Virus record (IMG/VR): IMGVR_UViG_3300043419_000731
Span: 32,001 to 96,000 of that record
DNA length: 64,000 bases
From: a virus
Strand: one strand, 5' to 3'
The translations under genes and the position numbers were made by a program. Below are positions 1 to 64,000 of the stretch, one piece after another; within the stretch, counting starts at the first letter, position 1, and every line of letters begins with the position of its first letter. A model generated the notes under the pieces. The model made no database searches. It was not told the origin of the DNA and worked only from the letters and a program-made list of their open reading frames with translations.

Positions 1-43
1 AGATACATCTACAAGTAATTTATGCTTTGATGACATACTTTTA

Positions 44-1054
44 GTGCCTAAGCATTCTAAAGTTGAAACAAGATATGATATCAAGATAGATACTGTAATT
101 GGCAACCCAAATAATCCAGAGGCTTGGCTAGAAATGTGGACGCCATTTGTAATGGCTCCCATGGAGTTCATCACAAGTGATCAAATGATACACGCTCTAC
201 TTGGGTTTGGTGGAGTTGCATTTACTAATAGATTTAAGCCAAGAGAAGAAAGAATATCTAAGTTTAAAAATCTGTTATTTGAAACACAGCATAAGAATAG
301 ACTTGGGTTTACCATAAGTAACCATGATATATTTGCTGACGAACCACTCATAAAGGAGTTTGTTTCTGCAGGCGGAAAGCTTTTGTTAATCGATACAGCC
401 TTTGGACACCTACAATACTCTATAGATTCAGTTAAAAGACTTAGGGAGCTTGTTCCAAACCATGTACATATCATGACAGGAAACGTCTCTTCTTATGAAG
501 CTTATCGTGACCTCATGGAGGCAGGGGCGGACTCAGTAAGAGTAGGTATTGGTGGAGGAGCTGCTTGTACCACAAGAGTTGTAACTGGTTTTGGCGTACC
601 AGTTCTAGGATCTTTAATTGATGTGTATAGTAAGGTAGACCCAAACCAAGTAAATGGTATTGTTTCAGATGGTGGAATCGTTTCAAATGGAGATATAGTT
701 AAGGCACTAGCTGCTGGCGCAAGTGCAGTAATGATGGGAAGTAGATTTGCTGGACATGAAGAGTGTGAGGGCCAAGAAGATGGCAAGTTCTTATTCAGAG
801 GTTTAGCATCTGCAGGAATCCAGATGGACCCAGTGACTGGAACAAAGCCTCCAGCAAACAGGTTTCACGTTGAAGGTGTATCAGGCTACATAGAAAATCG
901 TGGCCCAGTATCTGATACAATTAATCAAATGATTAACAACTGCAAAAGTGGTATGTCTTACTCTGGGTGTGAAAACTTAAAAACATTTAGAGAACAATCA
1001 AGTTACATAATAGTTTCAGCTCAGTCTCTTAAAGAGTCTGGGAACAGAATATAA
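44..1054 (+). CDS. guaB: IMP dehydrogenase / GMP reductase family protein (no CBS domain)
   Basis: Motifs [25 protein letters not shown] (catalytic Cys loop), [22 protein letters not shown] and EGV. IMPDH versus GMPR cannot be separated by eye. Confidence 0.85.
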
Positions 1055-1065
1055 AGGAGAAAAAA

Positions 1066-1683
1066 ATGGCAGCAAAAGGAAGCCTTGAAGCAATCATTGA
1101 GGTTGCAAAGAAAGAAATTGGGACAATTGAAGGTCCAAAAGATAACGAAACAAAGTATGGTAAGTGGACAGGTGCAAACTTTCTACCATGGTGCCAGTCA
1201 TTTGTTTCATGGTGTGCATTTACTGCAGGCTTAGATCCAAAGAAGTATCCTAAGAGCGCAGCAACAGTAGCAGCATCTGACTGGTTCAAGAAGAATGAAA
1301 GATGGTCTGATGCTCGTAATGATGATCCACAGGCAGGAGACTGGATCTATTTTGATTTCCCAGATGATGGTGTCAATCGCATTTCACATGTAGGACTTTG
1401 TATTAAGAACAATGGCGATGGAACAATCCAGGTTATTGAAGGAAACACTTCAGGAACTGCTAAGGGAGATCAGCGCAATGGCGGAATGTGCGTAGAGAAA
1501 ACTCGTGGATATGTCAAGGACAACAAGAAGAAGCTGCTCAATGCAGTTGTTGGCTGGGGACGACCAGTTTATGCTGGAGAAGAAGATGCCCCACTTCTAA
1601 ACAAGTTGGCACCAGCACCCGCAAAGAAAGCAGCACCTGCTAAGCCAGCAGCTAAAAAAGTAGCACCAAAAAAGACTAAATAA
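1066..1683 (+). CDS. CHAP-domain peptidoglycan amidase (endolysin-like) with Lys/Ala/Pro-rich tail
   Basis: PWCQSFVSWC, SHVG and IEGNT are CHAP catalytic Cys/His motifs; C-terminal PAKKAAPAKPAAKK. Confidence 0.85.
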   Translation: MAAKGSLEAIIEVAKKEIGTIEGPKDNETKYGKWTGANFLPWCQSFVSWCAFTAGLDPKKYPKSAATVAASDWFKKNERWSDARNDDPQAGDWIYFDFPDDGVNRISHVGLCIKNNGDGTIQVIEGNTSGTAKGDQRNGGMCVEKTRGYVKDNKKKLLNAVVGWGRPVYAGEEDAPLLNKLAPAPAKKAAPAKPAAKKVAPKKTK

Positions 1684-2090
1684 TGTACGAATACTACGTT
1701 AGAAAAGTTGAAGGTGTAGTCGATGGGGACACAATAGATGTCCTCATCGACCTTGGCTTTGATATATTGTTTGCTTCTAGAGTTAGACTGGCTGGCATAG
1801 ACACACCAGAGTCAAGAACAAAAGATTTGGCAGAAAAGAAGCTTGGGCTAGAAGCTAAAGAGTATCTTAAATATAAATTAAAGGATGCTAAGTCTGTAAA
1901 GATTAAGACTGAAAAAATGGATTCGTCAGAAAAATATGGAAGAATACTGGGCTGGATATTTGTAGACGATCAGACTGTATCTATAAATGAGCAGATGATT
2001 TCAGATGGATATGCTTGGGGATACCTTGGGGACACAAAAGTTAAAGATTTTGAAGCCCTAGCAAAAGCGAGAGCAAACTCTAAAAAGTAG
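1683..2090 (+). CDS. Thermonuclease (SNase-like) family nuclease
   Basis: VVDGDTIDV, VRLAGIDTPE, KYGRILG. Confidence 0.9.
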   Translation: MYEYYVRKVEGVVDGDTIDVLIDLGFDILFASRVRLAGIDTPESRTKDLAEKKLGLEAKEYLKYKLKDAKSVKIKTEKMDSSEKYGRILGWIFVDDQTVSINEQMISDGYAWGYLGDTKVKDFEALAKARANSKK

Positions 2091-2120
2091 TTGCAATCTG
2101 CACCTACAAAATGATATAAT
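2091..2120 (+). promoter_or_regulatory. Sigma70/SigA-type promoter for hsp20
   Basis: TTGCAA (2091-2096), 18-nt spacer, TATAAT (2115-2120) preceded by TG. Confidence 0.65.
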
Positions 2121-2179
2121 AGATTAGTACCTGCCGAAATGGGGGTACTAATTTAACTCGCTTAAAAGGAGCAAAAAAA

Positions 2180-2596
2180 ATGGTAACAAATTTCGCCATG
2201 GATCTTTTCAAGGATCCATTTTTTATTGGTTTCAACCGAGAGTTGGAACGTTTTAACAGTCTAAGCAAAGTAAACAATACAGCGTTTCCGCCGTATGATT
2301 TGCTAAAGCTTGATGAGGATAACTATCAATTGTCTTTGGCAGTTGCTGGATTCACAAGAGATGATCTAACTGTATCGATTGAGGACGGAAGTCTTTGGAT
2401 TACAGGTGAAATCAAAGAGGTCTTAGATGCAGAAGTTGTTCATAAAGGAATAGCTGCACGTAAGTTTACAAGAATCTTTGAGCTTAGTGAATACATGGAA
2501 GTATCCAATGTTGAGCTAAAGGATGGAATGCTACATATCAATGTGGTACGAAACATCCCAAAGGAAAAGCAACCAAAAGTCCTAAAAATTAAATAA
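2180..2596 (+). CDS. hsp20: Small heat-shock protein (Hsp20/IbpA-like)
   Basis: FPPYDL, LAVAGF, HKGIAARKFTRIF, LKDGML; AGGAG RBS. Confidence 0.92.
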   Translation: MVTNFAMDLFKDPFFIGFNRELERFNSLSKVNNTAFPPYDLLKLDEDNYQLSLAVAGFTRDDLTVSIEDGSLWITGEIKEVLDAEVVHKGIAARKFTRIFELSEYMEVSNVELKDGMLHINVVRNIPKEKQPKVLKIK

Positions 2597-2600
2597 CATT

Positions 2601-2672
2601 CTGTACGTCGGTGGACATCGGGATATGTAGGAAGCGTACAGCGTACACCTGAGCATGTGTTTAAAAGGCTCA
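2601..2672 (+). ncRNA. Candidate structured RNA element (hairpin plus H-type pseudoknot)
   Basis: CTGTACG 2601-07 pairs with CGTACAG 2635-41; ACAC 2645-48 with GTGT 2657-60; TGAGC 2650-54 with GCTCA 2668-72. Confidence 0.4.
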
Positions 2673-2690
2673 CTATAGAAAAGGGAAGCA

Positions 2691-2873
2691 ATGCCAGTAT
2701 ACGAATATAAGTGTGAATGCAATGATAAGGTTGTTCCATTCAACATGTCAATTAAAGACTATCAGCCTAATCAAACCTGTGTTGATTGTGGTAAAGATAT
2801 GCAAAGACATTACACGCCAACAGGAATTCAGTTTAAAGGTAATGGCTTCTACAAAACAGATAATCCTAAGTAG
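2691..2873 (+). CDS. FmdB-type zinc-ribbon protein
   Basis: MPVYEYKCEC...CVDCG...FKGNGFYKTD. Confidence 0.8.
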   Translation: MPVYEYKCECNDKVVPFNMSIKDYQPNQTCVDCGKDMQRHYTPTGIQFKGNGFYKTDNPK

Positions 2874-2940
2874 TTTAAACTAACATTCTGCTATAATTAC
2901 TAAGTAATCAAAAATATTGCATTACTTAGGGGATCCTTAG

Positions 2941-5289
2941 TTGACTAGAAAGATTAAGTATTATCTAACCAGCCTTTTTATAATCGGCTGGCTTTTCCTT
3001 TTTGGACCTAGCATAGCAAGTGCTGATGAAGTTACTGTTCAAGTAACACCAGTAAATCCTTCTTCAGATACCGCCACAGCAACCACTCCTATTACAGTTG
3101 AGATAGTTGCAAATAAAGTAGAAGCAGCAGAAACAACACTACAGGCAGCAGCACAAACACAAAGCAATGCGATCATATCTGCAATTCAGGCAAATGTTCC
3201 AAATACAGACACTCAGACTGCTACTCAAATTGCTACAACTCAAGAGCCGATTGCAACTGCGGTTGCAGAGGCTACAGTCAAGGTTCAAGAGGCTAATAAT
3301 GTAATTCAATCTGCTGAGACAGCAGTAACAGTTGCAGTAACTGCCCAAGCAGCGGTTGAATCACAAACTGCTGTGGTTGCTACAGCAATTACAACAGTAG
3401 AGTCAGCCACAGCAGTAGTTGCTACTGCAACAGAGAATGTAGTATTGGCAACAGCAGCTGTAGAATCTCAAACAGCTGTAGTACAATTAGATACGCTGGC
3501 TGTAGCAGAAGCACAATCTACTGTACAAGAATTCACCAGTCCTGGATTAAAAGTAGAAGTTTACAATGTACAGGGTCAGAACAACGCTCCAGTACTTCCA
3601 GACAATGCTGTTCCTATTCATACAACTGTTGACACTAACGGGATTAATGAGCAATGGGGTGGCGGAAACGTCGCTGGTTCTAACCGTAGTGAGGATGTAA
3701 TTGTTAAATACACAGGAACTTGGACGCCTTCAGTTGATGTAACTCATGTTCTTGCTCCAGCAGATGATGGTGTAAAACTTTATCTTGATGGTCAGATTGT
3801 TATTAACGACTGGTATGATAAAGGCGGAGGAGGAAGCGTTAATCAGGTTTCTGTATCCGCTGGAACTAGCAAAGCTTTTGAGTTGTGGTACTACGAAAAC
3901 GGTGGTGGTGCTGGTGTTTGGTTCTACCGTTATAACTCATTAACAGGCTGGATAATAGCACCTGGTTCTGAGTTTTCTCAATCATCTGCCAGCCCAGAAC
4001 AGTTAGCGGCACTACAAGCTGCTCAGAACATTCTTGCTAGTGATACGGCAGTACTAACAACCCTCACAGCAGAAAAAACAGAGGCTGAAACAAATCTAAC
4101 AAACGCTCAATCAAACCTAACATCTGCTGAAACAAACCTAACAACAGAACAACAAAACCTCACAATAGCAAATCAAAACCTAACAATTGCTATTCAGACA
4201 GCAGATTCTTTTGCAAATACAGCAACAACAAAAGTAAATGAAGCAGTAACTGCAATGACAAATGCGGCACAGGTTACAGTTAATTATTATGCAGAGCAAC
4301 AAGCAGCAGCACAGGCCGCTGCAAATGCAGCAGCGGAAGCTGCAGCGCAAAGAGCAGCTGCACAAGTAGCAGCAACGGAAGCTGCCGCCAAAGCAGCAGC
4401 GGAAGCTGCAGCAAAGGCAGAAGTAGAAGCCAAAGCAGCAGCGGAAGCTGCAGCAAAGGCAGAAGCAGATCGTGTAGCCGCAGAGGAAGCCGCTGCTAAA
4501 GCAGAGGCTGATCGTGTAGCAGCAGAAGAAGCTGCAGCAAAGGCTGAAGTTGAAGCAAAAGAACAAGCAGAAGCAGATGCTAAGGCTGAAGCAGATAGAT
4601 TAGAAGCAGAGGCAAAAGCGGCAGCTCAGGCAGAAGCAGATGCTAAGGCTGAAGCAGAGGCAAAAGCTCAAGAAGAAGCAAACGCTAAAGCAGAAGCGGA
4701 GGCTAAAGCACAAGAAGCAGCAGATGCAAAAGCAGAAGCTGAAGCAAAAGCTGCAGAGCTAGAAACGGCAAAAAAAGAAGCAGAAAAATTAAAGAAAGCA
4801 GCAGCGGAAGGAAAGTTAAGTGAAGAGCAAAAGGAAGTTGTTGTAGAAAAACTACTTGAATCAATTGAGCCTGGAAAAACAGTTTCATCTGCAGATATAA
4901 AAGCAGCAGGCGTATCTTATTCCGATTTACCACCAACAACACCAGTAGATGTTCGTACTGATGAAAATGGAAATGCGGTTGTAATTACCGCAGCAGTTGC
5001 TGCTCAAGTAGAATTACTACAAAACCCAGGAGCTCTTGTAGAAGAATTATTTACAAATCCAGCGGCAGCATTAGCTGCATTTGGAAGTATAGGTGCAGAT
5101 ATGTCAGATGAAGAAAGAGAAGAAGCAACAGACATGGTTGTTGCTACAGTTGTAGCAGCAGGTGCAGCAATTAACGCAGCAGCAGTTGCTACAGGAGGAG
5201 CCACTGGAGGTGGCACAGGAGGCGGAGGAAGTTCTGGTGGAGGCTCAGGAGCAAATTCACCAGGTTCACGAGGAGGAAGAAGATGGTAA
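2941..5289 (+). CDS. Secreted/membrane-anchored protein with PA14 domain and TolA-like Ala/Glu/Lys repeat
   Basis: N-terminal signal peptide; ADDGVKLYLDGQIVINDW and YYENGGGA are PA14 motifs; long AEAEAKA helix; hydrophobic C-terminal segment and Gly-rich tail. Confidence 0.75.
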   Translation: MTRKIKYYLTSLFIIGWLFLFGPSIASADEVTVQVTPVNPSSDTATATTPITVEIVANKVEAAETTLQAAAQTQSNAIISAIQANVPNTDTQTATQIATTQEPIATAVAEATVKVQEANNVIQSAETAVTVAVTAQAAVESQTAVVATAITTVESATAVVATATENVVLATAAVESQTAVVQLDTLAVAEAQSTVQEFTSPGLKVEVYNVQGQNNAPVLPDNAVPIHTTVDTNGINEQWGGGNVAGSNRSEDVIVKYTGTWTPSVDVTHVLAPADDGVKLYLDGQIVINDWYDKGGGGSVNQVSVSAGTSKAFELWYYENGGGAGVWFYRYNSLTGWIIAPGSEFSQSSASPEQLAALQAAQNILASDTAVLTTLTAEKTEAETNLTNAQSNLTSAETNLTTEQQNLTIANQNLTIAIQTADSFANTATTKVNEAVTAMTNAAQVTVNYYAEQQAAAQAAANAAAEAAAQRAAAQVAATEAAAKAAAEAAAKAEVEAKAAAEAAAKAEADRVAAEEAAAKAEADRVAAEEAAAKAEVEAKEQAEADAKAEADRLEAEAKAAAQAEADAKAEAEAKAQEEANAKAEAEAKAQEAADAKAEAEAKAAELETAKKEAEKLKKAAAEGKLSEEQKEVVVEKLLESIEPGKTVSSADIKAAGVSYSDLPPTTPVDVRTDENGNAVVITAAVAAQVELLQNPGALVEELFTNPAAALAAFGSIGADMSDEEREEATDMVVATVVAAGAAINAAAVATGGATGGGTGGGGSSGGGSGANSPGSRGGRRW

Positions 5290-5462
5290 GAATAATAAAG
5301 AATATCCTAAAGGATATGGTAGACCAAGCATGGACGCTTCTCGGTATGTTTATTGCTTGGGTAGTTCTGGACGGAAGTGCAAAGACAATTGTTGGATATG
5401 GAATTATAGCTACAACTGCCCTTTGGATTATTACAAGCCCGATCAGAAATAGAGAGGAATAA
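5283..5462 (+). CDS. 59-aa two-TM membrane protein (below ORF-track cutoff)
   Basis: Hand translation MVRIIKNILKDMVDQAWTLLGMFIAWVVLDGSAKTIVGYGIIATTALWIITSPIRNREE; overlaps the upstream stop; GGAGG upstream. Confidence 0.65.
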   Translation: MVRIIKNILKDMVDQAWTLLGMFIAWVVLDGSAKTIVGYGIIATTALWIITSPIRNREE

Positions 5463-5464
5463 AA

Positions 5465-5755
5465 ATGGCAAAAGCGTATATTGAAGAACCGCAGCATGTA
5501 GGCGGAGGAGCAATTGCAAGCATAAATAATATTATTGCTAGAATTGTAGCTGTATTTGCAGCTTCTGGACTTTCAGTAATTGGAGCAGGTGCAGTAGTTG
5601 GAATTAGCACAGCTAAAGCAGTAATTTTAGCAGGAACTTTAGGAGTAGCAACAGTAGTTGAAAAGCTTGCTCGTGGATTTCTAGATGATGGCAAATTAAC
5701 TGTAGATGAGATTAATGCAGCATTCTCAGCAGTAGACAAAAAATCTGCTAAGTAA
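5465..5755 (+). CDS. Small membrane protein
   Basis: Two hydrophobic segments; GAGGA RBS; tight operon spacing. Confidence 0.7.
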   Translation: MAKAYIEEPQHVGGGAIASINNIIARIVAVFAASGLSVIGAGAVVGISTAKAVILAGTLGVATVVEKLARGFLDDGKLTVDEINAAFSAVDKKSAK

Positions 5756-5770
5756 TGATATAATTAGAGC

Positions 5771-5920
5771 ATGAATAAATATCGCATAAAATTAGATGTA
5801 GAGGTAGAAGTAGAAGCCTTTAATGCTGAAGATGCAAGCGAATATATTCATGATATATTTAATATAGATGACGAAATTAAAAAGATTAATATCGTAAAAA
5901 TATCACCATTAAATCATTGA
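5771..5920 (+). CDS. 49-aa hypothetical protein
   Basis: MNKYRIKLDVEVEVEAFNAEDASEY...; follows a TGATATAAT promoter-like site (hand translation). Confidence 0.5.
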   Translation: MNKYRIKLDVEVEVEAFNAEDASEYIHDIFNIDDEIKKINIVKISPLNH

Positions 5921-5960
5921 CAAGGCCACTGTACAGAGTGTATAATTATACAGTACAGTG
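5917..5960 (+). promoter_or_regulatory. Consensus promoter for the tRNA pair, overlapped by a palindrome
   Basis: TTGACA 5917-22, N18, TATAAT 5941-46; perfect 14-bp palindrome TGTATAATTATACA 5939-52. Confidence 0.75.
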
Positions 5961-5973
5961 GTTTTGTGCATAT

Positions 5974-6046
5974 TGGTCCATAGCTCAGTTGGTAGAGCGC
6001 CAAACTGTTAATTTGGATGTCCCAGGATCGAGACCTGGTGGACCAG
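5974..6046 (+). tRNA. tRNA-Asn(GTT)
   Basis: Acceptor TGGTCCA/TGGACCA; D-arm GCTCAGTTGGTAGAGC; anticodon arm CCAAA-CTGTTAA-TTTGG; T-loop ATCGAGA (atypical); no encoded CCA. Confidence 0.9.
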
Positions 6047-6051
6047 CATAT

Positions 6052-6133
6052 GCCCGAATGGTGGAATCGGTATACACGACAGACTTAAAATTTGTTGCTT
6101 CACAGCATGTCGGTTCAAGTCCGACTTCGGGTA
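6052..6133 (+). tRNA. tRNA-Leu(TAA)
   Basis: Acceptor GCCCGAA/TTCGGGT; anticodon arm ACAGA-CTTAAAA-TTTGT; long variable arm; T-loop TTCAAGT. Confidence 0.92.
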
Positions 6134-6152
6134 CTAGAAAAGGTAAAGTAAT

Positions 6153-6386
6153 TTGTTACATTTAACGGAGAAAGGTGTTGAGATTTTTATCAAAAGGTCT
6201 CAATCAAAAACACAAGATTCATTTTGGAATAACTATGACCTTGTGATTTGGAAAAAAGATAACGGCGGCTATAGTTCTGTTGACGGAATGTATAGAAAAG
6301 ATGCTTGGGGCAAGTCAGAAAAAATTTCTGTCAGCCGTGAAGGAATTTGGAAGCTGCCAAAAAAATATGTCAAGTATTTTAAATAA
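6153..6386 (+). CDS. Hypothetical phage protein
   Basis: 77-aa ORF directly after the tRNAs, overlapping the whiB start. Confidence 0.6.
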   Translation: MLHLTEKGVEIFIKRSQSKTQDSFWNNYDLVIWKKDNGGYSSVDGMYRKDAWGKSEKISVSREGIWKLPKKYVKYFK

Positions 6387-6678
6387 TTTAGGTATAGAAA
6401 AAGAAGATCCAAAATGGTGGGACCTTGCGCTATGTAAAGGCATGGATACCAATCTATTTTTTGATAAATATGAATCAGATATCAACATCGCAAAAAGCAT
6501 TGATGAGGCATGCTTGTCTTGTCCAGTAATAAAGATATGCCATGATAGCGGGATTGAAAATGCAGATTATGGGGTATGGGGTGGAGTATTCCTAAGCTCT
6601 GGATCAGTTGATAAATCTAGAAATGCACATAAGACTAAAGATGTGTGGAGAAGAATAAAGGAAAAACATGTTTATTGA
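6367..6678 (+). CDS. whiB: WhiB-family Fe-S transcription factor
   Basis: ALC...FF...AC.SCPV...C...GVWGG; likely start is ATG 6367 rather than 6280. Confidence 0.9.
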   Translation: MSSILNNLGIEKEDPKWWDLALCKGMDTNLFFDKYESDINIAKSIDEACLSCPVIKICHDSGIENADYGVWGGVFLSSGSVDKSRNAHKTKDVWRRIKEKHVY

Positions 6679-6988
6679 TAAGAACAAGAATCATTTTAAA
6701 TATGGAATTAATGAATGGACTGGTGAGCCAAATAAACCAGTATTCTATAATAAAGCAATGGCTCTAAAGATAAGAGAGTTAGCAAAGCCAACAAGTGCTT
6801 TGCAGATGGATATAGTCAAGTATCCAGAGTTTTTAGCTATAAGGTTATATGAAGATAACTTTGCACAATTTGATGGCTCAATGAGAGTCAGAGTAATAGA
6901 ATATGTAGAAATGGTAAAAAATATCTTGGAATCATATGGAGTAAGAGTTGAGCTTGAAGGAAAGCCAGGAGGAAAGAACAATGGATAA
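6668..6988 (+). CDS. Hypothetical phage protein
   Basis: ORF overlapping both neighbours. Confidence 0.6.
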   Translation: MFIDKNKNHFKYGINEWTGEPNKPVFYNKAMALKIRELAKPTSALQMDIVKYPEFLAIRLYEDNFAQFDGSMRVRVIEYVEMVKNILESYGVRVELEGKPGGKNNG

Positions 6989-7217
6989 GGTATTATGCTA
7001 CTCATGCAATAAGAGTAAAAATGAGCTAACTGCCAAGAAATCTTCGCTATTAGCAATCAACCTGTTGCTATGCAAGACATGCACAGAGAATAAGCTTGAG
7101 CCCCGCTGGATAGTTATCCTGGCTGGAAGACAATATGGCGCAGATCATGTTAAAGAGTTTATTGCTAAAAAGCGATATGTTGGCTTAGACATAACTGCAT
7201 CTGAATTATTAATCTAA
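6981..7217 (+). CDS. Small CxxC-CxxC (zinc-binding) protein
   Basis: CYSC...CKTC; GGAGG RBS before ATG 6981. Confidence 0.6.
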   Translation: MDKVLCYSCNKSKNELTAKKSSLLAINLLLCKTCTENKLEPRWIVILAGRQYGADHVKEFIAKKRYVGLDITASELLI

Positions 7218-7246
7218 TATAGATATTACGGTATAATATTCATATA

Positions 7247-7561
7247 ATGAATATTACTACGCAAATAATTATAACCTTATTTGCCGCTTCTATAAGCGGC
7301 TTGCTCACAGCGCAAGTAAATTCTAGAAGATTAAAAAAAGAAAAAGCTATTCAGGCTGCAGATAAAGCCCATGACCAGCTTTTACTTGAGGTAAAAGATC
7401 TTCAGATTAAGCTATATAAATTAGAAAAAGACTTGACCGAATGGAAGGAAAAGTATTTTGAGGCCCTTCAAGAATTAATTAAAGTCAAAGGCGAGCTAGA
7501 AAAGACTATGATTAGGCTCAGCCATGTAGAAATACATGAGGAAGAATTAAACGATATCTAG
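7247..7561 (+). CDS. N-terminal TM plus coiled-coil protein
   Basis: Hydrophobic first 22 aa, then heptad-rich L/E/K sequence. Confidence 0.6.
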   Translation: MNITTQIIITLFAASISGLLTAQVNSRRLKKEKAIQAADKAHDQLLLEVKDLQIKLYKLEKDLTEWKEKYFEALQELIKVKGELEKTMIRLSHVEIHEEELNDI

Positions 7562-7593
7562 CACTTCGAATTTATATTTAGTATACTAGAATC

Positions 7594-8151
7594 ATGACAT
7601 GTATAGTAGCCATTGCCCAAAATGGGGTAGTTTATATGGGATCAGATCACGCAGCATCAGATGATAAGACTGGATGGATACTTTCACGCAAAGAGCCAAA
7701 ATGTTTTAAAGTTGGACAGTATGGCGTTGCGTTTACAGATTCATTTAGAATGGGACAAATCTTACAGTACTCATGGGTCCCACCAAAGTACACTCCTACA
7801 AAAACAAACTCTGGATTAGATAAGTTTATGAGAACAAAGTTTATTGATTCAGTCAAGCAAGCATTCAAAGACGGCGGTTATGGAAGCATAGGGTCATCAT
7901 CCGATGAAGACACTGGAGGAATCTTTATTGTTGGAGTTGAAGGAAGAATCTTTACAATCGACGAAGACTTTCATGTTGGAGAAAATGTTGTTAACTACAT
8001 GGCGGAAGGCAGTGGTGGTCAGATAGCACTAGGAGCCTTATACGCAACAAAGAATCAAAAGAACCCTAAGCTAAGGCTAAAGGCTGCCCTAGAAGCTGCT
8101 ACAGAGTTTAACATGAGCGTAGCAGCCCCATATACATACATTCAAGTTTAG
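7594..8151 (+). CDS. HslV/proteasome-beta-like Ntn hydrolase (Thr nucleophile)
   Basis: M-TCIVAI...MGSD, K near position 33, GSG..IALGAL. Confidence 0.8.
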   Translation: MTCIVAIAQNGVVYMGSDHAASDDKTGWILSRKEPKCFKVGQYGVAFTDSFRMGQILQYSWVPPKYTPTKTNSGLDKFMRTKFIDSVKQAFKDGGYGSIGSSSDEDTGGIFIVGVEGRIFTIDEDFHVGENVVNYMAEGSGGQIALGALYATKNQKNPKLRLKAALEAATEFNMSVAAPYTYIQV

Positions 8152-8165
8152 TGTATAATTGAGTT

Positions 8166-8522
8166 ATGAAAACTTTCATAGCAGCATTGTCAGCACTTGG
8201 TTTATTTTCTGCATTCAAATCATTTAGATCAAGATATGCTGTAGGCATTTATTATATTGACAAGCTTGAAGAGGTTCAAGAGCAGATCAGAAAGGCCACT
8301 GGCCCATTTGATATAAATGATCTTAAGCCAGAAAACTATGACAACGCTATGGATGTCAGAGGCACCCCAACACATCTTTGCCCATGCGGTTGCAACATAT
8401 GGAATGTCAAGGTTATATTTGAAGACTTTGAGGTTGCAACATACTTCCTGGATATGGAATGCGCTAATTGTGGGACAATGGCGACAGCACCAACACTATT
8501 AGATAAAGAAAAGATGGAATGA
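8166..8522 (+). CDS. Membrane-anchored protein with C-terminal zinc ribbon
   Basis: N-terminal hydrophobic helix; CPCGC...CANCG. Confidence 0.55.
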   Translation: MKTFIAALSALGLFSAFKSFRSRYAVGIYYIDKLEEVQEQIRKATGPFDINDLKPENYDNAMDVRGTPTHLCPCGCNIWNVKVIFEDFEVATYFLDMECANCGTMATAPTLLDKEKME

Positions 8523-8697
8523 TTAAAAATAAAAAGATTAAAGAATTAGATAAAAAGATATTCGAGTTAGAGGCTAGGCTGGCTATTATGGAGTTACAGC
8601 TAAATAGTCTTATTATAAGCCAAAATCTAGATCTCGACGCAGAAAAATGGTACTAGAATACTATTGACAATCTACTATTATTTAGTAGAATTAAGGC

Positions 8698-9819
8698 ATG
8701 AATAAAAAACTAATAACTGTATTACTATCACTATCATTTATTGTGCCTATGGCGGTACATGCTAACGCTGCTCCAGCAGCCCCAACGATTGCTATCCTAG
8801 ACACAGCTCTGGACTCATCGCTACCAGCATTTCAGGGCAAGGTAATTCAAGAAGTTTGCATTCTTCAGTTCGGCCTATGCCCAAATAATCAGTCATTTAT
8901 GGAAGGCCCAGGAGCAGCAGCAATGTCTGCTAACACAATCACTATGAACGGATTTGATCATGGTACTCAAATGGCATCTGTATTTGTTAAAACAAATCCA
9001 AATGCCAATATTGTATTCATTAGAATTATTGGAGATAAGGCAGGAGTTCGTCAGCCAGCAGGGGAGCCAACAGTATATAACGCTCTTAACTGGGTAAAAG
9101 CAAATGCATTAAAGTATAACATTCAGGCAGTAAGTATGTCGCAAGGCCACCATAATATTGGTGCAGCGGGAACAGATTATTGTCCAAAGACTCCAGTAAC
9201 TGAGCAGGCAGTAAAAGACCTTACGGCAATGCAAATTCCAGTGTTCTTTCCTTCTGGAAATGGTCGTGATTACTCACGTATTGATTGGCCAGCATGCCTA
9301 GATGTTTCAGTTTCTGTAGGATATACAGATCAGCAGGGAGAAATTTCTTCTTCTAGCAATAACGATGCAACAAAGCTTGACTTCTTTGCACTAGGATTTT
9401 TTACAAGCGCAGGTCCAGGTAATGTTCTAAAGAATATCTCAGGCTCATCTTCTGCTACACAGGTAATGGCAGCAAACTGGATTGCATATAAAACTGCAAA
9501 GCCAACTGCTACATATCAAGAAACTTTAGATGCATTCAGAAGTACTGCAGTTTCTACCGTTGGCCGTCAAGGAAAGTTTAATAAGCTTGTTGACTTAAAT
9601 AAAGCATTATCATATACTTCAGCCAAGCCCTCTGCACCAAGTGCAGCGGAACTTGCAGCAGCAGAAGCAGCAGCGCAGGCAGCAGCAAAAGCTGCCTTAC
9701 AAACACAAGTGAATGCTGCAATTGCAGCAGCAGAAGCACAGTATCAAATTGAATTAAAGGCTGCACAAGATAAGCTTGCTGCAACAAAGGCGACATGGTT
9801 GGCAAAACTCAATGGCTGA
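8698..9819 (+). CDS. Secreted subtilisin-like (S8) serine protease
   Basis: Signal peptide; IAILDT (Asp), DHGTQMAS (His), SGN (oxyanion Asn), SGSSSAT (Ser; GTS variant). Confidence 0.85.
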   Translation: MNKKLITVLLSLSFIVPMAVHANAAPAAPTIAILDTALDSSLPAFQGKVIQEVCILQFGLCPNNQSFMEGPGAAAMSANTITMNGFDHGTQMASVFVKTNPNANIVFIRIIGDKAGVRQPAGEPTVYNALNWVKANALKYNIQAVSMSQGHHNIGAAGTDYCPKTPVTEQAVKDLTAMQIPVFFPSGNGRDYSRIDWPACLDVSVSVGYTDQQGEISSSSNNDATKLDFFALGFFTSAGPGNVLKNISGSSSATQVMAANWIAYKTAKPTATYQETLDAFRSTAVSTVGRQGKFNKLVDLNKALSYTSAKPSAPSAAELAAAEAAAQAAAKAALQTQVNAAIAAAEAQYQIELKAAQDKLAATKATWLAKLNG

Positions 9820-10018
9820 ATTAACAGTAATGGATGAAATCATTGGCGAAGTTGCTGAGGGTCTATATAAAAAATGGATTTCAGCAATGCCTGATGATGA
9901 AAAGAATCAACAAGCATTTAGTGCAATGTCAAAAAATGCACATGAAACAACTCTATTTGTAATTCAAGATTTTATGAATAGATTTAATGCAGCAGCGGAG
10001 GAGTTAAAGGATCAATGA
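9812..10018 (+). CDS. Hypothetical protein
   Basis: ATG overlaps the S8 gene end; helical acidic protein. Confidence 0.55.
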   Translation: MAELTVMDEIIGEVAEGLYKKWISAMPDDEKNQQAFSAMSKNAHETTLFVIQDFMNRFNAAAEELKDQ

Positions 10019-10317
10019 TTGTCACAGATGAGACATTTGAATCAACACTATCTGCTCATGATTTAGTGCTCATAGATTTTTGGGCACCTTGGTGTGGACC
10101 ATGTAAAAAGATATCACCAATCTTAGATGAAATCTCAGATGAGCGTGGTTTATGGGTTGGAAAGTTAAATGTTGATGAGAATCCAGTAAAAACTGCTGAA
10201 TACTCTGTTGCTACTATCCCATATATGGTACTATTTAAGTCTGGTCAACCAGTAAAGACCATTACGGGCGCAAAGCCAAAGCATGTAATGCTTGAGGAGC
10301 TTTCGGAATGGATCTAG
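10015..10317 (+). CDS. trxA: Thioredoxin
   Basis: DFWAPWCGPCK, KLNVDENP, IP..VLFK.G. Confidence 0.95.
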   Translation: MIVTDETFESTLSAHDLVLIDFWAPWCGPCKKISPILDEISDERGLWVGKLNVDENPVKTAEYSVATIPYMVLFKSGQPVKTITGAKPKHVMLEELSEWI

Positions 10318-10502
10318 AAAATATAGACTCAGATCATTTAGAGTTTGAGATATGGTTGAAGAGCGGATATGACAGAGGATGGATTACTGATGTATTTTGT
10401 AATACACACGATGGTTCACCTATGACAGAAGAAGAAATGCAAGAATGGGATGAAGGCGGAGACCCGTGTTCGTTTCAGGTAAAGGTATTACCACTAAACT
10501 AA
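10308..10502 (+). CDS. Hypothetical acidic protein
   Basis: Overlaps the trxA end; C..HDG and GDPC motifs. Confidence 0.55.
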   Translation: MDLENIDSDHLEFEIWLKSGYDRGWITDVFCNTHDGSPMTEEEMQEWDEGGDPCSFQVKVLPLN

Positions 10503-10548
10503 CTTTCTGCGCTCATCTAGAGGCAGATTAATTAAGGAGAAAAAATAA

Positions 10549-11637
10549 ATGAAGTCATTTAAGAAACTATCGATTGCTACTGCTGCAGCTCTAGCAATTA
10601 CAACTGTTTCTGTAGCAACATCTTCGGCAGCACCACTAGCCGTTACGGTTGCAACAGTAACAAACGCAACAACATCTGCAGCACCTGCATCAGTTGCAGT
10701 ACCAGCAGCAAACCAGATCACATCTGGTACATCAGTAGCTTTAGCAGCAACTGCTGACACAAATACAGTAGTGTCTTTTGTAGCATCAGATACAATTAAG
10801 CTTGTAACTGCTTTGCACACAACAGATGCACCAAAGACAATTGCTTCTGGAGTATCTACACTATCACTAACATCAGCAGGATCAGCGCTTACTGTTTACG
10901 CTTATACAACAAGCGTTAAGGTTGGAACAGTAACAATTACAAACGGCGGTTATTCAACTGTTGTTTACATCAAGGGAACAGCAGGAGCAGCATCAAATGT
11001 TGCAGTCGCAGTCCCAGCAGCATCAGCAGTTGGAACAATTCCAACAGTAACTGTATCTGCTACAGACGTGTTTGGTAACCCAATTCTTACAGGTGAAACA
11101 ATCACTGCAACAGTTCTCGGTTCAACATTCTCAGATGGGACCATCACAAAGACACTCGTTACTTCTACAACAGCAGAAGCAACAGCAGACACAACTCTAG
11201 TTGCTGGCTCAAAGACTGCATCACTTGCAGTTGGCGTTGCTGGAACAGTTACAGTTGTAGTTACAGGTGCAACATCAGCAGCAACAGTTGCTGGCTTGAC
11301 AGCACCAACAAAGGCAGCACAGGCAGCATTTACTGTATCTGATCTTAATGGTACAGTAGCAACACTTACTGCACAGCTCGCAGCAGAGAAGGCTGGACGT
11401 GCACTTGATGCACAGGCAGCAGCAAATGTTCTCGCAGCAGAGAAGGCTGGACGTGCAGCAGATAAGGTTGCAGCAGATAAGGCACTTGCGGACGCAAAGG
11501 CAGCATCTGATTCAGCAACAGCAACAGCAAAGGCAGCAGCAGATCTTGCTCGTGCAACATATGTTGCAGAGTACAACGCTCTTGCTAAGAAGTGGAACGC
11601 TAAGAATCCAAAGGCTAAGGTTGCACTTAAGAAGTAA
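10549..11637 (+). CDS. Secreted Ala/Thr/Val-rich beta protein with C-terminal coiled coil (surface-layer-like)
   Basis: Sec signal MKSFKKLSIATAAALA...; AAGGAG RBS; own terminator. Confidence 0.7.
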   Translation: MKSFKKLSIATAAALAITTVSVATSSAAPLAVTVATVTNATTSAAPASVAVPAANQITSGTSVALAATADTNTVVSFVASDTIKLVTALHTTDAPKTIASGVSTLSLTSAGSALTVYAYTTSVKVGTVTITNGGYSTVVYIKGTAGAASNVAVAVPAASAVGTIPTVTVSATDVFGNPILTGETITATVLGSTFSDGTITKTLVTSTTAEATADTTLVAGSKTASLAVGVAGTVTVVVTGATSAATVAGLTAPTKAAQAAFTVSDLNGTVATLTAQLAAEKAGRALDAQAAANVLAAEKAGRAADKVAADKALADAKAASDSATATAKAAADLARATYVAEYNALAKKWNAKNPKAKVALKK

Positions 11638-11647
11638 TTAACTTCGA

Positions 11648-11681
11648 TTAAAGGGGCAGGACTCAGGTCTTGCCCCTTTAA
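11648..11681 (+). terminator. Intrinsic terminator hairpin
   Basis: TTAAAGGGGCAGGAC / GTCTTGCCCCTTTAA. Confidence 0.8.
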
Positions 11682-11704
11682 TATTTAAATGATAGAATTG
11701 AGAT

Positions 11705-11923
11705 ATGGAATCAAACAAAAGAAGTTTATATAAGTCGTTTACTTGGCCAGCAGTTCATATAGGATTTGTTGGCACATTAGTCTACTTTTTTGAGAAGGCT
11801 ATTACTGGCGAAGCCCACTGGGAGTATGCTGGTGCATTTGCAATAATTTATACTTTATGTGAGATGGTCGGATACTTTTTGCACGAAAGAGCGTGGTCAA
11901 AGTTTGGAAGTAAGGTTAAATAA
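11705..11923 (+). CDS. DUF2061-like small membrane protein
   Basis: RSLYKSFTW...YFLHERAW pattern. Confidence 0.7.
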   Translation: MESNKRSLYKSFTWPAVHIGFVGTLVYFFEKAITGEAHWEYAGAFAIIYTLCEMVGYFLHERAWSKFGSKVK

Positions 11924-12066
11924 TGGGAAAGCATAACGATAAAATTAAAAAAGCTTTAGAGCAAAGAATTGCTGCAACACCAAATGGGGCGGGATACAAG
12001 AAGCCTGGATCAATGAATAAGAAGAAAACAGGCTATAGAGGACAAGTAGCAAAGGGTCCTAAGTAA
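11923..12066 (+). CDS. 47-aa basic protein
   Basis: Hand translation MGKHNDKIKKALEQRIAATPNGAGYKKPGSMNKKKTGYRGQVAKGPK; TAATG coupling. Confidence 0.55.
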   Translation: MGKHNDKIKKALEQRIAATPNGAGYKKPGSMNKKKTGYRGQVAKGPK

Positions 12067-12069
12067 TTA

Positions 12070-12192
12070 ATGCTCAGCGATAAGTGTGAAATAAAAGATT
12101 GTAATAAGCCAGCCAAGCACATAGGCTCATTGCCTGAGACTGGTATTATTGATATGTGTGCAGATTGTTACCACAGATTATATAGGTCATAA
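12070..12192 (+). CDS. 40-aa Cys-containing peptide
   Basis: MLSDKCEIKDCNKPAKH...MCADCYHRLYRS; fills the gap before the radical SAM gene. Confidence 0.5.
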   Translation: MLSDKCEIKDCNKPAKHIGSLPETGIIDMCADCYHRLYRS

Positions 12193-12194
12193 TA

Positions 12195-13196
12195 ATGAAT
12201 AAGTATTTAATCAAGGCAGTCCAGCTTGATGTAAATGGCTTATGCAATTCTTCTTGCTGGTTTTGCCCAGTCGCCTATGCTGGTAATCCAAAGTCAGCAA
12301 TAAGAGATATGCCTTTATCAGAGATAGAGGATATATTTATTCAATTGACTGAAGGCAAAGGTGACTTTGTAGATCCAGGTCTATCTATAGTTTACTCTGC
12401 TAATTACAATGAGGTTCTTTTGTATAAAGAGTTTGACGCAATGATGGATCTATATGCAAAGTATAATTTTAAAACTAACATACTAACCAACGGAGTCAAC
12501 CTAACTAAATCTAAAACCGATTTACTTATCAAGCACAAAGATTCAATACAGGGAATACTATTAAACATCCCATCATCTGATCCAGAAACTTGGTCTAAAT
12601 ATGTTGGTATGAATATAAACCTGTTTGATAAAGTAATTAATAATGTTAAGCATTTTATAGAAGAAAATAATAAGCTTGAGAATCCAATATTTATTCATTT
12701 AATGATAAATGGTATCAATGAGCTATCATTGACTGAAAATGGTGGATGGCTTAACCTATTAGAAAATGCTCCAATAATGGATCTAAGCCTAGAGAGTGGT
12801 GATCTAAAAAAGGAGCATGATAGATTTCAATCTATATTCCCTAATTTAAGTATAAGCACAGCTCATCACCTATACGACAGGGCGGCACACCTTGAAACAC
12901 ATAAGGTTATGACTCAGGGACCTGCTATTGAAAAGTATTTAAAGGTAAATGGTAGTCGTGTAATTGGATGCAATGGTGGTCTTGGAGTTAGAAGTAGAAC
13001 TAATGAATGGATACATATTAACCCAAATGGAGATTTATTTATTTGCTGTGCTGATTATGATTTTGAAACAATATATGGCAACGCATTTAGCCAGTCAATA
13101 AAGGAAATATGGCACAGCAAGTCAAGGTCTGACATGGTTGAAGAGTCCTATTCTAAGATGTGCACGAGCTGTTCTGCGGCCATTTGGGGCGACTGA
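12195..13196 (+). CDS. Radical SAM protein with C-terminal SPASM/twitch domain
   Basis: CNSSCWFC (CX3CX2C), NEVLL, TNG; C-terminal GC...I.P.GDLFICC...C..C. Confidence 0.9.
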   Translation: MNKYLIKAVQLDVNGLCNSSCWFCPVAYAGNPKSAIRDMPLSEIEDIFIQLTEGKGDFVDPGLSIVYSANYNEVLLYKEFDAMMDLYAKYNFKTNILTNGVNLTKSKTDLLIKHKDSIQGILLNIPSSDPETWSKYVGMNINLFDKVINNVKHFIEENNKLENPIFIHLMINGINELSLTENGGWLNLLENAPIMDLSLESGDLKKEHDRFQSIFPNLSISTAHHLYDRAAHLETHKVMTQGPAIEKYLKVNGSRVIGCNGGLGVRSRTNEWIHINPNGDLFICCADYDFETIYGNAFSQSIKEIWHSKSRSDMVEESYSKMCTSCSAAIWGD

Positions 13197-13300
13197 TGTG
13201 CTGGTTATGTGGGTGCGCTGATCATGTTGGCCTAGGCAACGAGAGAGAGCCTGAAGAGAAGCCTGATCCTAATCAACTAAATGCTATAATAGAGTCATAA
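13196..13300 (+). CDS. 34-aa MCxxCGC peptide
   Basis: MCWLCGCADHVGLGNEREPEEKPDPNQLNAIIES; TGATG coupling to the radical SAM gene. Confidence 0.45.
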   Translation: MCWLCGCADHVGLGNEREPEEKPDPNQLNAIIES

Positions 13301-13346
13301 GCGGAATACTAGTCCCGCTTAAATAAATAACCTATAGGAGTACCAA

Positions 13347-13505
13347 ATGACAACAAATGGAATTAACGGTGGTGGTTTTGAAGCTGCTAAGCCAGCAGGA
13401 ACTAACAGCATCAATGCACACTATTCAGACAATACAGGATCAGCATTCCCAGCAACAGATAAGTCAACACAAGACGGTTCAGGCGTAGGCCAGGGCGGAA
13501 AGTAA
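13347..13505 (+). CDS. 52-aa Gly/Ser/Thr-rich peptide
   Basis: MTTNGINGGGFEAAKPAG...GSGVGQGGK; TGCTATAAT promoter, hairpin and AGGAG RBS upstream. Confidence 0.65.
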   Translation: MTTNGINGGGFEAAKPAGTNSINAHYSDNTGSAFPATDKSTQDGSGVGQGGK

Positions 13506-13507
13506 TA

Positions 13508-13657
13508 ATGTCGATCTTTGATAAAGAAGAAGTTGTAGCACCAACACAGGCAGCAGCAGTTGCTGCAGCTATAAAGCCATCGGCTAAGGTTGAGTGCACA
13601 AGAGACACAAGAGGCGATGCTCCTTGTGCAGTGAAGGATTGCGAGAACTGTAACTAA
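13508..13657 (+). CDS. 49-aa peptide with C-terminal Cys cluster
   Basis: MSIFDKEEVVAP...VECTRDTRGDAPCAVKDCENCN. Confidence 0.55.
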   Translation: MSIFDKEEVVAPTQAAAVAAAIKPSAKVECTRDTRGDAPCAVKDCENCN

Positions 13658-13845
13658 TGTGCATAATGTGTGGTTGCGGAGATTCTAGTAATTTCGGAGA
13701 TATTAAATCACAAGATGCCCCAATGTTTACAATTGGAGATATTTTTGGTGGAGATATAGACGACTTATCAGAGTCAGGTATTAGAGACAGAGATTCTGAA
13801 TCTACTTATAACCCAAGCGGAGAAGTAGAAGACGATAATGACTAA
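13657..13845 (+). CDS. 62-aa MCxxCGC acidic peptide
   Basis: MCIMCGCGD...; TAATG coupling. Confidence 0.5.
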   Translation: MCIMCGCGDSSNFGDIKSQDAPMFTIGDIFGGDIDDLSESGIRDRDSESTYNPSGEVEDDND

Positions 13846-14044
13846 TAGTTTTAAAAAAGAAGATGGTACTGGCATGGTTCCACCAGCTAACGCTGGTGCA
13901 CCTGCTGGTGCTGTAACAAGCACAAACACGCCAAAGAGATATCCAAGGCAGGGTGTAAGAATAGATACTAATAAGCATGGCATTCGAAGAGAAACAAGCT
14001 TAGTACCTAAGCCACCTAAAAAAAGCGGTAGAAAGAAAGTTTAA
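13838..14044 (+). CDS. 68-aa Pro/basic low-complexity protein
   Basis: ORF overlapping both neighbours. Confidence 0.5.
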   Translation: MTNSFKKEDGTGMVPPANAGAPAGAVTSTNTPKRYPRQGVRIDTNKHGIRRETSLVPKPPKKSGRKKV

Positions 14045-14133
14045 TGTGTAGATCATGTGGTGATTGTTCAAAAGAACATTCATTTAACATTGATGATGCA
14101 ATAGATGGGGTTCTAGATTCTCCCATCATTTAG
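14044..14133 (+). CDS. 29-aa MCxxCGxC peptide
   Basis: MCRSCGDCSKEHSFNIDDAIDGVLDSPII; TAATG coupling. Confidence 0.45.
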   Translation: MCRSCGDCSKEHSFNIDDAIDGVLDSPII

Positions 14134-14144
14134 ATATTGGAGTT

Positions 14145-14789
14145 GTGGTGAGCGTTTTAAATATAGATGCTATTGTAAATCAAGGGTATCAGTTTGAGCA
14201 GCTTGATGAGAACATTCTCCTTATAAAAAACTTTTTAACAGATGAAGACCTCAGTATTCTTTGGGATATTATAAATAATTCTACAGATGAAGACTGGGGT
14301 CTTCAACTGCACTACACCAAGCACCTAGAAGATCGTGCAGAAGAGCTTACTGGCAAGCGTGATATAGATGCTGCAGGCATAGAAAGAACCGATAACTGGG
14401 ACGACAAGGTTACACCATTGAGTGGTAAGACGCATCTTGTTCAAGATTTGCCAGAGCGGGTATCAAAATTTTTTAGCAGTGATTGTGGATTTGAATTCAG
14501 AAGCTTTGGAACTATACAGAGAATGTATAAAGGCACTGAGTTAAAAGCACACTACGATGATAGAGCAGATGTAAGACATGTCTGGGCATCAGTTGCTTAT
14601 ATTAATGATGATTATAATGGCGGAGAACTTTACTTTACACACAAAAATATACAGATTAAACCACCAAAGGGTAGTATCATGATATTCCCAGCAACTGAGG
14701 AATACGAGCATGGAGTAAAGCATGTAATAGATGGCCCATTCAGATATGTGCTTCCTGCATTTATCTTCGATCACTCTAAAAAGATATAA
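14145..14789 (+). CDS. 2OG-Fe(II) oxygenase, prolyl-4-hydroxylase-like
   Basis: HYD...YINDDYNGGEL...HGV...RY. Confidence 0.9.
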   Translation: MVSVLNIDAIVNQGYQFEQLDENILLIKNFLTDEDLSILWDIINNSTDEDWGLQLHYTKHLEDRAEELTGKRDIDAAGIERTDNWDDKVTPLSGKTHLVQDLPERVSKFFSSDCGFEFRSFGTIQRMYKGTELKAHYDDRADVRHVWASVAYINDDYNGGELYFTHKNIQIKPPKGSIMIFPATEEYEHGVKHVIDGPFRYVLPAFIFDHSKKI

Positions 14790-15847
14790 TGTATTCATTT
14801 GAAACAAGAGCCATTTCCAGCGGAAGGCCAGATCGATACCCAGATGGACCGCTAAACACACCAGTATCACTTAATTCTACCTACACAGCAGGTGGATCAT
14901 GGGGATATGGTCGGTATGGAAATGATTCATGCATCTCGCTAGAGGAAACGATATCTCAATTAGAGGGCGGAAAGACATTAGCATTTGCATCAGGAATGTC
15001 AGCAATAAGCTCTTTGTTTTCAACAATACCAGTTGGATCAGTAGTTGTCTCATCAAATCAGGGCTATGCTGGAGTTAATGCAACTATGCAAAAACTTCAT
15101 GATGAAGGCAAGATATTTGCAAGATTTGTTGACATATCAAATACTGGAGAAGTTTTAGCCAGCATCGAAGGTGCTTACATGCTATGGCTGGAGTCTCCAA
15201 CAAATCCAAGACTTGATATAGCTGATTTAAACAGACTTATCAGAGCATGTAATAGAACTGGAGTTATTGTTGGAGTTGATAATACTTTTGCAACTCCCAT
15301 TAACCAGAGGCCTCTGGAGTTGGGTGCAGATATGTCTATGAACTCTGTCACTAAGTATTTAGCTGGACATAGTGATGTATTGATGGGCTCTATATCTTTT
15401 AATAATCAAGGCCTATATGATTCAGTAGAGTTTGCAAGAAAAATCAATGGCACAATACCACAGCCATTTGAAGCATGGCTTGCCCTCAGAGGAATTAGAA
15501 CATTTCCATTAAGATTTAAAAAAGCAGAATCAAATGCAAAGCAGCTTTTTAATTTAATTAGTAATCACCCAATGATTTCAAAAGTTTATTACCCAGGGTT
15601 TGGCGCCATGATCTCATTTGAAGTAGACGCTTCACCAGAAGAAGTTGAAGATATTTGCAACAGATCAAAGCTTATTGCTAATGCTACTAGCCTTGGAAGC
15701 GTGGAATCAATATGGGAAAGAAGAAGGCGTTGGGCCCTAGAGAGCCCTTTGGTCTCTGAAAGTTTAATTAGATTATCTGTTGGATGCGAGGATGTCGAAG
15801 ATATCTGGAATGATATAATAGAATCATTAAGCAAATATGCCAGATAG
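14789..15847 (+). CDS. metB: PLP-dependent trans-sulfuration enzyme (cystathionine gamma-synthase/lyase family)
   Basis: YGRYGN, FASGMSAI, LESPTNP, VDNTFATP, SVTKYLAGHSD (PLP Lys), SLGSVES, IRLSVGCED. Confidence 0.88.
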   Translation: MYSFETRAISSGRPDRYPDGPLNTPVSLNSTYTAGGSWGYGRYGNDSCISLEETISQLEGGKTLAFASGMSAISSLFSTIPVGSVVVSSNQGYAGVNATMQKLHDEGKIFARFVDISNTGEVLASIEGAYMLWLESPTNPRLDIADLNRLIRACNRTGVIVGVDNTFATPINQRPLELGADMSMNSVTKYLAGHSDVLMGSISFNNQGLYDSVEFARKINGTIPQPFEAWLALRGIRTFPLRFKKAESNAKQLFNLISNHPMISKVYYPGFGAMISFEVDASPEEVEDICNRSKLIANATSLGSVESIWERRRRWALESPLVSESLIRLSVGCEDVEDIWNDIIESLSKYAR

Positions 15848-16082
15848 AAAATTAATAGATGGCAGTATTGCTAAAGAGTACAGCGATCCAGTAACCATAA
15901 CAGTCTACACCAAAGCTCCAACAAAATGGAAGCTTACTGATATGCAAACTGGAGAAGAGTATATAGCAGATTTTCGCCCAGCTAAAGTTGATGCATTGGC
16001 TATGATTAAAATGGGCGGATTCAGGAATATACAAAAAAATACATACGGGACGTGGGTTAAAATTGAGAAAACTACTGAATAA
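15837..16082 (+). CDS. Hypothetical protein, paralog of 16063-16299
   Basis: TKAPTKW.L.D..TGEEYI...YG.W. Confidence 0.6.
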   Translation: MPDRKLIDGSIAKEYSDPVTITVYTKAPTKWKLTDMQTGEEYIADFRPAKVDALAMIKMGGFRNIQKNTYGTWVKIEKTTE

Positions 16083-16299
16083 TGTATATGGATTTCTTCC
16101 AAGGGTCTATCAAGGTGCTATGGTGGAAGAGTTTCCAAAGGCTGTGGATTTAACAATACACACAAAGGCGCCAGGTAAATGGCTACTAATCGATTTAGAA
16201 ACTGGTCAAGAGTACATAGGGTCAGATGTTCCTACTAAATATGGCAGGTGGAAAAGACTAAAAGACAGGTATGTTCCAGACAACCAGGACATGCTATAA
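16063..16299 (+). CDS. Hypothetical protein, paralog of 15837-16082
   Basis: TKAPGKW.L.D..TGQEYI...YG.W. Confidence 0.6.
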   Translation: MRKLLNNVYGFLPRVYQGAMVEEFPKAVDLTIHTKAPGKWLLIDLETGQEYIGSDVPTKYGRWKRLKDRYVPDNQDML

Positions 16300-16328
16300 T
16301 TGTATAATGAAACATAGGGGGATAGACA

Positions 16329-16913
16329 ATGAAAATTAAATCAATCGGATTAAATCTTAACGGCGGAAGAGGCTTACGCACATTTTTAACAGATTCAGGC
16401 TTTAAGGTAAAATACTTCTATGATTACAGCGGAATCCCAGTAGGCACATATTACGAGAACCTATCTGGAATTGAGTCATATCTAGATTCTGTTGATGACG
16501 GATCAGTAGATGTTATTATTGACTTCCCAATTAACCTAGCATTTAAGCATGCCTACGAAAAGGATTCAGATACAAAGTTTATCTGTCTCCAAAAAGACGT
16601 AGAGAAGTGGCTAGATGTATGGGGTAAGACTATGCAGAAGTATGCAAGCGCTGAGCCATATCAGTTTGAAGAGGCTTTCTGTAAGGCATATTTAGATACA
16701 TCAAAAACTAAGATTTCAGATCTCACAGAAGAAGAGCTAAGAACTATCTATGCTGAGCATTATGCTGCAGTGGAAGAATTCTTCAAAGATAAGCCTAACT
16801 TTTTAAAGGTACACCTAGATGATCCACAGATCTCTGCCAAGCTAAGAACATTCTTTGAAATAACATCAGATATCGAGTTTGATACCTTGTCTGATGAAGC
16901 GGCTATTGCGTAG
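16329..16913 (+). CDS. Sulfotransferase-family-like P-loop protein (divergent)
   Basis: IKSIGLNLNGGRGL...KFICLQKDVEKWL...FLKVHL resembles the KVIGxGxxRTGT / ILTxRDxExW layout. Confidence 0.45.
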   Translation: MKIKSIGLNLNGGRGLRTFLTDSGFKVKYFYDYSGIPVGTYYENLSGIESYLDSVDDGSVDVIIDFPINLAFKHAYEKDSDTKFICLQKDVEKWLDVWGKTMQKYASAEPYQFEEAFCKAYLDTSKTKISDLTEEELRTIYAEHYAAVEEFFKDKPNFLKVHLDDPQISAKLRTFFEITSDIEFDTLSDEAAIA

Positions 16914-17063
16914 TTAGGGTAACACTATGGATGTGATAATGGCTCCATGTTTTTATTGTACTAATAAGGCAGAGTACTTAGCACTAGAAGTTGCAAAAGT
17001 TAATGAAAAGTTAGAGGTCGTTGAGGTCTGTAAAGATCACTTTGTTTTCCCAGGTGTTTCTTA

Positions 17064-17876
17064 ATGGATTTGCCTCACAATGTTGAATCTAGGCTGACGA
17101 TTACTGGGTTTACAATGAACCCAATAACTGATTCATATATATTAAAAGCGGTGCTTACTGGATTAACTTCTTATAAAGAAGAGCATCTATGCGATTATGG
17201 TCATCAAGTAATTCATAAGAACTATCTAGGTCAAAGAATATCTGACCCAATGATTACAAACTGTATGCAATATGGTTTTATTCAAGGGCATGTTGTTCTT
17301 ACAAACGGCTGGATCAATATCAGAATAACAAGTGATGTGTACCCTGCCAAAGTGGTGGCAGATGTTTATTTAAATAACAGTATGCCTGATGCAGATATCA
17401 TAATTGATCATTTGTGCGCCCCAGCCTTACCACTAGATGGTATGGGATTATTTGATTATACATACACCCTACAGTCTACTCCAATACCTAACACTGCAAT
17501 GAGCAAGCATAACAAGATGGAGTCTCCATACAAGGTAAACGAGCCAGCAAAGGTATCTGAAGACAAGGTGGAGGTTACATTAAATAAGCTATCTACTATT
17601 GAATGCCATTTTTGCTCATCACCAGCTACAACATGGTTGATTATAGGGCCACCTATGAGCCCTGATGCTACTAGTTTAACTCCACCTAGGGTGGTAACTT
17701 CATGCAAGAATCATATCGGAAACGGCAGAGTAACAGAGATTAGGTATAATATAGATGAGATACCAGAGAATGACTTCGTAGTGGCTGGCAATAATGCCGC
17801 TCAATATGAAATGCTAGATGTTTTAGACGAAAATAGAAATTTTCAATATACTATCAATAAGATAAAGGAGACTTAA
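17064..17876 (+). CDS. Hypothetical protein (N-terminus weakly SpeD-like; C-terminal CxxC...CxxH)
   Basis: GHVVLTNGWINIRI...ADVY; CHFC and CKNH. Confidence 0.45.
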   Translation: MDLPHNVESRLTITGFTMNPITDSYILKAVLTGLTSYKEEHLCDYGHQVIHKNYLGQRISDPMITNCMQYGFIQGHVVLTNGWINIRITSDVYPAKVVADVYLNNSMPDADIIIDHLCAPALPLDGMGLFDYTYTLQSTPIPNTAMSKHNKMESPYKVNEPAKVSEDKVEVTLNKLSTIECHFCSSPATTWLIIGPPMSPDATSLTPPRVVTSCKNHIGNGRVTEIRYNIDEIPENDFVVAGNNAAQYEMLDVLDENRNFQYTINKIKET

Positions 17877-18590
17877 ATGTCAAACATGGAAAAAGTAACT
17901 ATAGAAGGTGATCTATGGTACATAGAGAACTTCTTAACACAAGAAGAATTGGATTTCTTTAAGCCTTTTATGGATGATCATGATGGATGGTATACAACCA
18001 TGCGTTCACCATACAAAAATATTTTAAATAAGTTTATTGAAAATGATATTCCAAGAAATGAAGATGGAACAACAGGAGTTGCAACACCTGATGACCCAAG
18101 AATTTACTACCCAATGTTAAGCGACCCAGGTGGGGTATTTGATAGATTGCTTCAGGTTATGCCACCAATATACCGACCACATGCATCGCTTCAGACATTT
18201 AAGTATTGCACAGATGAAGAGATTGCAAGAGATTTAAATGATGGAGATAGAGAAAAGCTCACGCTTGGCGGTACTATCCCACTTGATCCTAGCAAGGTAG
18301 ATTGGGCAATGAACTGGCACTCTGAATGGGACGAAACAAGCCCAGTGCCTCCATTTAAGCTTTCATTATCTTTATATCTCAATGATGATTACGAGGGCGG
18401 AATCCTTGAGTTTAAGCATAAGCCATACAAGATTAAGCCTAAAGCAGGAATGCTAGTAGGAGTACCAGTAACGAAAGACTTCGAGCATAGAGTTACTAGA
18501 ATTACTTCTGGCAATTGGAGACACACATTATATGGTGCTTCATGGAATGATCCAGACAATATACCTGTGAGTACAGCTGACGACTGCTAA
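17877..18590 (+). CDS. 2OG-Fe(II) oxygenase, prolyl-4-hydroxylase-like
   Basis: WHSE...YLNDDYEGG...HRV...R. Confidence 0.85.
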   Translation: MSNMEKVTIEGDLWYIENFLTQEELDFFKPFMDDHDGWYTTMRSPYKNILNKFIENDIPRNEDGTTGVATPDDPRIYYPMLSDPGGVFDRLLQVMPPIYRPHASLQTFKYCTDEEIARDLNDGDREKLTLGGTIPLDPSKVDWAMNWHSEWDETSPVPPFKLSLSLYLNDDYEGGILEFKHKPYKIKPKAGMLVGVPVTKDFEHRVTRITSGNWRHTLYGASWNDPDNIPVSTADDC

Positions 18591-18593
18591 TTC

Positions 18594-19583
18594 ATGGAGC
18601 TAAATAGCAAGACTATATTCATAAATCTAGGTGCATTCAACGAGTTGTATCTAGACTTAATGATAAGTAATTGTTTAAGTAATGCTGAATTTCCTGACAG
18701 AATTAAGATAGGCTTATTCTTGCACGATAGCCACGGCTTAAAAGAAGACCTATCTGCATACTCTAAGAACTTAAAGGTAGGCTACTTTGATTACCCAGCA
18801 GCCCTAGGTTGCTGTATTGGAAGAGAGATGGCTCATGCGTTCTATGATGGGGAAGACTATTATCTTCAATTAGATGCACATATGCTATTTCAAAAAAACT
18901 GGGACACAATCTTAATAAATAAGTTTGAAAAGATAAAGTTGAAGTATCCTAAGCCAGTTATATCATACTATGTTCCGTGGTGGGCTGTCAAACAAAATGG
19001 AAAATTCTTTGCATATTCTTCAGATATAAAGACATTCCATAATGGCGGAATGAAGTTTGATGTTGAAGATAGCCTTAGAGCTAAGTATCCTAAGCCTACA
19101 GGAGACTATACAAAGTGGGAAGAAATACCAGAAGGATACATTGAGCATCACCAGATAGCAGGACACTTTATTTTTTCTGATCCAAGCGTATTTGATGAAG
19201 TAAGACCAGATACCACCATCATGTTTGGTCCAGAAGAATCACTGCTGGCTTTAAGGTTATGGACAAGAGGATATAGAATATTTGCAATAAATGAACCCGT
19301 GGTCTGGCATTTAAATAAGGGCTATAATAATGTTAACCCGTACATGAGAAGGTCTGCATACTTTAAGACTGATGAGTTAGCTAAACATTATTTTGATAAG
19401 AATCACAGGGCATTAAAGAAGTCAAGGAAGATATTTACGGGAGAATACACGGGCTACTGGGGTGCTCCAAACATGGAATTATTGGCGGCATATGAGCATG
19501 CAGCAAAGCTATCCTATAAAGAGTATTTTAGATTACTTGATGAGAGATACCCAAACGATCCACCTGAATCAAGGATGCTATAG
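18594..19583 (+). CDS. Gnt1-like (GT60 / Pfam GlcNAc-type) glycosyltransferase
   Basis: TIFINLGAFNE...G.CIGRE.A...YYLQLDAHMLF.KNWD..LI...GHFIFS...GPEE.LLALRLWTRGY..F...VVWH. Confidence 0.75.
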   Translation: MELNSKTIFINLGAFNELYLDLMISNCLSNAEFPDRIKIGLFLHDSHGLKEDLSAYSKNLKVGYFDYPAALGCCIGREMAHAFYDGEDYYLQLDAHMLFQKNWDTILINKFEKIKLKYPKPVISYYVPWWAVKQNGKFFAYSSDIKTFHNGGMKFDVEDSLRAKYPKPTGDYTKWEEIPEGYIEHHQIAGHFIFSDPSVFDEVRPDTTIMFGPEESLLALRLWTRGYRIFAINEPVVWHLNKGYNNVNPYMRRSAYFKTDELAKHYFDKNHRALKKSRKIFTGEYTGYWGAPNMELLAAYEHAAKLSYKEYFRLLDERYPNDPPESRML

Positions 19584-19983
19584 CCTATTGACCAGACCTT
19601 GCCTATATTGTATACTAGGCAAATGACTGAACCAAAGATTATGCGAATGGACTGGCGTTCATTAGGTTACTGGCCAGTATACAAAGATGGCAAACTTACA
19701 TGGGAAAAGGATCCAGATGAACGAACAACAATTTGATGATGAATTTAATGTAGAAATATTAACACAATCTATTGTAGATAAAGCCAAAGCAGAAGTAAAG
19801 GCTCGTTACGGAAATAAGAAAAGACATAGGCAATGATTAAAGATTTTATAACAGGAGCAGTACCACTAGGTTTATTTTTGTACCTTGGAGTATTTCATAC
19901 AACAGTCTTTGTTGTACTTTTTATGGGGTTTGGATTAGCTTTTGCTTCATACCTTATTGGCGTATCAATAAGAGAAGAGTTTT

Positions 19984-21527
19984 TTGATGATCGCAATTAA
20001 TGGACCAATGCAAGGTAAATTCTATAATACCTCAGAGATAACTAAGACAGTTATTGATCATGTGAGGATTGAGTATGCTATATTTGAGCTTACTTACTAC
20101 CGCACAAAAAATGGATGGGCATTCCATTCATGGAAAAATCTATTTAATACAAGGGGAATAAAATGAGCTCACCAATTATCGTATTCAATCCAAGCGGGTT
20201 AACAGATGAGCAGGTTAAACTAATTAAACAGGCACTTGATGACGCTTATCATGCAGGGTATGAAACTGCTAAAGAGTTTTATCAGCTTAAGTTTAATACA
20301 ACAACTACAACTAGCCCAAATACTGGCATTACATGGTCACAACCTCCGTATACAGTAAATAATTGTGAATGTAAGCCTAAATAATGCCCATTCATATTCC
20401 AATCTACGTTAATGATAGATTAATTAAAACTTATCATATTGGGCGGTTAGAAGGAGATACCAATCCTGATTCAATCAATAAGTATCTAATTATAGAAGAT
20501 GATCAGCTTTGGCAGGTAGGAAAAGAGTTTACTCATAGATATGGAGATGGCATAGACACTTGTGTAATCAAGGGTATAAATGCTATGATGAATATATGAT
20601 ATCAACTATGGAGCTTATGATGATTAAAGAGGCGGTTTCTACTACTGCCCTTGAAAATGGGTGGGATAAAGAAAAGGAAAAAGAAATGTTTAATCAGGCA
20701 GTTTCATTTCTTATTGAAAAGGAGTTATTATGATAGAGCCTCCTATGGGTTCAGTAGTTGTCGATACGTGTGGCTCTGCATGGCAAAGAAGTCCAGTTGG
20801 GTGGTCTTCATGCGGGTCAGACGGATCTTGGAACTATACTTGGAAAGAGCTATTAAAAGAGTTAAATAGATATATGGATTATCCAACAGAAGCGTGGGCT
20901 CCAGTGCTAGGAGACAAACGATTGCCCTGTATTGTTTATGTTCCGCATGAAGAATTAATTTGGGGGGATGAAGATGAGTAAAGATAAAATTGAAAGACCA
21001 GCATACATCATTAAAGTTACTCGTGACTGGAAATATGGCAAGCGGGCTAGATTCTGGGATATTCAGAAATGGTATCAAATGGGTAAAGGTCCAGAAGATG
21101 GCTACTGGGGAAATGCCTGTAAAGGCGGTCTATCATATTCTGATTGGGGTATGTGGAGAGCTATTGATAAGCGCCTAAAGAAGATGAAGTTTGGCTATCA
21201 TGTAAATCATTTTAGTTTAGATAGACAATCAATAGAGGAACCAAAATGATTTATAAATTTGTAGAAAAGTATCTTATGCGCCCTAAACGCCTTAGAAAAG
21301 CAATTGAGGCAGTAGTACATGAAAATGATGAGTTGTTACGCAGGCTTGCAGAATATGAAGAAGAAGGGCCAACTAATCTAGCATGGTCGGAAGGAGATAG
21401 ATGGTATGGATGGACTTACAATCCTAATTCTAAACGTTATTACTTTGATGATATTGGCAATGAATCATTAATGGGTTTATGGGAAGATCAATGGGCCAGG
21501 GAAGAAGCTAATGACAATAAAGCTTAA
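19984..21527 (+). CDS. Run of about 7 small hypothetical ORFs (19984-20166, 20163-20384, 20384-20599, 20730-20981, 20968-21249, 21246-21527)
   Basis: ORF track; overlapping starts and stops, typical phage accessory block; no recognisable motifs. Confidence 0.5.
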
Positions 21528-21832
21528 TGCTTTTTGTGTATCATGCAACAAAAATGTAGAAGGCAGGCTAACAGAGATGGAAGTCCTAGACTCTGGTAAT
21601 TGGCTATATAGGGGTGAATGCCCAGAATGCTATTATGAAATCAAGAGGGTAATTCCACACGAAAAGGACACAAATGATAGATAAGCTTATTAGTCTTATA
21701 TGCAATATGTTTGATCACAAGTTAGATCCAAACAACTGGCAATATGAGTCATATACAGGGCAAACTTACTATTTCTGTAATAGATGTAAATACTATGTAC
21801 CTTTGTACTATATTGACTAATTTGATCGCAAT

Positions 21833-21870
21833 TAGTGAACGCAAAAAGTGAAAAAGTGCGGCGGTAGAGA
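21833..21870 (+). repeat. Dispersed repeat, copy A
   Basis: AGTGAAcgcAAAAAGTGAAAAAGTGCGGCGGTAGA; homologous copy on the - strand at 36728-36780. Confidence 0.7.
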
Positions 21871-21911
21871 CCATATTGTCACGATGTGACTAGATATGAT
21901 ACAATTGTCCT

Positions 21912-22151
21912 ATGACTAATGAATTTGAACTAAACGACGAAGAGCTATCCAAGACATACATCTCAGATGATGAGCATGTCGACAAATGGAACAATATGGA
22001 GAAGGCTTGCTGGGCGGGATATAAGCAAGTAGGCATGAAGGACAAGGGTGGCAAAAGAGTCCCTAATTGCGTACCTATCAATAAAGCGACGGGACTACCA
22101 GAAGAACCAGAAACTTCCTGGAATGGTGTATTTAAACCAAAGGTAGACTAA
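21912..22151 (+). CDS. Small protein carrying the CW.GY...G.K.KGGK.VPNCV phage motif
   Basis: ACWAGYKQVGMKDKGGKRVPNCVP; TGATACAAT promoter upstream. Confidence 0.6.
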   Translation: MTNEFELNDEELSKTYISDDEHVDKWNNMEKACWAGYKQVGMKDKGGKRVPNCVPINKATGLPEEPETSWNGVFKPKVD

Positions 22152-22609
22152 TTGCTACATACAACAATAGACCTACTTATCCTTATTGGCGTATGGGTCA
22201 ATGCTTATATAAATATACAGCATCATATTGCTAGAAAGAAGAAAGCATTATGAGTATATTAGATAACCTTGAGGCATATCTTGAGTTTGATGATCTAGGT
22301 AAAGCTTGGAAAGATGCACCAGACTGGTGCGATGATTGCAATTCAAATCCTGGAGAGAAATGTCCAGATTGTGGATATACGCATAATTGTTAGTTGACTA
22401 GAATATATTTATATTTAATTAAAGGCGGGAAGAAATGAAATGCTACTACTGTACTAAAGAAGCTATACATATAAAGACCTATAGAGATGATGTAGATGGG
22501 ATTACATATCCATTTGAACATTGTGAAGATCACCAAGATATAGACGATATGACCCAAGAAGCAGTGGATCTATGGGCATCTCAAAGTACCTTTGAATAAA
22601 GCCAAAATA

Positions 22610-23150
22610 CACATCTAACTCCTATATCCCCCTCCCTTTTATCTCCTTTCTAAGAGCCTCTGGAAGGCTTTATATGTGGAGTAAAGTGGAGCATTGTGGA
22701 GAATTTATACTCTAGATTATAGTTAATATACTATAGTTATATCTATCTAAAGATATATGTGTAATTGAGCATACCCCATCTTAAACGTAATGTCAATAGG
22801 ACAAATCGGACATATTTACCCCCATATAGCAGCATATTGATCTAAATTTGTCAAGGGATTTTTTGAGGAATTTTGATCTATTTTGCCATATTCTCTACAG
22901 ATTTGTCGACATTTAATAATGATTATATATTTAATTAGACATATTCTGTAGCATTTTCAGGGGTTTTTGTCAAGCCTTCGTAAATAGAAAAATTTGCCCC
23001 AACTTTCAGGGGTTTTGATCAGCTCTCGTAAATAGAAAATTTTGCCCATATGCCCACAGCATACAAAAAATCCACAGGATGTGGATAACCCTGTGGATAA
23101 TTTGGGCAATATATGTTTATCTATATCACCAGGCATTCTTCTCTCATTGT
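22610..23150. other. About 540-bp non-coding AT-rich strand-switch region (origin- or terminus-like)
   Basis: No ORF; alternating AT tracts 22720-22760; duplicated TTTCAGGGG...CGTAAATAGAAAA(A/T)TTTGCCC; two perfect DnaA boxes (23080-88, 23092-100). Confidence 0.6.
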
Positions 23151-23156
23151 ATATGC

Positions 23157-23528
23157 CTAATTGAATGGATCTAGTTCTTCACTCCGCCATCCAAATCTAT
23201 GTTCCTTTACTTCCTCCCGCTTTGGGACTGTAAAAGAACGGGAAGGCAACTTAAGATTAACTAAGTTGTTATCTTCTTGGTATGCTTTGATACATTCGTT
23301 CAATTCATTAGCAAGAGATAGACCTTCGGTTGTTTCATTTCTATTTAGATATACATTGTACATCTTGGCTTGCTCAGATATAATCGATACAATCATTTCC
23401 ATAATTCGGTCAATTGTGTGTAATGGCTGTTCAGCCATATATCGACCAAATACTGTTGGATTAAACCAATGGTCATCTGTTAGATTTACTAGTGATTCTG
23501 CTACTTTGATTTCAGGTGATTTACTCAT
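23157..23528 (-). CDS. Hypothetical protein
   Basis: 123-aa ORF with GGCGGA/GGA RBS-like sequence. Confidence 0.6.
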   Translation of the reverse strand: MSKSPEIKVAESLVNLTDDHWFNPTVFGRYMAEQPLHTIDRIMEMIVSIISEQAKMYNVYLNRNETTEGLSLANELNECIKAYQEDNNLVNLKLPSRSFTVPKREEVKEHRFGWRSEELDPFN

Positions 23529-23613
23529 CTGTCCGCCTTCCGCCTAACTGTCGATTATATCAAAAATAAGAGAGGGGGTCAAGGACCAACGAAGCCTGGA
23601 CCCCCACCCTGAA

Positions 23614-23763
23614 TTACTTTGCCTTGTTGCTTGGTGTTTCTGCAGTAAACTTAATACCCTTGGCCTCTGCCTCTGCTAGAGCTACCTTAGCTGCTCCTGA
23701 GAAACGACCACGCACACCTACTGTAATGCCCTGCTGCTTTAGATATTCACGCTTTGTTGCCAT
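23614..23763 (-). CDS. 49-aa stand-alone Lsr2 C-terminal-like DNA-binding protein
   Basis: Hand translation MATKREYLKQQGITVGVRGRFSGAAKVALAEAEAKG...; RE....G..V..RGR pattern; GAAAGGGG RBS. Confidence 0.55.
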   Translation of the reverse strand: MATKREYLKQQGITVGVRGRFSGAAKVALAEAEAKGIKFTAETPSNKAK

Positions 23764-23988
23764 TTGATTATCCCCTTTCAAGAGATGTTATTTGTACTAA
23801 TTATATAAGATATCCACGATTTTGTAAATACCTTCGTAACATATTTTTTTTGCCCTTAGATCAAATTGACTTGCTCAACTCGATCTTTAATTAATTTAGC
23901 AATGATGTTATGGGCTTCGATGTTTTCTGTTTCTGACCCACCCCATAGCAATTGCTGTGCTTTATTTAATTGATCATTGATGTACTCA

Positions 23989-25367
23989 TCACTCATCTTC
24001 ATCTTCGTCCTCATCCCCGTCATATAGTTCGATGATACCTTCTTCGGTCATCCAGTCCCGTACGGCCTCATAGAGGTCCTCTGTGCCATACTCCAGTGTG
24101 AACCCGTTCTTGTCAGCCTGCGTGAAGAACAGTTCCCACATTTCTTCTTCATCCTTGGCTGTACAGTAATCAGGGTCTCCGCCCTGCATAATGTCAGTCC
24201 AGATAGATAGCGCTACATCCCATGTCCACACCCAAACCAGGGGAGGGAAGACCCCTAGTTCACCAATCTTATCTACAATTAAAGTAATATCCTTGTAGAC
24301 ATCCTTCATTCGTGTACTTTCTTGTAGGTCTAATTGATTACTCATTACGTTCTCCAATCGCAAATGATAGTTGATATGTTAGATTATATAAAGATACTAA
24401 TGTATCAAGGGCACCTTCACATCTTGTGCGGTCCATAGAGTCCATGGCTTCTTCTGATTCATCTTCAATTGCTTGTGCTTCTGCCAACTCCTGCTCAGCA
24501 ATGAGCATTAGATTCTTTAGTTCACCGTGCATGATGTCAAGGCCTGATACTCCTGCGTTGACCATGCGCTGTAGGTGTGGCGGTAGTCCGATGTCTTCTG
24601 AATTCATTACATATCTCCTTCTGATAGAGTTAGCCAAGTAGTACAGTATTTGCAGTGGTCCATTTTTAGCGGGGAAGTAACAGAATGAGTACTATCAATA
24701 ATAGACTCAATCTTGTCTAGAACATCATCCAATGTCATTATTCATACCTTTCGTTTGAAGAGTTCATTATATCAGTGGCCACTGACAAAAGGTGCTTGGT
24801 TGCATAAATCTGTCCTTCTATATCTACCACATGGATAGAACAAGGATTCTCCTCTAGGTCTTGTTCTAAACTAATTAGATGCAACTTCATATATTCTAGG
24901 AAGTATGATGATCGTGTCATCCTATGCCTCCAGCTTCATTCTAATAATGTCATATGCGTCAATCGCACCTGCTGAATAATCATTCATTTCGTTGTCGCCT
25001 TCTTCTTCATATTGCTTACGCAATTCAGTTAGTTCAGCAATTCGACCTTCTGCAAATTTGCGGAGGGTATCAATAACATCTAAAGCAGCACATTCTCCGC
25101 AATAGGCATTGTAGTCTTCTTCTTCTGTATATGGAATAGATGTTCCACAATCATTACACCAAGACTCATCGCGCATTCCCATTATTCTCCCCATGGCCCT
25201 TCAATAAGTCCTTCTTGATATGCAGCAATAATATTCATGGTTTCATGAAGAATGCAATCGCAATCTCCACCGTTCATGTTTTCCATAAATTCAAAATGAG
25301 AATAGTTATCCTCATAGATAGCAGTAACTAGTTCATGAATTGCATATGGTTTTGTATCACTCTTCAT
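23989..25367 (-). CDS. Run of small acidic hypothetical ORFs (23989-24345, 24338-24637, 24738-24920, 24922-25194, 25182-25367)
   Basis: ORF track; overlapping starts and stops; GAAAGG-type RBS. Confidence 0.55.
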
Positions 25368-26085
25368 TTGATTCTACCTTTCGATATTCAGGGACATTGG
25401 TTTCTAAGTATATAGCATGGGTCTGACATCCTGCGACAGACTCTAGGTCTGCCTCACCAAGCCAGTTACATTTAGAACAGATTTGATTGTCACAATCTTC
25501 ACACCACTCTAGGGTATCAATAGCATCACAATCACGGCACTTAGTGTCATATTCTGATTCTGAGATAACTACACCACGGAGAATCTCACATTCTCCACCC
25601 CAGCCTGTTTCTTCCTCATATGATAAAGTAAATAGTAATGTTGGGTATTGTGCAGATAGTTTTTGTAGGGCAGGCATAGGGCGTGACCATGCTGTATTAA
25701 AGTTATAATAAACTACTTTGTTATCGCCATTAGCGACAGGCCCTTCAATATATGTATCAGGAAACTTTTCTAGTTCAGATACAGCCACATCCCATTTGGT
25801 ACCCCATTCACGGTTATTGAAGTTGTACCAATCGTTGCCCTCAAATGCCAAACTAAACTTTTCGGGGAAGACAGGTTGCGAATGATATGCATCAAGGTCG
25901 GTAGGTGCAATAATGTTGCGGAAACTAAAGATAGGATTAGGATACTTGCGTTGTTCCACAGAATAAGCCAAATCACCATTAGGTTTAATAGAATCTACAA
26001 ATGGTGTATTCATCTGTTCAACTAATTTATCTACTTGCTCAGGATTACCCTCAATAGTTAATCCATTATATACCCAGTTTGGCAT
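25357..26085 (-). CDS. DUF1281/YubB ferredoxin-like domain protein with C-terminal Cys cluster
   Basis: MPNWVYN...DWYNFNNREWGTKWD...FNTAWSRP...YEEETG; start ATG at 26085. Confidence 0.7.
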   Translation of the reverse strand: MPNWVYNGLTIEGNPEQVDKLVEQMNTPFVDSIKPNGDLAYSVEQRKYPNPIFSFRNIIAPTDLDAYHSQPVFPEKFSLAFEGNDWYNFNNREWGTKWDVAVSELEKFPDTYIEGPVANGDNKVVYYNFNTAWSRPMPALQKLSAQYPTLLFTLSYEEETGWGGECEILRGVVISESEYDTKCRDCDAIDTLEWCEDCDNQICSKCNWLGEADLESVAGCQTHAIYLETNVPEYRKVESNEE

Positions 26086-26264
26086 ATTTATCCTTTCGTT
26101 TGATATATGAGAATTATACACTGGACCACTGACAAATGGAATACATATGCCCTGTGTTCTACACCACATGGATCAGAGCTGATCCCATATTGTGAAATTT
26201 TCAGGGAATTTACTTGACACCCGTAAAAGAGATATGTTACCCTCAGTCTTTGCGGGCAAATAGA

Positions 26265-26290
26265 AATCCCCCAGTCAAAGCTGGGGGATT
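26265..26290. terminator. Hairpin terminator
   Basis: AATCCCCCAG-tcaaag-CTGGGGGATT. Confidence 0.7.
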
Positions 26291-26425
26291 ATGAATATGG
26301 CTGCCTGGATTTCCAACGAAAGAAATAAACCCGCTTTACTTAGCACCTGGCCCGTAGACTAGTAGATGCACCATTTCATTTCCTATTAAAACCAGGACCC
26401 AAGGTCCTGGATTAATTATAGCATA

Positions 26426-26791
26426 TTACTCAACTGAAACTAGGGAGTACTTGTCTACAAAGGATGAGAGACTAGTTGAAAATACTTCCGTAGTCAGGTC
26501 CTCTTCCATTAGTGTAAATGTCTTCTTATTCCAGTCAATGATTGGTACCCTGTGCTCATTATCTGCTAACTCATTAACGGTAATGCCCCAGCCAGTGGTT
26601 GACTGCCATTCTTCATTAATTAAATTAGAGATAGCAATGCGTGTTGCATATGATTCATCAGACCACCTTGGCTCTGCTGCTCGTACAGCGCTAGCCAAAT
26701 TCTGCAACATCATGTGCCCCGCCCAGTGTCCATACAAAAACACTGTATCGCCCTTGCGGTCTTTAAACCCAAAGTTTGCTCTGTCGCCCAT
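26426..26791 (-). CDS. Hypothetical phage protein
   Basis: MGDRANFGF...LYGHWAG; GGAA RBS. Confidence 0.65.
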   Translation of the reverse strand: MGDRANFGFKDRKGDTVFLYGHWAGHMMLQNLASAVRAAEPRWSDESYATRIAISNLINEEWQSTTGWGITVNELADNEHRVPIIDWNKKTFTLMEEDLTTEVFSTSLSSFVDKYSLVSVE

Positions 26792-26792
26792 T

Positions 26793-26990
26793 TTATTCCG
26801 CCGTTTCTAGTTGTGGTGTTACTTCTACCTTGTTCAATTCTATCACTTCATAGGCCGCTCTGTCTAGGCCCCTTTTATTGCTGTTATAATGATGGCCACA
26901 GAAAGCAAGCTCTCCGCCAACTAGTTTAACTAGATACATAGAGTCTGCAGATCCGCAGGCATCGCATGGAATATATTCTCTATCTCTCAT
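26793..26990 (-). CDS. Small zinc-binding protein (CxxC...GELxFCGHH)
   Basis: CDACG...GGELAFCGHHY. Confidence 0.6.
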   Translation of the reverse strand: MRDREYIPCDACGSADSMYLVKLVGGELAFCGHHYNSNKRGLDRAAYEVIELNKVEVTPQLETAE

Positions 26991-27141
26991 AGAGAGCCAC
27001 CCTCAATCATTTCTGCAAGGCGGTCAAGAATCCATGTATCGATATCAGCGATATCAATCTCTGCAAGCTTTTCCATAAGTTCCTCACGAGCAAACTTATA
27101 TCCATCCTCAAAGCCATCTTTATAATCTGACATCTTATCTC

Positions 27142-27345
27142 CTAATATCCTGTCGCTTCTTTATCTGACCAGTATGATTCTGTTAAACCATACTTATCAC
27201 GAATGCGACTTACTTTCTCAATACTACCAGTTCCGATATTGAATGTCAATGGTCCGCATTGTTCTGGGTCCAAACCAATCAACTCCGCTTCCCAGGTAGC
27301 CCGTGCAAAGGCTACCTGAGATGGAGCAGTTAATTCAAAATACAT
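27142..27345 (-). CDS. Hypothetical protein
   Basis: ORF track; coupled to the upstream gene. Confidence 0.55.
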   Translation of the reverse strand: MYFELTAPSQVAFARATWEAELIGLDPEQCGPLTFNIGTGSIEKVSRIRDKYGLTESYWSDKEATGY

Positions 27346-27959
27346 TAGTACGCACCTTCTTCTACTCGGTCAATCTCAAAGTTATTCACAGACATTTCTG
27401 ATGCATATGAATCAACAGTTAGATTAGAAGATACAAAGTCTTCGATACCGTCAAAGTCACCTGTCAAATCAACTTCAACAGTTGCATCAACACGAACCCA
27501 AACAGTAACTTCAATTTCCTTGGTTAGAGGAACATCGAACATCTCTGCAATCTCAGCCAATGATTCTTGGTCTGATGAATCTGCGTAGTTCTCTTCAAGG
27601 AATGTACGGAGTTGTGATTCCTTGCGGTACCACTGGTTCTGCTTCTCAGTAAGATTCTTAAGTTGCCAAACCATGTGACGAATATCTGATTCAGTATATG
27701 TTTTAGTAATTAGGTCATCACCCTCGACCCACTGCAACTGCATTGTTACTGGTGTTGTTGTTTCTTCCATTGTTTCCTCTTTCGTTGTTGTTGTAGAAGG
27801 AATTGTAGCATCGACCACTGACAAAAGGATGCAGGCGGTCCCGCATCTGCAAGTGAGGTCCATCACACCATTAGGCCATCCATAGCCATCCTTAAATGTG
27901 TATTCAATTAATGCATCACAATCACCTGGGCATATCCAGGTATATTTCTGATAGTTCAT
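27345..27959 (-). CDS. Hypothetical protein with N-terminal Cys motifs
   Basis: Start MNYQKYTWICPGDC after a GAAAGAGGG RBS. An internal CAACGAAAGAGG leader near 27780 may start a second product (MEETT...). Confidence 0.55.
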   Translation of the reverse strand: MNYQKYTWICPGDCDALIEYTFKDGYGWPNGVMDLTCRCGTACILLSVVDATIPSTTTTKEETMEETTTPVTMQLQWVEGDDLITKTYTESDIRHMVWQLKNLTEKQNQWYRKESQLRTFLEENYADSSDQESLAEIAEMFDVPLTKEIEVTVWVRVDATVEVDLTGDFDGIEDFVSSNLTVDSYASEMSVNNFEIDRVEEGAY

Positions 27960-28111
27960 TTTCCCTCTTTCGTTGTATAGGAGTATTATAGGGCATAGCA
28001 CTGACAAATGGAATAGTTTTCAGGGATTTTCTTTGTGATCCGTAACACAAAAAACTGGCCTTCCCTATTGCGGGCGCATACTTATGCATTGATATGCATA
28101 AATATGTTTTG

Positions 28112-28185
28112 CGATCCATAACGGACTTGAACCGTCGACCTCTACCGTGACAGGGTAGCGCTCTAACCAACTGAGCTAATGGACC
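28112..28185 (-). tRNA. tRNA-Asp(GTC)
   Basis: Reverse complement GGTCCATTAGCTCAGTTGGTTAGAGCGCTACC-CTGTCAC-GGTAGAGGTCGACGGTTCAAGTCCGTTATGGATCG. Confidence 0.93.
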
Positions 28186-28228
28186 AATAAGGTGAGCAGT
28201 TTTAAATCTTGCTCAGGATTATTTTTAT

Positions 28229-29233
28229 TTAGAAAGTTGCAACCATTCGATACAACTTATTTTTTTCTGCGGTAAGAACAGGGTCAAATCCTGATGCACC
28301 CGCCATAAGTGATTCAGAGTTGCCACGCCCTGAACGATAGTAATCTAGGCGCTCAGTTAGCGCATTGAATGCGCCCCACTTTGTGCCCTTGATTGTGGCG
28401 TTAGTTGGTGAGTTATGATAAAGGTCATCGATTAGGACAACTTTATTTTCCCACTTCTTGATTGCGCCCTTAGCATCTTTCTCAGGCTTTGGATAGATTG
28501 TCTGAATCAACTTTGAGAATTCAGCATCGGTGATTGCTTGAGAATAAAGTGCTTGAGCATTCTTCTCAAATTCATCAAAGTATCCAAGCGCAAGCCCAAG
28601 AGTTTCACGAGCAACTTGAATGCGACCTTCAACAGATTGCGTGTGGCGAATCTTGAAAGATTGCTTAGCGCTCTTCATTGCAAGGTTGAGAGTGTTTTGG
28701 CATACAACACGAACAGGGGTAACCGCTGCTTGAACAGCAACAGAACCATCGTGTGATGTCCATACGATTAGATATAACTTGGTTTCGTCATTGGCGCCTT
28801 GTGGGTCAAGAACCATTGTGCGAGGAATATCCACAGTGCCGAATACAACTTTGCCCTGCTTAAGAGAACCAGCAGATTCCCAACGGCAGTCAGCGTTAGC
28901 ATCGTGAATTGCATCAGCGAATGCAAACAATTCTTCATTCTGCACAGGCTTGTAGCGCTTACCAACAGTAGCAAGAACATCAGTTCCGCCATTGAATGGG
29001 TTATCACGCAACACGAGAGATGCAGTTGAAACATCATTCCAAGATTCTGGAATATGCTCAGCGATTGGAGAAAGACGAACATTCCAATTTGCTAACTTTG
29101 CTTCTTCAAGCATTGTTGCAGTTGTAACTTCTTCATCTTGTGTAAAGATGCGGTTTGCAAGGTTGTGCCAAGCAGGAGCACCACGGAGAGCGAATGCAAC
29201 TTCGCCATTTTCGACTTCGAGATTATGAGCCAT
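28229..29233 (-). CDS. DUF932 family phage/plasmid-like protein (TIGR03299-like)
   Basis: MAHNL...PAWH.L...VG.RY.PVQN...ESAGSL..G...TSHDGS...TPVRVVCQNTL...RHT...GT.WGAFNA.TE..D. Confidence 0.88.
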   Translation of the reverse strand: MAHNLEVENGEVAFALRGAPAWHNLANRIFTQDEEVTTATMLEEAKLANWNVRLSPIAEHIPESWNDVSTASLVLRDNPFNGGTDVLATVGKRYKPVQNEELFAFADAIHDANADCRWESAGSLKQGKVVFGTVDIPRTMVLDPQGANDETKLYLIVWTSHDGSVAVQAAVTPVRVVCQNTLNLAMKSAKQSFKIRHTQSVEGRIQVARETLGLALGYFDEFEKNAQALYSQAITDAEFSKLIQTIYPKPEKDAKGAIKKWENKVVLIDDLYHNSPTNATIKGTKWGAFNALTERLDYYRSGRGNSESLMAGASGFDPVLTAEKNKLYRMVATF

Positions 29234-29410
29234 TTTTTGCCTTTCGTTTGGTTGATTAAGCAATTATAACAGGTGGGTCTGACATTTACAAGGTTAGTTA
29301 GTCATTTGTCCGAATTGTCTGACGTGATCAATCTCACAAATTTTCAGGGTTTTCCACAGATCCCCGTAACGCTGTGGATAACCCCGCAAAAGCGGGGGCC
29401 GAGCTGGGGA

Positions 29411-31276
29411 TTAACTCCCCAACTCTACCTTAGTCGCATTTCGAATTATGTTTTTATTAAATTCAACTGTCTTCTCATCAAGAAACATTGCAGTTGTCTT
29501 TTTCTTTTTTACATTATCAAAAACGTAAGCATTTACTTTGCCGCTAAAGTTTCTGATGTTACTGAATACTAATTCAGTTAAGTATTCTTTATCAACACCT
29601 TGATCCGAATAAATCGTGATGTCGTTCATTTTGTTTGCATCGTAGATTTCTACTCTGAAACGATTTGCCATTGTATTACCTTTGTTAGTAGTTGTCCCCG
29701 AAGGGAGAGCAGTTTGGCGACATACTCAGGTCGTTGGATTAGTTAGAGATAACGAGCAATTTGCTTCATTGTTGAAGCATTAACTGTTTCCTCATCTGTC
29801 ATCTTTAGAATTGTGAGAGCATTTGTGATGTCCTCTACAATTTCGTTGTATGAGTGCTGGTGCATAATTGTAAAATCACGCTGTGGCTCTGTTGGCAAAT
29901 CTTTCTCTGCAACTGTCAAATCAAAGTCAATGTTGAGAGTGTTATTCCAAGAGCGATAAGAAGTGCGAAGGTTCTCTGACTTCTTGATGTTTGCGATTGC
30001 ATAATCCTGAAGTTCCTTCTGCCAAATCTTACGAGCCTTTTCATACTTAGCCTCGTTTGCGCCTTGCTCAGCATACTCTTTCTTGATTGTTGCTAACTTT
30101 GTTTCCAAAGCCTTAATTACCTTTGGTGTTGCCACCTTTACTGTGATTGCTCTTGACATTTTTCCTCTTTCGTTGGTTGGTTGATGTTATGAGTATTATA
30201 GCAGGGGGGTCTGACATTTCCCCCGAAGGGGGGAGAGTTCTTACTTACGACATTGGGCTAGAACACTCTCCTAAACTGCCCCTGTTTCGATTATTTAGTT
30301 ATACTAGAGAACTTGCTGAAACTGTTGTCCAGCGTGTTTCCTTCGTTGGCATTTCTAGCAACACACGCACCGAGCCAGATGCTTGTGGGTGGATTTCTTT
30401 AATCACACCTGTCTTCTTTGACTTGAGGGTGGTGAATAAATCTCCAACCTGATACAACTTGTCTTGTATTGTCATTTGCTTCCTTCTTTCTGTGTAGGGT
30501 AGTATTGTAGCATTGGGGTCTGACATCTGTCTAGCCCTATCTCACTATTTGAGAGAATTATTGTGTGATTAGTATCACAAGTAGTCGGTTAGGTCGCCAT
30601 CCATTATTTCGCTGACATCCACGCCTTCAGACTCAGCAATTGCATCCCATAGATCGGATTCTGTAAAATCTCCTTCAGGGTGCCACTCAGCTAAAATCTC
30701 ATAGACATTACTCATCGTAGTCCTCCTGTGGTAGCCAAGCATCTAGGTGGTGAGCATCTACGATAGCCGATGCAGGGCAAGTATCTTGACCTCGCCAAAA
30801 TACGCCTTCAGGAAGGCTAATCTCACGGGAGTAGTCCTCCTCATAGTATGCGTCAATTGCTTCGATGCAAGCATCTACCATAGCGACGGGGACGGGTGGA
30901 TAATGATTAGCCTGAAGGTGATAAGCAAGTCCAGCCTCAAGTGATAAATCTTCTGCAAGTCCTACTGCGGTTGTGTATCCCATTTTATTTCCTTTGTTCG
31001 TTGGTTGATAAGAGTATTGTATCAGGGGGCACTGACATTATCAGTGCCCCCATTAGATTATTTAGAGATAGATAGTTCTGCCCAAGAGTAGCCCGTGTTT
31101 GCAACTTCCAAAACCTTTGCTATTTCTAGTGCAGCGTGTGTTGCTTCTGAACACATCTTTGTAAGTTCATCCTCAGATAAAGATAATAGGGCAGGCAGTA
31201 ATCGAGCCTCAATTTTATCTAGGTCAATAGTAGCCATAAAACTAACTGTGTGTGGTACTTTCATTACATTAGCCAT
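29411..31276 (-). CDS. Early-type small hypothetical genes (29411-29671, 29743-30159, 30299-30475 KOW/SH3-like, 30708-30983, 31058-31276), most with their own promoter
   Basis: ORF track; most are preceded by the TGTCAG-N10-TAYAAT promoter and a GAAAGG leader. Confidence 0.65.
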
Positions 31277-31659
31277 TTGTTGCCTTTCGTTGTTGGTATG
31301 AGAGTATTATAGCCGAAGCCACTGACATTTCATAATCCATTTACGGCGTGTCGCAGCTTTTGTGAGAATGATCACAAATTTTCAGGGTCTGTGGATAACT
31401 CCCGTAAGCCTGTGGAAAACCCCCCACAAAAGAGAGGGCCTGCATATTTATTCAGTCTTCTGAATATCTATGCTTGCGCTTTCGTGTATATTTTTTCTTA
31501 TTGCGAACAGGGGTTGCGGCATTTGATCTCCGCAACTCCTGCACACGCTTAATTCTATTCAACACATTTGCATTTCTTAACACTTAACACATCTCCTTCA
31601 ATATATACCGCACCAAAATCTTCACAACTATCACACACAAACATTTCTACCAGTTGCAT

Positions 31660-31845
31660 TTATTTAGCCGCCTTCATCTTGTAGTTACTTGCTTCGTGAA
31701 ATCTTACGACATCAAATCGTGGATTATCTTTTGCAAACATCTCCGCAAAATCTGTAACGACCTTAGAAAATAAAGCGGGGTGAGTTTTGTTGCTCATATA
31801 GTTTAGAATTTCGGCAGTTGCCACATAATCTTTGCGAGTCATCAT
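31660..31845 (-). CDS. Hypothetical protein, paralog of 32727-32912
   Basis: MTRKDYV..A...F..DNPRFD...F.EA shared. Confidence 0.7.
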   Translation of the reverse strand: MMTRKDYVATAEILNYMSNKTHPALFSKVVTDFAEMFAKDNPRFDVVRFHEASNYKMKAAK

Positions 31846-32470
31846 TTTGTTACGACCTTTCGTCCTTCACGATAAAATATGCGTGTATACATTTTGCCAG
31901 TTGGCATTTGGAGATTTACAGTTGCGTATTCATTAGCCCAACCCCAATCAACAAAATTGTTAAATGCGGTGAAAGCCTCTAAAGCGTCGGCATAGTTCTT
32001 ATTGAAGTGGATAGGCTTGCTATCATATGAAACAGATATCTGATACATATAGTTTTCCTTTCGTAGTTATTTATAGAGATATTATAGCGGAGAGGTCTGA
32101 CAAATTAGTCTTCGCACTCGCAAGGCTTGGAGTAATCAAACTCGCAGAAGTAACAGCCTTGATATTCATCATGTGCCTTGCACACATATCGGAATTGCAT
32201 TTCATCGCAACAGAAGTGCGATTCATCTAGAACCGAATAAAACTCGGTTTGGTCAATTACATCTATCATTTATTCCCCCGTATTCACCGCTACATAGCGG
32301 TATGTATCTTTAATTGAATTGGTAGGGCGAACCTGAACCTTGTAGGTATCTGCATTTGCATACCAGACATCATCATTTTTTTCTGCGGAGATAATCTCAC
32401 CCTTTACAGAATTAGAGTAATACATTTTTCCCACTAGTAGGGACTCGACTGAATAAGCATTGGCTGACAT
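31842..32470 (-). CDS. Two small hypothetical genes (31842-32048, 32270-32470)
   Basis: ORF track; each has the repeated promoter and leader. Confidence 0.6.
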
Positions 32471-32726
32471 AGTGCCACCTCTTTCGTTGTTGTTATATGG
32501 ATATTATAGCCTATGGGACTGACAAAGTGTTAATTTGGCAAGGTTTTATCTCAATATGTGGAGCGTGGGCTATGTGATTAGCATCACATCAAAATGTCCG
32601 AATTGTCTGTCAAATCGACACGCCGCAAATTTTCAGGGTTTCTGTAACAATCACGTAACGACACGCCCGACCCCGTGCTTTTGCGGGCGGATCAACTTTT
32701 GTCAAGTCGACACGCCGTGATCTTAG

Positions 32727-32912
32727 TCACCTTTCTGCATAAACGGCTTCTTTAAACTTAGCTCGATCAAAACGGGGATTGTCTTCCTCGAATATGTCGC
32801 ACATATTATTAACTAGAAACTTTCTAGCCTCATAACTAAACATCTCGGCGGGGAAACCATGATTCATTGAATTAAATAAACCTGCAATACGCACATAATC
32901 TTTTCTAGTCAT
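32727..32912 (-). CDS. Hypothetical protein, paralog of 31660-31845
   Basis: MTRKDYVRIA...FEEDNPRFDRAKFKEA. Confidence 0.7.
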   Translation of the reverse strand: MTRKDYVRIAGLFNSMNHGFPAEMFSYEARKFLVNNMCDIFEEDNPRFDRAKFKEAVYAER

Positions 32913-33994
32913 TAGAGAGCACCTTCCTGAAATAATCCGATTTCTAAATTAAGTAATTCTTCTGGTGTTGCATCTTCTAAATCAACCCAGCCAGCACCTT
33001 CGTCATCAAGACGGAAAAATTCAATGTGTCCCATTAGTTAGCCTCCTCTGTTCCGAACAATGCAGACATTGTAGCGTTAGCCTGTGACATTGTAGCGATA
33101 GCCTTCTGAAGGCTTGCCTTGCGTTGCGCTTCTATGTGCGCCTTGTATTCTTCTAGGTTCATTACTGACCTTCTTTCGTTGTTGTTATAGTAGGAATTAT
33201 AGCGGAAGGGTCTGACAAATACCAGACGACACGCCGTGTTTTAAGAAATTCTTTTTTGTGATTAATCTCACAAAATTCCAGGGGTTGTGGATAAGTATCG
33301 TAACCTGTGGATAACCCCCCACAAAAGCGGGGGCGTGTCAAGTCGACACGCCGTTAGGCTAATGTGATTCGTGCCACATCTCACGCATATCACGCCACAC
33401 AAGGCGGGCCATATATAGGGCGGGGATACCGATAGCCATCTGCACGATAGTAGTTATTAGTCTATTCATTTTATTCTTCCTCTTCTGGCGTTAACCCTAA
33501 AGCTTCAACACATTCAAAACATACTGGCGATTCAAAACGATAATCGAATAAATCATCCTCTAAATTCATTACGCATTCTTCACAGTAGGTCATTGCTTAT
33601 TCTTCTTTCTTTTGATCATCTTGTATGCAACTAGTACAACAGTGGCGGGAATAATTACCTGCCATGAGAAAGCGATATAGCAAACATATGTATCGAATAC
33701 GAATCCGTAGTCATTAATCTCTATAGTCATTAGTTATCCCAGCAATCTACGCAAGTTACTACATCATCAACATCTAGCCACATACTAGAAACATCTTCAT
33801 CGCAAGTGCGACATTGTAGAGTTATCATTACTTACCCACCTTTACATCTTGAACATTAGCACGAAACTTTTGAGCCTTAGCGACATCGCTATCATTTAAT
33901 TCTTTTATAACGCTATCTACATCCTTGATGTTGTTAGCGATGTTGTTAATAGATAGTAGGCGGTTACCTTGCCAAATTGAATAAGTGATAGTCA

Positions 33995-34207
33995 TTAGTT
34001 ATCTCCAAACATTGCTAGAACGGTATCGACCTCTTCATCGGTGAGGTGGTCAATCTCAATTGCCTTAGTGAAACCGAAGACATCATCGTCTTCATCTTCT
34101 TCTTGCTCTACCTCATCATTGAGGTAAGCGTATTGGTCTGCTACATCTTCTTGAATTGTGTCCCACTTAGAGAGTGAGTTAGAGCGGGTATCATATGAGT
34201 AAGACAT
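33995..34207 (-). CDS. Acidic hypothetical protein
   Basis: 70 aa, D/E-rich; promoter variant at 34241. Confidence 0.6.
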   Translation of the reverse strand: MSYSYDTRSNSLSKWDTIQEDVADQYAYLNDEVEQEEDEDDDVFGFTKAIEIDHLTDEEVDTVLAMFGDN

Positions 34208-34722
34208 TTAGTTCTTCTTTCTTTAGTTTCTTATAATGGTATTGTAGCCGATAGAGCCGACATATTGGGGGATATAGAGGGGGTGTGTCGTGTGAGTTAC
34301 CTCACAGGCAGTTGATACACTCGCAACCCTTAGAGCGAATGAGGTACTTGAGTACCTCTTTGCGTGTGTATGTGTCTAGCCCATAAGATGAAGACACACC
34401 GCCATTGTGATACTCATGCACGATAGTGCTAAAGAGTTGTTCTGTAAGTTGAGTCATGTTCGACCCCTTTCTTGTTGTTATACCTTAATTATTGCATGGG
34501 GGTACGACAAATTGCAACTCGCAAAACGGACATTAAAGACATCTTGCCAAAATACTTTGTGATGCTCGTCACATTGTTCCTATGCTCACGCTCAATATGT
34601 GCGGTCTATCCTAAATGTCCGATTTTACAGAATATGTGTATCATACAAATTAAAAATATATTAACATTTTTAGAAATATGAGATTACAGTCAACTGAATT
34701 CTACACAGTGTATAATTGATAC

Positions 34723-35235
34723 ATGATATTAGAAAACGTTAGATCATCAGGGCGGGTGGAAGTATTAAAGAATGCTATTCCCAATACTCCAGATGTAGAA
34801 TTCTTTAGAGAGCACAGAAAAGTTGCCATGTCTCACATAAGATCAAAGTGGATCACAGATACTTTGTCTATGGCGTGGGAAGAAGATGGTTGTCCAGAAC
34901 TCACTAAGCATGAGGGCTTCAAAGCCTTTAGAAACGAGCTCCTAGCCTTTTTTGGAGATACTCTATGGGATAGTCCAGCAGCAATACTTTCAGATGTGAC
35001 TGGTGAACTAAGCGGTTTCAATTTTCATGTCGATAACGGAGAACAAGCTCATTGGCAATGTGCTGGTAAATCATCTTGGTACTTTAAATATCCAGACGGA
35101 ACAGAAGAAAACTACGAATTAGAAGCTGGCGATGTAATTTACATACCTTGGGGAATTGGTCATTCAGTGACATCCCTGGAATCGCCTAGAGCTGGAATCG
35201 TATTTTCTGCATTTGATATGCGATTTAGTTCTTGA
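34723..35235 (+). CDS. JmjC/cupin-like 2OG oxygenase
   Basis: FHVD...WQCAGKSSW...LEAGDVIYIP.GIGHSV. Confidence 0.8.
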   Translation: MILENVRSSGRVEVLKNAIPNTPDVEFFREHRKVAMSHIRSKWITDTLSMAWEEDGCPELTKHEGFKAFRNELLAFFGDTLWDSPAAILSDVTGELSGFNFHVDNGEQAHWQCAGKSSWYFKYPDGTEENYELEAGDVIYIPWGIGHSVTSLESPRAGIVFSAFDMRFSS

Positions 35236-35344
35236 CATCGAAAATATAAATAGTATACTTTTTCTAGGGGGGTCGGGGGGTCAGTAAATCAATAAATAAT
35301 AAATATTAAATATATATTATATATAGACTAAGACTAAGACTAAA

Positions 35345-35902
35345 ATGATACATCTAATTGGTGATTCACATACTGATAAAATACGTTATTTCAACGAAGA
35401 TCATAATTCTAACATAGAGTACTCTTTCCATCAAGGACATAGTGCTTATTCTTTCGACTACTCAAAAAATAATTTTAAAAAATTAGATCAAGGCGGACTG
35501 GTGATACCTTGGTTTGGATATATTGATTGCAAAGTGCATCTGCCATATAAGCTAGACACTATTTATACTGTAAAGAGATATATGGGCAAGACGCTAGGAC
35601 ATTTTAAGAATCAGGTAAGATTCATGGAACCAATTCCACAGCTAATTAGAATTGACGAACCTGGTGTAGAAGATAGATCATATGAAGAGAGAGTAGCGCA
35701 GCATAATCTGTTTGTTAAATACTTGCATATCTACTCTAAAGAATTTGGGCTGGTAGAGCCAATTAGAACATCAGAGATTATAGGCGTGGATGTAAATACA
35801 GTTCAATATGAATATGAGAGTAGGCTGCAGCCACAAGCATATAAGAAAATTTTAGATCACCTTGTATTGATAGATCAAGATAGAAATAAAGTAGTTGACT
35901 AG
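35345..35902 (+). CDS. SGNH/GDSL hydrolase-like protein
   Basis: LIGDSH block I; FGYIDC; strong TTGACA..TATACT promoter upstream. Confidence 0.55.
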   Translation: MIHLIGDSHTDKIRYFNEDHNSNIEYSFHQGHSAYSFDYSKNNFKKLDQGGLVIPWFGYIDCKVHLPYKLDTIYTVKRYMGKTLGHFKNQVRFMEPIPQLIRIDEPGVEDRSYEERVAQHNLFVKYLHIYSKEFGLVEPIRTSEIIGVDVNTVQYEYESRLQPQAYKKILDHLVLIDQDRNKVVD

Positions 35903-36118
35903 AATTATGGTATACTAATACTATGAAATGTGACTTTTGCGAAAATCAAAAATATGTAGAAAGACTTAACTCTAAAGGCGTACTTGAGAACTTCTGCAAT
36001 GATTGCATTCAAAAATTTTTTAGAAAAAAAGGCGGGAAATGAAGACAATACTCTGGATAGGCATTACAGTTATCCTAGTTCATATATGCGGAATAATTCT
36101 GCAAGTAATAATGAACTA

Positions 36119-36193
36119 GGGGATATAGCTTAATCTGGTTAAAGCACTTGTCTTATATACAATAGATTCTGAGTTCAAATCTCAGTATCCCTA
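36119..36193 (+). tRNA. tRNA-Ile(TAT)
   Basis: Acceptor GGGGATA/TATCCCT; D-arm GCTT/AAGC; anticodon arm CTTGT-CTTATAT-ACAAT (27:43 mismatch); T-arm CTGAG-TTCAAAT-CTCAG; discriminator A. Confidence 0.82.
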
Positions 36194-36393
36194 CAATATA
36201 AAAGCAGTTGACTAGGATATATATGAAGAAATTATATGCATTGATAACAATAATTGCGATAGCAATCTTTTCAGGAGCTCTATTAGCTCAATTTTTAAAT
36301 TGGGCGGGAGATGTAGAAATCTTTGATTTTGACCTAAGTGAAGATATAGATCATGAAACGTTCTAAACTATATAGGTCAATACTCTGGCTATC

Positions 36394-36720
36394 TTGGATT
36401 ATGATGATATCGTACTATATCTGGATAATATGGTAAATTCGGACAAAAGGGACCAACTAGCTAAATATCTGCAGAATCGTCGATATGAGGAATGCAACTA
36501 TTATCAAGCTGACAGATTCATTGCAGAGTGTTCGCTAGAATGGGTCATAGAAGGCCTTAAGAGGCGATTAGAGACTTGTTTGAATGCAAGTTCAGGGGTA
36601 TGTGACATATGGTACTTAGAAAGCCATTCAGAGTGTTTATTACTAATGGATCTAATATATGAATATAGCTCAGATGATCGATATAAGCCAAGTATTGCTA
36701 AGAATGATCCATGGGATTAA
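36394..36720 (+). CDS. Hypothetical protein
   Basis: 108-aa ORF with a TTG start. Confidence 0.5.
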   Translation: MDYDDIVLYLDNMVNSDKRDQLAKYLQNRRYEECNYYQADRFIAECSLEWVIEGLKRRLETCLNASSGVCDIWYLESHSECLLLMDLIYEYSSDDRYKPSIAKNDPWD

Positions 36721-36727
36721 AATGGGT

Positions 36728-36780
36728 TCTTCTACCGCCGCCGCACTTCAATTTTTTCACTTTTTCGCACTTTCACTTAA
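36728..36780 (-). repeat. Dispersed repeat, copy B (inverted relative to 21833)
   Basis: Reverse complement AGTGAAAGTGCGAAAAAGTGAAAAAATTGAAGTGCGGCGGCGGTAGA. Confidence 0.7.
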
Positions 36781-37309
36781 TTGCGACTAATATCCCCATA
36801 GGGTATTTAACTAATTCAGCTTTACCTGCGAAGAACTCACGGACAGCCTTCTCAGGCCCTGTGGATAACCCTTCATGGGTATTGCATATTACGTATCCAC
36901 CTTCTACTACTCTTTCCCACATAAATTCTAGGGAGTCTTTTGTAGGCTGATACAGACTGCAGTCTAAATGCAGCAAAGATATATTTACATCTGCTATCTC
37001 AGAAAATCTTTCAGGGAACCAGCCCTTATAAAAAGCAACATTACTAAACTGTGATAAATTTATTTTTGCTATATCTAAATGCGTCTTCCAATTTAGGGTC
37101 TCATATAGATTGTTATCAAACTCACCAAGCTCTGATACACCTTCCCAGGAATCGAATAAGTGTACTGTTGTTCTGCAGTTCTCTGCTAGCTTTCTTGCAG
37201 ATGTTCCTAGGTATGTGCCGCATTCAACAAAGTCGCCTTTGATCAATGCCGCTCTCTTGGCTATCTCATCTATAGTGTCTAGCCATAAAGTAAAATCTGA
37301 ATCCATCAT
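36773..37309 (-). CDS. TylF/MycF-family O-methyltransferase
   Basis: GDFVECGTYLG, FDSWEG, YKGWF, LLHLDCSLYQPT, GGYVI. Confidence 0.85.
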   Translation of the reverse strand: MMDSDFTLWLDTIDEIAKRAALIKGDFVECGTYLGTSARKLAENCRTTVHLFDSWEGVSELGEFDNNLYETLNWKTHLDIAKINLSQFSNVAFYKGWFPERFSEIADVNISLLHLDCSLYQPTKDSLEFMWERVVEGGYVICNTHEGLSTGPEKAVREFFAGKAELVKYPMGILVAIK

Positions 37310-38184
37310 TATTGTTTTATCTTTGCTTTCATTGCATCAATAGCAGGAGTTGCGATATTTGTGTCTTTTCCTTCACGGTGAAGATTATCTCTTTCAATAG
37401 CTTCAGCAATTACGTTTGCAAACTGTGGATTTATCTCTAATGGATTCATCCATTTTCCAAGCGATGCCATAGTCTTGTCACCAATTTGCTCATAGTATTC
37501 TGGGCTCTTGTAGTTATAGAATGTTCCAGGGTTGTCTTCTGCTAATAGAATAAAGTTAGAAAAAGCGTATCTTGTTCCTGTTAGTGTTGGCTTAGTGCCA
37601 TGATCGTATGGATATGCAGCACCATGGAATATTACATCTCCAGGCTTTGTTTCTACTACCAAGCAAGGCTCTAGTAATCTTTCCTGCCAAAGAGGTTCAT
37701 AAACCTCATTGGATGACTTATCTAAATCTGGTTTTACGATACCATCAGGATTAATGTTTGGATAGTAAAGCTCTCCACCAGTATAATCTCCAAGGTATGC
37801 AATCATTCCATACTCTAACTCGCAGCATGTTTGCCAGGTATCAATCTCAACCAATAGGTTACAATTTCCTTTTCCAGGGCTATCTGTATGAATAAACATT
37901 CCTTCATCAGTATTGTCTGTAACCATCAAGCTCATTACTGGGTGCCCTACTAGTTCTGGATAGATAAGTTCTTCCATGAACTCCCAAAGAGGAAATAGTT
38001 CTATCCAAGAAGGACTCATTCTGTTCTCATACCAGTTTCTCATGCTCCAAGAATTAAAATTTGTACCTTTTGTAAAATCTTTTGTTTTATCAATGATAGG
38101 GTCGTATATGTCTTTTGGAATTATATTCTCAAACTTGAATATACGATCTGCAATTTTAATGCATCTGGGATCATCATAAAACAT
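37309..38184 (-). CDS. 2OG-Fe(II) oxygenase (paralog of 38184-39029)
   Basis: HTDSPG...YLGDYTGGELYYP...HGT...RYAFS. Confidence 0.85.
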   Translation of the reverse strand: MFYDDPRCIKIADRIFKFENIIPKDIYDPIIDKTKDFTKGTNFNSWSMRNWYENRMSPSWIELFPLWEFMEELIYPELVGHPVMSLMVTDNTDEGMFIHTDSPGKGNCNLLVEIDTWQTCCELEYGMIAYLGDYTGGELYYPNINPDGIVKPDLDKSSNEVYEPLWQERLLEPCLVVETKPGDVIFHGAAYPYDHGTKPTLTGTRYAFSNFILLAEDNPGTFYNYKSPEYYEQIGDKTMASLGKWMNPLEINPQFANVIAEAIERDNLHREGKDTNIATPAIDAMKAKIKQ

Positions 38185-39029
38185 TACTTGTATTCCTCCC
38201 AGGCTTCCTTCATGATCTCATTTTTTTCCTCTATTACTTCAGCAAACTGAGGGTTTAGCTTAAGAGGTCTGTGCCAGTCATTCAGCTGGTCTAATGTTGG
38301 AGGGTTATACTTTCCAATTTGCTCATACCAGTCAGGGCTCTTGTAGCTATGGAAACTTCCTACGTTAGATGCTGACTCTAGTGCAAAGTTTGAGAAAGCA
38401 TATCTTGTTCCAGATATTACCTTCTTTGTTCCGTGCTCATATGGCACACAGGCTCCGTGCATAACTATATCTCCAGGTTCTGGTGATACTACTAAGCAAG
38501 GCTCTGCTAATATTTCTTCATTAATCTCGTATACAGAGAATTGTCCTTTATCGGTAGGAGGTTTAACTGTTCCGTCTGGATTAATGTGTGGGTAATAAAT
38601 TTCTCCACCTGTAAAGTCTCCAAAATAAGCAATCATTCCATATTCTAGAGAGCAGCAGACTGACCATGTGTCAATTTCATATAGGTCTCCGCTACCTTCT
38701 GGTCCTGGGCTATCTGCATGTACAAACATTCCCTCATCGTGAGGCTGTGAAATCATTAGGTTTGTTAGCGGGTGAATTACGTGGTCTGGATATAGAATCT
38801 CAGACATAAACTTCCATGCTTCAAATGTACTTACAAATGGAGGGCAAAACTTATCCTTGTACCAGCCGTTAGAGCTCCAAATGTTTTCAGGTCCGCCTCT
38901 TTTCCAAGAAGCTACATCTGCATGCACTGCGTCCATAATTTCTTTAGGAATTACATTTTTAAATATAAAAATTCTAGGTGCTAATTGTTCGCATTTAGGA
39001 TGATTTGTAAACACTATTTGGATCTCCAC
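38184..39029 (-). CDS. 2OG-Fe(II) oxygenase (paralog of 37309-38184)
   Basis: HADSPG...YFGDFTGGEIYYP...HGT...RYAFS. Confidence 0.85.
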   Translation of the reverse strand: MEIQIVFTNHPKCEQLAPRIFIFKNVIPKEIMDAVHADVASWKRGGPENIWSSNGWYKDKFCPPFVSTFEAWKFMSEILYPDHVIHPLTNLMISQPHDEGMFVHADSPGPEGSGDLYEIDTWSVCCSLEYGMIAYFGDFTGGEIYYPHINPDGTVKPPTDKGQFSVYEINEEILAEPCLVVSPEPGDIVMHGACVPYEHGTKKVISGTRYAFSNFALESASNVGSFHSYKSPDWYEQIGKYNPPTLDQLNDWHRPLKLNPQFAEVIEEKNEIMKEAWEEYK

Positions 39030-39204
39030 TTCATTATTCTTTTAAAAAAATTTTCAATATTCTTTTCATATTTTCCACCGCTTGTTTCTTCTTGATAGTA
39101 AGCAGATTGGAAGTAAGGGCTTTGCATTATTTTTGAAAAATGGTCTCTACTCATTGTAAGCCTCCAATAATTCTATTAATTAATTATACCATCTAAAAAT
39201 TAGA

Positions 39205-39240
39205 AAACCCCTAATCAGAGGCGGATCCGATTAGGGGTTT
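39205..39240. terminator. Hairpin terminator
   Basis: AAACCCCTAATC / GATTAGGGGTTT. Confidence 0.75.
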
Positions 39241-39314
39241 AAGGACTTTCGCCCTATACAGGGAGTACGAATACTCAACCTGAATACCAATTGTATTATT
39301 ACTTTATGATAAAG

Positions 39315-39953
39315 TCAATGCTTATATACTATTGCTTGTCCAGTAGGAAGCTCTAGAATATTATCTTGTCCAAAGTATTCAATCATTGCTTTTCTTGCTC
39401 CAATAGTTTTATATGAGCCATAGTCATCACAAATTAAAACTCCACCATTATTAAGGAGTGGCCAAAGGTGATTTATAGAATCCCTGGTTGGTTCATAAAG
39501 ATCTGTGTCTATATGTACATACGAATATTTTAGTTGATCTATATTGCTAAATACATTTGGGATCCATCCCTTATATAGCTCAACCTTAAAATTCTCTCTA
39601 TCTAGATGAGATACAATTTTTTGCGCTATTTCCATAGGCATTGCTAGCTTTAGAGTTTTGAAATAATCAGTATCAAATTCTCCAGGTTCAGAAACTCCTT
39701 CAAAAGAATCTATTCCTAGAAAACGCTCTTTGCATAAATCAGCAACAAAAAATATTGACATTCCAGCATATGTTCCACATTCAATAAAGTTGCCAGGGAC
39801 TTTTGATTGCTGCTTTGCCAATTGACGAAGGATATACAGTCTTGCATATAAAGCAATATCAATAGGATTATTCATCCCATTAATTTCATTAAATTTTTGA
39901 TGAAGCTTTACAAACTCAACATCGTCTTCCCATCTAGATAAATACGAATCCAT
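39315..39953 (-). CDS. TylF/MycF-family O-methyltransferase
   Basis: GNFIECGTYAG, DSFEG, YKGWIP, VHIDTDLYEPT, GGVLICDDY. Confidence 0.88.
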   Translation of the reverse strand: MDSYLSRWEDDVEFVKLHQKFNEINGMNNPIDIALYARLYILRQLAKQQSKVPGNFIECGTYAGMSIFFVADLCKERFLGIDSFEGVSEPGEFDTDYFKTLKLAMPMEIAQKIVSHLDRENFKVELYKGWIPNVFSNIDQLKYSYVHIDTDLYEPTRDSINHLWPLLNNGGVLICDDYGSYKTIGARKAMIEYFGQDNILELPTGQAIVYKH

Positions 39954-39955
39954 TA

Positions 39956-40865
39956 TTAGTCTTCTGTACTAATTAATTCCCAGCTAGGGGAATGGGTGAT
40001 CATGTTTCTAATTGAAATACACTCTTCATCATCTTCAGCAGTTACTACTAAAATTGCATTTAGTCCGTTTGGAACCGAAGGAATTGTTTCTACATCTTCT
40101 CCAGCATTCTGCTTGTATAGCTCAACGTGCTTTTCATAATTTGGCTTATATGTGTATCTAGGCATTGTTTAAGGCTCCTGCCTCTAAAAGTCTTTCATAC
40201 ATATTTATGCACAAAAGTTTAAATGATTCTGTACCCTGCTCAATATGCATTGCTGAATCTTCAGCAGACACACCAGCACTTGAATACATATTTTTCATGT
40301 CTTGAATAACTCCTTCAAGCATTAAATTTAATGCATCTTCTCTACTCATTTGTTTCTCCTGGGGTATATGAAGGCGATGGCCCAAGTAAGTAACCCGCCT
40401 GATGATATTCTACCATTTTAGCAGTATCTTCACTACCTGCTACTTTGTTAGATATCAAAGTTAGTATGTCGTATATTCTGTGTAGCATTATGTAGGAAAC
40501 CATAGGTAGGTTGTCTTCTAAATTTGTTACGTTGTCTTCGTTATTCTGGTCTTCCTGCATCTTCCCACCATTTTTCTCTTCCAGCGGCATCAGTAACCAT
40601 CATAGGCTTTGATTCTTGCCCGCATTGACAATTATTTTTGTTGCATTTATTTGTATTAGTCATTTTTATTAACAGCCTTAACTATTTCGTTGTATGTAGC
40701 AAGTCCAATATTTTTTTTATATTCACATTCAAGACAGTATAAATATATGTTATCTTCTAGATCTTGATTAGAAAAAAGAAGGGATTGGTCTACTGGGCAT
40801 AAAAGCTTTTCAACCAATCCTTCTTCTGACATGGAGATGTAAGTTGATACGTATTGTATCCTCAT
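39956..40865 (-). CDS. Four small hypothetical ORFs (39956-40165, 40158-40349, 40342-40560, 40656-40865 zinc ribbon)
   Basis: ORF track with refined starts; CPVD...CLEC in the last. Confidence 0.55.
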
Positions 40866-40875
40866 CCCATCTCCT

Positions 40876-41424
40876 TTACTTTGTCGGAAATTTTAAATAA
40901 AATTCCTTAGCTCTTGGGGTCATACCCTTCCAAGCTGACCAATCACTGCCGCCATCGGTCATATAGTACGTTATCTCTGCGTTTGTTACTGGGTCGAATA
41001 ACTCCTTGTTACTCTGTAGATCAAATTTCTCAAGTCTTTCTGGACCAAGATTTCCAATCATGTTTATCTGAAACAGTCCGTAAGAACTATCTCCTGTATT
41101 CCTATTCCCGTTATATGCAAGCGGTCTTCCATTAGATTCACGCTTTGCTATTGACCAAGCTTTCTTAAGGCCTAATCCTTCGAATCCTACAGTCTCAAGT
41201 AGTAATACTAGCTCTTCGTCTGTAAGCATCTCAGATGGCTTGTAAATCTCTTTACTAAAACTATCTAAGACTTCTTGCTTTAATTGGGCTTCAGTTTTCA
41301 CTAAAGGCTTTACAGTCAAAGCATTTGCTGGGTTACTAGAAAACAAGAACAGTGTTGTCACTGCTATTATTGTCCAGTCACGAACCAAATCGCTAAACTG
41401 TTGTTTTATATTCTCCATTGGCAT
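40876..41424 (-). CDS. Lysozyme-like / lytic transglycosylase with N-terminal membrane anchor
   Basis: IAKRESNG (catalytic Glu), SYGLFQIN, LFDPVTNA, WSAW. Confidence 0.85.
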   Translation of the reverse strand: MPMENIKQQFSDLVRDWTIIAVTTLFLFSSNPANALTVKPLVKTEAQLKQEVLDSFSKEIYKPSEMLTDEELVLLLETVGFEGLGLKKAWSIAKRESNGRPLAYNGNRNTGDSSYGLFQINMIGNLGPERLEKFDLQSNKELFDPVTNAEITYYMTDGGSDWSAWKGMTPRAKEFYLKFPTK

Positions 41425-41619
41425 TTCCTCCTATAGAGATAACGAACTATAATAATAACATTAGTAAGTAAGTCATGTCAAGCTAGTTAACTAAAATGAT
41501 TCTCACATATTGATACGCTCAAAAAATATTTTAGGCACTAGACCGCTAAAAGAAAGTTTGATACACTTAGAACTTCACACACAAATTACACCGCAAGGCG
41601 GAGAAAAGGTCGTATATAA

Positions 41620-43554
41620 ATGTCTAGAACTATTGAAAACCCTTATGAAAACTTTATTGCTTTATCCAGATATGCAAAATGGGTAGAAGCAGAAGGACGC
41701 AGAGAAACTTGGGGAGAAACAGTAGATAGATACTTTTCTTTTATGACTAATCATTTAAAAGAAAATCATAATTATATTCCAAATGAAAAGCTAGTTGCGG
41801 AATTAAAAGAGTTTGTATTTCAGCGAAATGTCATGCCGTCCATGAGATCCGTAATGACATCTGGAGCAGCACTAGAAAGAGATAATGTTGCTGGATACAA
41901 CTGTTCGTTTGTTCCAGTTGATTCTCCAAGATCATTTGATGAAACTATGTATATCCTTATGTGTGGAACTGGTGTTGGATTTTCTGTTGAGTACAAGTAT
42001 GTTAATAAACTTCCTGCCGTCCCAGAAACACTAGAGAAATCAACTACTGTAATTATTGTAGAAGACTCTAAGCAGGGTTGGGCAAAAGCATATCGTGAGT
42101 TACTCGCTTTGCTTTGGTCTGGACAAATTCCAGCAGTAGATGTTTCTAAGGTAAGACCAGCAGGAGCTAGATTAAAAACTATGGGCGGAAGATCATCTGG
42201 ACCACAACCACTTGTAAATCTTTTTGATTTTACTATTGCAAAGTTTAAGAATGCAGCAGGTAGAAACCTTAAGCCAATTGAAGCTCATGACATCATGTGT
42301 AAGATTGGAGAGGTTGTAGTTGTTGGTGGAGTTCGCAGATCAGCAATGATATCTCTATCAAACATTAACGATATTGAGATGGCTCAAGCAAAAGCAGGCA
42401 ACTGGTGGGAAAATAATCCACAACGTGCACTTTCAAATAACTCTGTGGCTTACTCTCGCAAGCCCGACATGGAGCAGTTTATAGCAGAATGGAAATCTTT
42501 ATATGACTCAAAATCTGGGGAACGTGGAATCTATAACGTCGCAGCAGCGCAGGCGCAAGCAGCTAAATATGGTCGCAGAAGCCCTGAAATCCACTATGGC
42601 ACTAATCCGTGTTCAGAAATTATTCTCCGTCCTTACCAGTTTTGTAATCTTTCAGAAGTCGTACTACGTGAAACGGACACAGTTGAAGATGTTGCAAACA
42701 AAGTACGCCTTGCTACAATTCTTGGAACTTGGCAGTCGACACTAACAGACTTTAAGTATCTTCGTAAAATCTGGAAAGATAATACAGAAGAAGAAAGACT
42801 TCTAGGAGTTTCACTTACTGGACAATTTGGACACAAGTTCTTCTCTGGAAAAGATAATCTTGATGAGCTTGAAGTTGCTCTAAATAAATTACGTGAGCAT
42901 GCAAGAGAAATAAATAAAGAAGAGGCAGGGAAAATTGGGATTCCTGAGTCTGCAGCTATTACATGCGTAAAGCCTTCTGGAACAGTGTCCCAATTGGTCG
43001 GGGTATCTTCAGGAATGCATCCATGGCATTCACAGTATTACATTCGTACAGTTCGTGGCTCAAAGGGAGATCCTATCTCAACATTTTTGAAGGAAGTTGG
43101 AATTCCAGTAGAAGATGACGTTATGAAGCCAAACGATACTTACGTATTCTCATTTCCAATTAAAGCTCCAGAGGGAGCAATCGTTAGAAATGATTTAACA
43201 GCGCTAGACCATCTAAACACTTGGTTAGTCTATCAACGTGCTTGGTGTGAGCACAAGCCTTCAATTACAGTTTCTGTAAAAGAAGATGAGTGGATGGAAG
43301 TTGGATCATGGGTATACAAGCACTTCGATGAGGTATCTGGAATCTCATTTCTTCCGCATTCAGATCATACATACAAGCAGGCTCCATATCAAGAGGCTAC
43401 AAAAGAAGAATACGAAGAGCTTCTTTCAAGAATGCCTAGCAACATTCGCTGGGAAGACTTATCATTTTATGAGACAGAGGATGGAACTTCAACAAATGCT
43501 ACTTTAGCTTGCAGCTCAGACGGAAATTGTGAGCTTGTAGATATTTCAGCATAG
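41620..43554 (+). CDS. nrdJ: Class II (adenosylcobalamin-dependent) ribonucleotide reductase
   Basis: GTNPCSEI (thiyl Cys), FCNLSE, KPSGTVSQL, C-terminal ACSSDGNCE; no adjacent beta subunit. Confidence 0.93.
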   Translation: MSRTIENPYENFIALSRYAKWVEAEGRRETWGETVDRYFSFMTNHLKENHNYIPNEKLVAELKEFVFQRNVMPSMRSVMTSGAALERDNVAGYNCSFVPVDSPRSFDETMYILMCGTGVGFSVEYKYVNKLPAVPETLEKSTTVIIVEDSKQGWAKAYRELLALLWSGQIPAVDVSKVRPAGARLKTMGGRSSGPQPLVNLFDFTIAKFKNAAGRNLKPIEAHDIMCKIGEVVVVGGVRRSAMISLSNINDIEMAQAKAGNWWENNPQRALSNNSVAYSRKPDMEQFIAEWKSLYDSKSGERGIYNVAAAQAQAAKYGRRSPEIHYGTNPCSEIILRPYQFCNLSEVVLRETDTVEDVANKVRLATILGTWQSTLTDFKYLRKIWKDNTEEERLLGVSLTGQFGHKFFSGKDNLDELEVALNKLREHAREINKEEAGKIGIPESAAITCVKPSGTVSQLVGVSSGMHPWHSQYYIRTVRGSKGDPISTFLKEVGIPVEDDVMKPNDTYVFSFPIKAPEGAIVRNDLTALDHLNTWLVYQRAWCEHKPSITVSVKEDEWMEVGSWVYKHFDEVSGISFLPHSDHTYKQAPYQEATKEEYEELLSRMPSNIRWEDLSFYETEDGTSTNATLACSSDGNCELVDISA

Positions 43555-43620
43555 TGGTAGAATTATAGTATTGGGTAAAACCAAAATTCCTGGGCACATT
43601 GCCCACAAGGAGATGACAAT

Positions 43621-43857
43621 ATGGCTAAATTTGCAAAGGCAGATTTAAACAAAGATGGAAAGGTAACCATGCAGGAACAAATTCTTTCGGCATTATCGAG
43701 CTACGGCAGAGCATTCTTATCTGCAGTACTTGCACTTTACATGACAGGCAATACGAATCCAAAGGACCTTCTATTGGGCGGAATCGCAGCTATTGCACCA
43801 GTAGTCCTCAAGGCACTCAATCCAAACGATAAGAGCTTTGGTTTCACTAATAAGTAG
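43621..43857 (+). CDS. Holin-like small membrane protein
   Basis: Two TM segments; N-terminal DLNKDGKV loop; AAGGAG RBS; downstream hairpin 43876-43907. Confidence 0.5.
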   Translation: MAKFAKADLNKDGKVTMQEQILSALSSYGRAFLSAVLALYMTGNTNPKDLLLGGIAAIAPVVLKALNPNDKSFGFTNK

Positions 43858-43929
43858 TTAGCAGTCAATTAGAAATACTCCTGTGCTAAAATTGGTACAG
43901 GAGTATTCCTATTTAGGAGACTATGGCAA

Positions 43930-44277
43930 ATGGCAGGACAAAAGAACTTTGAAGTAGATCAAAACGCAACATTCACCTTTGTGATTGAATATAAAGATGA
44001 TAATGGTGATGCGATTGATCTTACAGGTGCATCTGCAAAGATGCAGGTTCGTGATACAAAGGGTGGAGCAAAATTAGCTGTCACTCTAACATCACCTTCT
44101 GGTGGAATAGTAATTGATCAACCAAATGGTAAATTAACTATTAAAATGACACCAACACAAACTAACAAACTCTTTTATCCTAAATCATCTTATGATGTAA
44201 TGGTTGTCGATTCTAACGGGAACAAAATAAAACTCCTTGAGGGTTTTATGACGCTCAATAGATCGGTAACCATATAA
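43930..44277 (+). CDS. Virion structural protein (Ig/BppU-N-like beta domain)
   Basis: QNATF.F.IEYKD.NG..IDLTGASAKMQVR...LLEG; start of the structural block. Confidence 0.6.
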   Translation: MAGQKNFEVDQNATFTFVIEYKDDNGDAIDLTGASAKMQVRDTKGGAKLAVTLTSPSGGIVIDQPNGKLTIKMTPTQTNKLFYPKSSYDVMVVDSNGNKIKLLEGFMTLNRSVTI

Positions 44278-44717
44278 TGACAGAATCAATAGTCGTAACC
44301 GAAGTAATCAATGATGTAATCATTTCATCCCCAGGTCCGCAAGGTCCTAGGGGTAAAACTATTTTAAGTGGAAGTGGTGCACCTTCAAACAACTTAGGTC
44401 TAGAAGGAGACTTTTATTACGACTCAGTTCTTTCTAAATTTTATGGACCAAAGCCATCTGATACTACTTGGCAAGATGCCAAGGTCATAACTCTTACAGC
44501 AAACACTCTAGCTTATTCATGGGAACTAGCTCAACTAACAGGACCAGTTTCAGGAATATATTCTTTAGCAATAAATCACAATTTGGGATACCATCCAAAT
44601 GTAACAATTAAATCAAGCGCAGGGGATATACTTGAAACAGGTATAGACTATAACAACATAAACACAATTACACTGACTATGGCACAACCATTTTCAGGGA
44701 CAGCATATCTGTCATAA
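44277..44717 (+). CDS. Virion structural/tail-associated protein
   Basis: GPQGPRG, G.GAPS..LG.EGDFY.D, HNLGYHPNVT. Confidence 0.6.
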   Translation: MTESIVVTEVINDVIISSPGPQGPRGKTILSGSGAPSNNLGLEGDFYYDSVLSKFYGPKPSDTTWQDAKVITLTANTLAYSWELAQLTGPVSGIYSLAINHNLGYHPNVTIKSSAGDILETGIDYNNINTITLTMAQPFSGTAYLS

Positions 44718-44729
44718 GGGGGAACAAAA

Positions 44730-45701
44730 ATGTCAAAAAAGTTTTTAGTTAGTATTGATCTCAATAAGAATGAGTTACTCAATGCTAGAATTCAAAATTT
44801 AGGATCAGCACCAACAAATCCAGTATCTGGTCAGGTTTACTACAATACTGGCAATAATATTATGTACTTCTGGAACGGTACAGAGTGGATTTCCACATCT
44901 GGTTCTCTAGAAGTAATTCAAGATGCAATTGGTCAGTATGTTGAAGGTGGAGTAGGTCTTACAAGATCATACAATGACTCTACAGGAACAACAACAATTG
45001 ATTTAGATGACACAGCGGTAAATCCAGGAACATACGGGTCAATTACAAAGGTTCCAACATTTACTGTTGATCAGCAAGGTCGTTTGACTGCCGCTAGCGA
45101 AGATAACCTAGTTATTCCGCTTGACACACAGACAACTGGAGACTATGTAGCAACAATTGTTGGTACAGAAGGTGAAATTACCGTTTCTCCAAATAGTGGA
45201 CATAATGCAGCAGTCACTATTGGATTGCCAGATGACGTCGAGATTACTGGAAACCTCCAGGTAGGCGGAAACTTAAATGTTATTGGAACTGTTAACTCTG
45301 TAAATACAACACAGATTAATATTGAAGATAATAAGGTAAATCTTAATACTAACTTTATAGGAATGCCAACAACAGATGCTGGAATCCGTGTAGAGCGTGG
45401 AGATGAAGCAGATGTTGAGCTTTTGTGGAATGAATCTACAAATACTTGGACATTAACAAATAATGGGTCCAACTATCATTCAATTGCAAGAAAGTATGCA
45501 CAGATACTTTCAGAGACAAGTACATCTCACACAGTAACACATAACCTTGGAACAACAGATGTTACAGTTCAGATATTTGAAGCTGCATCTCCTTATGCAC
45601 AGGTTGAGGCAGATGTTAAGAGAACTTCTGAAGATGTGGTTACTATAGATTTTGCCGTTGCTCCAACAGCAGGGCAATACAAGGTAGTTGTAGTAGGATA
45701 A
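44730..45701 (+). CDS. Tail fibre-like structural protein
   Basis: NARIQNLGSAP, GTYGS.TKVP.FTVDQQGRLT, NTTQINIEDN, HNLGT.DV.VQ. Confidence 0.65.
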   Translation: MSKKFLVSIDLNKNELLNARIQNLGSAPTNPVSGQVYYNTGNNIMYFWNGTEWISTSGSLEVIQDAIGQYVEGGVGLTRSYNDSTGTTTIDLDDTAVNPGTYGSITKVPTFTVDQQGRLTAASEDNLVIPLDTQTTGDYVATIVGTEGEITVSPNSGHNAAVTIGLPDDVEITGNLQVGGNLNVIGTVNSVNTTQINIEDNKVNLNTNFIGMPTTDAGIRVERGDEADVELLWNESTNTWTLTNNGSNYHSIARKYAQILSETSTSHTVTHNLGTTDVTVQIFEAASPYAQVEADVKRTSEDVVTIDFAVAPTAGQYKVVVVG

Positions 45702-45705
45702 ACAA

Positions 45706-46167
45706 ATGTCTCGTCAAATGAAGGTGGCGCTCAACCTATTAACCATACAGGATGATCCAGCCAATGCTCGTGAGGGTGATATTTATTATAACGTTATTAC
45801 CAAAAACTTACGTATATTTAATGGAACAGTTTGGCTAGAACTTACTCCCCCAAGTGATGACCCAACTCCATTTTATGAGCATACACACGCATTTGACGGA
45901 AGCCTACATACAATTAATGTTAGCAACCCAATTCGATTCCAAAATTATAATGAGAATGCTGGTCCAGAAGAAGCATTACCAATAATTGCGGGTATAATAG
46001 GAGGAGGGCCAGAAGATGATTTGATTAATCCAAATTATACTCAGCTCACACTATTTGATGGCGGAAGCCCAGACTCAATACCAGAACCAGAAGAAGACTA
46101 TACATTGCTAGAAGGAGGAGCTTCAGCAGAAGGAGATAATACAATTATTGATTTCGGAGGAGCATAA
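45706..46167 (+). CDS. Virion structural protein
   Basis: GDIYYN...L.IFNG..W; DGG motifs; position in the block. Confidence 0.55.
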   Translation: MSRQMKVALNLLTIQDDPANAREGDIYYNVITKNLRIFNGTVWLELTPPSDDPTPFYEHTHAFDGSLHTINVSNPIRFQNYNENAGPEEALPIIAGIIGGGPEDDLINPNYTQLTLFDGGSPDSIPEPEEDYTLLEGGASAEGDNTIIDFGGA

Positions 46168-46171
46168 ATAA

Positions 46172-48001
46172 ATGTCAACAAAAATTCTTTTTAGAAGAGA
46201 CACATCAGCAAATTGGACAACAGTAAATCCAATCTTACTTGCTGGAGAAATTGGTATTGAAACAGATACTTATAAGTTTAAAATAGGAAATGGCTCAAGA
46301 TGGAATCAGCAGCCATTCTATGCATTTAAGGTCGGAGCTCCAAATGGAGTAGCTCAACTAGGAGCGACTGGTAAAATTCCTCTTGATCAGGTCCCAGACT
46401 ACCAATCAGTAAATACTGAAGTTACACAGAAGGTTAATGAAAAGTTTGCAGCACAGACTACAAGCAACTTAGCAGAAGGACAAAATTTATATTTTACAGA
46501 AGCTAGAGCAATAGCAGCAAACGCAACAGCAATTTCCCATGCAGTATCCGATGAGGCTACAGCAAGAAATCAAGCAATTGCTACAGCTAAAAATGAAGCA
46601 ATTGCAACAGCTGCATCAAATACAACATCAGCAATTGCCACAGCAAGAACTGGAATAATTTCTCAAGCTTACGGAGATGCAACAGATATAGCCTCAGCTC
46701 TTATACAGCAAGAATCTGCTGCAAGAGTATCTGAAATTGCAGCAGCAATAGAGCAAGAAGAATCTGATAGAAACTCTGCAATTAATACAGCAATATCAAA
46801 TGAAATTATAAATAGAAATACTGCTATTAATTCAACTACAACTACTCAAATTGCAGAAGGAGATAATTTATACTTTACTGAGGCAAGAGCCAAAAGCGCA
46901 GTTGCTTCAGACATAGCAACAGCAGTAGCTGGAGTATCTCTTACAGGCAAGACAACAAATAATTTAGCTGAAGGCTCAACAAATCTTTACTTTACAAATG
47001 CCAGAGCAATATCTGCAACAAATTCAAGATTTACACAAGCAACCATTTATACTAATCAAGTTGCAGATGACCTTAGAACAGAGATTAGTCAAAATTATGT
47101 CTCTAACAGTGGACTGCAAAACCAATTAGATTCTTATGTTCTTGAAGGAGATAGAAATGCTGCAGGTGGATTTGCTGGACTAGATTCATCTTCAAAAGTT
47201 TTAGACTCAGTACTTCCATCCACAATTGCAAGAGTTTCTGATATTGATGCAGCTATAGATGCAATAATTGATTCTGCTCCAGGCGCTTTAGATACATTAA
47301 ATGAATTAGCAGCTGAATTAGCAAACGGACAATCAGCGGTTGCTTCTTTAACAAATGTAATCAATACAAAACTAGATTCGTCTTTAGCCTCTACAACATA
47401 TGCTCCAAAAGCAAACCCAACTTTTACTGGCACAGTTTCTGGAGTAACAAAGACACATGTCGGACTAGGAAATGTAGACAACACTTCAGATCTTAATAAG
47501 CCAATTTCATTATTAACTGATGCAGCATTAGATTTAAAAGCTAATATAAATAACCCTACATTTACTGGATCGATTGATTTTTCAAATGTCACAGTAACTG
47601 GGCTAACAGCTATTGCTGGGCTACCAGACCAGAGCAGCAACTCTGGAAAGTATTTGATGACAAATGGAGTTAACCCTAGCTGGGAGACACTAGATGTTTC
47701 TGCTCTTGCTCCATTAGATAATCCAACATTTACTGGGACAGTATCATTTCAGAATGCTACTGTAAACTTTGCAGATTCATCAATCACCAGCTCTTCATTA
47801 GCAGGAACTATACCAAATGCTAAACTAGAAAACTCATCTATTACATTAAATGGTAATTTGATTAACTTGGGCTCAACAGTAACTCTTGGAGGATACTATA
47901 ACCCAGCAGGTGAAAATGTAAGAAACAAGATAATATACGGAACTTCTGTTGATGCGCCTGCGGGATCATATTCTGCAGGAGATATTTATATTCAATACTA
48001 A
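46172..48001 (+). CDS. Tail fibre-like protein with Mtd-N/hyaluronidase-N-type N-terminus
   Basis: RRDTSANWTTVNPILLAGEIG.ETDT; repeated T.NLAEG.NLYFT.ARA; DSAPGALDTLNELA; GLGNVDNTSD. Confidence 0.75.
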   Translation: MSTKILFRRDTSANWTTVNPILLAGEIGIETDTYKFKIGNGSRWNQQPFYAFKVGAPNGVAQLGATGKIPLDQVPDYQSVNTEVTQKVNEKFAAQTTSNLAEGQNLYFTEARAIAANATAISHAVSDEATARNQAIATAKNEAIATAASNTTSAIATARTGIISQAYGDATDIASALIQQESAARVSEIAAAIEQEESDRNSAINTAISNEIINRNTAINSTTTTQIAEGDNLYFTEARAKSAVASDIATAVAGVSLTGKTTNNLAEGSTNLYFTNARAISATNSRFTQATIYTNQVADDLRTEISQNYVSNSGLQNQLDSYVLEGDRNAAGGFAGLDSSSKVLDSVLPSTIARVSDIDAAIDAIIDSAPGALDTLNELAAELANGQSAVASLTNVINTKLDSSLASTTYAPKANPTFTGTVSGVTKTHVGLGNVDNTSDLNKPISLLTDAALDLKANINNPTFTGSIDFSNVTVTGLTAIAGLPDQSSNSGKYLMTNGVNPSWETLDVSALAPLDNPTFTGTVSFQNATVNFADSSITSSSLAGTIPNAKLENSSITLNGNLINLGSTVTLGGYYNPAGENVRNKIIYGTSVDAPAGSYSAGDIYIQY

Positions 48002-48015
48002 GAACGGAGATATAA

Positions 48016-50898
48016 GTGCCATTTAAAATTTTTGACGGTTCATCGTGGCTTCCATCTAAAAAAATTAAAGTCAATACCGAACTTGGTATGCAAGACTATA
48101 AAAAGGCATTTATATTTGACGGCACAAACTGGGTTGAAGTTTTAGAAAAACCAAAAAATCTTACTGTTCCAGAGCTTTCCTTTTCTAGAGGACAAGAGCT
48201 TTATGGTGCAGATCAAACTGTAACAGCTACTAACGGAACCTGGGAAGGAACCGTATCATCTTACAAGTATCAGTGGCAAAAAGGAATATACGCTGGCTCT
48301 CAGATAGATTGGTCTGATATCACAGATGCAATAAACAATAGCTTTATTATACCAGGAGATTTAGTAGGGTATAAATTAAGATGTGCTGTAACTGCAGTAA
48401 ATAATGCAGGAGATAGCGAAAAGGCATACGGAACAACAATTGGAATCATCCTTCCTGAATTTGTTCAAACAATAACAGCCTTTGTGCAACAAGATGCAGA
48501 CGGATATGTAAATGGAAAGATAAGAGTGTTCTGGGATGTTTCAGAAGGTGCAGACGGATATTTATTGATTTATCAAGGTCCTGGAATTGCTAGAACAGAA
48601 AAGAAAATTATTGGTAAAAGTAATAACCTGTTTGACTGGGATTTTGGTGCAACAAACGTTAATGATCTAATAGGAATGACAAGCTTATCGATATACGTTG
48701 GCCCATACAATGATACAAGCTCTGCTGCAGCAGCATATAGAGCGGCTAACGGAATTGGTGATAGCCAAACACCAACATTCTATCAATCTGGAGGAATCAA
48801 TGACCTTCTTCCAAAAAAACCAATTGTAACCTCTTTAGCAGTTGCAATTACACCGTATGTTTATGACACAGCAATTCAAATGAGCTGGTCACTAAGTAAT
48901 ATAACTCAATCATCATTTTCAGCGGAGTATCAGTATTTTAACGATGAAACCCTAGAATATGGATGGGCACCTTACAGATCTGGAACAACAGAGCAAAGCG
49001 TTTACATGCCTATTGGACCAGGATTTAGTTTTGATGGATTAAGAGTTGTAGTTTCGGGAACTTCTAGAGGATTTGCAGGACCATTCATTGGCGTTTCTAA
49101 TTCACCAACTTCTGCATATCTTGCACCAGCAATTTATACAAAACCATTCTTAACCCCAAGCACTAATGTTCAAGTGGGAGAAGTTATATCTGCTACCCAA
49201 GGAGTATGGGATTATAACCCAACATCATATACTTTAGATATATTAAAAAATGGAGTTTCAGTAGCATCTGGAACACAAAGCTGTTCATACACAACAGTAT
49301 TATCAGATGCTAATGCTACATTTACTGTTAAAGCAAGTGCTACAAATCCAGGTGGCACAACAGAGTCTTACGGAGACTATTCAATACAATGCCTTAACAC
49401 ATCCACCGTCCCCGCAAACGGTGTTGCTCAAATTTATGGAACTGGTAGAGTTGGAACACAAATTACAATGAGCACAAGCGGCTGGACAGGAAATCCAACT
49501 CCTTCAATAACTACAAGCTTGCAGCGCATGAACTACTCTGGAGGCTATGATGACATGGGAGTTACATCCTATACTGTACAAGAATCAGATCTTTCAGTTG
49601 GTTCAAAAGGCGGAACAATCGCTGCAATTTTTAGAGCACGAGCAACAGCTAGCAATATAGCGGGATCAACTTCTGCCTATTCAGATTATCTTCAAGTTTC
49701 AAGTAATACATTTACAGTTCCAAGCTTCTTAGGTGGAGGAGTTCCACAAGGTGCAAGTAACTATACTATTACAAATGGTGGAGCGCTATATAAAACAACA
49801 GCTCTAAGCCAAGCGGGTACAGTAGCAGCTCAGTATCCAACAGCAGGAACAACTGCAACTATTGGTGTAGATATCACAGTTTATACTTATTATTATGAGG
49901 CCGCTGCAGTACTTGCTTCTGGTGGGGTAGCTTCTATTTCTGGAAGTGGTCAGGTTGGTTCAACTATTACTGCATCTGCTAGCGGATGGTCTGGAAGCCC
50001 AACTCCAACCGTAACAACTCAATTACAGCGCATGAATTATGCTGGAGGGTATGATGATATGGGTGTAACATCATACACCGTACAATCATCTGATCTAAGC
50101 GTTGGAACTAAGGGTGGTGCAATTCCACAATACTTCAGAGCAATTTCAAGAGCAACTAACTCAGCAGGAACTGCAGAAGTTTACTCTGATTATGTACAAG
50201 CAAGCGCAGCACCAGTAACTCCATCATTCCCATTCTTCCCTGACTTTGTGGCGCCACCGTCATTCCCTTACTTCCCAGCATTTAAGGCACCTTCATTCCC
50301 ATTCTTCCCTGATTTTGTTGCACCGCCTTCATTCCCTTATTTCCCAGAATTTATGAAAGCACCATCATTTGTAGCGCCACCTTCATTCCCATTCTTCCCT
50401 GACTTTGTTGCTGCGCCTTCATTCCCTTATTTCAAAGTTACAAAATGTATTGAGTCAAATACAAGACTATTAACTTTTGATAGAGGATATGTTGCAGCTA
50501 GAGACATACAGCTAGGAGACAAGTTAGTTTCAATATCTGCAGAAGATTTCGGAAACGAATCAATGAAGTGGTTTAACATTAAAGATAATGTTAAGCTTGT
50601 AGAAGTTGAAGTTGTTAAATCTGAGATGTCAGTTAAAGATGTGTTGTCATTTAACGGAACAGAAAAGTACTTCTCTTATGGTCAACCAATATTCATTAAA
50701 AAAGACGGGCTTGCAACATGGATAGAGTCAGGCTCAGTTAACATTGGAGATGCATTACTAGAACTTGATCCCGCCACTGGTGAGATAAATGAAGTTATAG
50801 TTGACTCAATACAAGCAGATACAGACAAAGAAGTTTATGACATTAGAACATCAGGCAACCAATGGTTTATTGCAGAACAATTTATTGTTATAAGTTAA
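48016..50898 (+). CDS. Large tail-region protein: Ig-like repeats, Pro/Phe repeat, C-terminal Hint domain (Cys811-end)
   Basis: GTW.G...Y.YQW Ig-like units; duplicated LQRMNY.GGYDDMGVTSYTVQ.SDLSVG.KGG; PSFPFFPDF repeats; K|CIESNTRLLT...VYDIRT...WFIAEQFIVIS. Confidence 0.8.
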   Translation: MPFKIFDGSSWLPSKKIKVNTELGMQDYKKAFIFDGTNWVEVLEKPKNLTVPELSFSRGQELYGADQTVTATNGTWEGTVSSYKYQWQKGIYAGSQIDWSDITDAINNSFIIPGDLVGYKLRCAVTAVNNAGDSEKAYGTTIGIILPEFVQTITAFVQQDADGYVNGKIRVFWDVSEGADGYLLIYQGPGIARTEKKIIGKSNNLFDWDFGATNVNDLIGMTSLSIYVGPYNDTSSAAAAYRAANGIGDSQTPTFYQSGGINDLLPKKPIVTSLAVAITPYVYDTAIQMSWSLSNITQSSFSAEYQYFNDETLEYGWAPYRSGTTEQSVYMPIGPGFSFDGLRVVVSGTSRGFAGPFIGVSNSPTSAYLAPAIYTKPFLTPSTNVQVGEVISATQGVWDYNPTSYTLDILKNGVSVASGTQSCSYTTVLSDANATFTVKASATNPGGTTESYGDYSIQCLNTSTVPANGVAQIYGTGRVGTQITMSTSGWTGNPTPSITTSLQRMNYSGGYDDMGVTSYTVQESDLSVGSKGGTIAAIFRARATASNIAGSTSAYSDYLQVSSNTFTVPSFLGGGVPQGASNYTITNGGALYKTTALSQAGTVAAQYPTAGTTATIGVDITVYTYYYEAAAVLASGGVASISGSGQVGSTITASASGWSGSPTPTVTTQLQRMNYAGGYDDMGVTSYTVQSSDLSVGTKGGAIPQYFRAISRATNSAGTAEVYSDYVQASAAPVTPSFPFFPDFVAPPSFPYFPAFKAPSFPFFPDFVAPPSFPYFPEFMKAPSFVAPPSFPFFPDFVAAPSFPYFKVTKCIESNTRLLTFDRGYVAARDIQLGDKLVSISAEDFGNESMKWFNIKDNVKLVEVEVVKSEMSVKDVLSFNGTEKYFSYGQPIFIKKDGLATWIESGSVNIGDALLELDPATGEINEVIVDSIQADTDKEVYDIRTSGNQWFIAEQFIVIS

Positions 50899-50944
50899 TA
50901 AATAATCCTGTATAATATATGAATAGGCAGTAAGAGGAGGAAAA

Positions 50945-51496
50945 ATGGCTACCAGCTTTCCAACAGATATAGACAACCTCTCGAATCCATCTGCAAATGA
51001 TGAGCTTACGGGACACGCAGCACAACATGCAAATGCCAACGATGCAATTGAAGCAATTCAATCAAAGCTTGGTGTGGACGGGTCAACTGATGAGAATTCA
51101 ATTGACTATAAGGTAACAAACCTTGAAGCACTTGTAACAAATGTTACTAATAACTCAAACGCAACTTCAGAACTATTGGGTCTTGAGGGAAATAATGACT
51201 TAACAGTTTATGGCATTGAAAACCCAACAAATATAGATTCATTTGCAAAAAACACATGGAGAACAGTTAGATACAATCTACAAGTAACCAAAAACAACGA
51301 AGTGTATACATCAGAGATACTAGCTTCACATGATGGAACTGACATAATGATCTCAGAAACAAACATTATGTCTAATACAAATAACAATCTATTTACTTAT
51401 ACATTTGAAGAAAATTCAGGTATAATTAGTTTAAGAATCACCCCTACTTCTGGCGAAATTTCTGTAAGATTTATACGCACAGCAGTAAAGGCATAA
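50945..51496 (+). CDS. Virion structural protein
   Basis: MATSFPTDID...H..QH.NANDAIEAIQ.KLG; GAGGAGG RBS. Confidence 0.6.
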   Translation: MATSFPTDIDNLSNPSANDELTGHAAQHANANDAIEAIQSKLGVDGSTDENSIDYKVTNLEALVTNVTNNSNATSELLGLEGNNDLTVYGIENPTNIDSFAKNTWRTVRYNLQVTKNNEVYTSEILASHDGTDIMISETNIMSNTNNNLFTYTFEENSGIISLRITPTSGEISVRFIRTAVKA

Positions 51497-51523
51497 AAAA
51501 AGCAACAAGAGGAGTCATAAAAT

Positions 51524-53188
51524 ATGGCAACAGTAGACAAAAACTTTAGAATTAAAAATGGCCTGGTCGTTGAAGGAGCTACAGCAACGGTCAATGGCAA
51601 TGATATACTTACAAAAGATGCTGGTGATTCTTATATCATTAACCTTATTGGTGGAACAGCAACATCTGCAAATACACCAAGCACAGTTGTAAAGCGTGAT
51701 GCAAATGGTAATTTCGAGGCAGGCACACTAGCACTAACTGGAATTACAGTTCAAGATGCTGGTAGTATCTTTGAAGATTCTGGCCTTGTCATTCAGTCAA
51801 ATAGCGGATATTCAATTGACATTCTTGGTAACCAGGATGTAACTATTTCATCTAGCAATGGAGACATTAACCTTAATCCAGATGGATCTGCTAAGGTCAA
51901 TGGACAGGTAATTGCAACAAGAATTTATGCAGACGATGCCGCTTCAACAGCACAAGCAAATGCAGCTTCAGATGCTACAACAAAAGCTAACGCAGCACAG
52001 CTAGCAGCCGAAACAACAGCAGCACTAGATGCTACAAGCAAGGCTAATCAGGCTCTTTCAGATGCACAGGCGTATGCACAAAATGCAGCAAATGCAGCAC
52101 AGTCAAATGCAGAGTTCTTTGCAACATCTGCAGATTCAACACTATACGGAACAATTTCAGCTGACATCATAACTGCAATTGCTAATGAAGAAACAGCTCG
52201 TAATTCTGCTATTGATTCAGCAATAATGACAGAAGAGTCAGCTCGTAATTCTGCAATCAATACAGCAATTACAACAGAAGTTTCAGATAGAAACTCTGCA
52301 ATTGCAACTGCAAAAAATCAAGCGATTGCAGATGCTAATTCTTACACAGATGGCAAGGTAGCAGAGCTTGTAGATTCAGCACCAGAACTTCTTGACACAC
52401 TTAATGAGTTGGCTGCAGCTATTGCTGATAACCCAAATTATGCATCAGATGTTGCTAACCTAGTTGCAACAAAAGCTGACACAACATATGTAGACTCAGA
52501 AATTTCTGATCTAGATGCAGCAGCTCAGGGCTATGCCAATACAGCCCAGTCAAATGCTGAGGCAACTGCATCAGCAGATGCAACAACTAAGGCTAACGCA
52601 GCTCAAGCAGCAGCTGAGGCAACTGCATCAGCAGATGCAACAACTAAGGCTAACGCAGCTCAAGCAGCAGCTGAGGCAACTGCATCAGCAGATGCAACAA
52701 CTAAGGCTAACGCAGCATATGACAATGCTGTAGCCGCAGCAGCAACTGATGCTACAGATAAGGCTAATACAGCCCAGTCAAATGCTGAAGCAACTGCACA
52801 AACTGCGCTCAATTCAGTACTTGCGGGAGATACAAACTTCACAGAGGTTTCAATCGACTGGATGGTAAAGCATGTTGGATCATACGCATACCAGGCTGGA
52901 ACTACCGAAACCGTAGCCTATAGCTGGAACCATAATGCAGGAGCTTCAGCTAAGTTCTTAGTTAGAATTAAGAATGGAATTCACTCACAGGTGTCTGAGG
53001 TTCTTTTGACTAGAGATGATGCAAATAATATTGCTATCACAGAATACGGCATGGTTACTACAAACGGCATACTTGGAGACATTACAGCCGCTATGAATCA
53101 GAATAATATAGATCTTAAGGTAACCCCAGCACATAACACTGGAACAGAGATCTTTGTTTCTGGTACACTTCTAAGATACGCAGATTAA
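51524..53188 (+). CDS. Tail fibre-like Ala-rich protein with 19-aa tandem repeats
   Basis: MATVDKNFRIKNGL; ADATTKANAA repeats; DSAPELLDTLNELA. Confidence 0.7.
   Translation: MATVDKNFRIKNGLVVEGATATVNGNDILTKDAGDSYIINLIGGTATSANTPSTVVKRDANGNFEAGTLALTGITVQDAGSIFEDSGLVIQSNSGYSIDILGNQDVTISSSNGDINLNPDGSAKVNGQVIATRIYADDAASTAQANAASDATTKANAAQLAAETTAALDATSKANQALSDAQAYAQNAANAAQSNAEFFATSADSTLYGTISADIITAIANEETARNSAIDSAIMTEESARNSAINTAITTEVSDRNSAIATAKNQAIADANSYTDGKVAELVDSAPELLDTLNELAAAIADNPNYASDVANLVATKADTTYVDSEISDLDAAAQGYANTAQSNAEATASADATTKANAAQAAAEATASADATTKANAAQAAAEATASADATTKANAAYDNAVAAAATDATDKANTAQSNAEATAQTALNSVLAGDTNFTEVSIDWMVKHVGSYAYQAGTTETVAYSWNHNAGASAKFLVRIKNGIHSQVSEVLLTRDDANNIAITEYGMVTTNGILGDITAAMNQNNIDLKVTPAHNTGTEIFVSGTLLRYAD
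52556..52716 (+). repeat. 57-bp perfect tandem repeat, about 2.8 copies (in frame)
   Basis: Unit GCTGAGGCAACTGCATCAGCAGATGCAACAACTAAGGCTAACGCAGCTCAAGCAGCA at 52556, 52613 and 52670. Confidence 0.9.
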
Positions 53189-53256
53189 TAATTAAATAAA
53201 AGGTTTGGGGTCCTTTCAAAACCCCACCAAATAACATTAGGGGATAGTGAACTTAA

Positions 53257-53628
53257 ATGGCAACAGTAGATAAAAATTTTAGAGTAAAGAATGGTCTAAA
53301 CGTAGCAGGTACTGCAAACTTTGATTCGGCAGTAAATGTAAATAACTTAGTCTTAAATTCGGCCCCCCTAGCTTATGACTCATCAACTGGTAGATTAAAA
53401 ATCCAGATTGACGGGGCATGGAAAGAGGTTGCATTCTTAACAGATGCAGCTGAAGATCTAGGAGCATTAACCTTCATGGATATCGGCTTGGCTATCGATT
53501 ATGATGGGCAGCCAGTATATACAGTTTTTGCAAATGGAGTAAACACAACAGCTACAAAATTTGCAGATGGTGGAATTTACTCCACAGATGTTTACAGCAT
53601 GACTTTTGACTCTGGAACAATTAATTAA
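53257..53628 (+). CDS. Virion structural protein sharing its N-terminus with 51524-53188
   Basis: MATVDKNFRVKNGL. Confidence 0.6.
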   Translation: MATVDKNFRVKNGLNVAGTANFDSAVNVNNLVLNSAPLAYDSSTGRLKIQIDGAWKEVAFLTDAAEDLGALTFMDIGLAIDYDGQPVYTVFANGVNTTATKFADGGIYSTDVYSMTFDSGTIN

Positions 53629-53689
53629 TTGTTTTAGAGCCTTTGTGATGCTATAATTACCAAATAAGTCTAAATAAGGGGTGGCATAA

Positions 53690-56074
53690 ATGTCAACAGT
53701 AAGAATTCAAGTAAGAAGAGGCACAGCTTCACAGTGGACCTCAGTAAATCCAATTTTGGCAGCAGGAGAAATGGGTGTCGAGTCAGACACAAACCTATTT
53801 AAATTCGGTAACGGAACTTCTACATGGACTGCCCTTGCATATGCAAATAATTCAGACGTAGCAATCGCTGAAATATCACAGGATGCAATTAATACCGCTC
53901 TCTCAATGGGCTCAGGTTTAACAAAGTCATACAATGATGGCACAAATACAATTCAGATCACAGTTGATTCAGATGTTGTTGCCCTAAAGTCATATGTAGA
54001 CTCAGCAATTTCAAATGTCGAGGCATCAGTAACAGGCCTTGCAAATACAGTTGATTCAGACTATATTCCAGTATCTGACCGTGGTGTCGCTGGTGGAGTT
54101 GCATCACTCGATAACAGTGGTTTAATTCCAAACTCACAGATCGATGACACAAATTGGGCAACAAAGCTACACGTAGCCTCAGTTTCTTCTGGGCTTCAGA
54201 TTAAGGGTTCAGTACGTGTAACATCTACAGATAACTTTGCTGCAACACTAACAGATGGAACAACAGATGCATCAGGCGGAAATGGTGTAGGACAATACTT
54301 AACAGCATCAGCTAATGGAGCACTTGTAATTGATGGTGTAACACTAAATGCAGGAGACAGAGTTCTTCTTAAGGATCAGTCTGACGGCAAGCAAAATGGT
54401 ATTTACACAGTAACAAATACAGGTGGATCTTCAGCAGCAGCAGTTTTAACTCGTGCTACAGATGCAGATAACAGCGTAGACGGAGAAGTCAGAGAAGGCC
54501 TCTTCGCATTTACTCAAGAAGGAACTGCAAATGCTCGTGACGGATACGTTCTTCTAGCAGCAGCATCAAGATCAGGACAGATTTTCCAGCTTGGCACAGA
54601 CTCACTAACATTTAGCCAATTTACTGGAGCAATCCCAGTAAATATTTCTACAGGCCTACAGAAGACTGGCGATACAATTTCAGTAAATACATCTGAAATT
54701 GCAACAGTTAACTATGTAGACGGAATTAATAATGCTCTAACTCAAATAACAACATCACATGGAGAACAAATTGATGCTGTTGAGATTAAGAATAATGAGC
54801 AGGATTCAGCAATAGCTATTAATACAGCAGATATTGCAACAAATACAGCAAGTATTAGCTCAATCGTAACTGTAAATAATACACAGAATACCAGACTAAC
54901 ATCACTAGAAGCAGCTGATGTAACTCTTGGAGGCTTGCTAGACGATGCTAATACAGCAATTGCAGACCTAGAGACAGAGCTCAGAGGAGACCTTGCTCCA
55001 AAGAACAATGCTGAATTTACAGGTACTCTTGACTTGCCATCAACAACAACAATAGGCACAGTCCTTGGAACAGAGATTGCACATCTATCAGGTGTGACAT
55101 CTGGAATCCAGACACAGATTGATTCAAAAGCATCAAATACAGATCTTTCAGATCACGCAGCCGACACATTATCGGTTCACGGTATTTCAGATACATCAGA
55201 ACTTGAGACACAGACTGGCGCACAAGCAAAAGCAGATAACGGCAGAGATGCAGCAAAAGCTTATGCAGATAGCCTTGCATCAAACTATGACGCAGCTGGA
55301 GCAGCAACATCAGCAGTTGGCACACACAACAATGCCACAACATCTGTTCATGGAATTGCTGATACATCAAAGCTTGTAACAACAGATGCACAGTCCATAA
55401 CATTAGATGGAGCATTAACAGTTGAGGGCAACCTTACTGTAAACGGTACAACATTTAACGCATCAGCAACATCTATTACAATTGAAGATAATCTAGTACA
55501 ACTTGCACATCAAAATGCAGGTAATACAGTAGATCTTGGAATCGTAGTCGCTTACAATGATGGATCTGCAAAGCATGCAGGTTTTGTAAGAGACGTATCT
55601 GATAATGAGTGGAAGCTCTTTAAGGGCGTAACAGATGAACCAGCAACAACTGTTAACTTCAGCCAGGGGTCACTAGATAATCTTGAGCTAAATAACTTAG
55701 TTGCAGCAGGCGTAGTCTTTACAGATGGAACACAGACAAAGCAGGGTGTACCTTCTATAACTCCTATCGTAGAAAAAACAGCAGGCTTCAATATTTCAGA
55801 TGCTGATTATAGAGATCAGATGCTTGAGGTCAGCCACACAGGTGGAAGCGCTGTAACAATAACAGTAACTGCAGATGGAACAAACGGTATCACATACCCA
55901 GTTGGAACATCTATCAGCATAACAAGAACTAATACAGGATCTGTAACAGTAGCAGGTTCTGGAACAACAGTTAATGCTACACCAGGATTAACTTTAAGAG
56001 CACGATGGTCATCAGCGACATTATTCAAGAGAGCAGCTAACACCTGGATCTTGATGGGCGATTTGACAGCGTAA
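53690..56074 (+). CDS. Tail fibre-like protein with Mtd-N-type N-terminus
   Basis: IQVRRGTASQWTSVNPILAAGE.GVESDT; IDGVTL.AGDRVLLKDQ...QNGIY; C-terminal YPVGT.I...G.TVNATPGLTLR.RWS.ATL.K. Confidence 0.78.
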   Translation: MSTVRIQVRRGTASQWTSVNPILAAGEMGVESDTNLFKFGNGTSTWTALAYANNSDVAIAEISQDAINTALSMGSGLTKSYNDGTNTIQITVDSDVVALKSYVDSAISNVEASVTGLANTVDSDYIPVSDRGVAGGVASLDNSGLIPNSQIDDTNWATKLHVASVSSGLQIKGSVRVTSTDNFAATLTDGTTDASGGNGVGQYLTASANGALVIDGVTLNAGDRVLLKDQSDGKQNGIYTVTNTGGSSAAAVLTRATDADNSVDGEVREGLFAFTQEGTANARDGYVLLAAASRSGQIFQLGTDSLTFSQFTGAIPVNISTGLQKTGDTISVNTSEIATVNYVDGINNALTQITTSHGEQIDAVEIKNNEQDSAIAINTADIATNTASISSIVTVNNTQNTRLTSLEAADVTLGGLLDDANTAIADLETELRGDLAPKNNAEFTGTLDLPSTTTIGTVLGTEIAHLSGVTSGIQTQIDSKASNTDLSDHAADTLSVHGISDTSELETQTGAQAKADNGRDAAKAYADSLASNYDAAGAATSAVGTHNNATTSVHGIADTSKLVTTDAQSITLDGALTVEGNLTVNGTTFNASATSITIEDNLVQLAHQNAGNTVDLGIVVAYNDGSAKHAGFVRDVSDNEWKLFKGVTDEPATTVNFSQGSLDNLELNNLVAAGVVFTDGTQTKQGVPSITPIVEKTAGFNISDADYRDQMLEVSHTGGSAVTITVTADGTNGITYPVGTSISITRTNTGSVTVAGSGTTVNATPGLTLRARWSSATLFKRAANTWILMGDLTA

Positions 56075-56103
56075 TAATTCAAAGAAAGAAATTGGAGATA
56101 TAA

Positions 56104-57411
56104 ATGTCAAACAAAAAAGTAGGAATTAAATCTTCCGCCCAAGACAACTTCTTAGAGCCAAGTGCTGTAACGTCTTTATCAGCAACTGCTGTAAATGGCG
56201 GAAATAATGGAAATGGTACTGTTAACTTAACATGGTCACTTCCAGCCGCATCACCGCCAGCAACACTTTACACAGTAACATCAAATCCAGCTACAACTAC
56301 ACAAACATCAGCTAGCACATCAATAACATTTAATGGGCTTACTGGAGGAACATCTTATACGTTTACAGTAGTAGCTTCAAATGCAGCAGGAAATAGCTTG
56401 CCAACTAGCACCACATCTGGTGTTACACCAACTACACTTCCTAATGCGCCCTCAGCTCCAATAGCTTCTTCGCCAAATGCTAACCAGGACGTTATATCCT
56501 GGTCAGCACCATCTTCTAATGGTGGATCAACAATTACAGGATATAGATTAAAGTCCTCAGATGGTCCAACATATGATTATGATGCTAATACAACATCAGC
56601 AACAATTAGCGAATCAGCTGGAACAGCACAGACATATCAGGTTTTGGCAAAGAACTCGAATGGAGATGGTCCGTACTCAGTATCAAGTAATACTATTACG
56701 ACAACTGCTCCATTCTTCCCATTCTTCCCGCCATACTTCCCTTACTTCCCACCTTACTTCCCATACTTCCCACCTTACTTCCCATTCTTCCCGTTCTTCC
56801 CACCGTTCTTCCCACCGTTCTTCCCGTTCTTCCCACCGTTCTTCCCACCGTTCTTCCCGTTCTTCCCACCGTTCTTCCCACCGTTCTTCCCATTCTTCCC
56901 ACCGTTCTTCCCACCATACTTTGCAGCACCATCGTTCCCTTACTTTAAGGTAACAAAGTGTATTGCAGGAGATTCTGAAGTACTTACAACATCAGGATAC
57001 AAGCCAGCAAAGGAATTAAATGTAGGAGATAAACTTCTTACAGTTGATCCAAAAGACTTCAATAATGGTGAAATAACATCAGAGCTAAGTTTGCCAGACA
57101 AGGTATTCCTCTCTGAAACATCAATCGCCACTATCGAGTTGAGCCAAAAGGCACTGCTAAGCTTCAATGACTCACTGATTAAATTCTCAGACGCACAACC
57201 AATATTTGTGAAAGACGGAGAGTTTATTAAGTACAAGACAACTGGAGAAGTAGCTGTAGGAGATATCCTTGCAGAAGTAAATCCAGAAACATGCCAGGTA
57301 ACATACACAACAGTAGAAAAGATTACTGAGCATGAAGCAGGAGATGTCTACGATATCCGATGCTTACCGAACCAGTGGTTCATCGTAGGAAATTATATAG
57401 TAATCTCCTAA
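56104..57411 (+). CDS. FN3-domain protein with 71-aa Pro/Phe/Tyr-only repeat and C-terminal Hint domain (Cys286-end)
   Basis: Two FN3-like units (LTW..P, GLT.GTSYTFTV.A.NAAG.S; P.AP.AP...W.APS.NGGS.ITGY); K|CIAGDSEVLT...GD...VYDIRC...WFIVGNYIVIS. Confidence 0.85.
   Translation: MSNKKVGIKSSAQDNFLEPSAVTSLSATAVNGGNNGNGTVNLTWSLPAASPPATLYTVTSNPATTTQTSASTSITFNGLTGGTSYTFTVVASNAAGNSLPTSTTSGVTPTTLPNAPSAPIASSPNANQDVISWSAPSSNGGSTITGYRLKSSDGPTYDYDANTTSATISESAGTAQTYQVLAKNSNGDGPYSVSSNTITTTAPFFPFFPPYFPYFPPYFPYFPPYFPFFPFFPPFFPPFFPFFPPFFPPFFPFFPPFFPPFFPFFPPFFPPYFAAPSFPYFKVTKCIAGDSEVLTTSGYKPAKELNVGDKLLTVDPKDFNNGEITSELSLPDKVFLSETSIATIELSQKALLSFNDSLIKFSDAQPIFVKDGEFIKYKTTGEVAVGDILAEVNPETCQVTYTTVEKITEHEAGDVYDIRCLPNQWFIVGNYIVIS
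56710..56922 (+). repeat. Low-complexity in-frame repeat encoding (FFP/FFPP/YFP)n
   Basis: TTCTTCCC(A/G) and TTCTTCCCACCG units with 33-bp higher-order period. Confidence 0.9.
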
Positions 57412-57424
57412 AGTAATTAAACAT

Positions 57425-57457
57425 AATCAGGAGGGGTAGCACTTACCCCTCCTGATT
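57425..57457 (+). terminator. Intrinsic terminator
   Basis: AATCAGGAGGGGTA-gcact-TACCCCTCCTGATT followed by a T-rich tract. Confidence 0.85.
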
Positions 57458-57517
57458 ATTTTATATAAAAAGCTTGTCTCCTGAATAATAAAATGCTATA
57501 CTAAACAAGGAGGCAAA

Positions 57518-58270
57518 ATGAGTATTCAAGATACATGGTTTGATAAAGATAGATCTGAGACTTCTTCAAATAGAAGACCAGACAAAACATTTAATGGCAT
57601 CACTGTTAAGAATGAGGCCCTAGGCTTAGATGTATACAAAAATGTATTTACATCTAGTCAGATTCAGAAATACATTAATGCGCTAGAAAATAATTTAAAG
57701 CCAGACACAGAGTTCTTCTGGAATGAAGCAAGAGTTACAAACTCTGAAACACCAATTAAAAAAGCAAGAGATTGCGTAGACTTTAAGATGAACTACGCCT
57801 CACTTGGCGGAGCACAGAATCAAAAGAATGCTGAGCTTTGGGAAACATATGATGAGATCTACAAAGCCCTAAAATCATGCGTGGACGACTATTGCAGGTA
57901 CTGGGGAATCAATGTTACATACTATGAGGTTTTTAACTTTGTAAAGTATGAAGGCGAAGGCAAAGAGTTTAAGATTCATGCTGATGATGGACCAGCATAC
58001 AAAGCAGCCGTATCTGCAGTTATTTATTTAAACAATGACTATGAAGGCGGAGAGATAGCTTTCCCAAGAATGGATAATTTGGTAATTAAGCCAGACCTTG
58101 GGGATATTGCAATATTCCCATCAAACTATATTTACGAGCATGCTTCACTTCCCATTAGATCTGGAACAAAGTATTGCGTAGTTATTATGATGGACTTAAA
58201 TGATTTAGCTCATCAAAATAATAGAATGCAAGGAAGCCCTTCTGCATTCGGAAAAGAATCAGGATATTAA
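57518..58270 (+). CDS. 2OG-Fe(II) oxygenase, P4H-like
   Basis: HAD...YLNNDYEGGE...HAS...KY. Confidence 0.9.
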   Translation: MSIQDTWFDKDRSETSSNRRPDKTFNGITVKNEALGLDVYKNVFTSSQIQKYINALENNLKPDTEFFWNEARVTNSETPIKKARDCVDFKMNYASLGGAQNQKNAELWETYDEIYKALKSCVDDYCRYWGINVTYYEVFNFVKYEGEGKEFKIHADDGPAYKAAVSAVIYLNNDYEGGEIAFPRMDNLVIKPDLGDIAIFPSNYIYEHASLPIRSGTKYCVVIMMDLNDLAHQNNRMQGSPSAFGKESGY

Positions 58271-58271
58271 T

Positions 58272-58967
58272 ATGCAAGCAGAAACTAAAGAAATTGATTT
58301 TAAAGCTGAATGGGCAGAGCCAATCAAGCAGACCTGGACAGAAAAGATTGATCTAGGTTCTGGCATTTGGCTATACAAGAATGTTATCCCAACAGATATC
58401 CCAGCTAGACTGGAAGAACTATTAGCAGACCCATCTAACCCGTATAACTGGATGGAAGCTTTTGTGGGGTACCAACAGAGTATGCCAGAGTATAGAGACT
58501 GTGTTGACTTTAAGTATAAGAAGACAGATATTAATGACCCAAGCGAAGCTGGACAAAAGCTAGTAAAGATTTGGGAGGAGTGCTATGAGCCACAAAGACA
58601 GGCTGTAAGAGATTACTCTAGAATGTATAATATTAATCAGCTTAGATACTGGGAAGCATTCAACTTTATTAGATATACACCAGGAAATCACTTTATGGAG
58701 CACCACGATCATGGATACTCATATAACTGCACAGTTTCACTTGTAGGATATTTTAATGATGACTACGAAGGTGGAGAGCTATACTTTAGACTTCAGAACT
58801 TAAATCTAAAGCCAGAAGCTGGAGATCTTTTTATCTTCCCTTCAACATATATGTATCCACACCAAGCCAAAAAGGTGCACTCAGGAACAAAGTACTCAAT
58901 TGTAACAATGCTTGATTACAGCGAGAAGTTCCATGATCCAAAGTTTTTCCAAGAGACTGGAAACTAA
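58272..58967 (+). CDS. 2OG-Fe(II) oxygenase, P4H-like
   Basis: HHD...YFNDDYEGGEL...HQA...KY. Confidence 0.9.
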   Translation: MQAETKEIDFKAEWAEPIKQTWTEKIDLGSGIWLYKNVIPTDIPARLEELLADPSNPYNWMEAFVGYQQSMPEYRDCVDFKYKKTDINDPSEAGQKLVKIWEECYEPQRQAVRDYSRMYNINQLRYWEAFNFIRYTPGNHFMEHHDHGYSYNCTVSLVGYFNDDYEGGELYFRLQNLNLKPEAGDLFIFPSTYMYPHQAKKVHSGTKYSIVTMLDYSEKFHDPKFFQETGN

Positions 58968-59683
58968 TGATTAACCTTACAGCCTATCAGATGGGCACAG
59001 AAACTGCATCGGTTGAGCCTTTGCAAGTAACTAGAGACTGGATGGATGCAACACCAGAAAAGCATGCATACCATTGTTTTCCAGTAACTCAAGCCAATAC
59101 TGTAGGCTGGACAATCTCTATGCCAGTAGATATTAAATTTATTTGGGATGGAGTAAATGATACAAGCGGGAATCATATAGAGATACTAGAGGGCAATAGC
59201 TTTGTTTATACAGGAAGAGGTCAGTCTTCTGTAAGCTTTAATACAAACCTATTGTTTAGATCAGAAAGCAATGTTAGCTTATTAACAATGACACCACCTA
59301 ACTATTTTAATCCAGATTATCAAGTTATTGGTTCTGTTATATCTACATCATTTTTTAGAAACCCTCTACCGCTTGCAATTAAAGCATTGACTCCAAATAA
59401 AGAAATTTTAATACCTGCAGGAACACCAATTGCAACAATATTGCCAATATCTTTATCTGAACTCAAAGACTCTGTTGTAGAGGTTAAAAAGTTTCCTCAA
59501 GAAGATATGTATGAGTGGAATGAAAAGAATAGAGCCTATGGAGATGCAGCTCAAGTCTTATCCACAAAGGGCGAGTGGACTGATTGGTATAGAGATGCTG
59601 TTGATCAAGACGGCAACAAGATTGGTGAACACGAAGCTAAATCACTTAAGCTTAAAACAGTATACGTAGATACAGAGGTATAA
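58967..59683 (+). CDS. DUF6065-like protein
   Basis: RDWMDATP..HAYHCFP..QAN..GW...W...Y..A. Confidence 0.65.
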   Translation: MINLTAYQMGTETASVEPLQVTRDWMDATPEKHAYHCFPVTQANTVGWTISMPVDIKFIWDGVNDTSGNHIEILEGNSFVYTGRGQSSVSFNTNLLFRSESNVSLLTMTPPNYFNPDYQVIGSVISTSFFRNPLPLAIKALTPNKEILIPAGTPIATILPISLSELKDSVVEVKKFPQEDMYEWNEKNRAYGDAAQVLSTKGEWTDWYRDAVDQDGNKIGEHEAKSLKLKTVYVDTEV

Positions 59684-60415
59684 ATGTCTAACACCATTAA
59701 GTTTGTCAGTAATAGACCATGGCTAACAAAAGATAGCTCTTCAAAGCCAGAACCTATCATAAAGTCTATTCCAGATTGGTATAGAAAAGCTGACAGATTT
59801 GCTAAAAAACCAGATGGAGAATATTGGCAAGATCCTACAATTGGGGGAAAGATTCCTACATGGAAAGCTTGTCCAGCAATATTTGACATTATGGGAACAG
59901 GATATACGCTAAGAACTCCGTGTGATATTGAATTTATAAAGGGTGACTTCGGATCAATTGATTTTAAAATCTCTGATCCAAAGTATAAAGATTTTTGTAC
60001 CAAAAGAGAACCTATGCCACAATTTCATCAGCCAGAGGGATACTATGCAATTCACTTTGCTTGGTTCCCAGATTGGGCTATAGAGACTCCAGAAGGATAC
60101 AGTGTTCTTTACTCACAGCCTTTCAATAGATTTGAGTTGCCATTCCTAACTACATCTGGAATCATTGATAATGATAAGGTAAACTTGCCAGGGTCAATGC
60201 CTTTCTTTTTGCAAAAAGGTTTTAGTGGAATTCTTCCAGCAGGAACTCCTTACGCACAGATGCTTCCATTTAAAAGAGAAGACTGGGAGCATGAGATTGT
60301 TATAGAAAAAGCTTCAAAGCTACAAAGTAAAAATATGGAAAACTCAGCAAAATATAGAAAGCCAGACGGCGGAATATACAAAAACGAAGTATGGTCTAAG
60401 AGAACATACTCATGA
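59684..60415 (+). CDS. DUF6065-related / DSBH-like protein
   Basis: IPDWY.K...TWK.CPAIFD.M.TGY...TP.GYS.L...P.N...SGIIDND...GTP.AQ.LPFKRE.W. Confidence 0.55.
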   Translation: MSNTIKFVSNRPWLTKDSSSKPEPIIKSIPDWYRKADRFAKKPDGEYWQDPTIGGKIPTWKACPAIFDIMGTGYTLRTPCDIEFIKGDFGSIDFKISDPKYKDFCTKREPMPQFHQPEGYYAIHFAWFPDWAIETPEGYSVLYSQPFNRFELPFLTTSGIIDNDKVNLPGSMPFFLQKGFSGILPAGTPYAQMLPFKREDWEHEIVIEKASKLQSKNMENSAKYRKPDGGIYKNEVWSKRTYS

Positions 60416-60433
60416 GGATGGTATAATTAAATT

Positions 60434-61108
60434 ATGGAAGATAAAACATTAGCTAACGGTCCTGCAAACTGGGACAATCGTACTTCAATAACTCCTCCAG
60501 GATTCTTTGGTAATACTCCAGAGCATATCCAGGCAAGAGAAAATTTTATGACTGAAGAAGAAAGAACCTTTTTATTAGAAGCAGCAAAGTCTATTACGGA
60601 GTGGGATAGAACAGAAACACACTACAATGATGATGGAGTAATTATCTATGACTCAACATATTGGGATAACCGTGTTGCTTCAAGACCGATCCTGGACTCT
60701 ATAAATCCAGAGATATCAAATGTTATCGAAAAGCTCGTAGCTAGACTTAAAGTTGAAGTTGATAATCACTTTAAGGTAGACGCTATGCCAACAAGCCCAG
60801 CTATTGTTAGATGGATGGAAGGATATAGACAAGAGCCACATGCAGACAAGCAATTGCAGAATGGCGAGCCTAATGATTTCCCATGGTATGACCTAGCTGG
60901 TCTATTTTACTTAAATGATGATTATGAGGGTGGAGAGCTTTACTTCATGCATCACGATATTGAATTTAAGCCAAAGCCAGGAGCAGCATACTTCTTCCCA
61001 GGAGATGTTGGGTATAGCCATGGTGTAAGAGAAATAAAGAGCGGTATTAGATATGTTATTCCGTTCTTCTGGACTATTATGAAGCATACAGGAGATAAGC
61101 AGCCTTGA
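60434..61108 (+). CDS. 2OG-Fe(II) oxygenase, P4H-like
   Basis: HAD...YLNDDYEGGEL...HGV...RY. Confidence 0.9.
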   Translation: MEDKTLANGPANWDNRTSITPPGFFGNTPEHIQARENFMTEEERTFLLEAAKSITEWDRTETHYNDDGVIIYDSTYWDNRVASRPILDSINPEISNVIEKLVARLKVEVDNHFKVDAMPTSPAIVRWMEGYRQEPHADKQLQNGEPNDFPWYDLAGLFYLNDDYEGGELYFMHHDIEFKPKPGAAYFFPGDVGYSHGVREIKSGIRYVIPFFWTIMKHTGDKQP

Positions 61109-61845
61109 GTAAACAATGCACATGTGGAAGATCTCAGTCTTATCCTTTTTGCGATAACACTCACGCTCAGCCATCACATCCAGTAATTCAAACAATCAAT
61201 CCTCATGCATTTAGCTACTTTAATAAAAAGGATTCTGCGGAGAATGTTGTTGTTCAAGTTCCCAAGTTTATCTCTAAGGGTATGTCAAAAGACCTAATTG
61301 ATGTTTTTGAAAAGGATGAGCTGTGGCAGGATGTTGGATTCCACAAGGCAAGTAATTTATTTCATATAGATTTTGCAGGCAATAAAGAACTTGCTGATCT
61401 GTGGGAAGAGCTTGTTTCAACTATTAAAAGGGCTACAGAAATAGTATTTAAAGACAAGGTTGTAAACACTGGCTTATATATTCAAAAATGGCCAGAAGGA
61501 TCGTATGGAATAAAACATAATGATATGTACAATTTTGATGGAAGCATCGGCAATTTAACATCCAGAATAGCAACAACCTTATTCTTGCACTCACCTTTTA
61601 CTGGAGGGAATTTAGAGTTCCCAGATCATGAGCTAGCTATTGAGCCTAAGATGGGGTCACTGTATTTGTTCAAAGGTGGACCAGACAACGAACATCAAAT
61701 TGCAGAAATAACATCTGGATTAAGATATACAGTTATTGCATTTTGGGATTTTGAAAGCTCAACCTATACCGATGAAGAATTACAGGGTATGGAAGATAGC
61801 AAGAAGAAGTGGGAAAATTATATGAAGACAGGTGAGGGGCTATGA
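61105..61845 (+). CDS. 2OG-Fe(II) oxygenase with N-terminal CDGSH-type Fe-S motif
   Basis: CTCGRSQSYPFCDNTH; HND...GGNL...HQI...RY. Confidence 0.82.
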   Translation: MSKQCTCGRSQSYPFCDNTHAQPSHPVIQTINPHAFSYFNKKDSAENVVVQVPKFISKGMSKDLIDVFEKDELWQDVGFHKASNLFHIDFAGNKELADLWEELVSTIKRATEIVFKDKVVNTGLYIQKWPEGSYGIKHNDMYNFDGSIGNLTSRIATTLFLHSPFTGGNLEFPDHELAIEPKMGSLYLFKGGPDNEHQIAEITSGLRYTVIAFWDFESSTYTDEELQGMEDSKKKWENYMKTGEGL

Positions 61846-62639
61846 CAAAAGACTTAGAGTTTATTACGATATATCCTAGAATAAATGTTTATAGAAATAC
61901 ATTTAAAGATGTAGAAAAATTTTTAGAGCAAGCAAAGTCAGAAGAGGGATGGATTCAGTGGTATACCTTTGGACAAATGCTGCCTCTCCAAGAAGCGCCT
62001 CTTGATTTTGACCATTTCCCAACAAAAGAAGAGTATATTAAGCTAAGAGATTCACAGCCATCTTCTCAAAAGAATTTAACAGATGAGATAGGTGAAATAT
62101 TCTACGACGTAACAAAGCATTGGTTAGACATGAATCCAGATATGGGATTAATTAATTACCATAAGGGATCAGCATCAATTAATATCTATAAGAATGAAGC
62201 TGGGTTATCAGAAAACTACTCTATGAATTATCATACAGATTTTGTTGTACCTCTTAGAGATGCACCAGGAACCAAGTTTGGCATTACAACAACATTTTAT
62301 TTGAATGACGATTATGAAGATGGAGAGATCTGTTTTAAGATTGGAGATCATTTTATATCTCACAAGCCTAAAGCAGGAGATGTTATTGTATTCCCATCAA
62401 GAGACCCATACTACCATGCAGTAAGAAAGTCTTCTGGTAACAATAGATATATGATCAGATCATTCTGGGAGTACAACTTCCCTGGTACCGATGAGTGGCT
62501 TGCTGGACAAGCAGAGCACGGTGAAGAAAAATGGGCTGAGATGGAAAAGATCAGGTTTAAAAAAGAGATAGAAGGCACACAGCAGCAAGCTGAAGATGTT
62601 CACGAATTCTTTGGGAGAGACAACGGTAAATACTTATGA
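61842..62639 (+). CDS. 2OG-Fe(II) oxygenase, P4H-like
   Basis: HTD...YLNDDYEDGE...HAV...RY. Confidence 0.88.
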   Translation: MTKDLEFITIYPRINVYRNTFKDVEKFLEQAKSEEGWIQWYTFGQMLPLQEAPLDFDHFPTKEEYIKLRDSQPSSQKNLTDEIGEIFYDVTKHWLDMNPDMGLINYHKGSASINIYKNEAGLSENYSMNYHTDFVVPLRDAPGTKFGITTTFYLNDDYEDGEICFKIGDHFISHKPKAGDVIVFPSRDPYYHAVRKSSGNNRYMIRSFWEYNFPGTDEWLAGQAEHGEEKWAEMEKIRFKKEIEGTQQQAEDVHEFFGRDNGKYL

Positions 62640-63400
62640 AAAATGGAATGATTGATGTAATAGATCCTGATAAGTTTATTATTTTACAGGATGAGGTTGT
62701 ACCAGAAGAAAAAGCTGGGGTGCTAGGCGTTTATACAAATAAGATAGTTGAGATCCCAAACTTTATTGACCCAGAAGTTGTTCCAAAGATGATTAACTTT
62801 TTTGAAAATTGCGACGTAGACTGGGGAGATATTGCATTTTATGGATCTTCAGGCAAAGGTATTTTAACTGATGCCACCACAATGGAAAAGTTTGGATTGC
62901 CAGATGGATTCTTTGATAAACTAAAAGACAAGTATCAGGAAGCAGTTACAACTGTATTTGGCAGAGAGGTAAGAGCAAATACTTCTCATGCACAGAAATG
63001 GGATGTGGGAGGATTTGCATCACCACACTCAGACAATTCAAATAATGAAGGAAAACCAAATGCATTTGAGATTAATAAATACGTAGGCATTTTATATCTA
63101 AATGATGATTATGAAGGTGGAAATCTTTATTTCTGTGACAAAGATAAAGAGATGGAGCCATATCTATCATTTAAGCCAAATGCATACTCTTACTATGTTT
63201 TCCCAGGAGGATATGAAAATATTCATGGAGTTGCTGAGATCACAGCTGGAACGAGATATACAATGGTTTCATTCTGGGACTTTGCAGATTTAGAATATGA
63301 CGAAGAGACTCTAGAGCGCTGGAAAGAAGAAGAGCGCCAGGTTAGAGTTGAGCAGGCCGCACAGAAAGAAGAGTGGGAAAAGGGTAACAAGTATGCCTAA
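62636..63400 (+). CDS. 2OG-Fe(II) oxygenase, P4H-like
   Basis: HSD...YLNDDYEGGNL...HGV...RY. Confidence 0.9.
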   Translation: MKNGMIDVIDPDKFIILQDEVVPEEKAGVLGVYTNKIVEIPNFIDPEVVPKMINFFENCDVDWGDIAFYGSSGKGILTDATTMEKFGLPDGFFDKLKDKYQEAVTTVFGREVRANTSHAQKWDVGGFASPHSDNSNNEGKPNAFEINKYVGILYLNDDYEGGNLYFCDKDKEMEPYLSFKPNAYSYYVFPGGYENIHGVAEITAGTRYTMVSFWDFADLEYDEETLERWKEEERQVRVEQAAQKEEWEKGNKYA

Positions 63401-63989
63401 CCTTGAAAAGTTTGGCAAGATTCATTATTACAAAAATGTAATTGCTGATCCCGCATCTTTAATAGATTTAATTGAAACATTAGACGAAGAGTTAACAGAC
63501 GATACATCTATCCCAAAATGGCAAGAGTGGTCAGCAAGTGGAGATATCCCATATGTATTTGGATATCAAAAAAGATTTAAGGATGGCGTAGATACTGACG
63601 ATAATCCCAAAATACGTGAGATAAACAATATTTTAAAAGAAGCAATAATAGAATCATCAAATGACTATGCCAACATTTATCAGGCAGAGCTAGGCATGCT
63701 TATGCCAATATCTGTTAGCAAATATTCTACAACAAAATCCATGGGGCCACATGTAGATGATTATGGAAATGAAGATAATCCAAACATTTCAGTTGTTCTT
63801 TATCTTAACGATGATTATGAAGGCGGAGAGCTTTACTTTAAAGATCAGGATGTAAAGATAAAGCCAGAGGCTGGGAGTATAGTAATTTTCCCATCTATTG
63901 AGCCTTATTATCACGAATCCCTACCAGTTGTTTCTGGCACAAAGTATATGTGTCCAGGATTCTGGCGTAAAACTAACAAGGTGGTATAA
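63393..63989 (+). CDS. 2OG-Fe(II) oxygenase, P4H-like
   Basis: HVD...YLNDDYEGGEL...HES...KY; likely start ATG 63393. Confidence 0.9.
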   Translation: MPNLEKFGKIHYYKNVIADPASLIDLIETLDEELTDDTSIPKWQEWSASGDIPYVFGYQKRFKDGVDTDDNPKIREINNILKEAIIESSNDYANIYQAELGMLMPISVSKYSTTKSMGPHVDDYGNEDNPNISVVLYLNDDYEGGELYFKDQDVKIKPEAGSIVIFPSIEPYYHESLPVVSGTKYMCPGFWRKTNKVV

Positions 63990-64000
63990 TTAAAAAATGA

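Follow-up and report, generated by a model that had tools for sequence, protein, structure and literature searches.

Do the repeated intergenic cassettes in one gene block of an actinobacterial phage report host state to phage genes, or do they withdraw regulators from the host? The initial annotation proposed that one module reads or soaks up DnaA, CRP and WhiA. The window, a 64,000-nt stretch of DNA, comes from an uncultured lake phage of actinobacteria with a genome of 120 kb. The proposed actinobacterial host is supported by the WhiB gene that the phage carries alongside genes for DnaB, DnaG and a Pol III alpha. Every gene at 22.6-34.7 kb lies on the minus strand, and this 12-kb block is best explained as some 15 short transcription units in series, made up of small, mostly uncharacterised genes.

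Read on the minus strand, the recurrent cassette is found where it had been placed. Each repeat runs from a GC hairpin through a DnaA box and TTACG-N15 (a second DnaA box inside)-CCCTGAAAAT to TGTGA-N6-TCACA, short words, TGTCAG-N10-TAYAAT, a AACGAAAGG leader and ATG. The order of parts, described as similar throughout, does vary: cassette C has its palindrome downstream of GACAATTCGGACA, cassette A upstream of it. The four full cassettes (A to D), the partial ones and the solitary promoters, all putatively PafBC-type, are as follows.

29234-29410, minus strand: cassette A, upstream of a DUF932 gene (28229-29233), with two hairpins, DnaA box, bipartite element with inverted DnaA box, CRP-like palindrome, GACAATTCGGACA, promoter and leader
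29263-29284, minus strand: promoter of A, TGTCAG-N10-TATAAT (-26 element and -10 box), geometry as in PMC8635444
29304-29319, minus strand: word GACAATTCGGACAAAT of A, containing the 14-mer CAATTCGGACAAAT
29323-29338: CRP-type palindrome of A, CGTGA-N6-TCACA, one mismatch (perfect in most relatives)
29342-29369, minus strand: bipartite element of A, TTACG-N15-CCCTGAAA, its N15 containing inverted DnaA box TTTTCCACA (29350-29358, plus strand)
29373-29381, minus strand: DnaA box TTATCCACA of A, filling slot 1 immediately behind hairpin 2
29382-29399, minus strand: GC hairpin 2 of A, CCCCGC/GCGGGG, -13.2 kcal/mol
29401-29425: hairpin 1 of A, -18.9 kcal/mol, likely the terminator of the upstream gene
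31277-31451, minus strand: cassette B; promoter 31306-31327, CGGCGTGTC, read on the plus strand, at 31345-31353, palindrome 31361-31376, bipartite element 31380-31407 with direct DnaA box 31390-31398, DnaA box TTTTCCACA 31411-31419, hairpin 31422-31439
32471-32726, minus strand: cassette C, a form that has no DnaA boxes; promoter 32503-32524, palindrome 32573-32588, GACAATTCGGACA 32595-32607, bipartite element 32631-32658, hairpin about 32669-32693, GGCGTGTCG at 32616-32624, 32659-32667 (slot 1) and 32708-32716
33163-33358, minus strand: cassette D; promoter 33196-33217, palindrome 33257-33272, bipartite element 33276-33303 with direct DnaA box 33286-33294, DnaA box 33306-33314, hairpin 33317-33334, GGCGTGTCG at 33227-33235 and 33344-33352
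26086-26300, minus strand: partial; promoter 26113-26134, bipartite element 26199-26226, hairpin 26265-26290
27960-28060, minus strand: partial, after tRNA-Asp; promoter 27985-28006, and 11 nt upstream of it the bipartite element 28018-28045, overlapped by one-mismatch palindrome 28034-28049
30476-30579, minus strand: partial; promoter 30504-30525, perfect palindrome 30564-30579, 62 nt from its centre to the first base of the -10 box
34208-34306, minus strand: partial; variant promoter TGTCGG-N10-TACAAT 34241-34262, perfect palindrome 34291-34306, distance 52 nt
34458-34573, minus strand: partial; degenerate promoter TGTCGT-N10-AATAAT 34488-34509, first of the block, perfect palindrome 34558-34573, about 72 nt
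24766-24787, 30195-30216, 31016-31037 and 32081-32102, minus strand: promoters without upstream cassette
27802-27823, minus strand: promoter without upstream cassette, inside an ORF

Across the 120-kb genome, TGTCAG-N10-TATAAT occurs nine times (about 15 with looser variants), all within 24.7-33.2 kb and on the minus strand, and TTACG-N15-CCCTG eight times, at 22.96-33.30 kb and on that strand only. All six copies of TGTGA-N6-TCACA lie within 30.5-34.6 kb, and six of the eight copies of the DnaA box TTATCCACA within 23.0-33.3 kb. From 100 dinucleotide shuffles of the window, 0.12 palindromes and 0.84 DnaA boxes were expected, and no shuffle reached the observed 6 or 8. The cross-genome comparison suggested earlier bears the cassette out: in the best 80 of 301 related IMG/VR contigs the motifs recur strand-specifically, TGTCAG-N10-TAYAAT 675 times on the gene strand versus 0 on the other and TTACG-N15-CCCTG 143 versus 0. 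Remnants of recent spacer duplication should have fillers as conserved as the motifs; since motif columns are constant and filler columns vary in alignments of orthologous spacers, this is not what is seen, and the repeated module of several sites is real and subject to selection. Cassette A, for example, is kept across 59 unique orthologous spacers with differing fillers. Identity between relatives is only 38-60% for many of the small proteins on either side.

The TAYAAT-N10-CTGACA part listed in the initial annotation is present, but its PafBC-type promoter geometry, the strongest input to the cassette, had been overlooked. PafBC (RecA-NDp) promoters of Mycobacterium and other Actinobacteria, which work by 'sigma adaptation', have the consensus tGTCgg(N10)tA(N3)T; the -26 element occupies -28 to -23, and a -35 is missing (PMC8635444). 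PafBC is activated by ssDNA (PMC11804915). The phage part, a putative promoter of this type, has exactly that geometry, with the same TGTC(A/G)G, 10 nt and TAnnnT; its logo is aaaTGTCAGtg-N8-TAtAAT, the -35 is not conserved and a Shine-Dalgarno leader follows at 12-18 nt past the -10 box. In G280, an actinobacterial genome of 1.41 Mb whose family, itself included, is a candidate host only because words are shared, recA is preceded by TGTCAGTGGCACCTGTTACCTT, and the near-identical TGTCAGTGGCACCTGTTATACT is found in phage relatives. An adjacent WYL gene pair is present in G280 and in a second genome, G010; the phage has no WYL protein. Each unit would accordingly be read from a hybrid promoter of -26 TGTCAG, 10 nt and -10 TAYAAT without a conserved -35, which host RNA polymerase with sigma-A may use only with ssDNA-activated PafBC bound, and which would be followed by a short leader with a ribosome-binding site (AACGAAAGG). 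Unlike the host promoters, the phage ones, where PafBC binding is putative, number about 15 and drive genes without known function, and several stand behind phased CRP-type sites and DnaA-box modules, an arrangement not found described for host promoters.

The CRP-type identity of the palindrome is well founded, as it combines an exact consensus and enrichment with a candidate-host Crp that matches M. tuberculosis Crp at E = 6e-79 and has an identical GASRETVNKALADFA recognition helix (Crp structures 3d0s, 3i54 and 3mzh were found in the comparison). The TGTGA and TCACA half-sites are invariant and the N6 is variable, and we take TGTGA-N6-TCACA to be the site of actinobacterial Crp (Rv3676) and GlxR. 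Distances from palindrome centre to -10 box peak at 42, 52, 62 and 72 (341 unique contexts), and the 10-bp phasing persists over 47 clusters defined by downstream gene (Rayleigh p ~1e-5). A perfect palindrome that precedes the core promoter at 10-bp intervals along one face of the helix recalls class I CRP-dependent promoters; if transcripts start 7 nt after the -10 box, the predicted centres fall near -54.5, -64.5, -74.5 and -84.5, which differs by 2-3 bp from the class I positions of E. coli. Host Crp-cAMP most likely reads the palindrome, as a class-I-like co-regulator. However, the partner promoter here is PafBC-type, and a second class of palindromes half a helical turn out of phase (distance 57, 9 of 47 clusters) counts against this explanation.

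The DnaA boxes are also well founded in identity, given their exact consensus, their enrichment, the clustering of the same word, TTATCCACA, in the dnaA-dnaN spacer (oriC) of candidate hosts, and their flips in fixed slots. Slot 1 lies just upstream of TTACG and slot 2 inside the N15; of the 201 unique copies of the bipartite element in the family, 98 have both slots filled and essentially none a single one, with the paired boxes about two helical turns apart. Filled pairs are direct/direct in 49 cases, direct/inverted in 41 and inverted/inverted in 8, and orientation flips even within orthologous spacers. The upstream half had been read as a DnaA module, and the boxes are there, but its conserved core is the bipartite TTACG-N15-CCCTGRAAT. 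TTACG-N15-CCCTG shows no enrichment among 301 Actinomycetia genomes (6 hits, against 3 for the control), the spacing between it and the promoter downstream is variable and not clearly phased, and we know of no sigma-factor consensus that matches it. This strand-specific element, directly after the GC hairpin, resembles in geometry a promoter or protein landing pad; its two slots would accept consensus DnaA boxes, both or neither, in either orientation, and host DnaA probably gates whatever acts there. Elsewhere, DnaA stimulates pR transcription at ori-lambda, and P1 oriR also has DnaA boxes. T5-like phages carry paired DnaA boxes in the non-coding DNA of the injection-stop region (bioRxiv 10.1101/866236). 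Shared with such systems are the consensus TTATCCACA, pairs at fixed positions in conserved repeats, a large virulent-type phage and a box cluster at a probable origin. In contrast, the present pairs flank or fill TTACG-N15-CCCTG between terminator and promoter in several spacers, are spaced by about 20 bp rather than 3 bp, and belong to a phage of an actinobacterial host.

WhiA, proposed as the third regulator, is not supported: its site cannot be assigned because GACAC is the core of a longer word, CGGCGTGTCG, that is not enriched in candidate host genomes. The 14-mer CAATTCGGACAAAT has its single perfect copy in G280 in the dnaA-dnaN spacer, and in four genomes of the host family it occurs specifically in the dnaA/oriC region. 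Both CGGCGTGTCG and CAATTCGGACAAAT would be further words of the control region, the latter also marking the dnaA/oriC region of candidate hosts.

From the sequence we lean towards promoter control, with modular host-regulator sites set before the putative PafBC-type promoters of phage genes; a subset of block promoters would thus be preceded by a control region built from independent sites. Such cassettes would most likely adjust the expression of phage genes to the state of the host and not soak up host proteins. The sequences show the layout of the sites, their enrichment, conservation and phasing, the rule by which slots are filled, and host factors and sites that correspond; that these sites are bound at all, and in which direction they regulate, we infer.

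It is unlikely that the palindrome, CGGCGTGTCG, GACAATTCGGACA and TTACG-N15-CCCTG are instead operators of phage regulators, such as small unannotated early proteins, with a coincidental or competitive likeness to CRP sites. About 35 early proteins lack a known function, a 49-aa ORF in another part of the genome has a weak sigma-70 region-4-like HTH, and neither CGGCGTGTCG nor TTACG-N15-CCCTG is enriched in candidate host genomes, three of which contain no perfect TGTGA-N6-TCACA, a result that also counts against promoter control, in that a host CRP regulon on that exact word would be putative. However, the phage has no match to HTH_Crp_2, Pfam found no DNA-binding domain in the 20 proteins scanned from the block and its flanks, and the palindrome exactly matches the site of the candidate hosts' Crp/GlxR orthologue; the DnaA boxes are the host oriC word, and DnaA domain IV is absent from the phage proteins.

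Similarly improbable is a role in replication, with DnaA pairs and TTACG-N15-CCCTG serving as origin-type modules (initiator or DnaA loading, or origin-activating promoters) that are spread over the block to act as extra origins or to control copy number, while mRNA promoters would not be what they regulate. The idea draws on a region, part of the preferred reading too, at the distal end of the block that is probably a DnaA-dependent origin, conserved in relatives and without a downstream gene, where the bipartite element stands in tandem beside a DnaA-box cluster and AT-rich DNA.

22650-23110, minus strand: probable origin
23092-23100 and 23080-23088: DnaA boxes, with a weak inverted third box at 23068-23076
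23004-23031 and 22955-22983: TTACG-N15/16-CCCTGAAA, one in each of two tandem 48-bp units
22900-22949 and 22700-22749: AT-rich stretches (0.80-0.82)
22676, 22686 and 22696: three CTCCAC words spaced exactly 10 bp

The paired boxes two turns apart, the oriC-specific CAATTCGGACAAAT in cassette A, and a phage that supplies DnaB, DnaG and Pol III alpha but no initiator also speak for replication. Nevertheless, half of the bipartite family copies have no DnaA box, the cassettes have no adjoining AT-rich unwinding region comparable to 22.7-22.95 kb, and their copies always lie between terminator hairpin and promoter, oriented as the genes; a replication role is, moreover, compatible with transcriptional control.

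Titration of host DnaA and CRP, perhaps of others, off the host chromosome after phage genome amplification is very unlikely. Perfect-consensus and probably high-affinity sites would suit it at many genome copies, with six perfect palindromes in the phage against none in a whole candidate host genome and regulator molecules probably few in small hosts, and datA, which titrates DnaA in E. coli, provides a precedent. The soaking-up proposed earlier is nonetheless the weaker reading because there are only about six palindromes and ten DnaA boxes per genome, all in promoter-bearing spacers, and a sponge needs neither phasing to the -10 box, nor fixed slots, nor strand-specific parts that follow gene direction.

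Slightly less probable still are shuffling modules, repeats kept as recombination substrates or spread by duplication or gene conversion without regulator binding: hairpin-promoter composites do recur between small genes of varying content, 8 of 36 block genes are present in at most 10 of 80 related loci, and the layout is that of the PeSL (promoter-early stem-loop) cassettes between small variable early genes of T4-type phages (PMC2839356, PMC4122927), but short words stay constant while fillers diverge, gene conversion would not yield DnaA boxes that flip within a slot, and no breakpoint is seen at cassette A, where 79 of 80 loci have the upstream neighbour. Compared with PeSLs, the phage cassettes add regulator sites, their promoter is not a sigma-70 consensus, and a shuffling role is unsupported at the one junction tested, cassette A. 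Sites for the host cell-cycle regulator CtrA occur in Caulobacter phages. The idea in common is the wiring of phage genes to a host cell-cycle master regulator, and the present cassette differs in that it would join other, putative regulators (DnaA, CRP and PafBC) in one module.

All of the genes between 22.6 and 34.7 kb, about 36 in number, lie on the minus strand; they are small, and the function of nearly all of them is unknown. Read along this strand, the long spacers of the block begin with a terminator hairpin, followed by a second GC hairpin, a DnaA box, the word TTACG and, after 15 nt in which a second DnaA box is often present, CCCTGAAAAT. The downstream half consists of a palindrome of the CRP/GlxR type (TGTGA-N6-TCACA), the short words GACAATTCGGACA and CGGCGTGTCG, a promoter of the PafBC type (TGTCAG-N10-TAYAAT), 12-18 nt, AACGAAAGG and the ATG. 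Complete cassettes with the full layout are found in four spacers:

29234-29410, minus strand: cassette A
31277-31451, minus strand: cassette B
32471-32726, minus strand: cassette C
33163-33358, minus strand: cassette D

At least five further spacers have subsets of these parts. The motifs are restricted to this block within the 120-kb genome and occur far over shuffle expectation, which bears out the recurring intergenic cassette described in the initial annotation. The parts listed there were also recovered, with the corrections that they have to be read on the minus strand and that their order is not fixed, the palindrome and GACAATTCGGACA being swapped between cassettes A and C. On balance, the sequence favours combinatorial control, in which host Crp, DnaA and further readers would act together on the PafBC-type promoters.

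Related contigs in IMG/VR number 301, their genomes measuring about 105-116 kb; the best 80 were taken for comparison, and in these 80 loci the strand-specific motifs lie on the gene strand only. In alignments of orthologous spacers the motif columns are conserved and the filler columns variable, which upholds the earlier argument that divergent fillers speak against remnants of duplication; many of the neighbouring block proteins are just 38-60% identical among relatives. Small peptides from the similarly translated ORFs at 29294-29389, 31341-31445, 32610-32705 and 33162-33341 were ruled out as genes because these ORFs have TTG starts and no ribosome-binding site, and because relatives show 1-nt indels and orientation flips. 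Structured RNA was likewise rejected: tRNA-Asp was the sole match in an Rfam scan of 22.3-34.9 kb, with no other RNA family, and pairing between CGGGG and CCCTG is not conserved. In cassette A the two DnaA boxes are inverted and could pair as a hairpin, whereas cassettes B and D have direct pairs instead. The direct repeats of 19 nt on either side of part of cassettes C and D are regarded as sites and not as target-site duplications, because they have just an 11-nt core in common.

The promoter TGTCAG-N10-TATAAT is present in nine exact copies, and in about 15 when variants are included. PafBC-dependent (RecA-NDp) promoters have a 22-nt consensus, tGTCgg-N10-tAnnnT, in which the upstream hexamer occupies -28 to -23, and combine a -26 element with a canonical -10 and no -35 (PMC8635444); PafBC itself is switched on by ssDNA (PMC11804915). 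The phage TGTCAG-N10-TAYAAT has exactly the same geometry, and a logo of 492 unique copies from the related contigs contains zero information at -35, where a few copies match four to five of six positions, by chance or in addition. In G280, an actinobacterial genome of 1.41 Mb chosen as a candidate host by shared words, TGTCAGTGGCACCTGTTACCTT lies upstream of recA, and further PafBC-type motifs are found upstream of genes for an SNF2 helicase, a C5 methylase and a DUF6504 protein, several of them leaderless. An adjacent pair of WYL genes is present both in G280 and in a second candidate, G010. Eight PafBC-type motifs fall within 30 kb of G280 (C1:431900-460000), upstream of genes for an SNF2 helicase, a C5 DNA methylase, a CAAX protease-like protein and a TPR protein and of small ORFs; several of them are leaderless, the start codon following the -10 box by 6 nt. 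This stretch may represent an island, mobile or defensive, that PafBC controls. In the phage block, a complete PafBC-type promoter (27802-27823), a leader and an ATG (27770) stand in frame inside a 204-aa ORF (27345-27959, minus strand), so that a separate C-terminal product of this ORF is possible. The promoters at 26113-26134 and 27985-28006 have the word GTATTCCATTTGTCAG in common. Near-consensus sigma-A promoters number only two in the block:

23800-23828, minus strand: TTTACA-17-TATAAT, with the DnaA-box-like word ATATCCACGA in its spacer
23554-23582, minus strand: TTGACC-17-TATAAT

The 10-mer ATATCCACGA also adjoins dnaA in host-family genomes. The promoter at 23800-23828 drives a 49-aa ORF (23614-23763), whose Lsr2-like appearance by eye was not borne out by a Pfam match.

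Perfect CRP-type palindromes occur six times against 0.12 expected. Across 322 unique contexts in the related contigs the half-sites TGTGA and TCACA do not vary, and the N6 between them is unconstrained and rich in A/T; none of these 322 sites fits the Rex operator TTGTGAA-N4-TTCACAA, which calls for A as base 6 and T as base 11 of the 16-mer. Measured from the palindrome centre, the -10 box begins most often 42, 52, 62 or 72 nt away (341 unique contexts), and this phasing is kept when contexts are grouped by their downstream gene into 47 clusters (Rayleigh p about 1e-5), a test that corrects only in part for the overstated independence of context counts among mutually related loci. A separate class of palindromes at 57 nt is out of phase. 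The Crp of the candidate host is an orthologue of M. tuberculosis Crp (E = 6e-79) with an identical recognition helix, GASRETVNKALADFA.

Readers encoded by the phage itself and recognising look-alike words are a less likely alternative to host regulators. No DnaA domain IV, CRP-type HTH or WYL protein was found among the phage-encoded proteins, and a Pfam scan of 20 block and flanking proteins returned no DNA-binding protein. A WhiA site, the third component of the module as initially annotated, is not supported: GACAC occurs only within the longer word CGGCGTGTCG (five copies), and CGGCGTGTCG was rejected as a host word since it is not enriched in the candidate host genomes.

The DnaA box 9-mer TTATCCACA is found eight times against 0.84 expected, and it clusters in the dnaA-dnaN spacer of the small actinobacterial genomes G280, G108, G010 and G085. 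In the cassette's upstream half, the conserved core is a bipartite element, TTACG-N15-CCCTGRAAT, with eight copies in the genome, on the gene strand only. Its two slots, one just upstream of TTACG and one inside the N15, are both filled by DnaA boxes in 98 of 201 unique family copies and essentially never singly, in direct/direct (49), direct/inverted (41) or inverted/inverted (8) orientation, and in 33 family copies the first slot is occupied by GGCGTGTCG instead. At single orthologous spacers, the DnaA box stands in either orientation or is replaced. Because the same slot takes either orientation and the slots are filled together in all 98 cases, the boxes appear to be selected as sites and not merely inherited; explanations other than selection for paired DnaA sites, separated by about two turns of the helix, fit this pattern poorly. 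The geometry of the bipartite element is promoter-like; to our knowledge it matches no known sigma consensus. As a host promoter class TTACG-N15-CCCTG was rejected, with no enrichment in 301 Actinomycetia genomes and no -10 box in a plus-strand promoter reading. The downstream promoter follows at about 10 to about 110 nt, and in one relative a canonical sigma-A promoter comes after the element. A 7-bp inverted repeat, GGATCAG-CT-CTGATCC, lies at 26140-26185 (minus strand) between the bipartite element and the promoter of a 242-aa DUF1281-like gene.

The block's distal end, at 22.65-23.1 kb, has two direct DnaA boxes and one weak inverted box, accompanied by two tandem 48-bp units with a bipartite element in each, stretches of 80% A+T and three CTCCAC words spaced exactly 10 bp; there is no downstream gene, and the layout is kept in relatives. 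Since the phage has DnaB-like, DnaG-like and Pol III alpha proteins but no initiator, this region can reasonably be taken as a probable DnaA-dependent origin. A RecA protein is also encoded by the phage. The origin region includes a sigma-A-like promoter:

22768-22796, minus strand: TTGACA-17-TATGCT, pointing towards an AT-rich stretch of about 100 nt that contains the three CTCCAC words

The AT-rich stretch ends at a hairpin (about 22655-22675) and has no ORF (22660-22796, minus strand); its transcript could be a small RNA or one that activates the origin. A replication role for the DnaA/bipartite modules is likewise a less likely reading, and transcriptional control would be compatible with it.

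A 14-mer of cassette A, CAATTCGGACAAAT, has a single perfect copy in G280, in the dnaA-dnaN spacer beside DnaA boxes, and in three further genomes of the same family the 14-mer, exact or with one mismatch, stands between DnaA boxes about 100 nt upstream of dnaA; other one-mismatch matches are in coding DNA and look like chance. This placement points to the G280 family as a host candidate, and the comparison suggests that the phage and the host dnaA/oriC control region have at least two word types in common. A more far-reaching proposal, which we consider rather unlikely, is that the upstream half (hairpin, DnaA box, TTACG, DnaA box, CCCTGAAAAT) would be a DnaA-gated initiation element, used for a second transcript class and in tandem at the phage's own DnaA-dependent origin, and that together with CAATTCGGACAAAT it would represent copied pieces of host dnaA/oriC. 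The small-gene programme and the start of replication would then be coupled to DnaA-ATP, as the host's replication-initiation potential, to cAMP-CRP and to PafBC as the ssDNA alarm.

Three candidate host genomes have no perfect TGTGA-N6-TCACA, and the phage sites are therefore better than any in those genomes, which would suit strong regulation as well as titration. As a side effect, titration is a less probable reading. PeSL-like shuffling modules (PMC2839356, PMC4122927) are a further, less likely reading of the cassettes, in keeping with the variable gene content among relatives, although no gain or loss breakpoint was seen at cassette A, the one junction looked at. From the initial proposal of a module reading or soaking up host regulators, the reading survives as combinatorial promoter control, whereas a pure decoy is disfavoured by phasing, slot logic, strand order and the small number of sites: a datA-like array would be dense and without promoter context or phasing, and the sites here are few, phased and strand-ordered to promoters.

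A literature search found no description of this combination of PafBC, CRP and DnaA sites in a phage, the closest precedent found being the paired DnaA boxes in the injection-stop region of T5. Should the predicted readings of the sites be correct, a phage lineage abundant in fresh water would wire a gene block to the PafBC ssDNA alarm, Crp cAMP and DnaA replication status, using three host global signals with no PafBC, Crp or DnaA of its own. This would be a compact natural case of combinatorial promoter logic on 'sigma adaptation' promoters, and would open a way to study gene regulation in lake actinobacteria, which are streamlined and hard to grow. The DnaA logic of paired slots and TTACG-N15-CCCTG are concrete, testable objects, and the oriC-region word CAATTCGGACAAAT is a new clue to the host.

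The phage record comprises 120,465 bases (the window being bases 32001-96000) with about 40% G+C. An actinobacterial host follows from its WhiB gene:

6280-6678, plus strand: WhiB-like protein, 132 aa long, which contains four Cys and a GVWGG turn and whose C-terminal tail is basic

A tRNA-Asn/tRNA-Leu pair adjoins this gene. Cultured phages include no close relative, similarity of DUF932 to Streptomyces phages being distant only. Contigs 59-90% identical to the phage ribonucleotide reductase are found in MAGs labelled Bacteroidia, Saccharibacteria, Brevundimonas, cyanobacterium and others; these matches were rejected as a pointer to the host, most likely being phage contigs binned into unrelated MAGs. 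A 1146-aa ORF is present at both ends of the record, outside the window (G000 1236-4673 and 116954-120391), in copies that are 93% identical. The ends have the look of a circularly permuted genome whose assembly wrapped around from one strain variant into another, or of a terminal repeat that has diverged. The unique part of the genome would amount to about 115.7 kb, in line with the relatives.

What the first reader, a model, noticed from the sequence alone, without database searches (positions are those of the whole stretch)
50221..57411. Top candidate: shared Pro/Phe-repeat + AAPSFPYFKVTK|C + terminal Hint module on two unrelated tail-region proteins
Seen: ORFs 48016-50898 (Ig-like) and 56104-57411 (FN3) have different N-terminal parts. 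Both end in a Pro/Phe-rich repeat, an identical 14-aa junction AAPSFPYFKVTKCI, and a Hint domain of exactly 150 aa (Cys at 50446 and 56959) running to the stop codon with no C-extein. The junction DNA differs at most third positions (gct gcg cct tca...aaa gtt aca aaa versus gca gca cca tcg...aag gta aca aag), so the peptide is under selection rather than recently copied. The Hint bodies themselves have diverged. Known: Hedgehog and BIL Hint domains form an N-terminal thioester that is cleaved or transferred to a nucleophile (cholesterol in Hh). Inference: an autoprocessing tag that exposes or ligates the new ...FKVTK C-terminus to a partner, lipid or virion protein. The adjacent Pro-rich segment would be the substrate for the oxygenase array starting 100 bp downstream and for the GT60-like enzyme. 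This would be a phage protein-maturation system (cleave/ligate + hydroxylate + glycosylate) that I cannot match to a described one.
Basis: partly seen in the sequence, partly recalled or inferred. Interest (0 to 1): 0.92.

Follow-up and report, generated by a model that had tools for sequence, protein, structure and literature searches.

The report
Self-cleaving Hint cap on phage fibres
Two tail-region proteins of an uncultured lake phage end in a proline/phenylalanine repeat capped by a real intein-like (Hint) domain that most likely cuts itself off, and the repeat is the likeliest target of the hydroxylase gene array next door; nothing here has been shown chemically.

Summary
ORFs 48016-50898 (960 aa, chain of Ig/FN3-like domains) and 56104-57411 (435 aa, two FN3) are unrelated in front. 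Both end in a Pro/Phe repeat, the same 14 residues AAPSFPYFKVTKCI, and a 150-aa domain that runs to the stop codon. Nine of the 14 junction codons differ, all at third positions.

The end domain is a true Hint fold (AF2 pLDDT 95; TM 0.7-0.77 to inteins and Hedgehog HhC; profile hit to BIL domain 2LWY, E 2.5e-6). Cys1 is never substituted. Block B reads S-x-x-Q instead of T-x-x-H, and the terminal His-Asn is gone. Only cleavage at K|C is possible, not splicing.

It belongs to a large family found only in metagenomes (291 cluster representatives). Pfam does not capture it, and I found no match in deposited phage genomes and no paper.

Orthologues swap the cap freely: Hint ending VIS, Hint ending HN-K, no cap, or a Cys-rich tail. 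Cap-less forms stop where cleavage would occur.

Pro-rich repeats go with 3 or more adjacent P4H-like genes in 57 of 58 cases, Pro-poor repeats in 1 of 21. This count is not phylogenetically corrected, and it holds with or without a Hint.

This scan's notes report the same system on at least 8 other genomes.

The parts
48016..50898 (+). Gene for the long protein P0001 (960 aa). Residues 1-733 are a chain of Ig/FN3-like beta-sandwich domains, followed by repeat, junction and Hint.
   Evidence: AF2 model of residues 1-810 has pLDDT 62 and is all-beta. Foldseek hits are to multi-Ig/FN3 chains.
50215..50445 (+). Pro/Phe-rich repeat of P0001 (residues 734-810), with a 23-aa unit of the type PSFPFFPDFVAPPSFPYFPxFKA.
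   Evidence: TRF finds a 69-bp unit x1.9 at 50224-50353. AF2 gives pLDDT under 50 and no secondary structure.
50410..50451 (+). Junction AAPSFPYFKVTK|CI of P0001. The predicted scissile bond is Lys810-Cys811.
50446..50895 (+). Hint domain of P0001 (150 aa, Cys811 to Ser960). The stop codon follows directly.
   Evidence: E 1.3e-65 to the family profile.
56104..57411 (+). Gene for the short protein P0002 (435 aa): conserved N-terminal peptide, two FN3 domains, repeat, junction, Hint.
   Evidence: More than 100 orthologues share the N-terminal motif KSSAQDNFLEP.
56710..56922 (+). 71 residues made only of Pro, Phe and Tyr (residues 203-273), with an 11-aa unit FFPFFPPFFPP.
   Evidence: TRF finds a 33-bp unit x5.3 at 91% matches. 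It is the most Pro-rich segment of any real gene in the 120-kb genome.
56923..56964 (+). Junction AAPSFPYFKVTK|CI of P0002. The predicted scissile bond is Lys285-Cys286.
56959..57408 (+). Hint domain of P0002 (150 aa, Cys286 to Ser435).
   Evidence: AF2 pLDDT 94.9. Foldseek hits to inteins, HhC and BIL2. Profile against PDB: 2LWY at E 2.5e-6.
57423..57459 (+). Terminator-like hairpin (17-bp stem, T-run) between the Hint gene and the oxygenase array.
57518..63989 (+). Nine tightly packed genes. Seven are 2OG-Fe(II) oxygenases of the P4H type (57518, 58272, 60434, 61105, 61842, 62636, 63348). The others are DUF6065 (58967-59683) and a phrog_7084 protein (59684-60415).
   Evidence: Pfam and PHROGs. 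The nearest solved relatives are prolyl and lysyl hydroxylases.
46172..48001 (+). Tail-fibre-type gene with an Mtd_N N-terminus, directly upstream of P0001.
51524..56074 (+). Tail-fibre-type genes between the two Hint genes: 51524-53188, 53257-53628 and 53690-56074 (the last with Mtd_N).
   Evidence: The block is syntenic in relatives.
18594..19583 (+). GT60-like glycosyltransferase (PF11397 'GlcNAc').
   Evidence: Pfam E 1.1e-30. A homologue lies near the gene in only 3 of 79 relatives.

Best explanation
Two virion appendage proteins of the tail-fibre module share one C-terminal cassette. One is a long chain of Ig-like domains and the other a short FN3-FN3 protein. The cassette is a disordered or polyproline-like aromatic/Pro repeat, a short basic tail (F-K-x-x-K), and a cleavage-only Hint domain of the bacterial intein-like kind.

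Proposed mechanism. Cys1 of the Hint attacks the Lys-Cys peptide bond (N-S acyl shift). The thioester is resolved by water or a small nucleophile. The 150-aa cap leaves, and the mature protein ends in ...FPYFKVTK. The cap would act like a self-removing C-propeptide that keeps the sticky repeat soluble or in register until assembly. This is the same logic as the Peptidase_S74 chaperone on the collagen-like fibre of this same phage.

The Pro-rich repeat is the most likely substrate of the adjacent array of seven prolyl-hydroxylase-like oxygenases.

Shown: the sequence features, the Hint fold, the conservation pattern and the co-variation with the array. Inferred: that cleavage happens, that the proteins sit in the virion, and that the repeat is hydroxylated.

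My odds: Hint fold 0.97; active self-cleavage 0.65; repeat is an oxygenase substrate 0.5.
For: Fold. AF2 gives pLDDT 94.9. Foldseek gives TM 0.70-0.77 to inteins, Hedgehog HhC (1at0, 6tyy) and BIL2 (6y75). The family profile hits BIL domain 2LWY at E 2.5e-6 and then inteins.

Catalytic nucleophile. Cys1 is present in 77 of 87 unique domains. The other 10 are alignment gaps, so there are no substitutions. In the window's subtype Cys1 is 20/20. Ser/Thr of block B, Asn70, Lys85 and Asp102 are near-invariant.

Missing His. Gln replaces the block B His in 29 of 57 relatives that still keep a canonical terminal His-Asn, so Gln seems compatible with activity in this family. Bulky -1 residues can compensate for a missing block B His, and some inteins naturally lack it (PMC6333167). 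Here -1 is K, Y or F in 17 of 20.

Position. The domain sits at the extreme C-terminus in nearly all of the 150 best hits.

Cap-less orthologues. Orthologues with the same N-terminus, FN3 domains and repeat lack any Hint. They stop right after the repeat with a basic tail (...PPRFGFRY*), which is where cleavage would leave the window's proteins.

Junction. It is kept identical in two paralogues despite 9 synonymous changes.

Structural-module context. Tail-fibre genes lie upstream and between the two genes. Downstream of the array lie a collagen + Peptidase_S74 fibre, the portal and the prohead protease.

Oxygenase link. Of repeats with 3 or more PP dipeptides, 57 of 58 have 3 or more 2OG genes within 10 kb downstream, usually starting within 120 bp. 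Of repeats with fewer than 3 PP, 1 of 21 do (Fisher 1.6e-16, Spearman 0.68). The two Hint proteins are the only real Pro-rich proteins in the genome. The array's nearest solved relatives are prolyl and lysyl hydroxylases, including PBCV-1 P4H.
Against: The block B His, the most conserved catalytic residue of Hint domains, is Gln in 20/20 of this subtype. The terminal His-Asn is Ile/Val-Ser. A degenerate, non-cleaving domain therefore cannot be excluded.

There are no protein-level data of any kind. No cultured phage carries the family.

The co-variation with the array is not phylogenetically independent. Only 3 supported independent pairs exist (sign test p 0.5).

Pro-poor relatives still carry 0-6 such oxygenases elsewhere, so some of these enzymes have other substrates.

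A terminator hairpin separates the Hint gene from the array.

Virion location is inferred from gene neighbourhood only.
Confidence: 0.55

Rival explanations
1. The Hint thioester is not hydrolysed but passed to a specific nucleophile: a Lys or hydroxyl of another virion protein, a neighbouring copy of the same protein, or an amine of the host cell wall. The fibre C-terminus would then become covalently attached, a Hedgehog- or sortase-like transfer.
For: Hint chemistry allows it. Hedgehog transfers to cholesterol, and A-type BIL domains ligate without a +1 nucleophile (my knowledge of Dassa et al. 2004; not read here). The junction carries conserved Lys residues: F-K-x-x-K, with K/R in the last six residues in 20/20. 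Two paralogues keep an identical 14-aa junction under purifying selection, as if read by one common partner. Some family members carry PASTA, a cell-wall-binding domain. The host is probably a Gram-positive actinobacterium (WhiB).
Against: Nothing follows the Hint that could bind an acceptor, and there is no SRR-like region. Cap-less orthologues that simply end after the repeat show that the protein can work with a plain free C-terminus.
Confidence: 0.13
2. The Hint domain is catalytically dead. It stays on the protein as a structural, oligomerising or binding end-knob of the fibre.
For: The block B His is replaced by Gln and the terminal His-Asn is lost throughout the subtype. The domain is well folded and conserved. 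C-terminal knobs are common on phage fibres (general knowledge).
Against: A dead domain has no reason to keep Cys at exactly position 1 in every member while the rest diverges to under 40% identity. Relatives with Gln still keep canonical His-Asn. The cap is lost or swapped at least 21 times on the tree of the N-terminal module. That fits a dispensable processing aid better than a receptor-binding tip.
Confidence: 0.2
3. The oxygenase array has nothing to do with the repeat. It modifies host proteins, small molecules, nucleic acids or the collagen-like fibre, and sits next to the Hint gene only through inherited synteny.
For: All surveyed loci come from one broad phage lineage with conserved gene order. 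Independent-pair tests have no power. Pro-poor phages keep 0-6 PF13640 genes elsewhere. A terminator separates the gene and the array. A collagen/S74 fibre gene follows the array. Aquatic phages often carry 2OG oxygenases of unknown role (general knowledge).
Against: The array is present in 57 of 58 Pro-rich cases and 1 of 21 Pro-poor cases. This holds across five different C-terminal types. The PP state changes at least 7 times on the tree, and never in the opposite direction to the array. The collagen-like runs here hold only two prolines. No other phage protein is Pro-rich. The enzymes' nearest solved relatives hydroxylate peptidyl Pro or Lys.
Confidence: 0.35
4. The repeat-plus-Hint cassette is a selfish or mobile intein-like module that has spread between genes, with no function for the phage.
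For: The same cassette sits on two unrelated proteins. The C-terminal type changes often between relatives.
Against: There is no homing endonuclease and no splicing capacity. The two Hint copies are only 38-42% identical, so both have been kept for a long time. Both genes keep the cassette in relatives. The junction is under purifying selection.
Confidence: 0.05

Closest known systems
Bacterial intein-like (BIL) domains, e.g. Clostridium thermocellum BIL (PDB 2LWY) and Tetrahymena BUBL BIL2 (PDB 6Y75)
   Same: Same Hint fold. 2LWY is the best sequence-profile match (E 2.5e-6), and Foldseek gives TM 0.68-0.69. Both have an N-terminal Cys nucleophile and sit in non-enzymatic, variable, surface-type proteins rather than in housekeeping enzymes. 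Neither has a homing endonuclease. Relatives of the window's domain end in His-Asn followed by a non-nucleophilic residue (Lys), as A-type BILs do.
   Different: The window's subtype has Gln for the block B His, has no terminal His-Asn and has no C-flank at all, so it can only cleave at its N-terminus. It is always preceded by an aromatic repeat. It is phage-encoded. No Pfam Hint model reaches its threshold.
Hedgehog C-terminal autoprocessing domain (HhC; PDB 1AT0, 6TYY)
   Same: A C-terminal Hint that cleaves the bond before its own Cys1 and so creates the mature C-terminus of the N-terminal 'signalling' part. TM 0.74.
   Different: HhC has T-x-x-H and a sterol-recognition region after the Hint that delivers cholesterol. 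Here the protein stops at the last Hint strand and His is Gln. No lipid acceptor is indicated.
Peptidase_S74 intramolecular chaperone of phage tail spikes and fibres (endosialidase CIMCD)
   Same: Functional analogy only: a C-terminal domain of a phage fibre that aids assembly and then cuts itself off. This phage uses S74 on its collagen-like fibre just past the window (E 2.1e-14).
   Different: Unrelated fold and chemistry (Ser-Lys dyad). There is no sequence or fold match to the Hint cap.
Chlorovirus PBCV-1 prolyl 4-hydroxylase (PDB 5C5T) with that virus's Pro-rich repeat proteins; mimivirus L230 collagen lysyl hydroxylase/glycosyltransferase (PDB 6AX6)
   Same: Virus-encoded collagen-type hydroxylases believed to act on the virus's own repeat proteins. 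Both are sequence relatives of the array (E 7.5e-6 and 6e-6).
   Different: Here there are seven paralogues in tandem plus DUF6065. The host is bacterial. The candidate substrate is an aromatic FFPP polymer, not PAPK or collagen. No activity has been shown.
Tko/Pho CDC21-1 inteins (PDB 6RPQ), which naturally lack the block B histidine
   Same: A Hint fold that activates the N-terminal junction without the block B His. 6RPQ is the top Foldseek PDB hit. A compensating bulky -1 residue is discussed in PMC6333167.
   Different: They are true splicing inteins with a C-extein and a terminal Asn, inserted in a replication protein.

Membership tests
Hint (Hedgehog/intein) superfamily | Horseshoe-like all-beta Hint fold | tested here: met
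   AF2 pLDDT 94.9. 61 PDB matches at E<=1e-3, all inteins, HhC or BIL, with TM up to 0.77. Profile against PDB: 2LWY at E 2.5e-6.
Hint (Hedgehog/intein) superfamily | Nucleophile (Cys/Ser/Thr) as first residue of the domain | tested here: met
   Cys at 50446 and 56959. Cys1 in 77 of 87 unique domains, the rest alignment gaps; 20/20 in this subtype.
Hint (Hedgehog/intein) superfamily | Block B T-x-x-H motif | tested here: not met
   The motif reads S-x-x-Q (FSDAQP and FSYGQP). Gln is 20/20 in this subtype, and aligns with the His of 2LWY. Ser conservatively replaces Thr; the His is absent.
Inteins (protein splicing) | C-terminal His-Asn followed by a C-extein beginning with Cys/Ser/Thr | tested here: not met
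   The domain ends ...IVIS and is followed by the stop codon. There is no C-extein.
Inteins (protein splicing) | Insertion in a conserved site of a host protein; often a homing endonuclease | tested here: not met
   The domain is terminal, not inserted. At 150 aa there is no room for an endonuclease.
A-type BIL domains | Cys1, terminal His-Asn, non-nucleophilic +1 residue | tested here: not met
   Not met by the window's two copies (no His-Asn). Met by the sister subtype that ends LVHN-K (57 of 87 unique domains).
Hedgehog HhC | Sterol-recognition region C-terminal to the Hint module | tested here: not met
   No residues follow the Hint.
Pre-toxin HINT (PF07591) of polymorphic toxins | Hint followed by a C-terminal toxin domain that it releases | tested here: not met
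   There is no downstream domain, and no Pfam PT-HINT hit for the window's proteins. The Atlas look-alike clusters carry that label only automatically.
Prolyl 4-hydroxylase-type 2OG-Fe(II) oxygenases (array genes) | PF13640 domain with the HxD...H iron triad | tested here: met
   Seven genes are above the Pfam threshold. H154, D156 and H208 are invariant in the paralogue alignment. The nearest PDB relatives are P3H1, B. anthracis P4H, LH3 and PBCV-1 P4H.
Prolyl 4-hydroxylase-type 2OG-Fe(II) oxygenases (array genes) | Hydroxylation of peptidyl proline | not testable with these tools
   Needs enzyme assays or mass spectrometry.

The most novel reading that the evidence does not exclude
The cap is not just cut off. 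Its thioester would be handed to a defined nucleophile: a Lys or hydroxyproline of a neighbouring fibre protein, or an amine of the actinobacterial cell wall. Together with multi-site prolyl hydroxylation by the seven-enzyme array, this would build a covalently cross-linked or covalently anchoring, extensin-like aromatic fibre. That would be a phage-encoded protein-ligation-plus-hydroxylation pathway with no described counterpart.
Probability: 0.12. Interest if true: 0.9.

Novelty: new variant of a known kind. Interest (0 to 1): 0.64.

Why it matters
First, it would add a third kind of self-removing C-terminal cap to phage fibre biology, beside S74 chaperones and separate chaperone proteins. 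It would also be a naturally minimal, cleavage-only Hint that works without the canonical histidine, which is of interest for intein chemistry and for self-cleaving tags.

Second, aquatic phages carry many 2OG-Fe(II) oxygenases that are usually filed as 'auxiliary metabolic genes' of unknown substrate. Here a concrete, phage-encoded, testable substrate candidate sits next to the array and co-varies with it. This suggests the enzymes tailor the virus particle rather than host metabolism.

Third, the family is abundant in lake viromes of probable actinobacterial phages. It is absent from Pfam and from deposited phage genomes.

Tried and rejected
Context came from the search for related loci instead.
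Nothing was folded.
- Megablast of 14 kb against 50,697 phage records gave no match. tblastn of P0002 gave none. tblastn of the Hint alone gave only chance-level hits at E>=0.2.
- No Pfam Hint model reaches its gathering score on any member. NCBIfam and PHROGs gave nothing for the Hint part.
- Six literature searches and four papers checked found no description of a Hint-capped phage fibre protein or of the FFPP repeat. Subscription journals are not covered.
- Phylogenetically independent pairs for 'Pro-rich repeat versus array': 2 supported pairs on the Hint tree and 3 on the N-module tree. The tests have no power, so the raw Fisher and Spearman values must not be read as independent evidence.
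- The GT60-like and radical-SAM genes are not regular neighbours of the repeat gene (GT60 in 3 of 79, rSAM in 2 of 79). I dropped them as parts of the system.
- Collagen-like fibre as the array's substrate: its Gly-X-Y runs hold two prolines only. It is kept as a minor rival.
- Class 3 intein reading (block F Cys nucleophile) is rejected. Cys1 is present, and the extra Cys in YDIRC is three residues past the block F position and is present in only 2 of the 24 VIS-type proteins aligned.

Full report
**1. The observation**

The window holds two + strand ORFs, 48016-50898 (P0001, 960 aa) and 56104-57411 (P0002, 435 aa). BLASTP finds nothing in common in their front parts. The last 163 residues align at 42% identity, E 3e-37.

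P0002 has two FN3 domains (Pfam E 3.6e-14). The first 733 residues of P0001 model as a string of beta-sandwich domains whose fold matches are multi-Ig/FN3 chains, but the model is only moderate at pLDDT 62.

Both proteins then run into an aromatic/Pro repeat. P0002 has 71 residues made only of Pro, Phe and Tyr, with a 33-bp unit x5.3. P0001 has a 69-bp unit x1.9. Next comes the identical peptide AAPSFPYFKVTKCI, and then exactly 150 residues to the stop codon.

In the 14 junction codons there are 9 differences, all at third positions, and none changes a residue. The identity is therefore maintained by selection, not by a recent copy.

The genome is a 120,465-bp virus record rated complete. It has just these two copies, 39% G+C and a WhiB gene, which points to an actinobacterial host.

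**2. The end domain is a genuine Hint domain**

Pfam gives only a sub-threshold Hint hit (E 0.0016). A profile of 11 family members hits the solved bacterial intein-like domain 2LWY at E 2.5e-6, followed by inteins.

AlphaFold2 on that alignment gives pLDDT 94.9. Foldseek returns only inteins, the Hedgehog autoprocessing domain (1AT0/6TYY, TM 0.74) and BIL2 (6Y75), with TM up to 0.77. In the viral structure library the best matches are unnamed or automatically named 'Fibronectin type III' and 'Hint domain containing' proteins of uncultured Caudovirales.

**3. Catalytic residues**

In 87 unique domains from viral contigs, position 1 is Cys in 77 and an alignment gap in the other 10. It is never substituted. 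Block B is S/T-x-x-Q/H. The window's subtype has Gln in 20 of 20. The sister subtype has Gln 29, His 26, Glu 2, although it keeps a canonical terminal His-Asn. Asn70, Lys85 and Asp102 are near-invariant.

The window's subtype ends (I/V)-V-(I/V)-S, where relatives have L-V-H-N-K. The penultimate His and the terminal Asn are therefore replaced, and nothing follows.

It follows that splicing and C-terminal cleavage are impossible. The only reaction left is the N-S acyl shift at Lys|Cys, followed by resolution of the thioester.

The missing His is a real caveat. [quoted passage not shown] Here -1 is Lys, Tyr or Phe in 17 of 20.

**4. The family**

An exhaustive HMMER search of 1.84 billion cluster representatives finds 291 proteins at E<=1e-3, 79 of them at E<=1e-10. 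In nearly all of them the domain is at the extreme C-terminus, and in nearly all full-length ones the 40 residues before it are rich in Pro/Phe/Tyr.

The N-terminal parts vary: FN3, PASTA, PKD, Ig-like. No Pfam Hint model reaches threshold on any member. No deposited phage genome matches. I found no paper that describes it.

Relatives that hold both genes keep a Hint on both. Their two junctions differ, so the identical junction is particular to this phage and its closest kin.

**5. The cap is interchangeable**

P0002 has a conserved N-terminal peptide (KSSAQDNFLEP). This allowed a survey of true orthologues: 175 complete genes, 89 after de-replication.

After the repeat they carry one of five endings:
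- a Hint ending VIS, as here;
- a Hint ending HN-K;
- a Hint with a 10-40-aa tail;
- nothing at all;
- a 15-30-aa Cys-rich tail.

The type changes at least 21 times on the tree of the N-terminal module.

The cap-less forms stop directly after the repeat with a short basic/aromatic tail (...PPRFGFRY*). That is the position and the kind of end that cleavage at K|C would give the window's proteins. All 20 VIS-type junctions have Lys or Arg within the last six residues.

This is the best comparative argument that the Hint is a removable cap, and that the mature, functional protein is the part in front of it.

**6. The oxygenase link**

After a strong hairpin terminator (57423-57459) come nine packed genes. 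Seven are PF13640 oxygenases, and the other two are a DUF6065 protein and a phrog_7084 protein. Their nearest solved relatives are prolyl 3- and 4-hydroxylases, collagen lysyl hydroxylases (including mimivirus L230) and PBCV-1 P4H.

Among 79 de-replicated orthologues with at least 8 kb downstream:
- repeats with 3 or more Pro-Pro dipeptides have 3 or more such genes within 10 kb in 57 of 58 cases, usually starting within 120 bp;
- repeats with fewer than 3, of the types (GAF)n, FGFTP and NYSNFY, have them in 1 of 21 cases.

Fisher's test gives 1.6e-16 and Spearman 0.68. The rule holds in every C-terminal class, with or without a Hint.

In this genome the two Hint proteins are the only real genes with long Pro-rich stretches. 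The collagen-like fibre behind the array has only two prolines in its Gly-X-Y runs.

Caveats:
- The loci belong to one broad, syntenic lineage.
- The PP state changes at least 7 times and the array state at least 5 times, never in opposite directions. Only 3 well-supported independent pairs exist (sign test p 0.5).
- Whole Pro-poor genomes still hold 0-6 such oxygenases elsewhere, against 7-10 in Pro-rich ones.

**7. Context**

The two genes lie among tail-fibre-type genes (Mtd_N termini, tail-fibre PHROGs).

Just past the window, the array is followed by a collagen-like fibre with a Peptidase_S74 self-cleaving chaperone (E 2.1e-14), a LamG-like protein, the portal and the prohead protease. 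The array is thus embedded in the virion module. The same phage already uses another kind of self-cleaving C-terminal cap on a fibre.

**8. Verdict**

It is a Hint, it can only cleave, and it most likely exposes the ...FKVTK end. The Pro-rich repeat is a good but unproven candidate substrate for the neighbouring hydroxylases.

The Hint and the hydroxylases are not one obligate pathway, because the repeat-array pairing does not need the Hint. Ligation to a partner remains possible but has no support.

Relative to the literature I could search, this is an undescribed variant of known parts: a BIL-type Hint and viral P4H-type enzymes. This scan's own notes report the same system on at least eight other genomes. 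They agree with what I tested here independently.

Noticed in passing
L149 9974-11161, L176 592-1632, L183 1411-2418 and others (orthologues of 56104-57411): In 14 de-replicated orthologues the Hint is replaced by a 15-30-aa Cys-rich tail after the FFPP repeat (e.g. ...HFVGGSFTLCSCCCCSGNTWFC*). All 12 of them that have at least 8 kb downstream keep a 6-8-gene oxygenase array. The role of the tail is unknown; disulphide knot, metal site or thioether are possibilities.
   Followed up: partly
L205, L211, L238, L239 (orthologues): Pro-free orthologues carry (Gly-Ala-Phe)n. This is a Gly-X-Y period like collagen, placed where this phage has FFPP, and they lack the adjacent oxygenase array.
   Followed up: partly
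Sister subtype, e.g. L024-L096; proteins P0036, P0039, P0046: Most relatives end L-V-H-N-K, a canonical His-Asn followed by exactly one Lys (or 2-7 residues with a K/R). This suggests either A-type-BIL-like ligation of a single Lys onto the repeat end, or a need for a peptide bond after Asn. In the window's subtype the Lys sits before the Cys instead.
   Followed up: no
L003 (491 aa), L004 (449 aa), L006 (435 aa); proteins P0160-P0172: Near-identical orthologues differ only in the number of repeat units (397-491 aa in total), so repeat length is polymorphic in natural populations.
   Followed up: no
window 57423-57459: A perfect 17-bp-stem hairpin with a T-run lies between the Hint gene and the oxygenase array. 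It reads as a terminator on both strands.
   Followed up: no
genome 95994-97211 (L023 698-1915), just past the window end: Collagen-like fibre with a Peptidase_S74 self-cleaving chaperone, followed by a LamG-like protein, the portal and the prohead protease. The oxygenase array therefore sits inside the virion module.
   Followed up: yes
window 12195-13196; L017 3469-4512, L019 11074-12066, L111, L120: The radical SAM/SPASM gene lies 0.6-1.2 kb downstream of a Hint gene in four relatives, but 37-44 kb upstream of the two Hint genes here.
   Followed up: partly
window 58967-59683 and 59684-60415: DUF6065 tracks the oxygenase array: it is in the locus in 56 of the 68 orthologues of the four mainly Pro-rich C-terminal classes and in 1 of the 11 'Hint_other' orthologues, which are nearly all Pro-poor. 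The phrog_7084 protein is present in both kinds.
   Followed up: partly
window 6415-6588 (genome 38415-38588): A WhiB-family gene (E 2.6e-12). Together with 39% G+C, this fits a phage of low-GC freshwater actinobacteria.
   Followed up: partly
window 48016-48140; P0036 and P0108 N-termini: The long protein starts with a duplicated F-D-G-x-x-W ... K motif, which recurs at the N-terminus of some other family members. It may be the virion attachment peptide.
   Followed up: no
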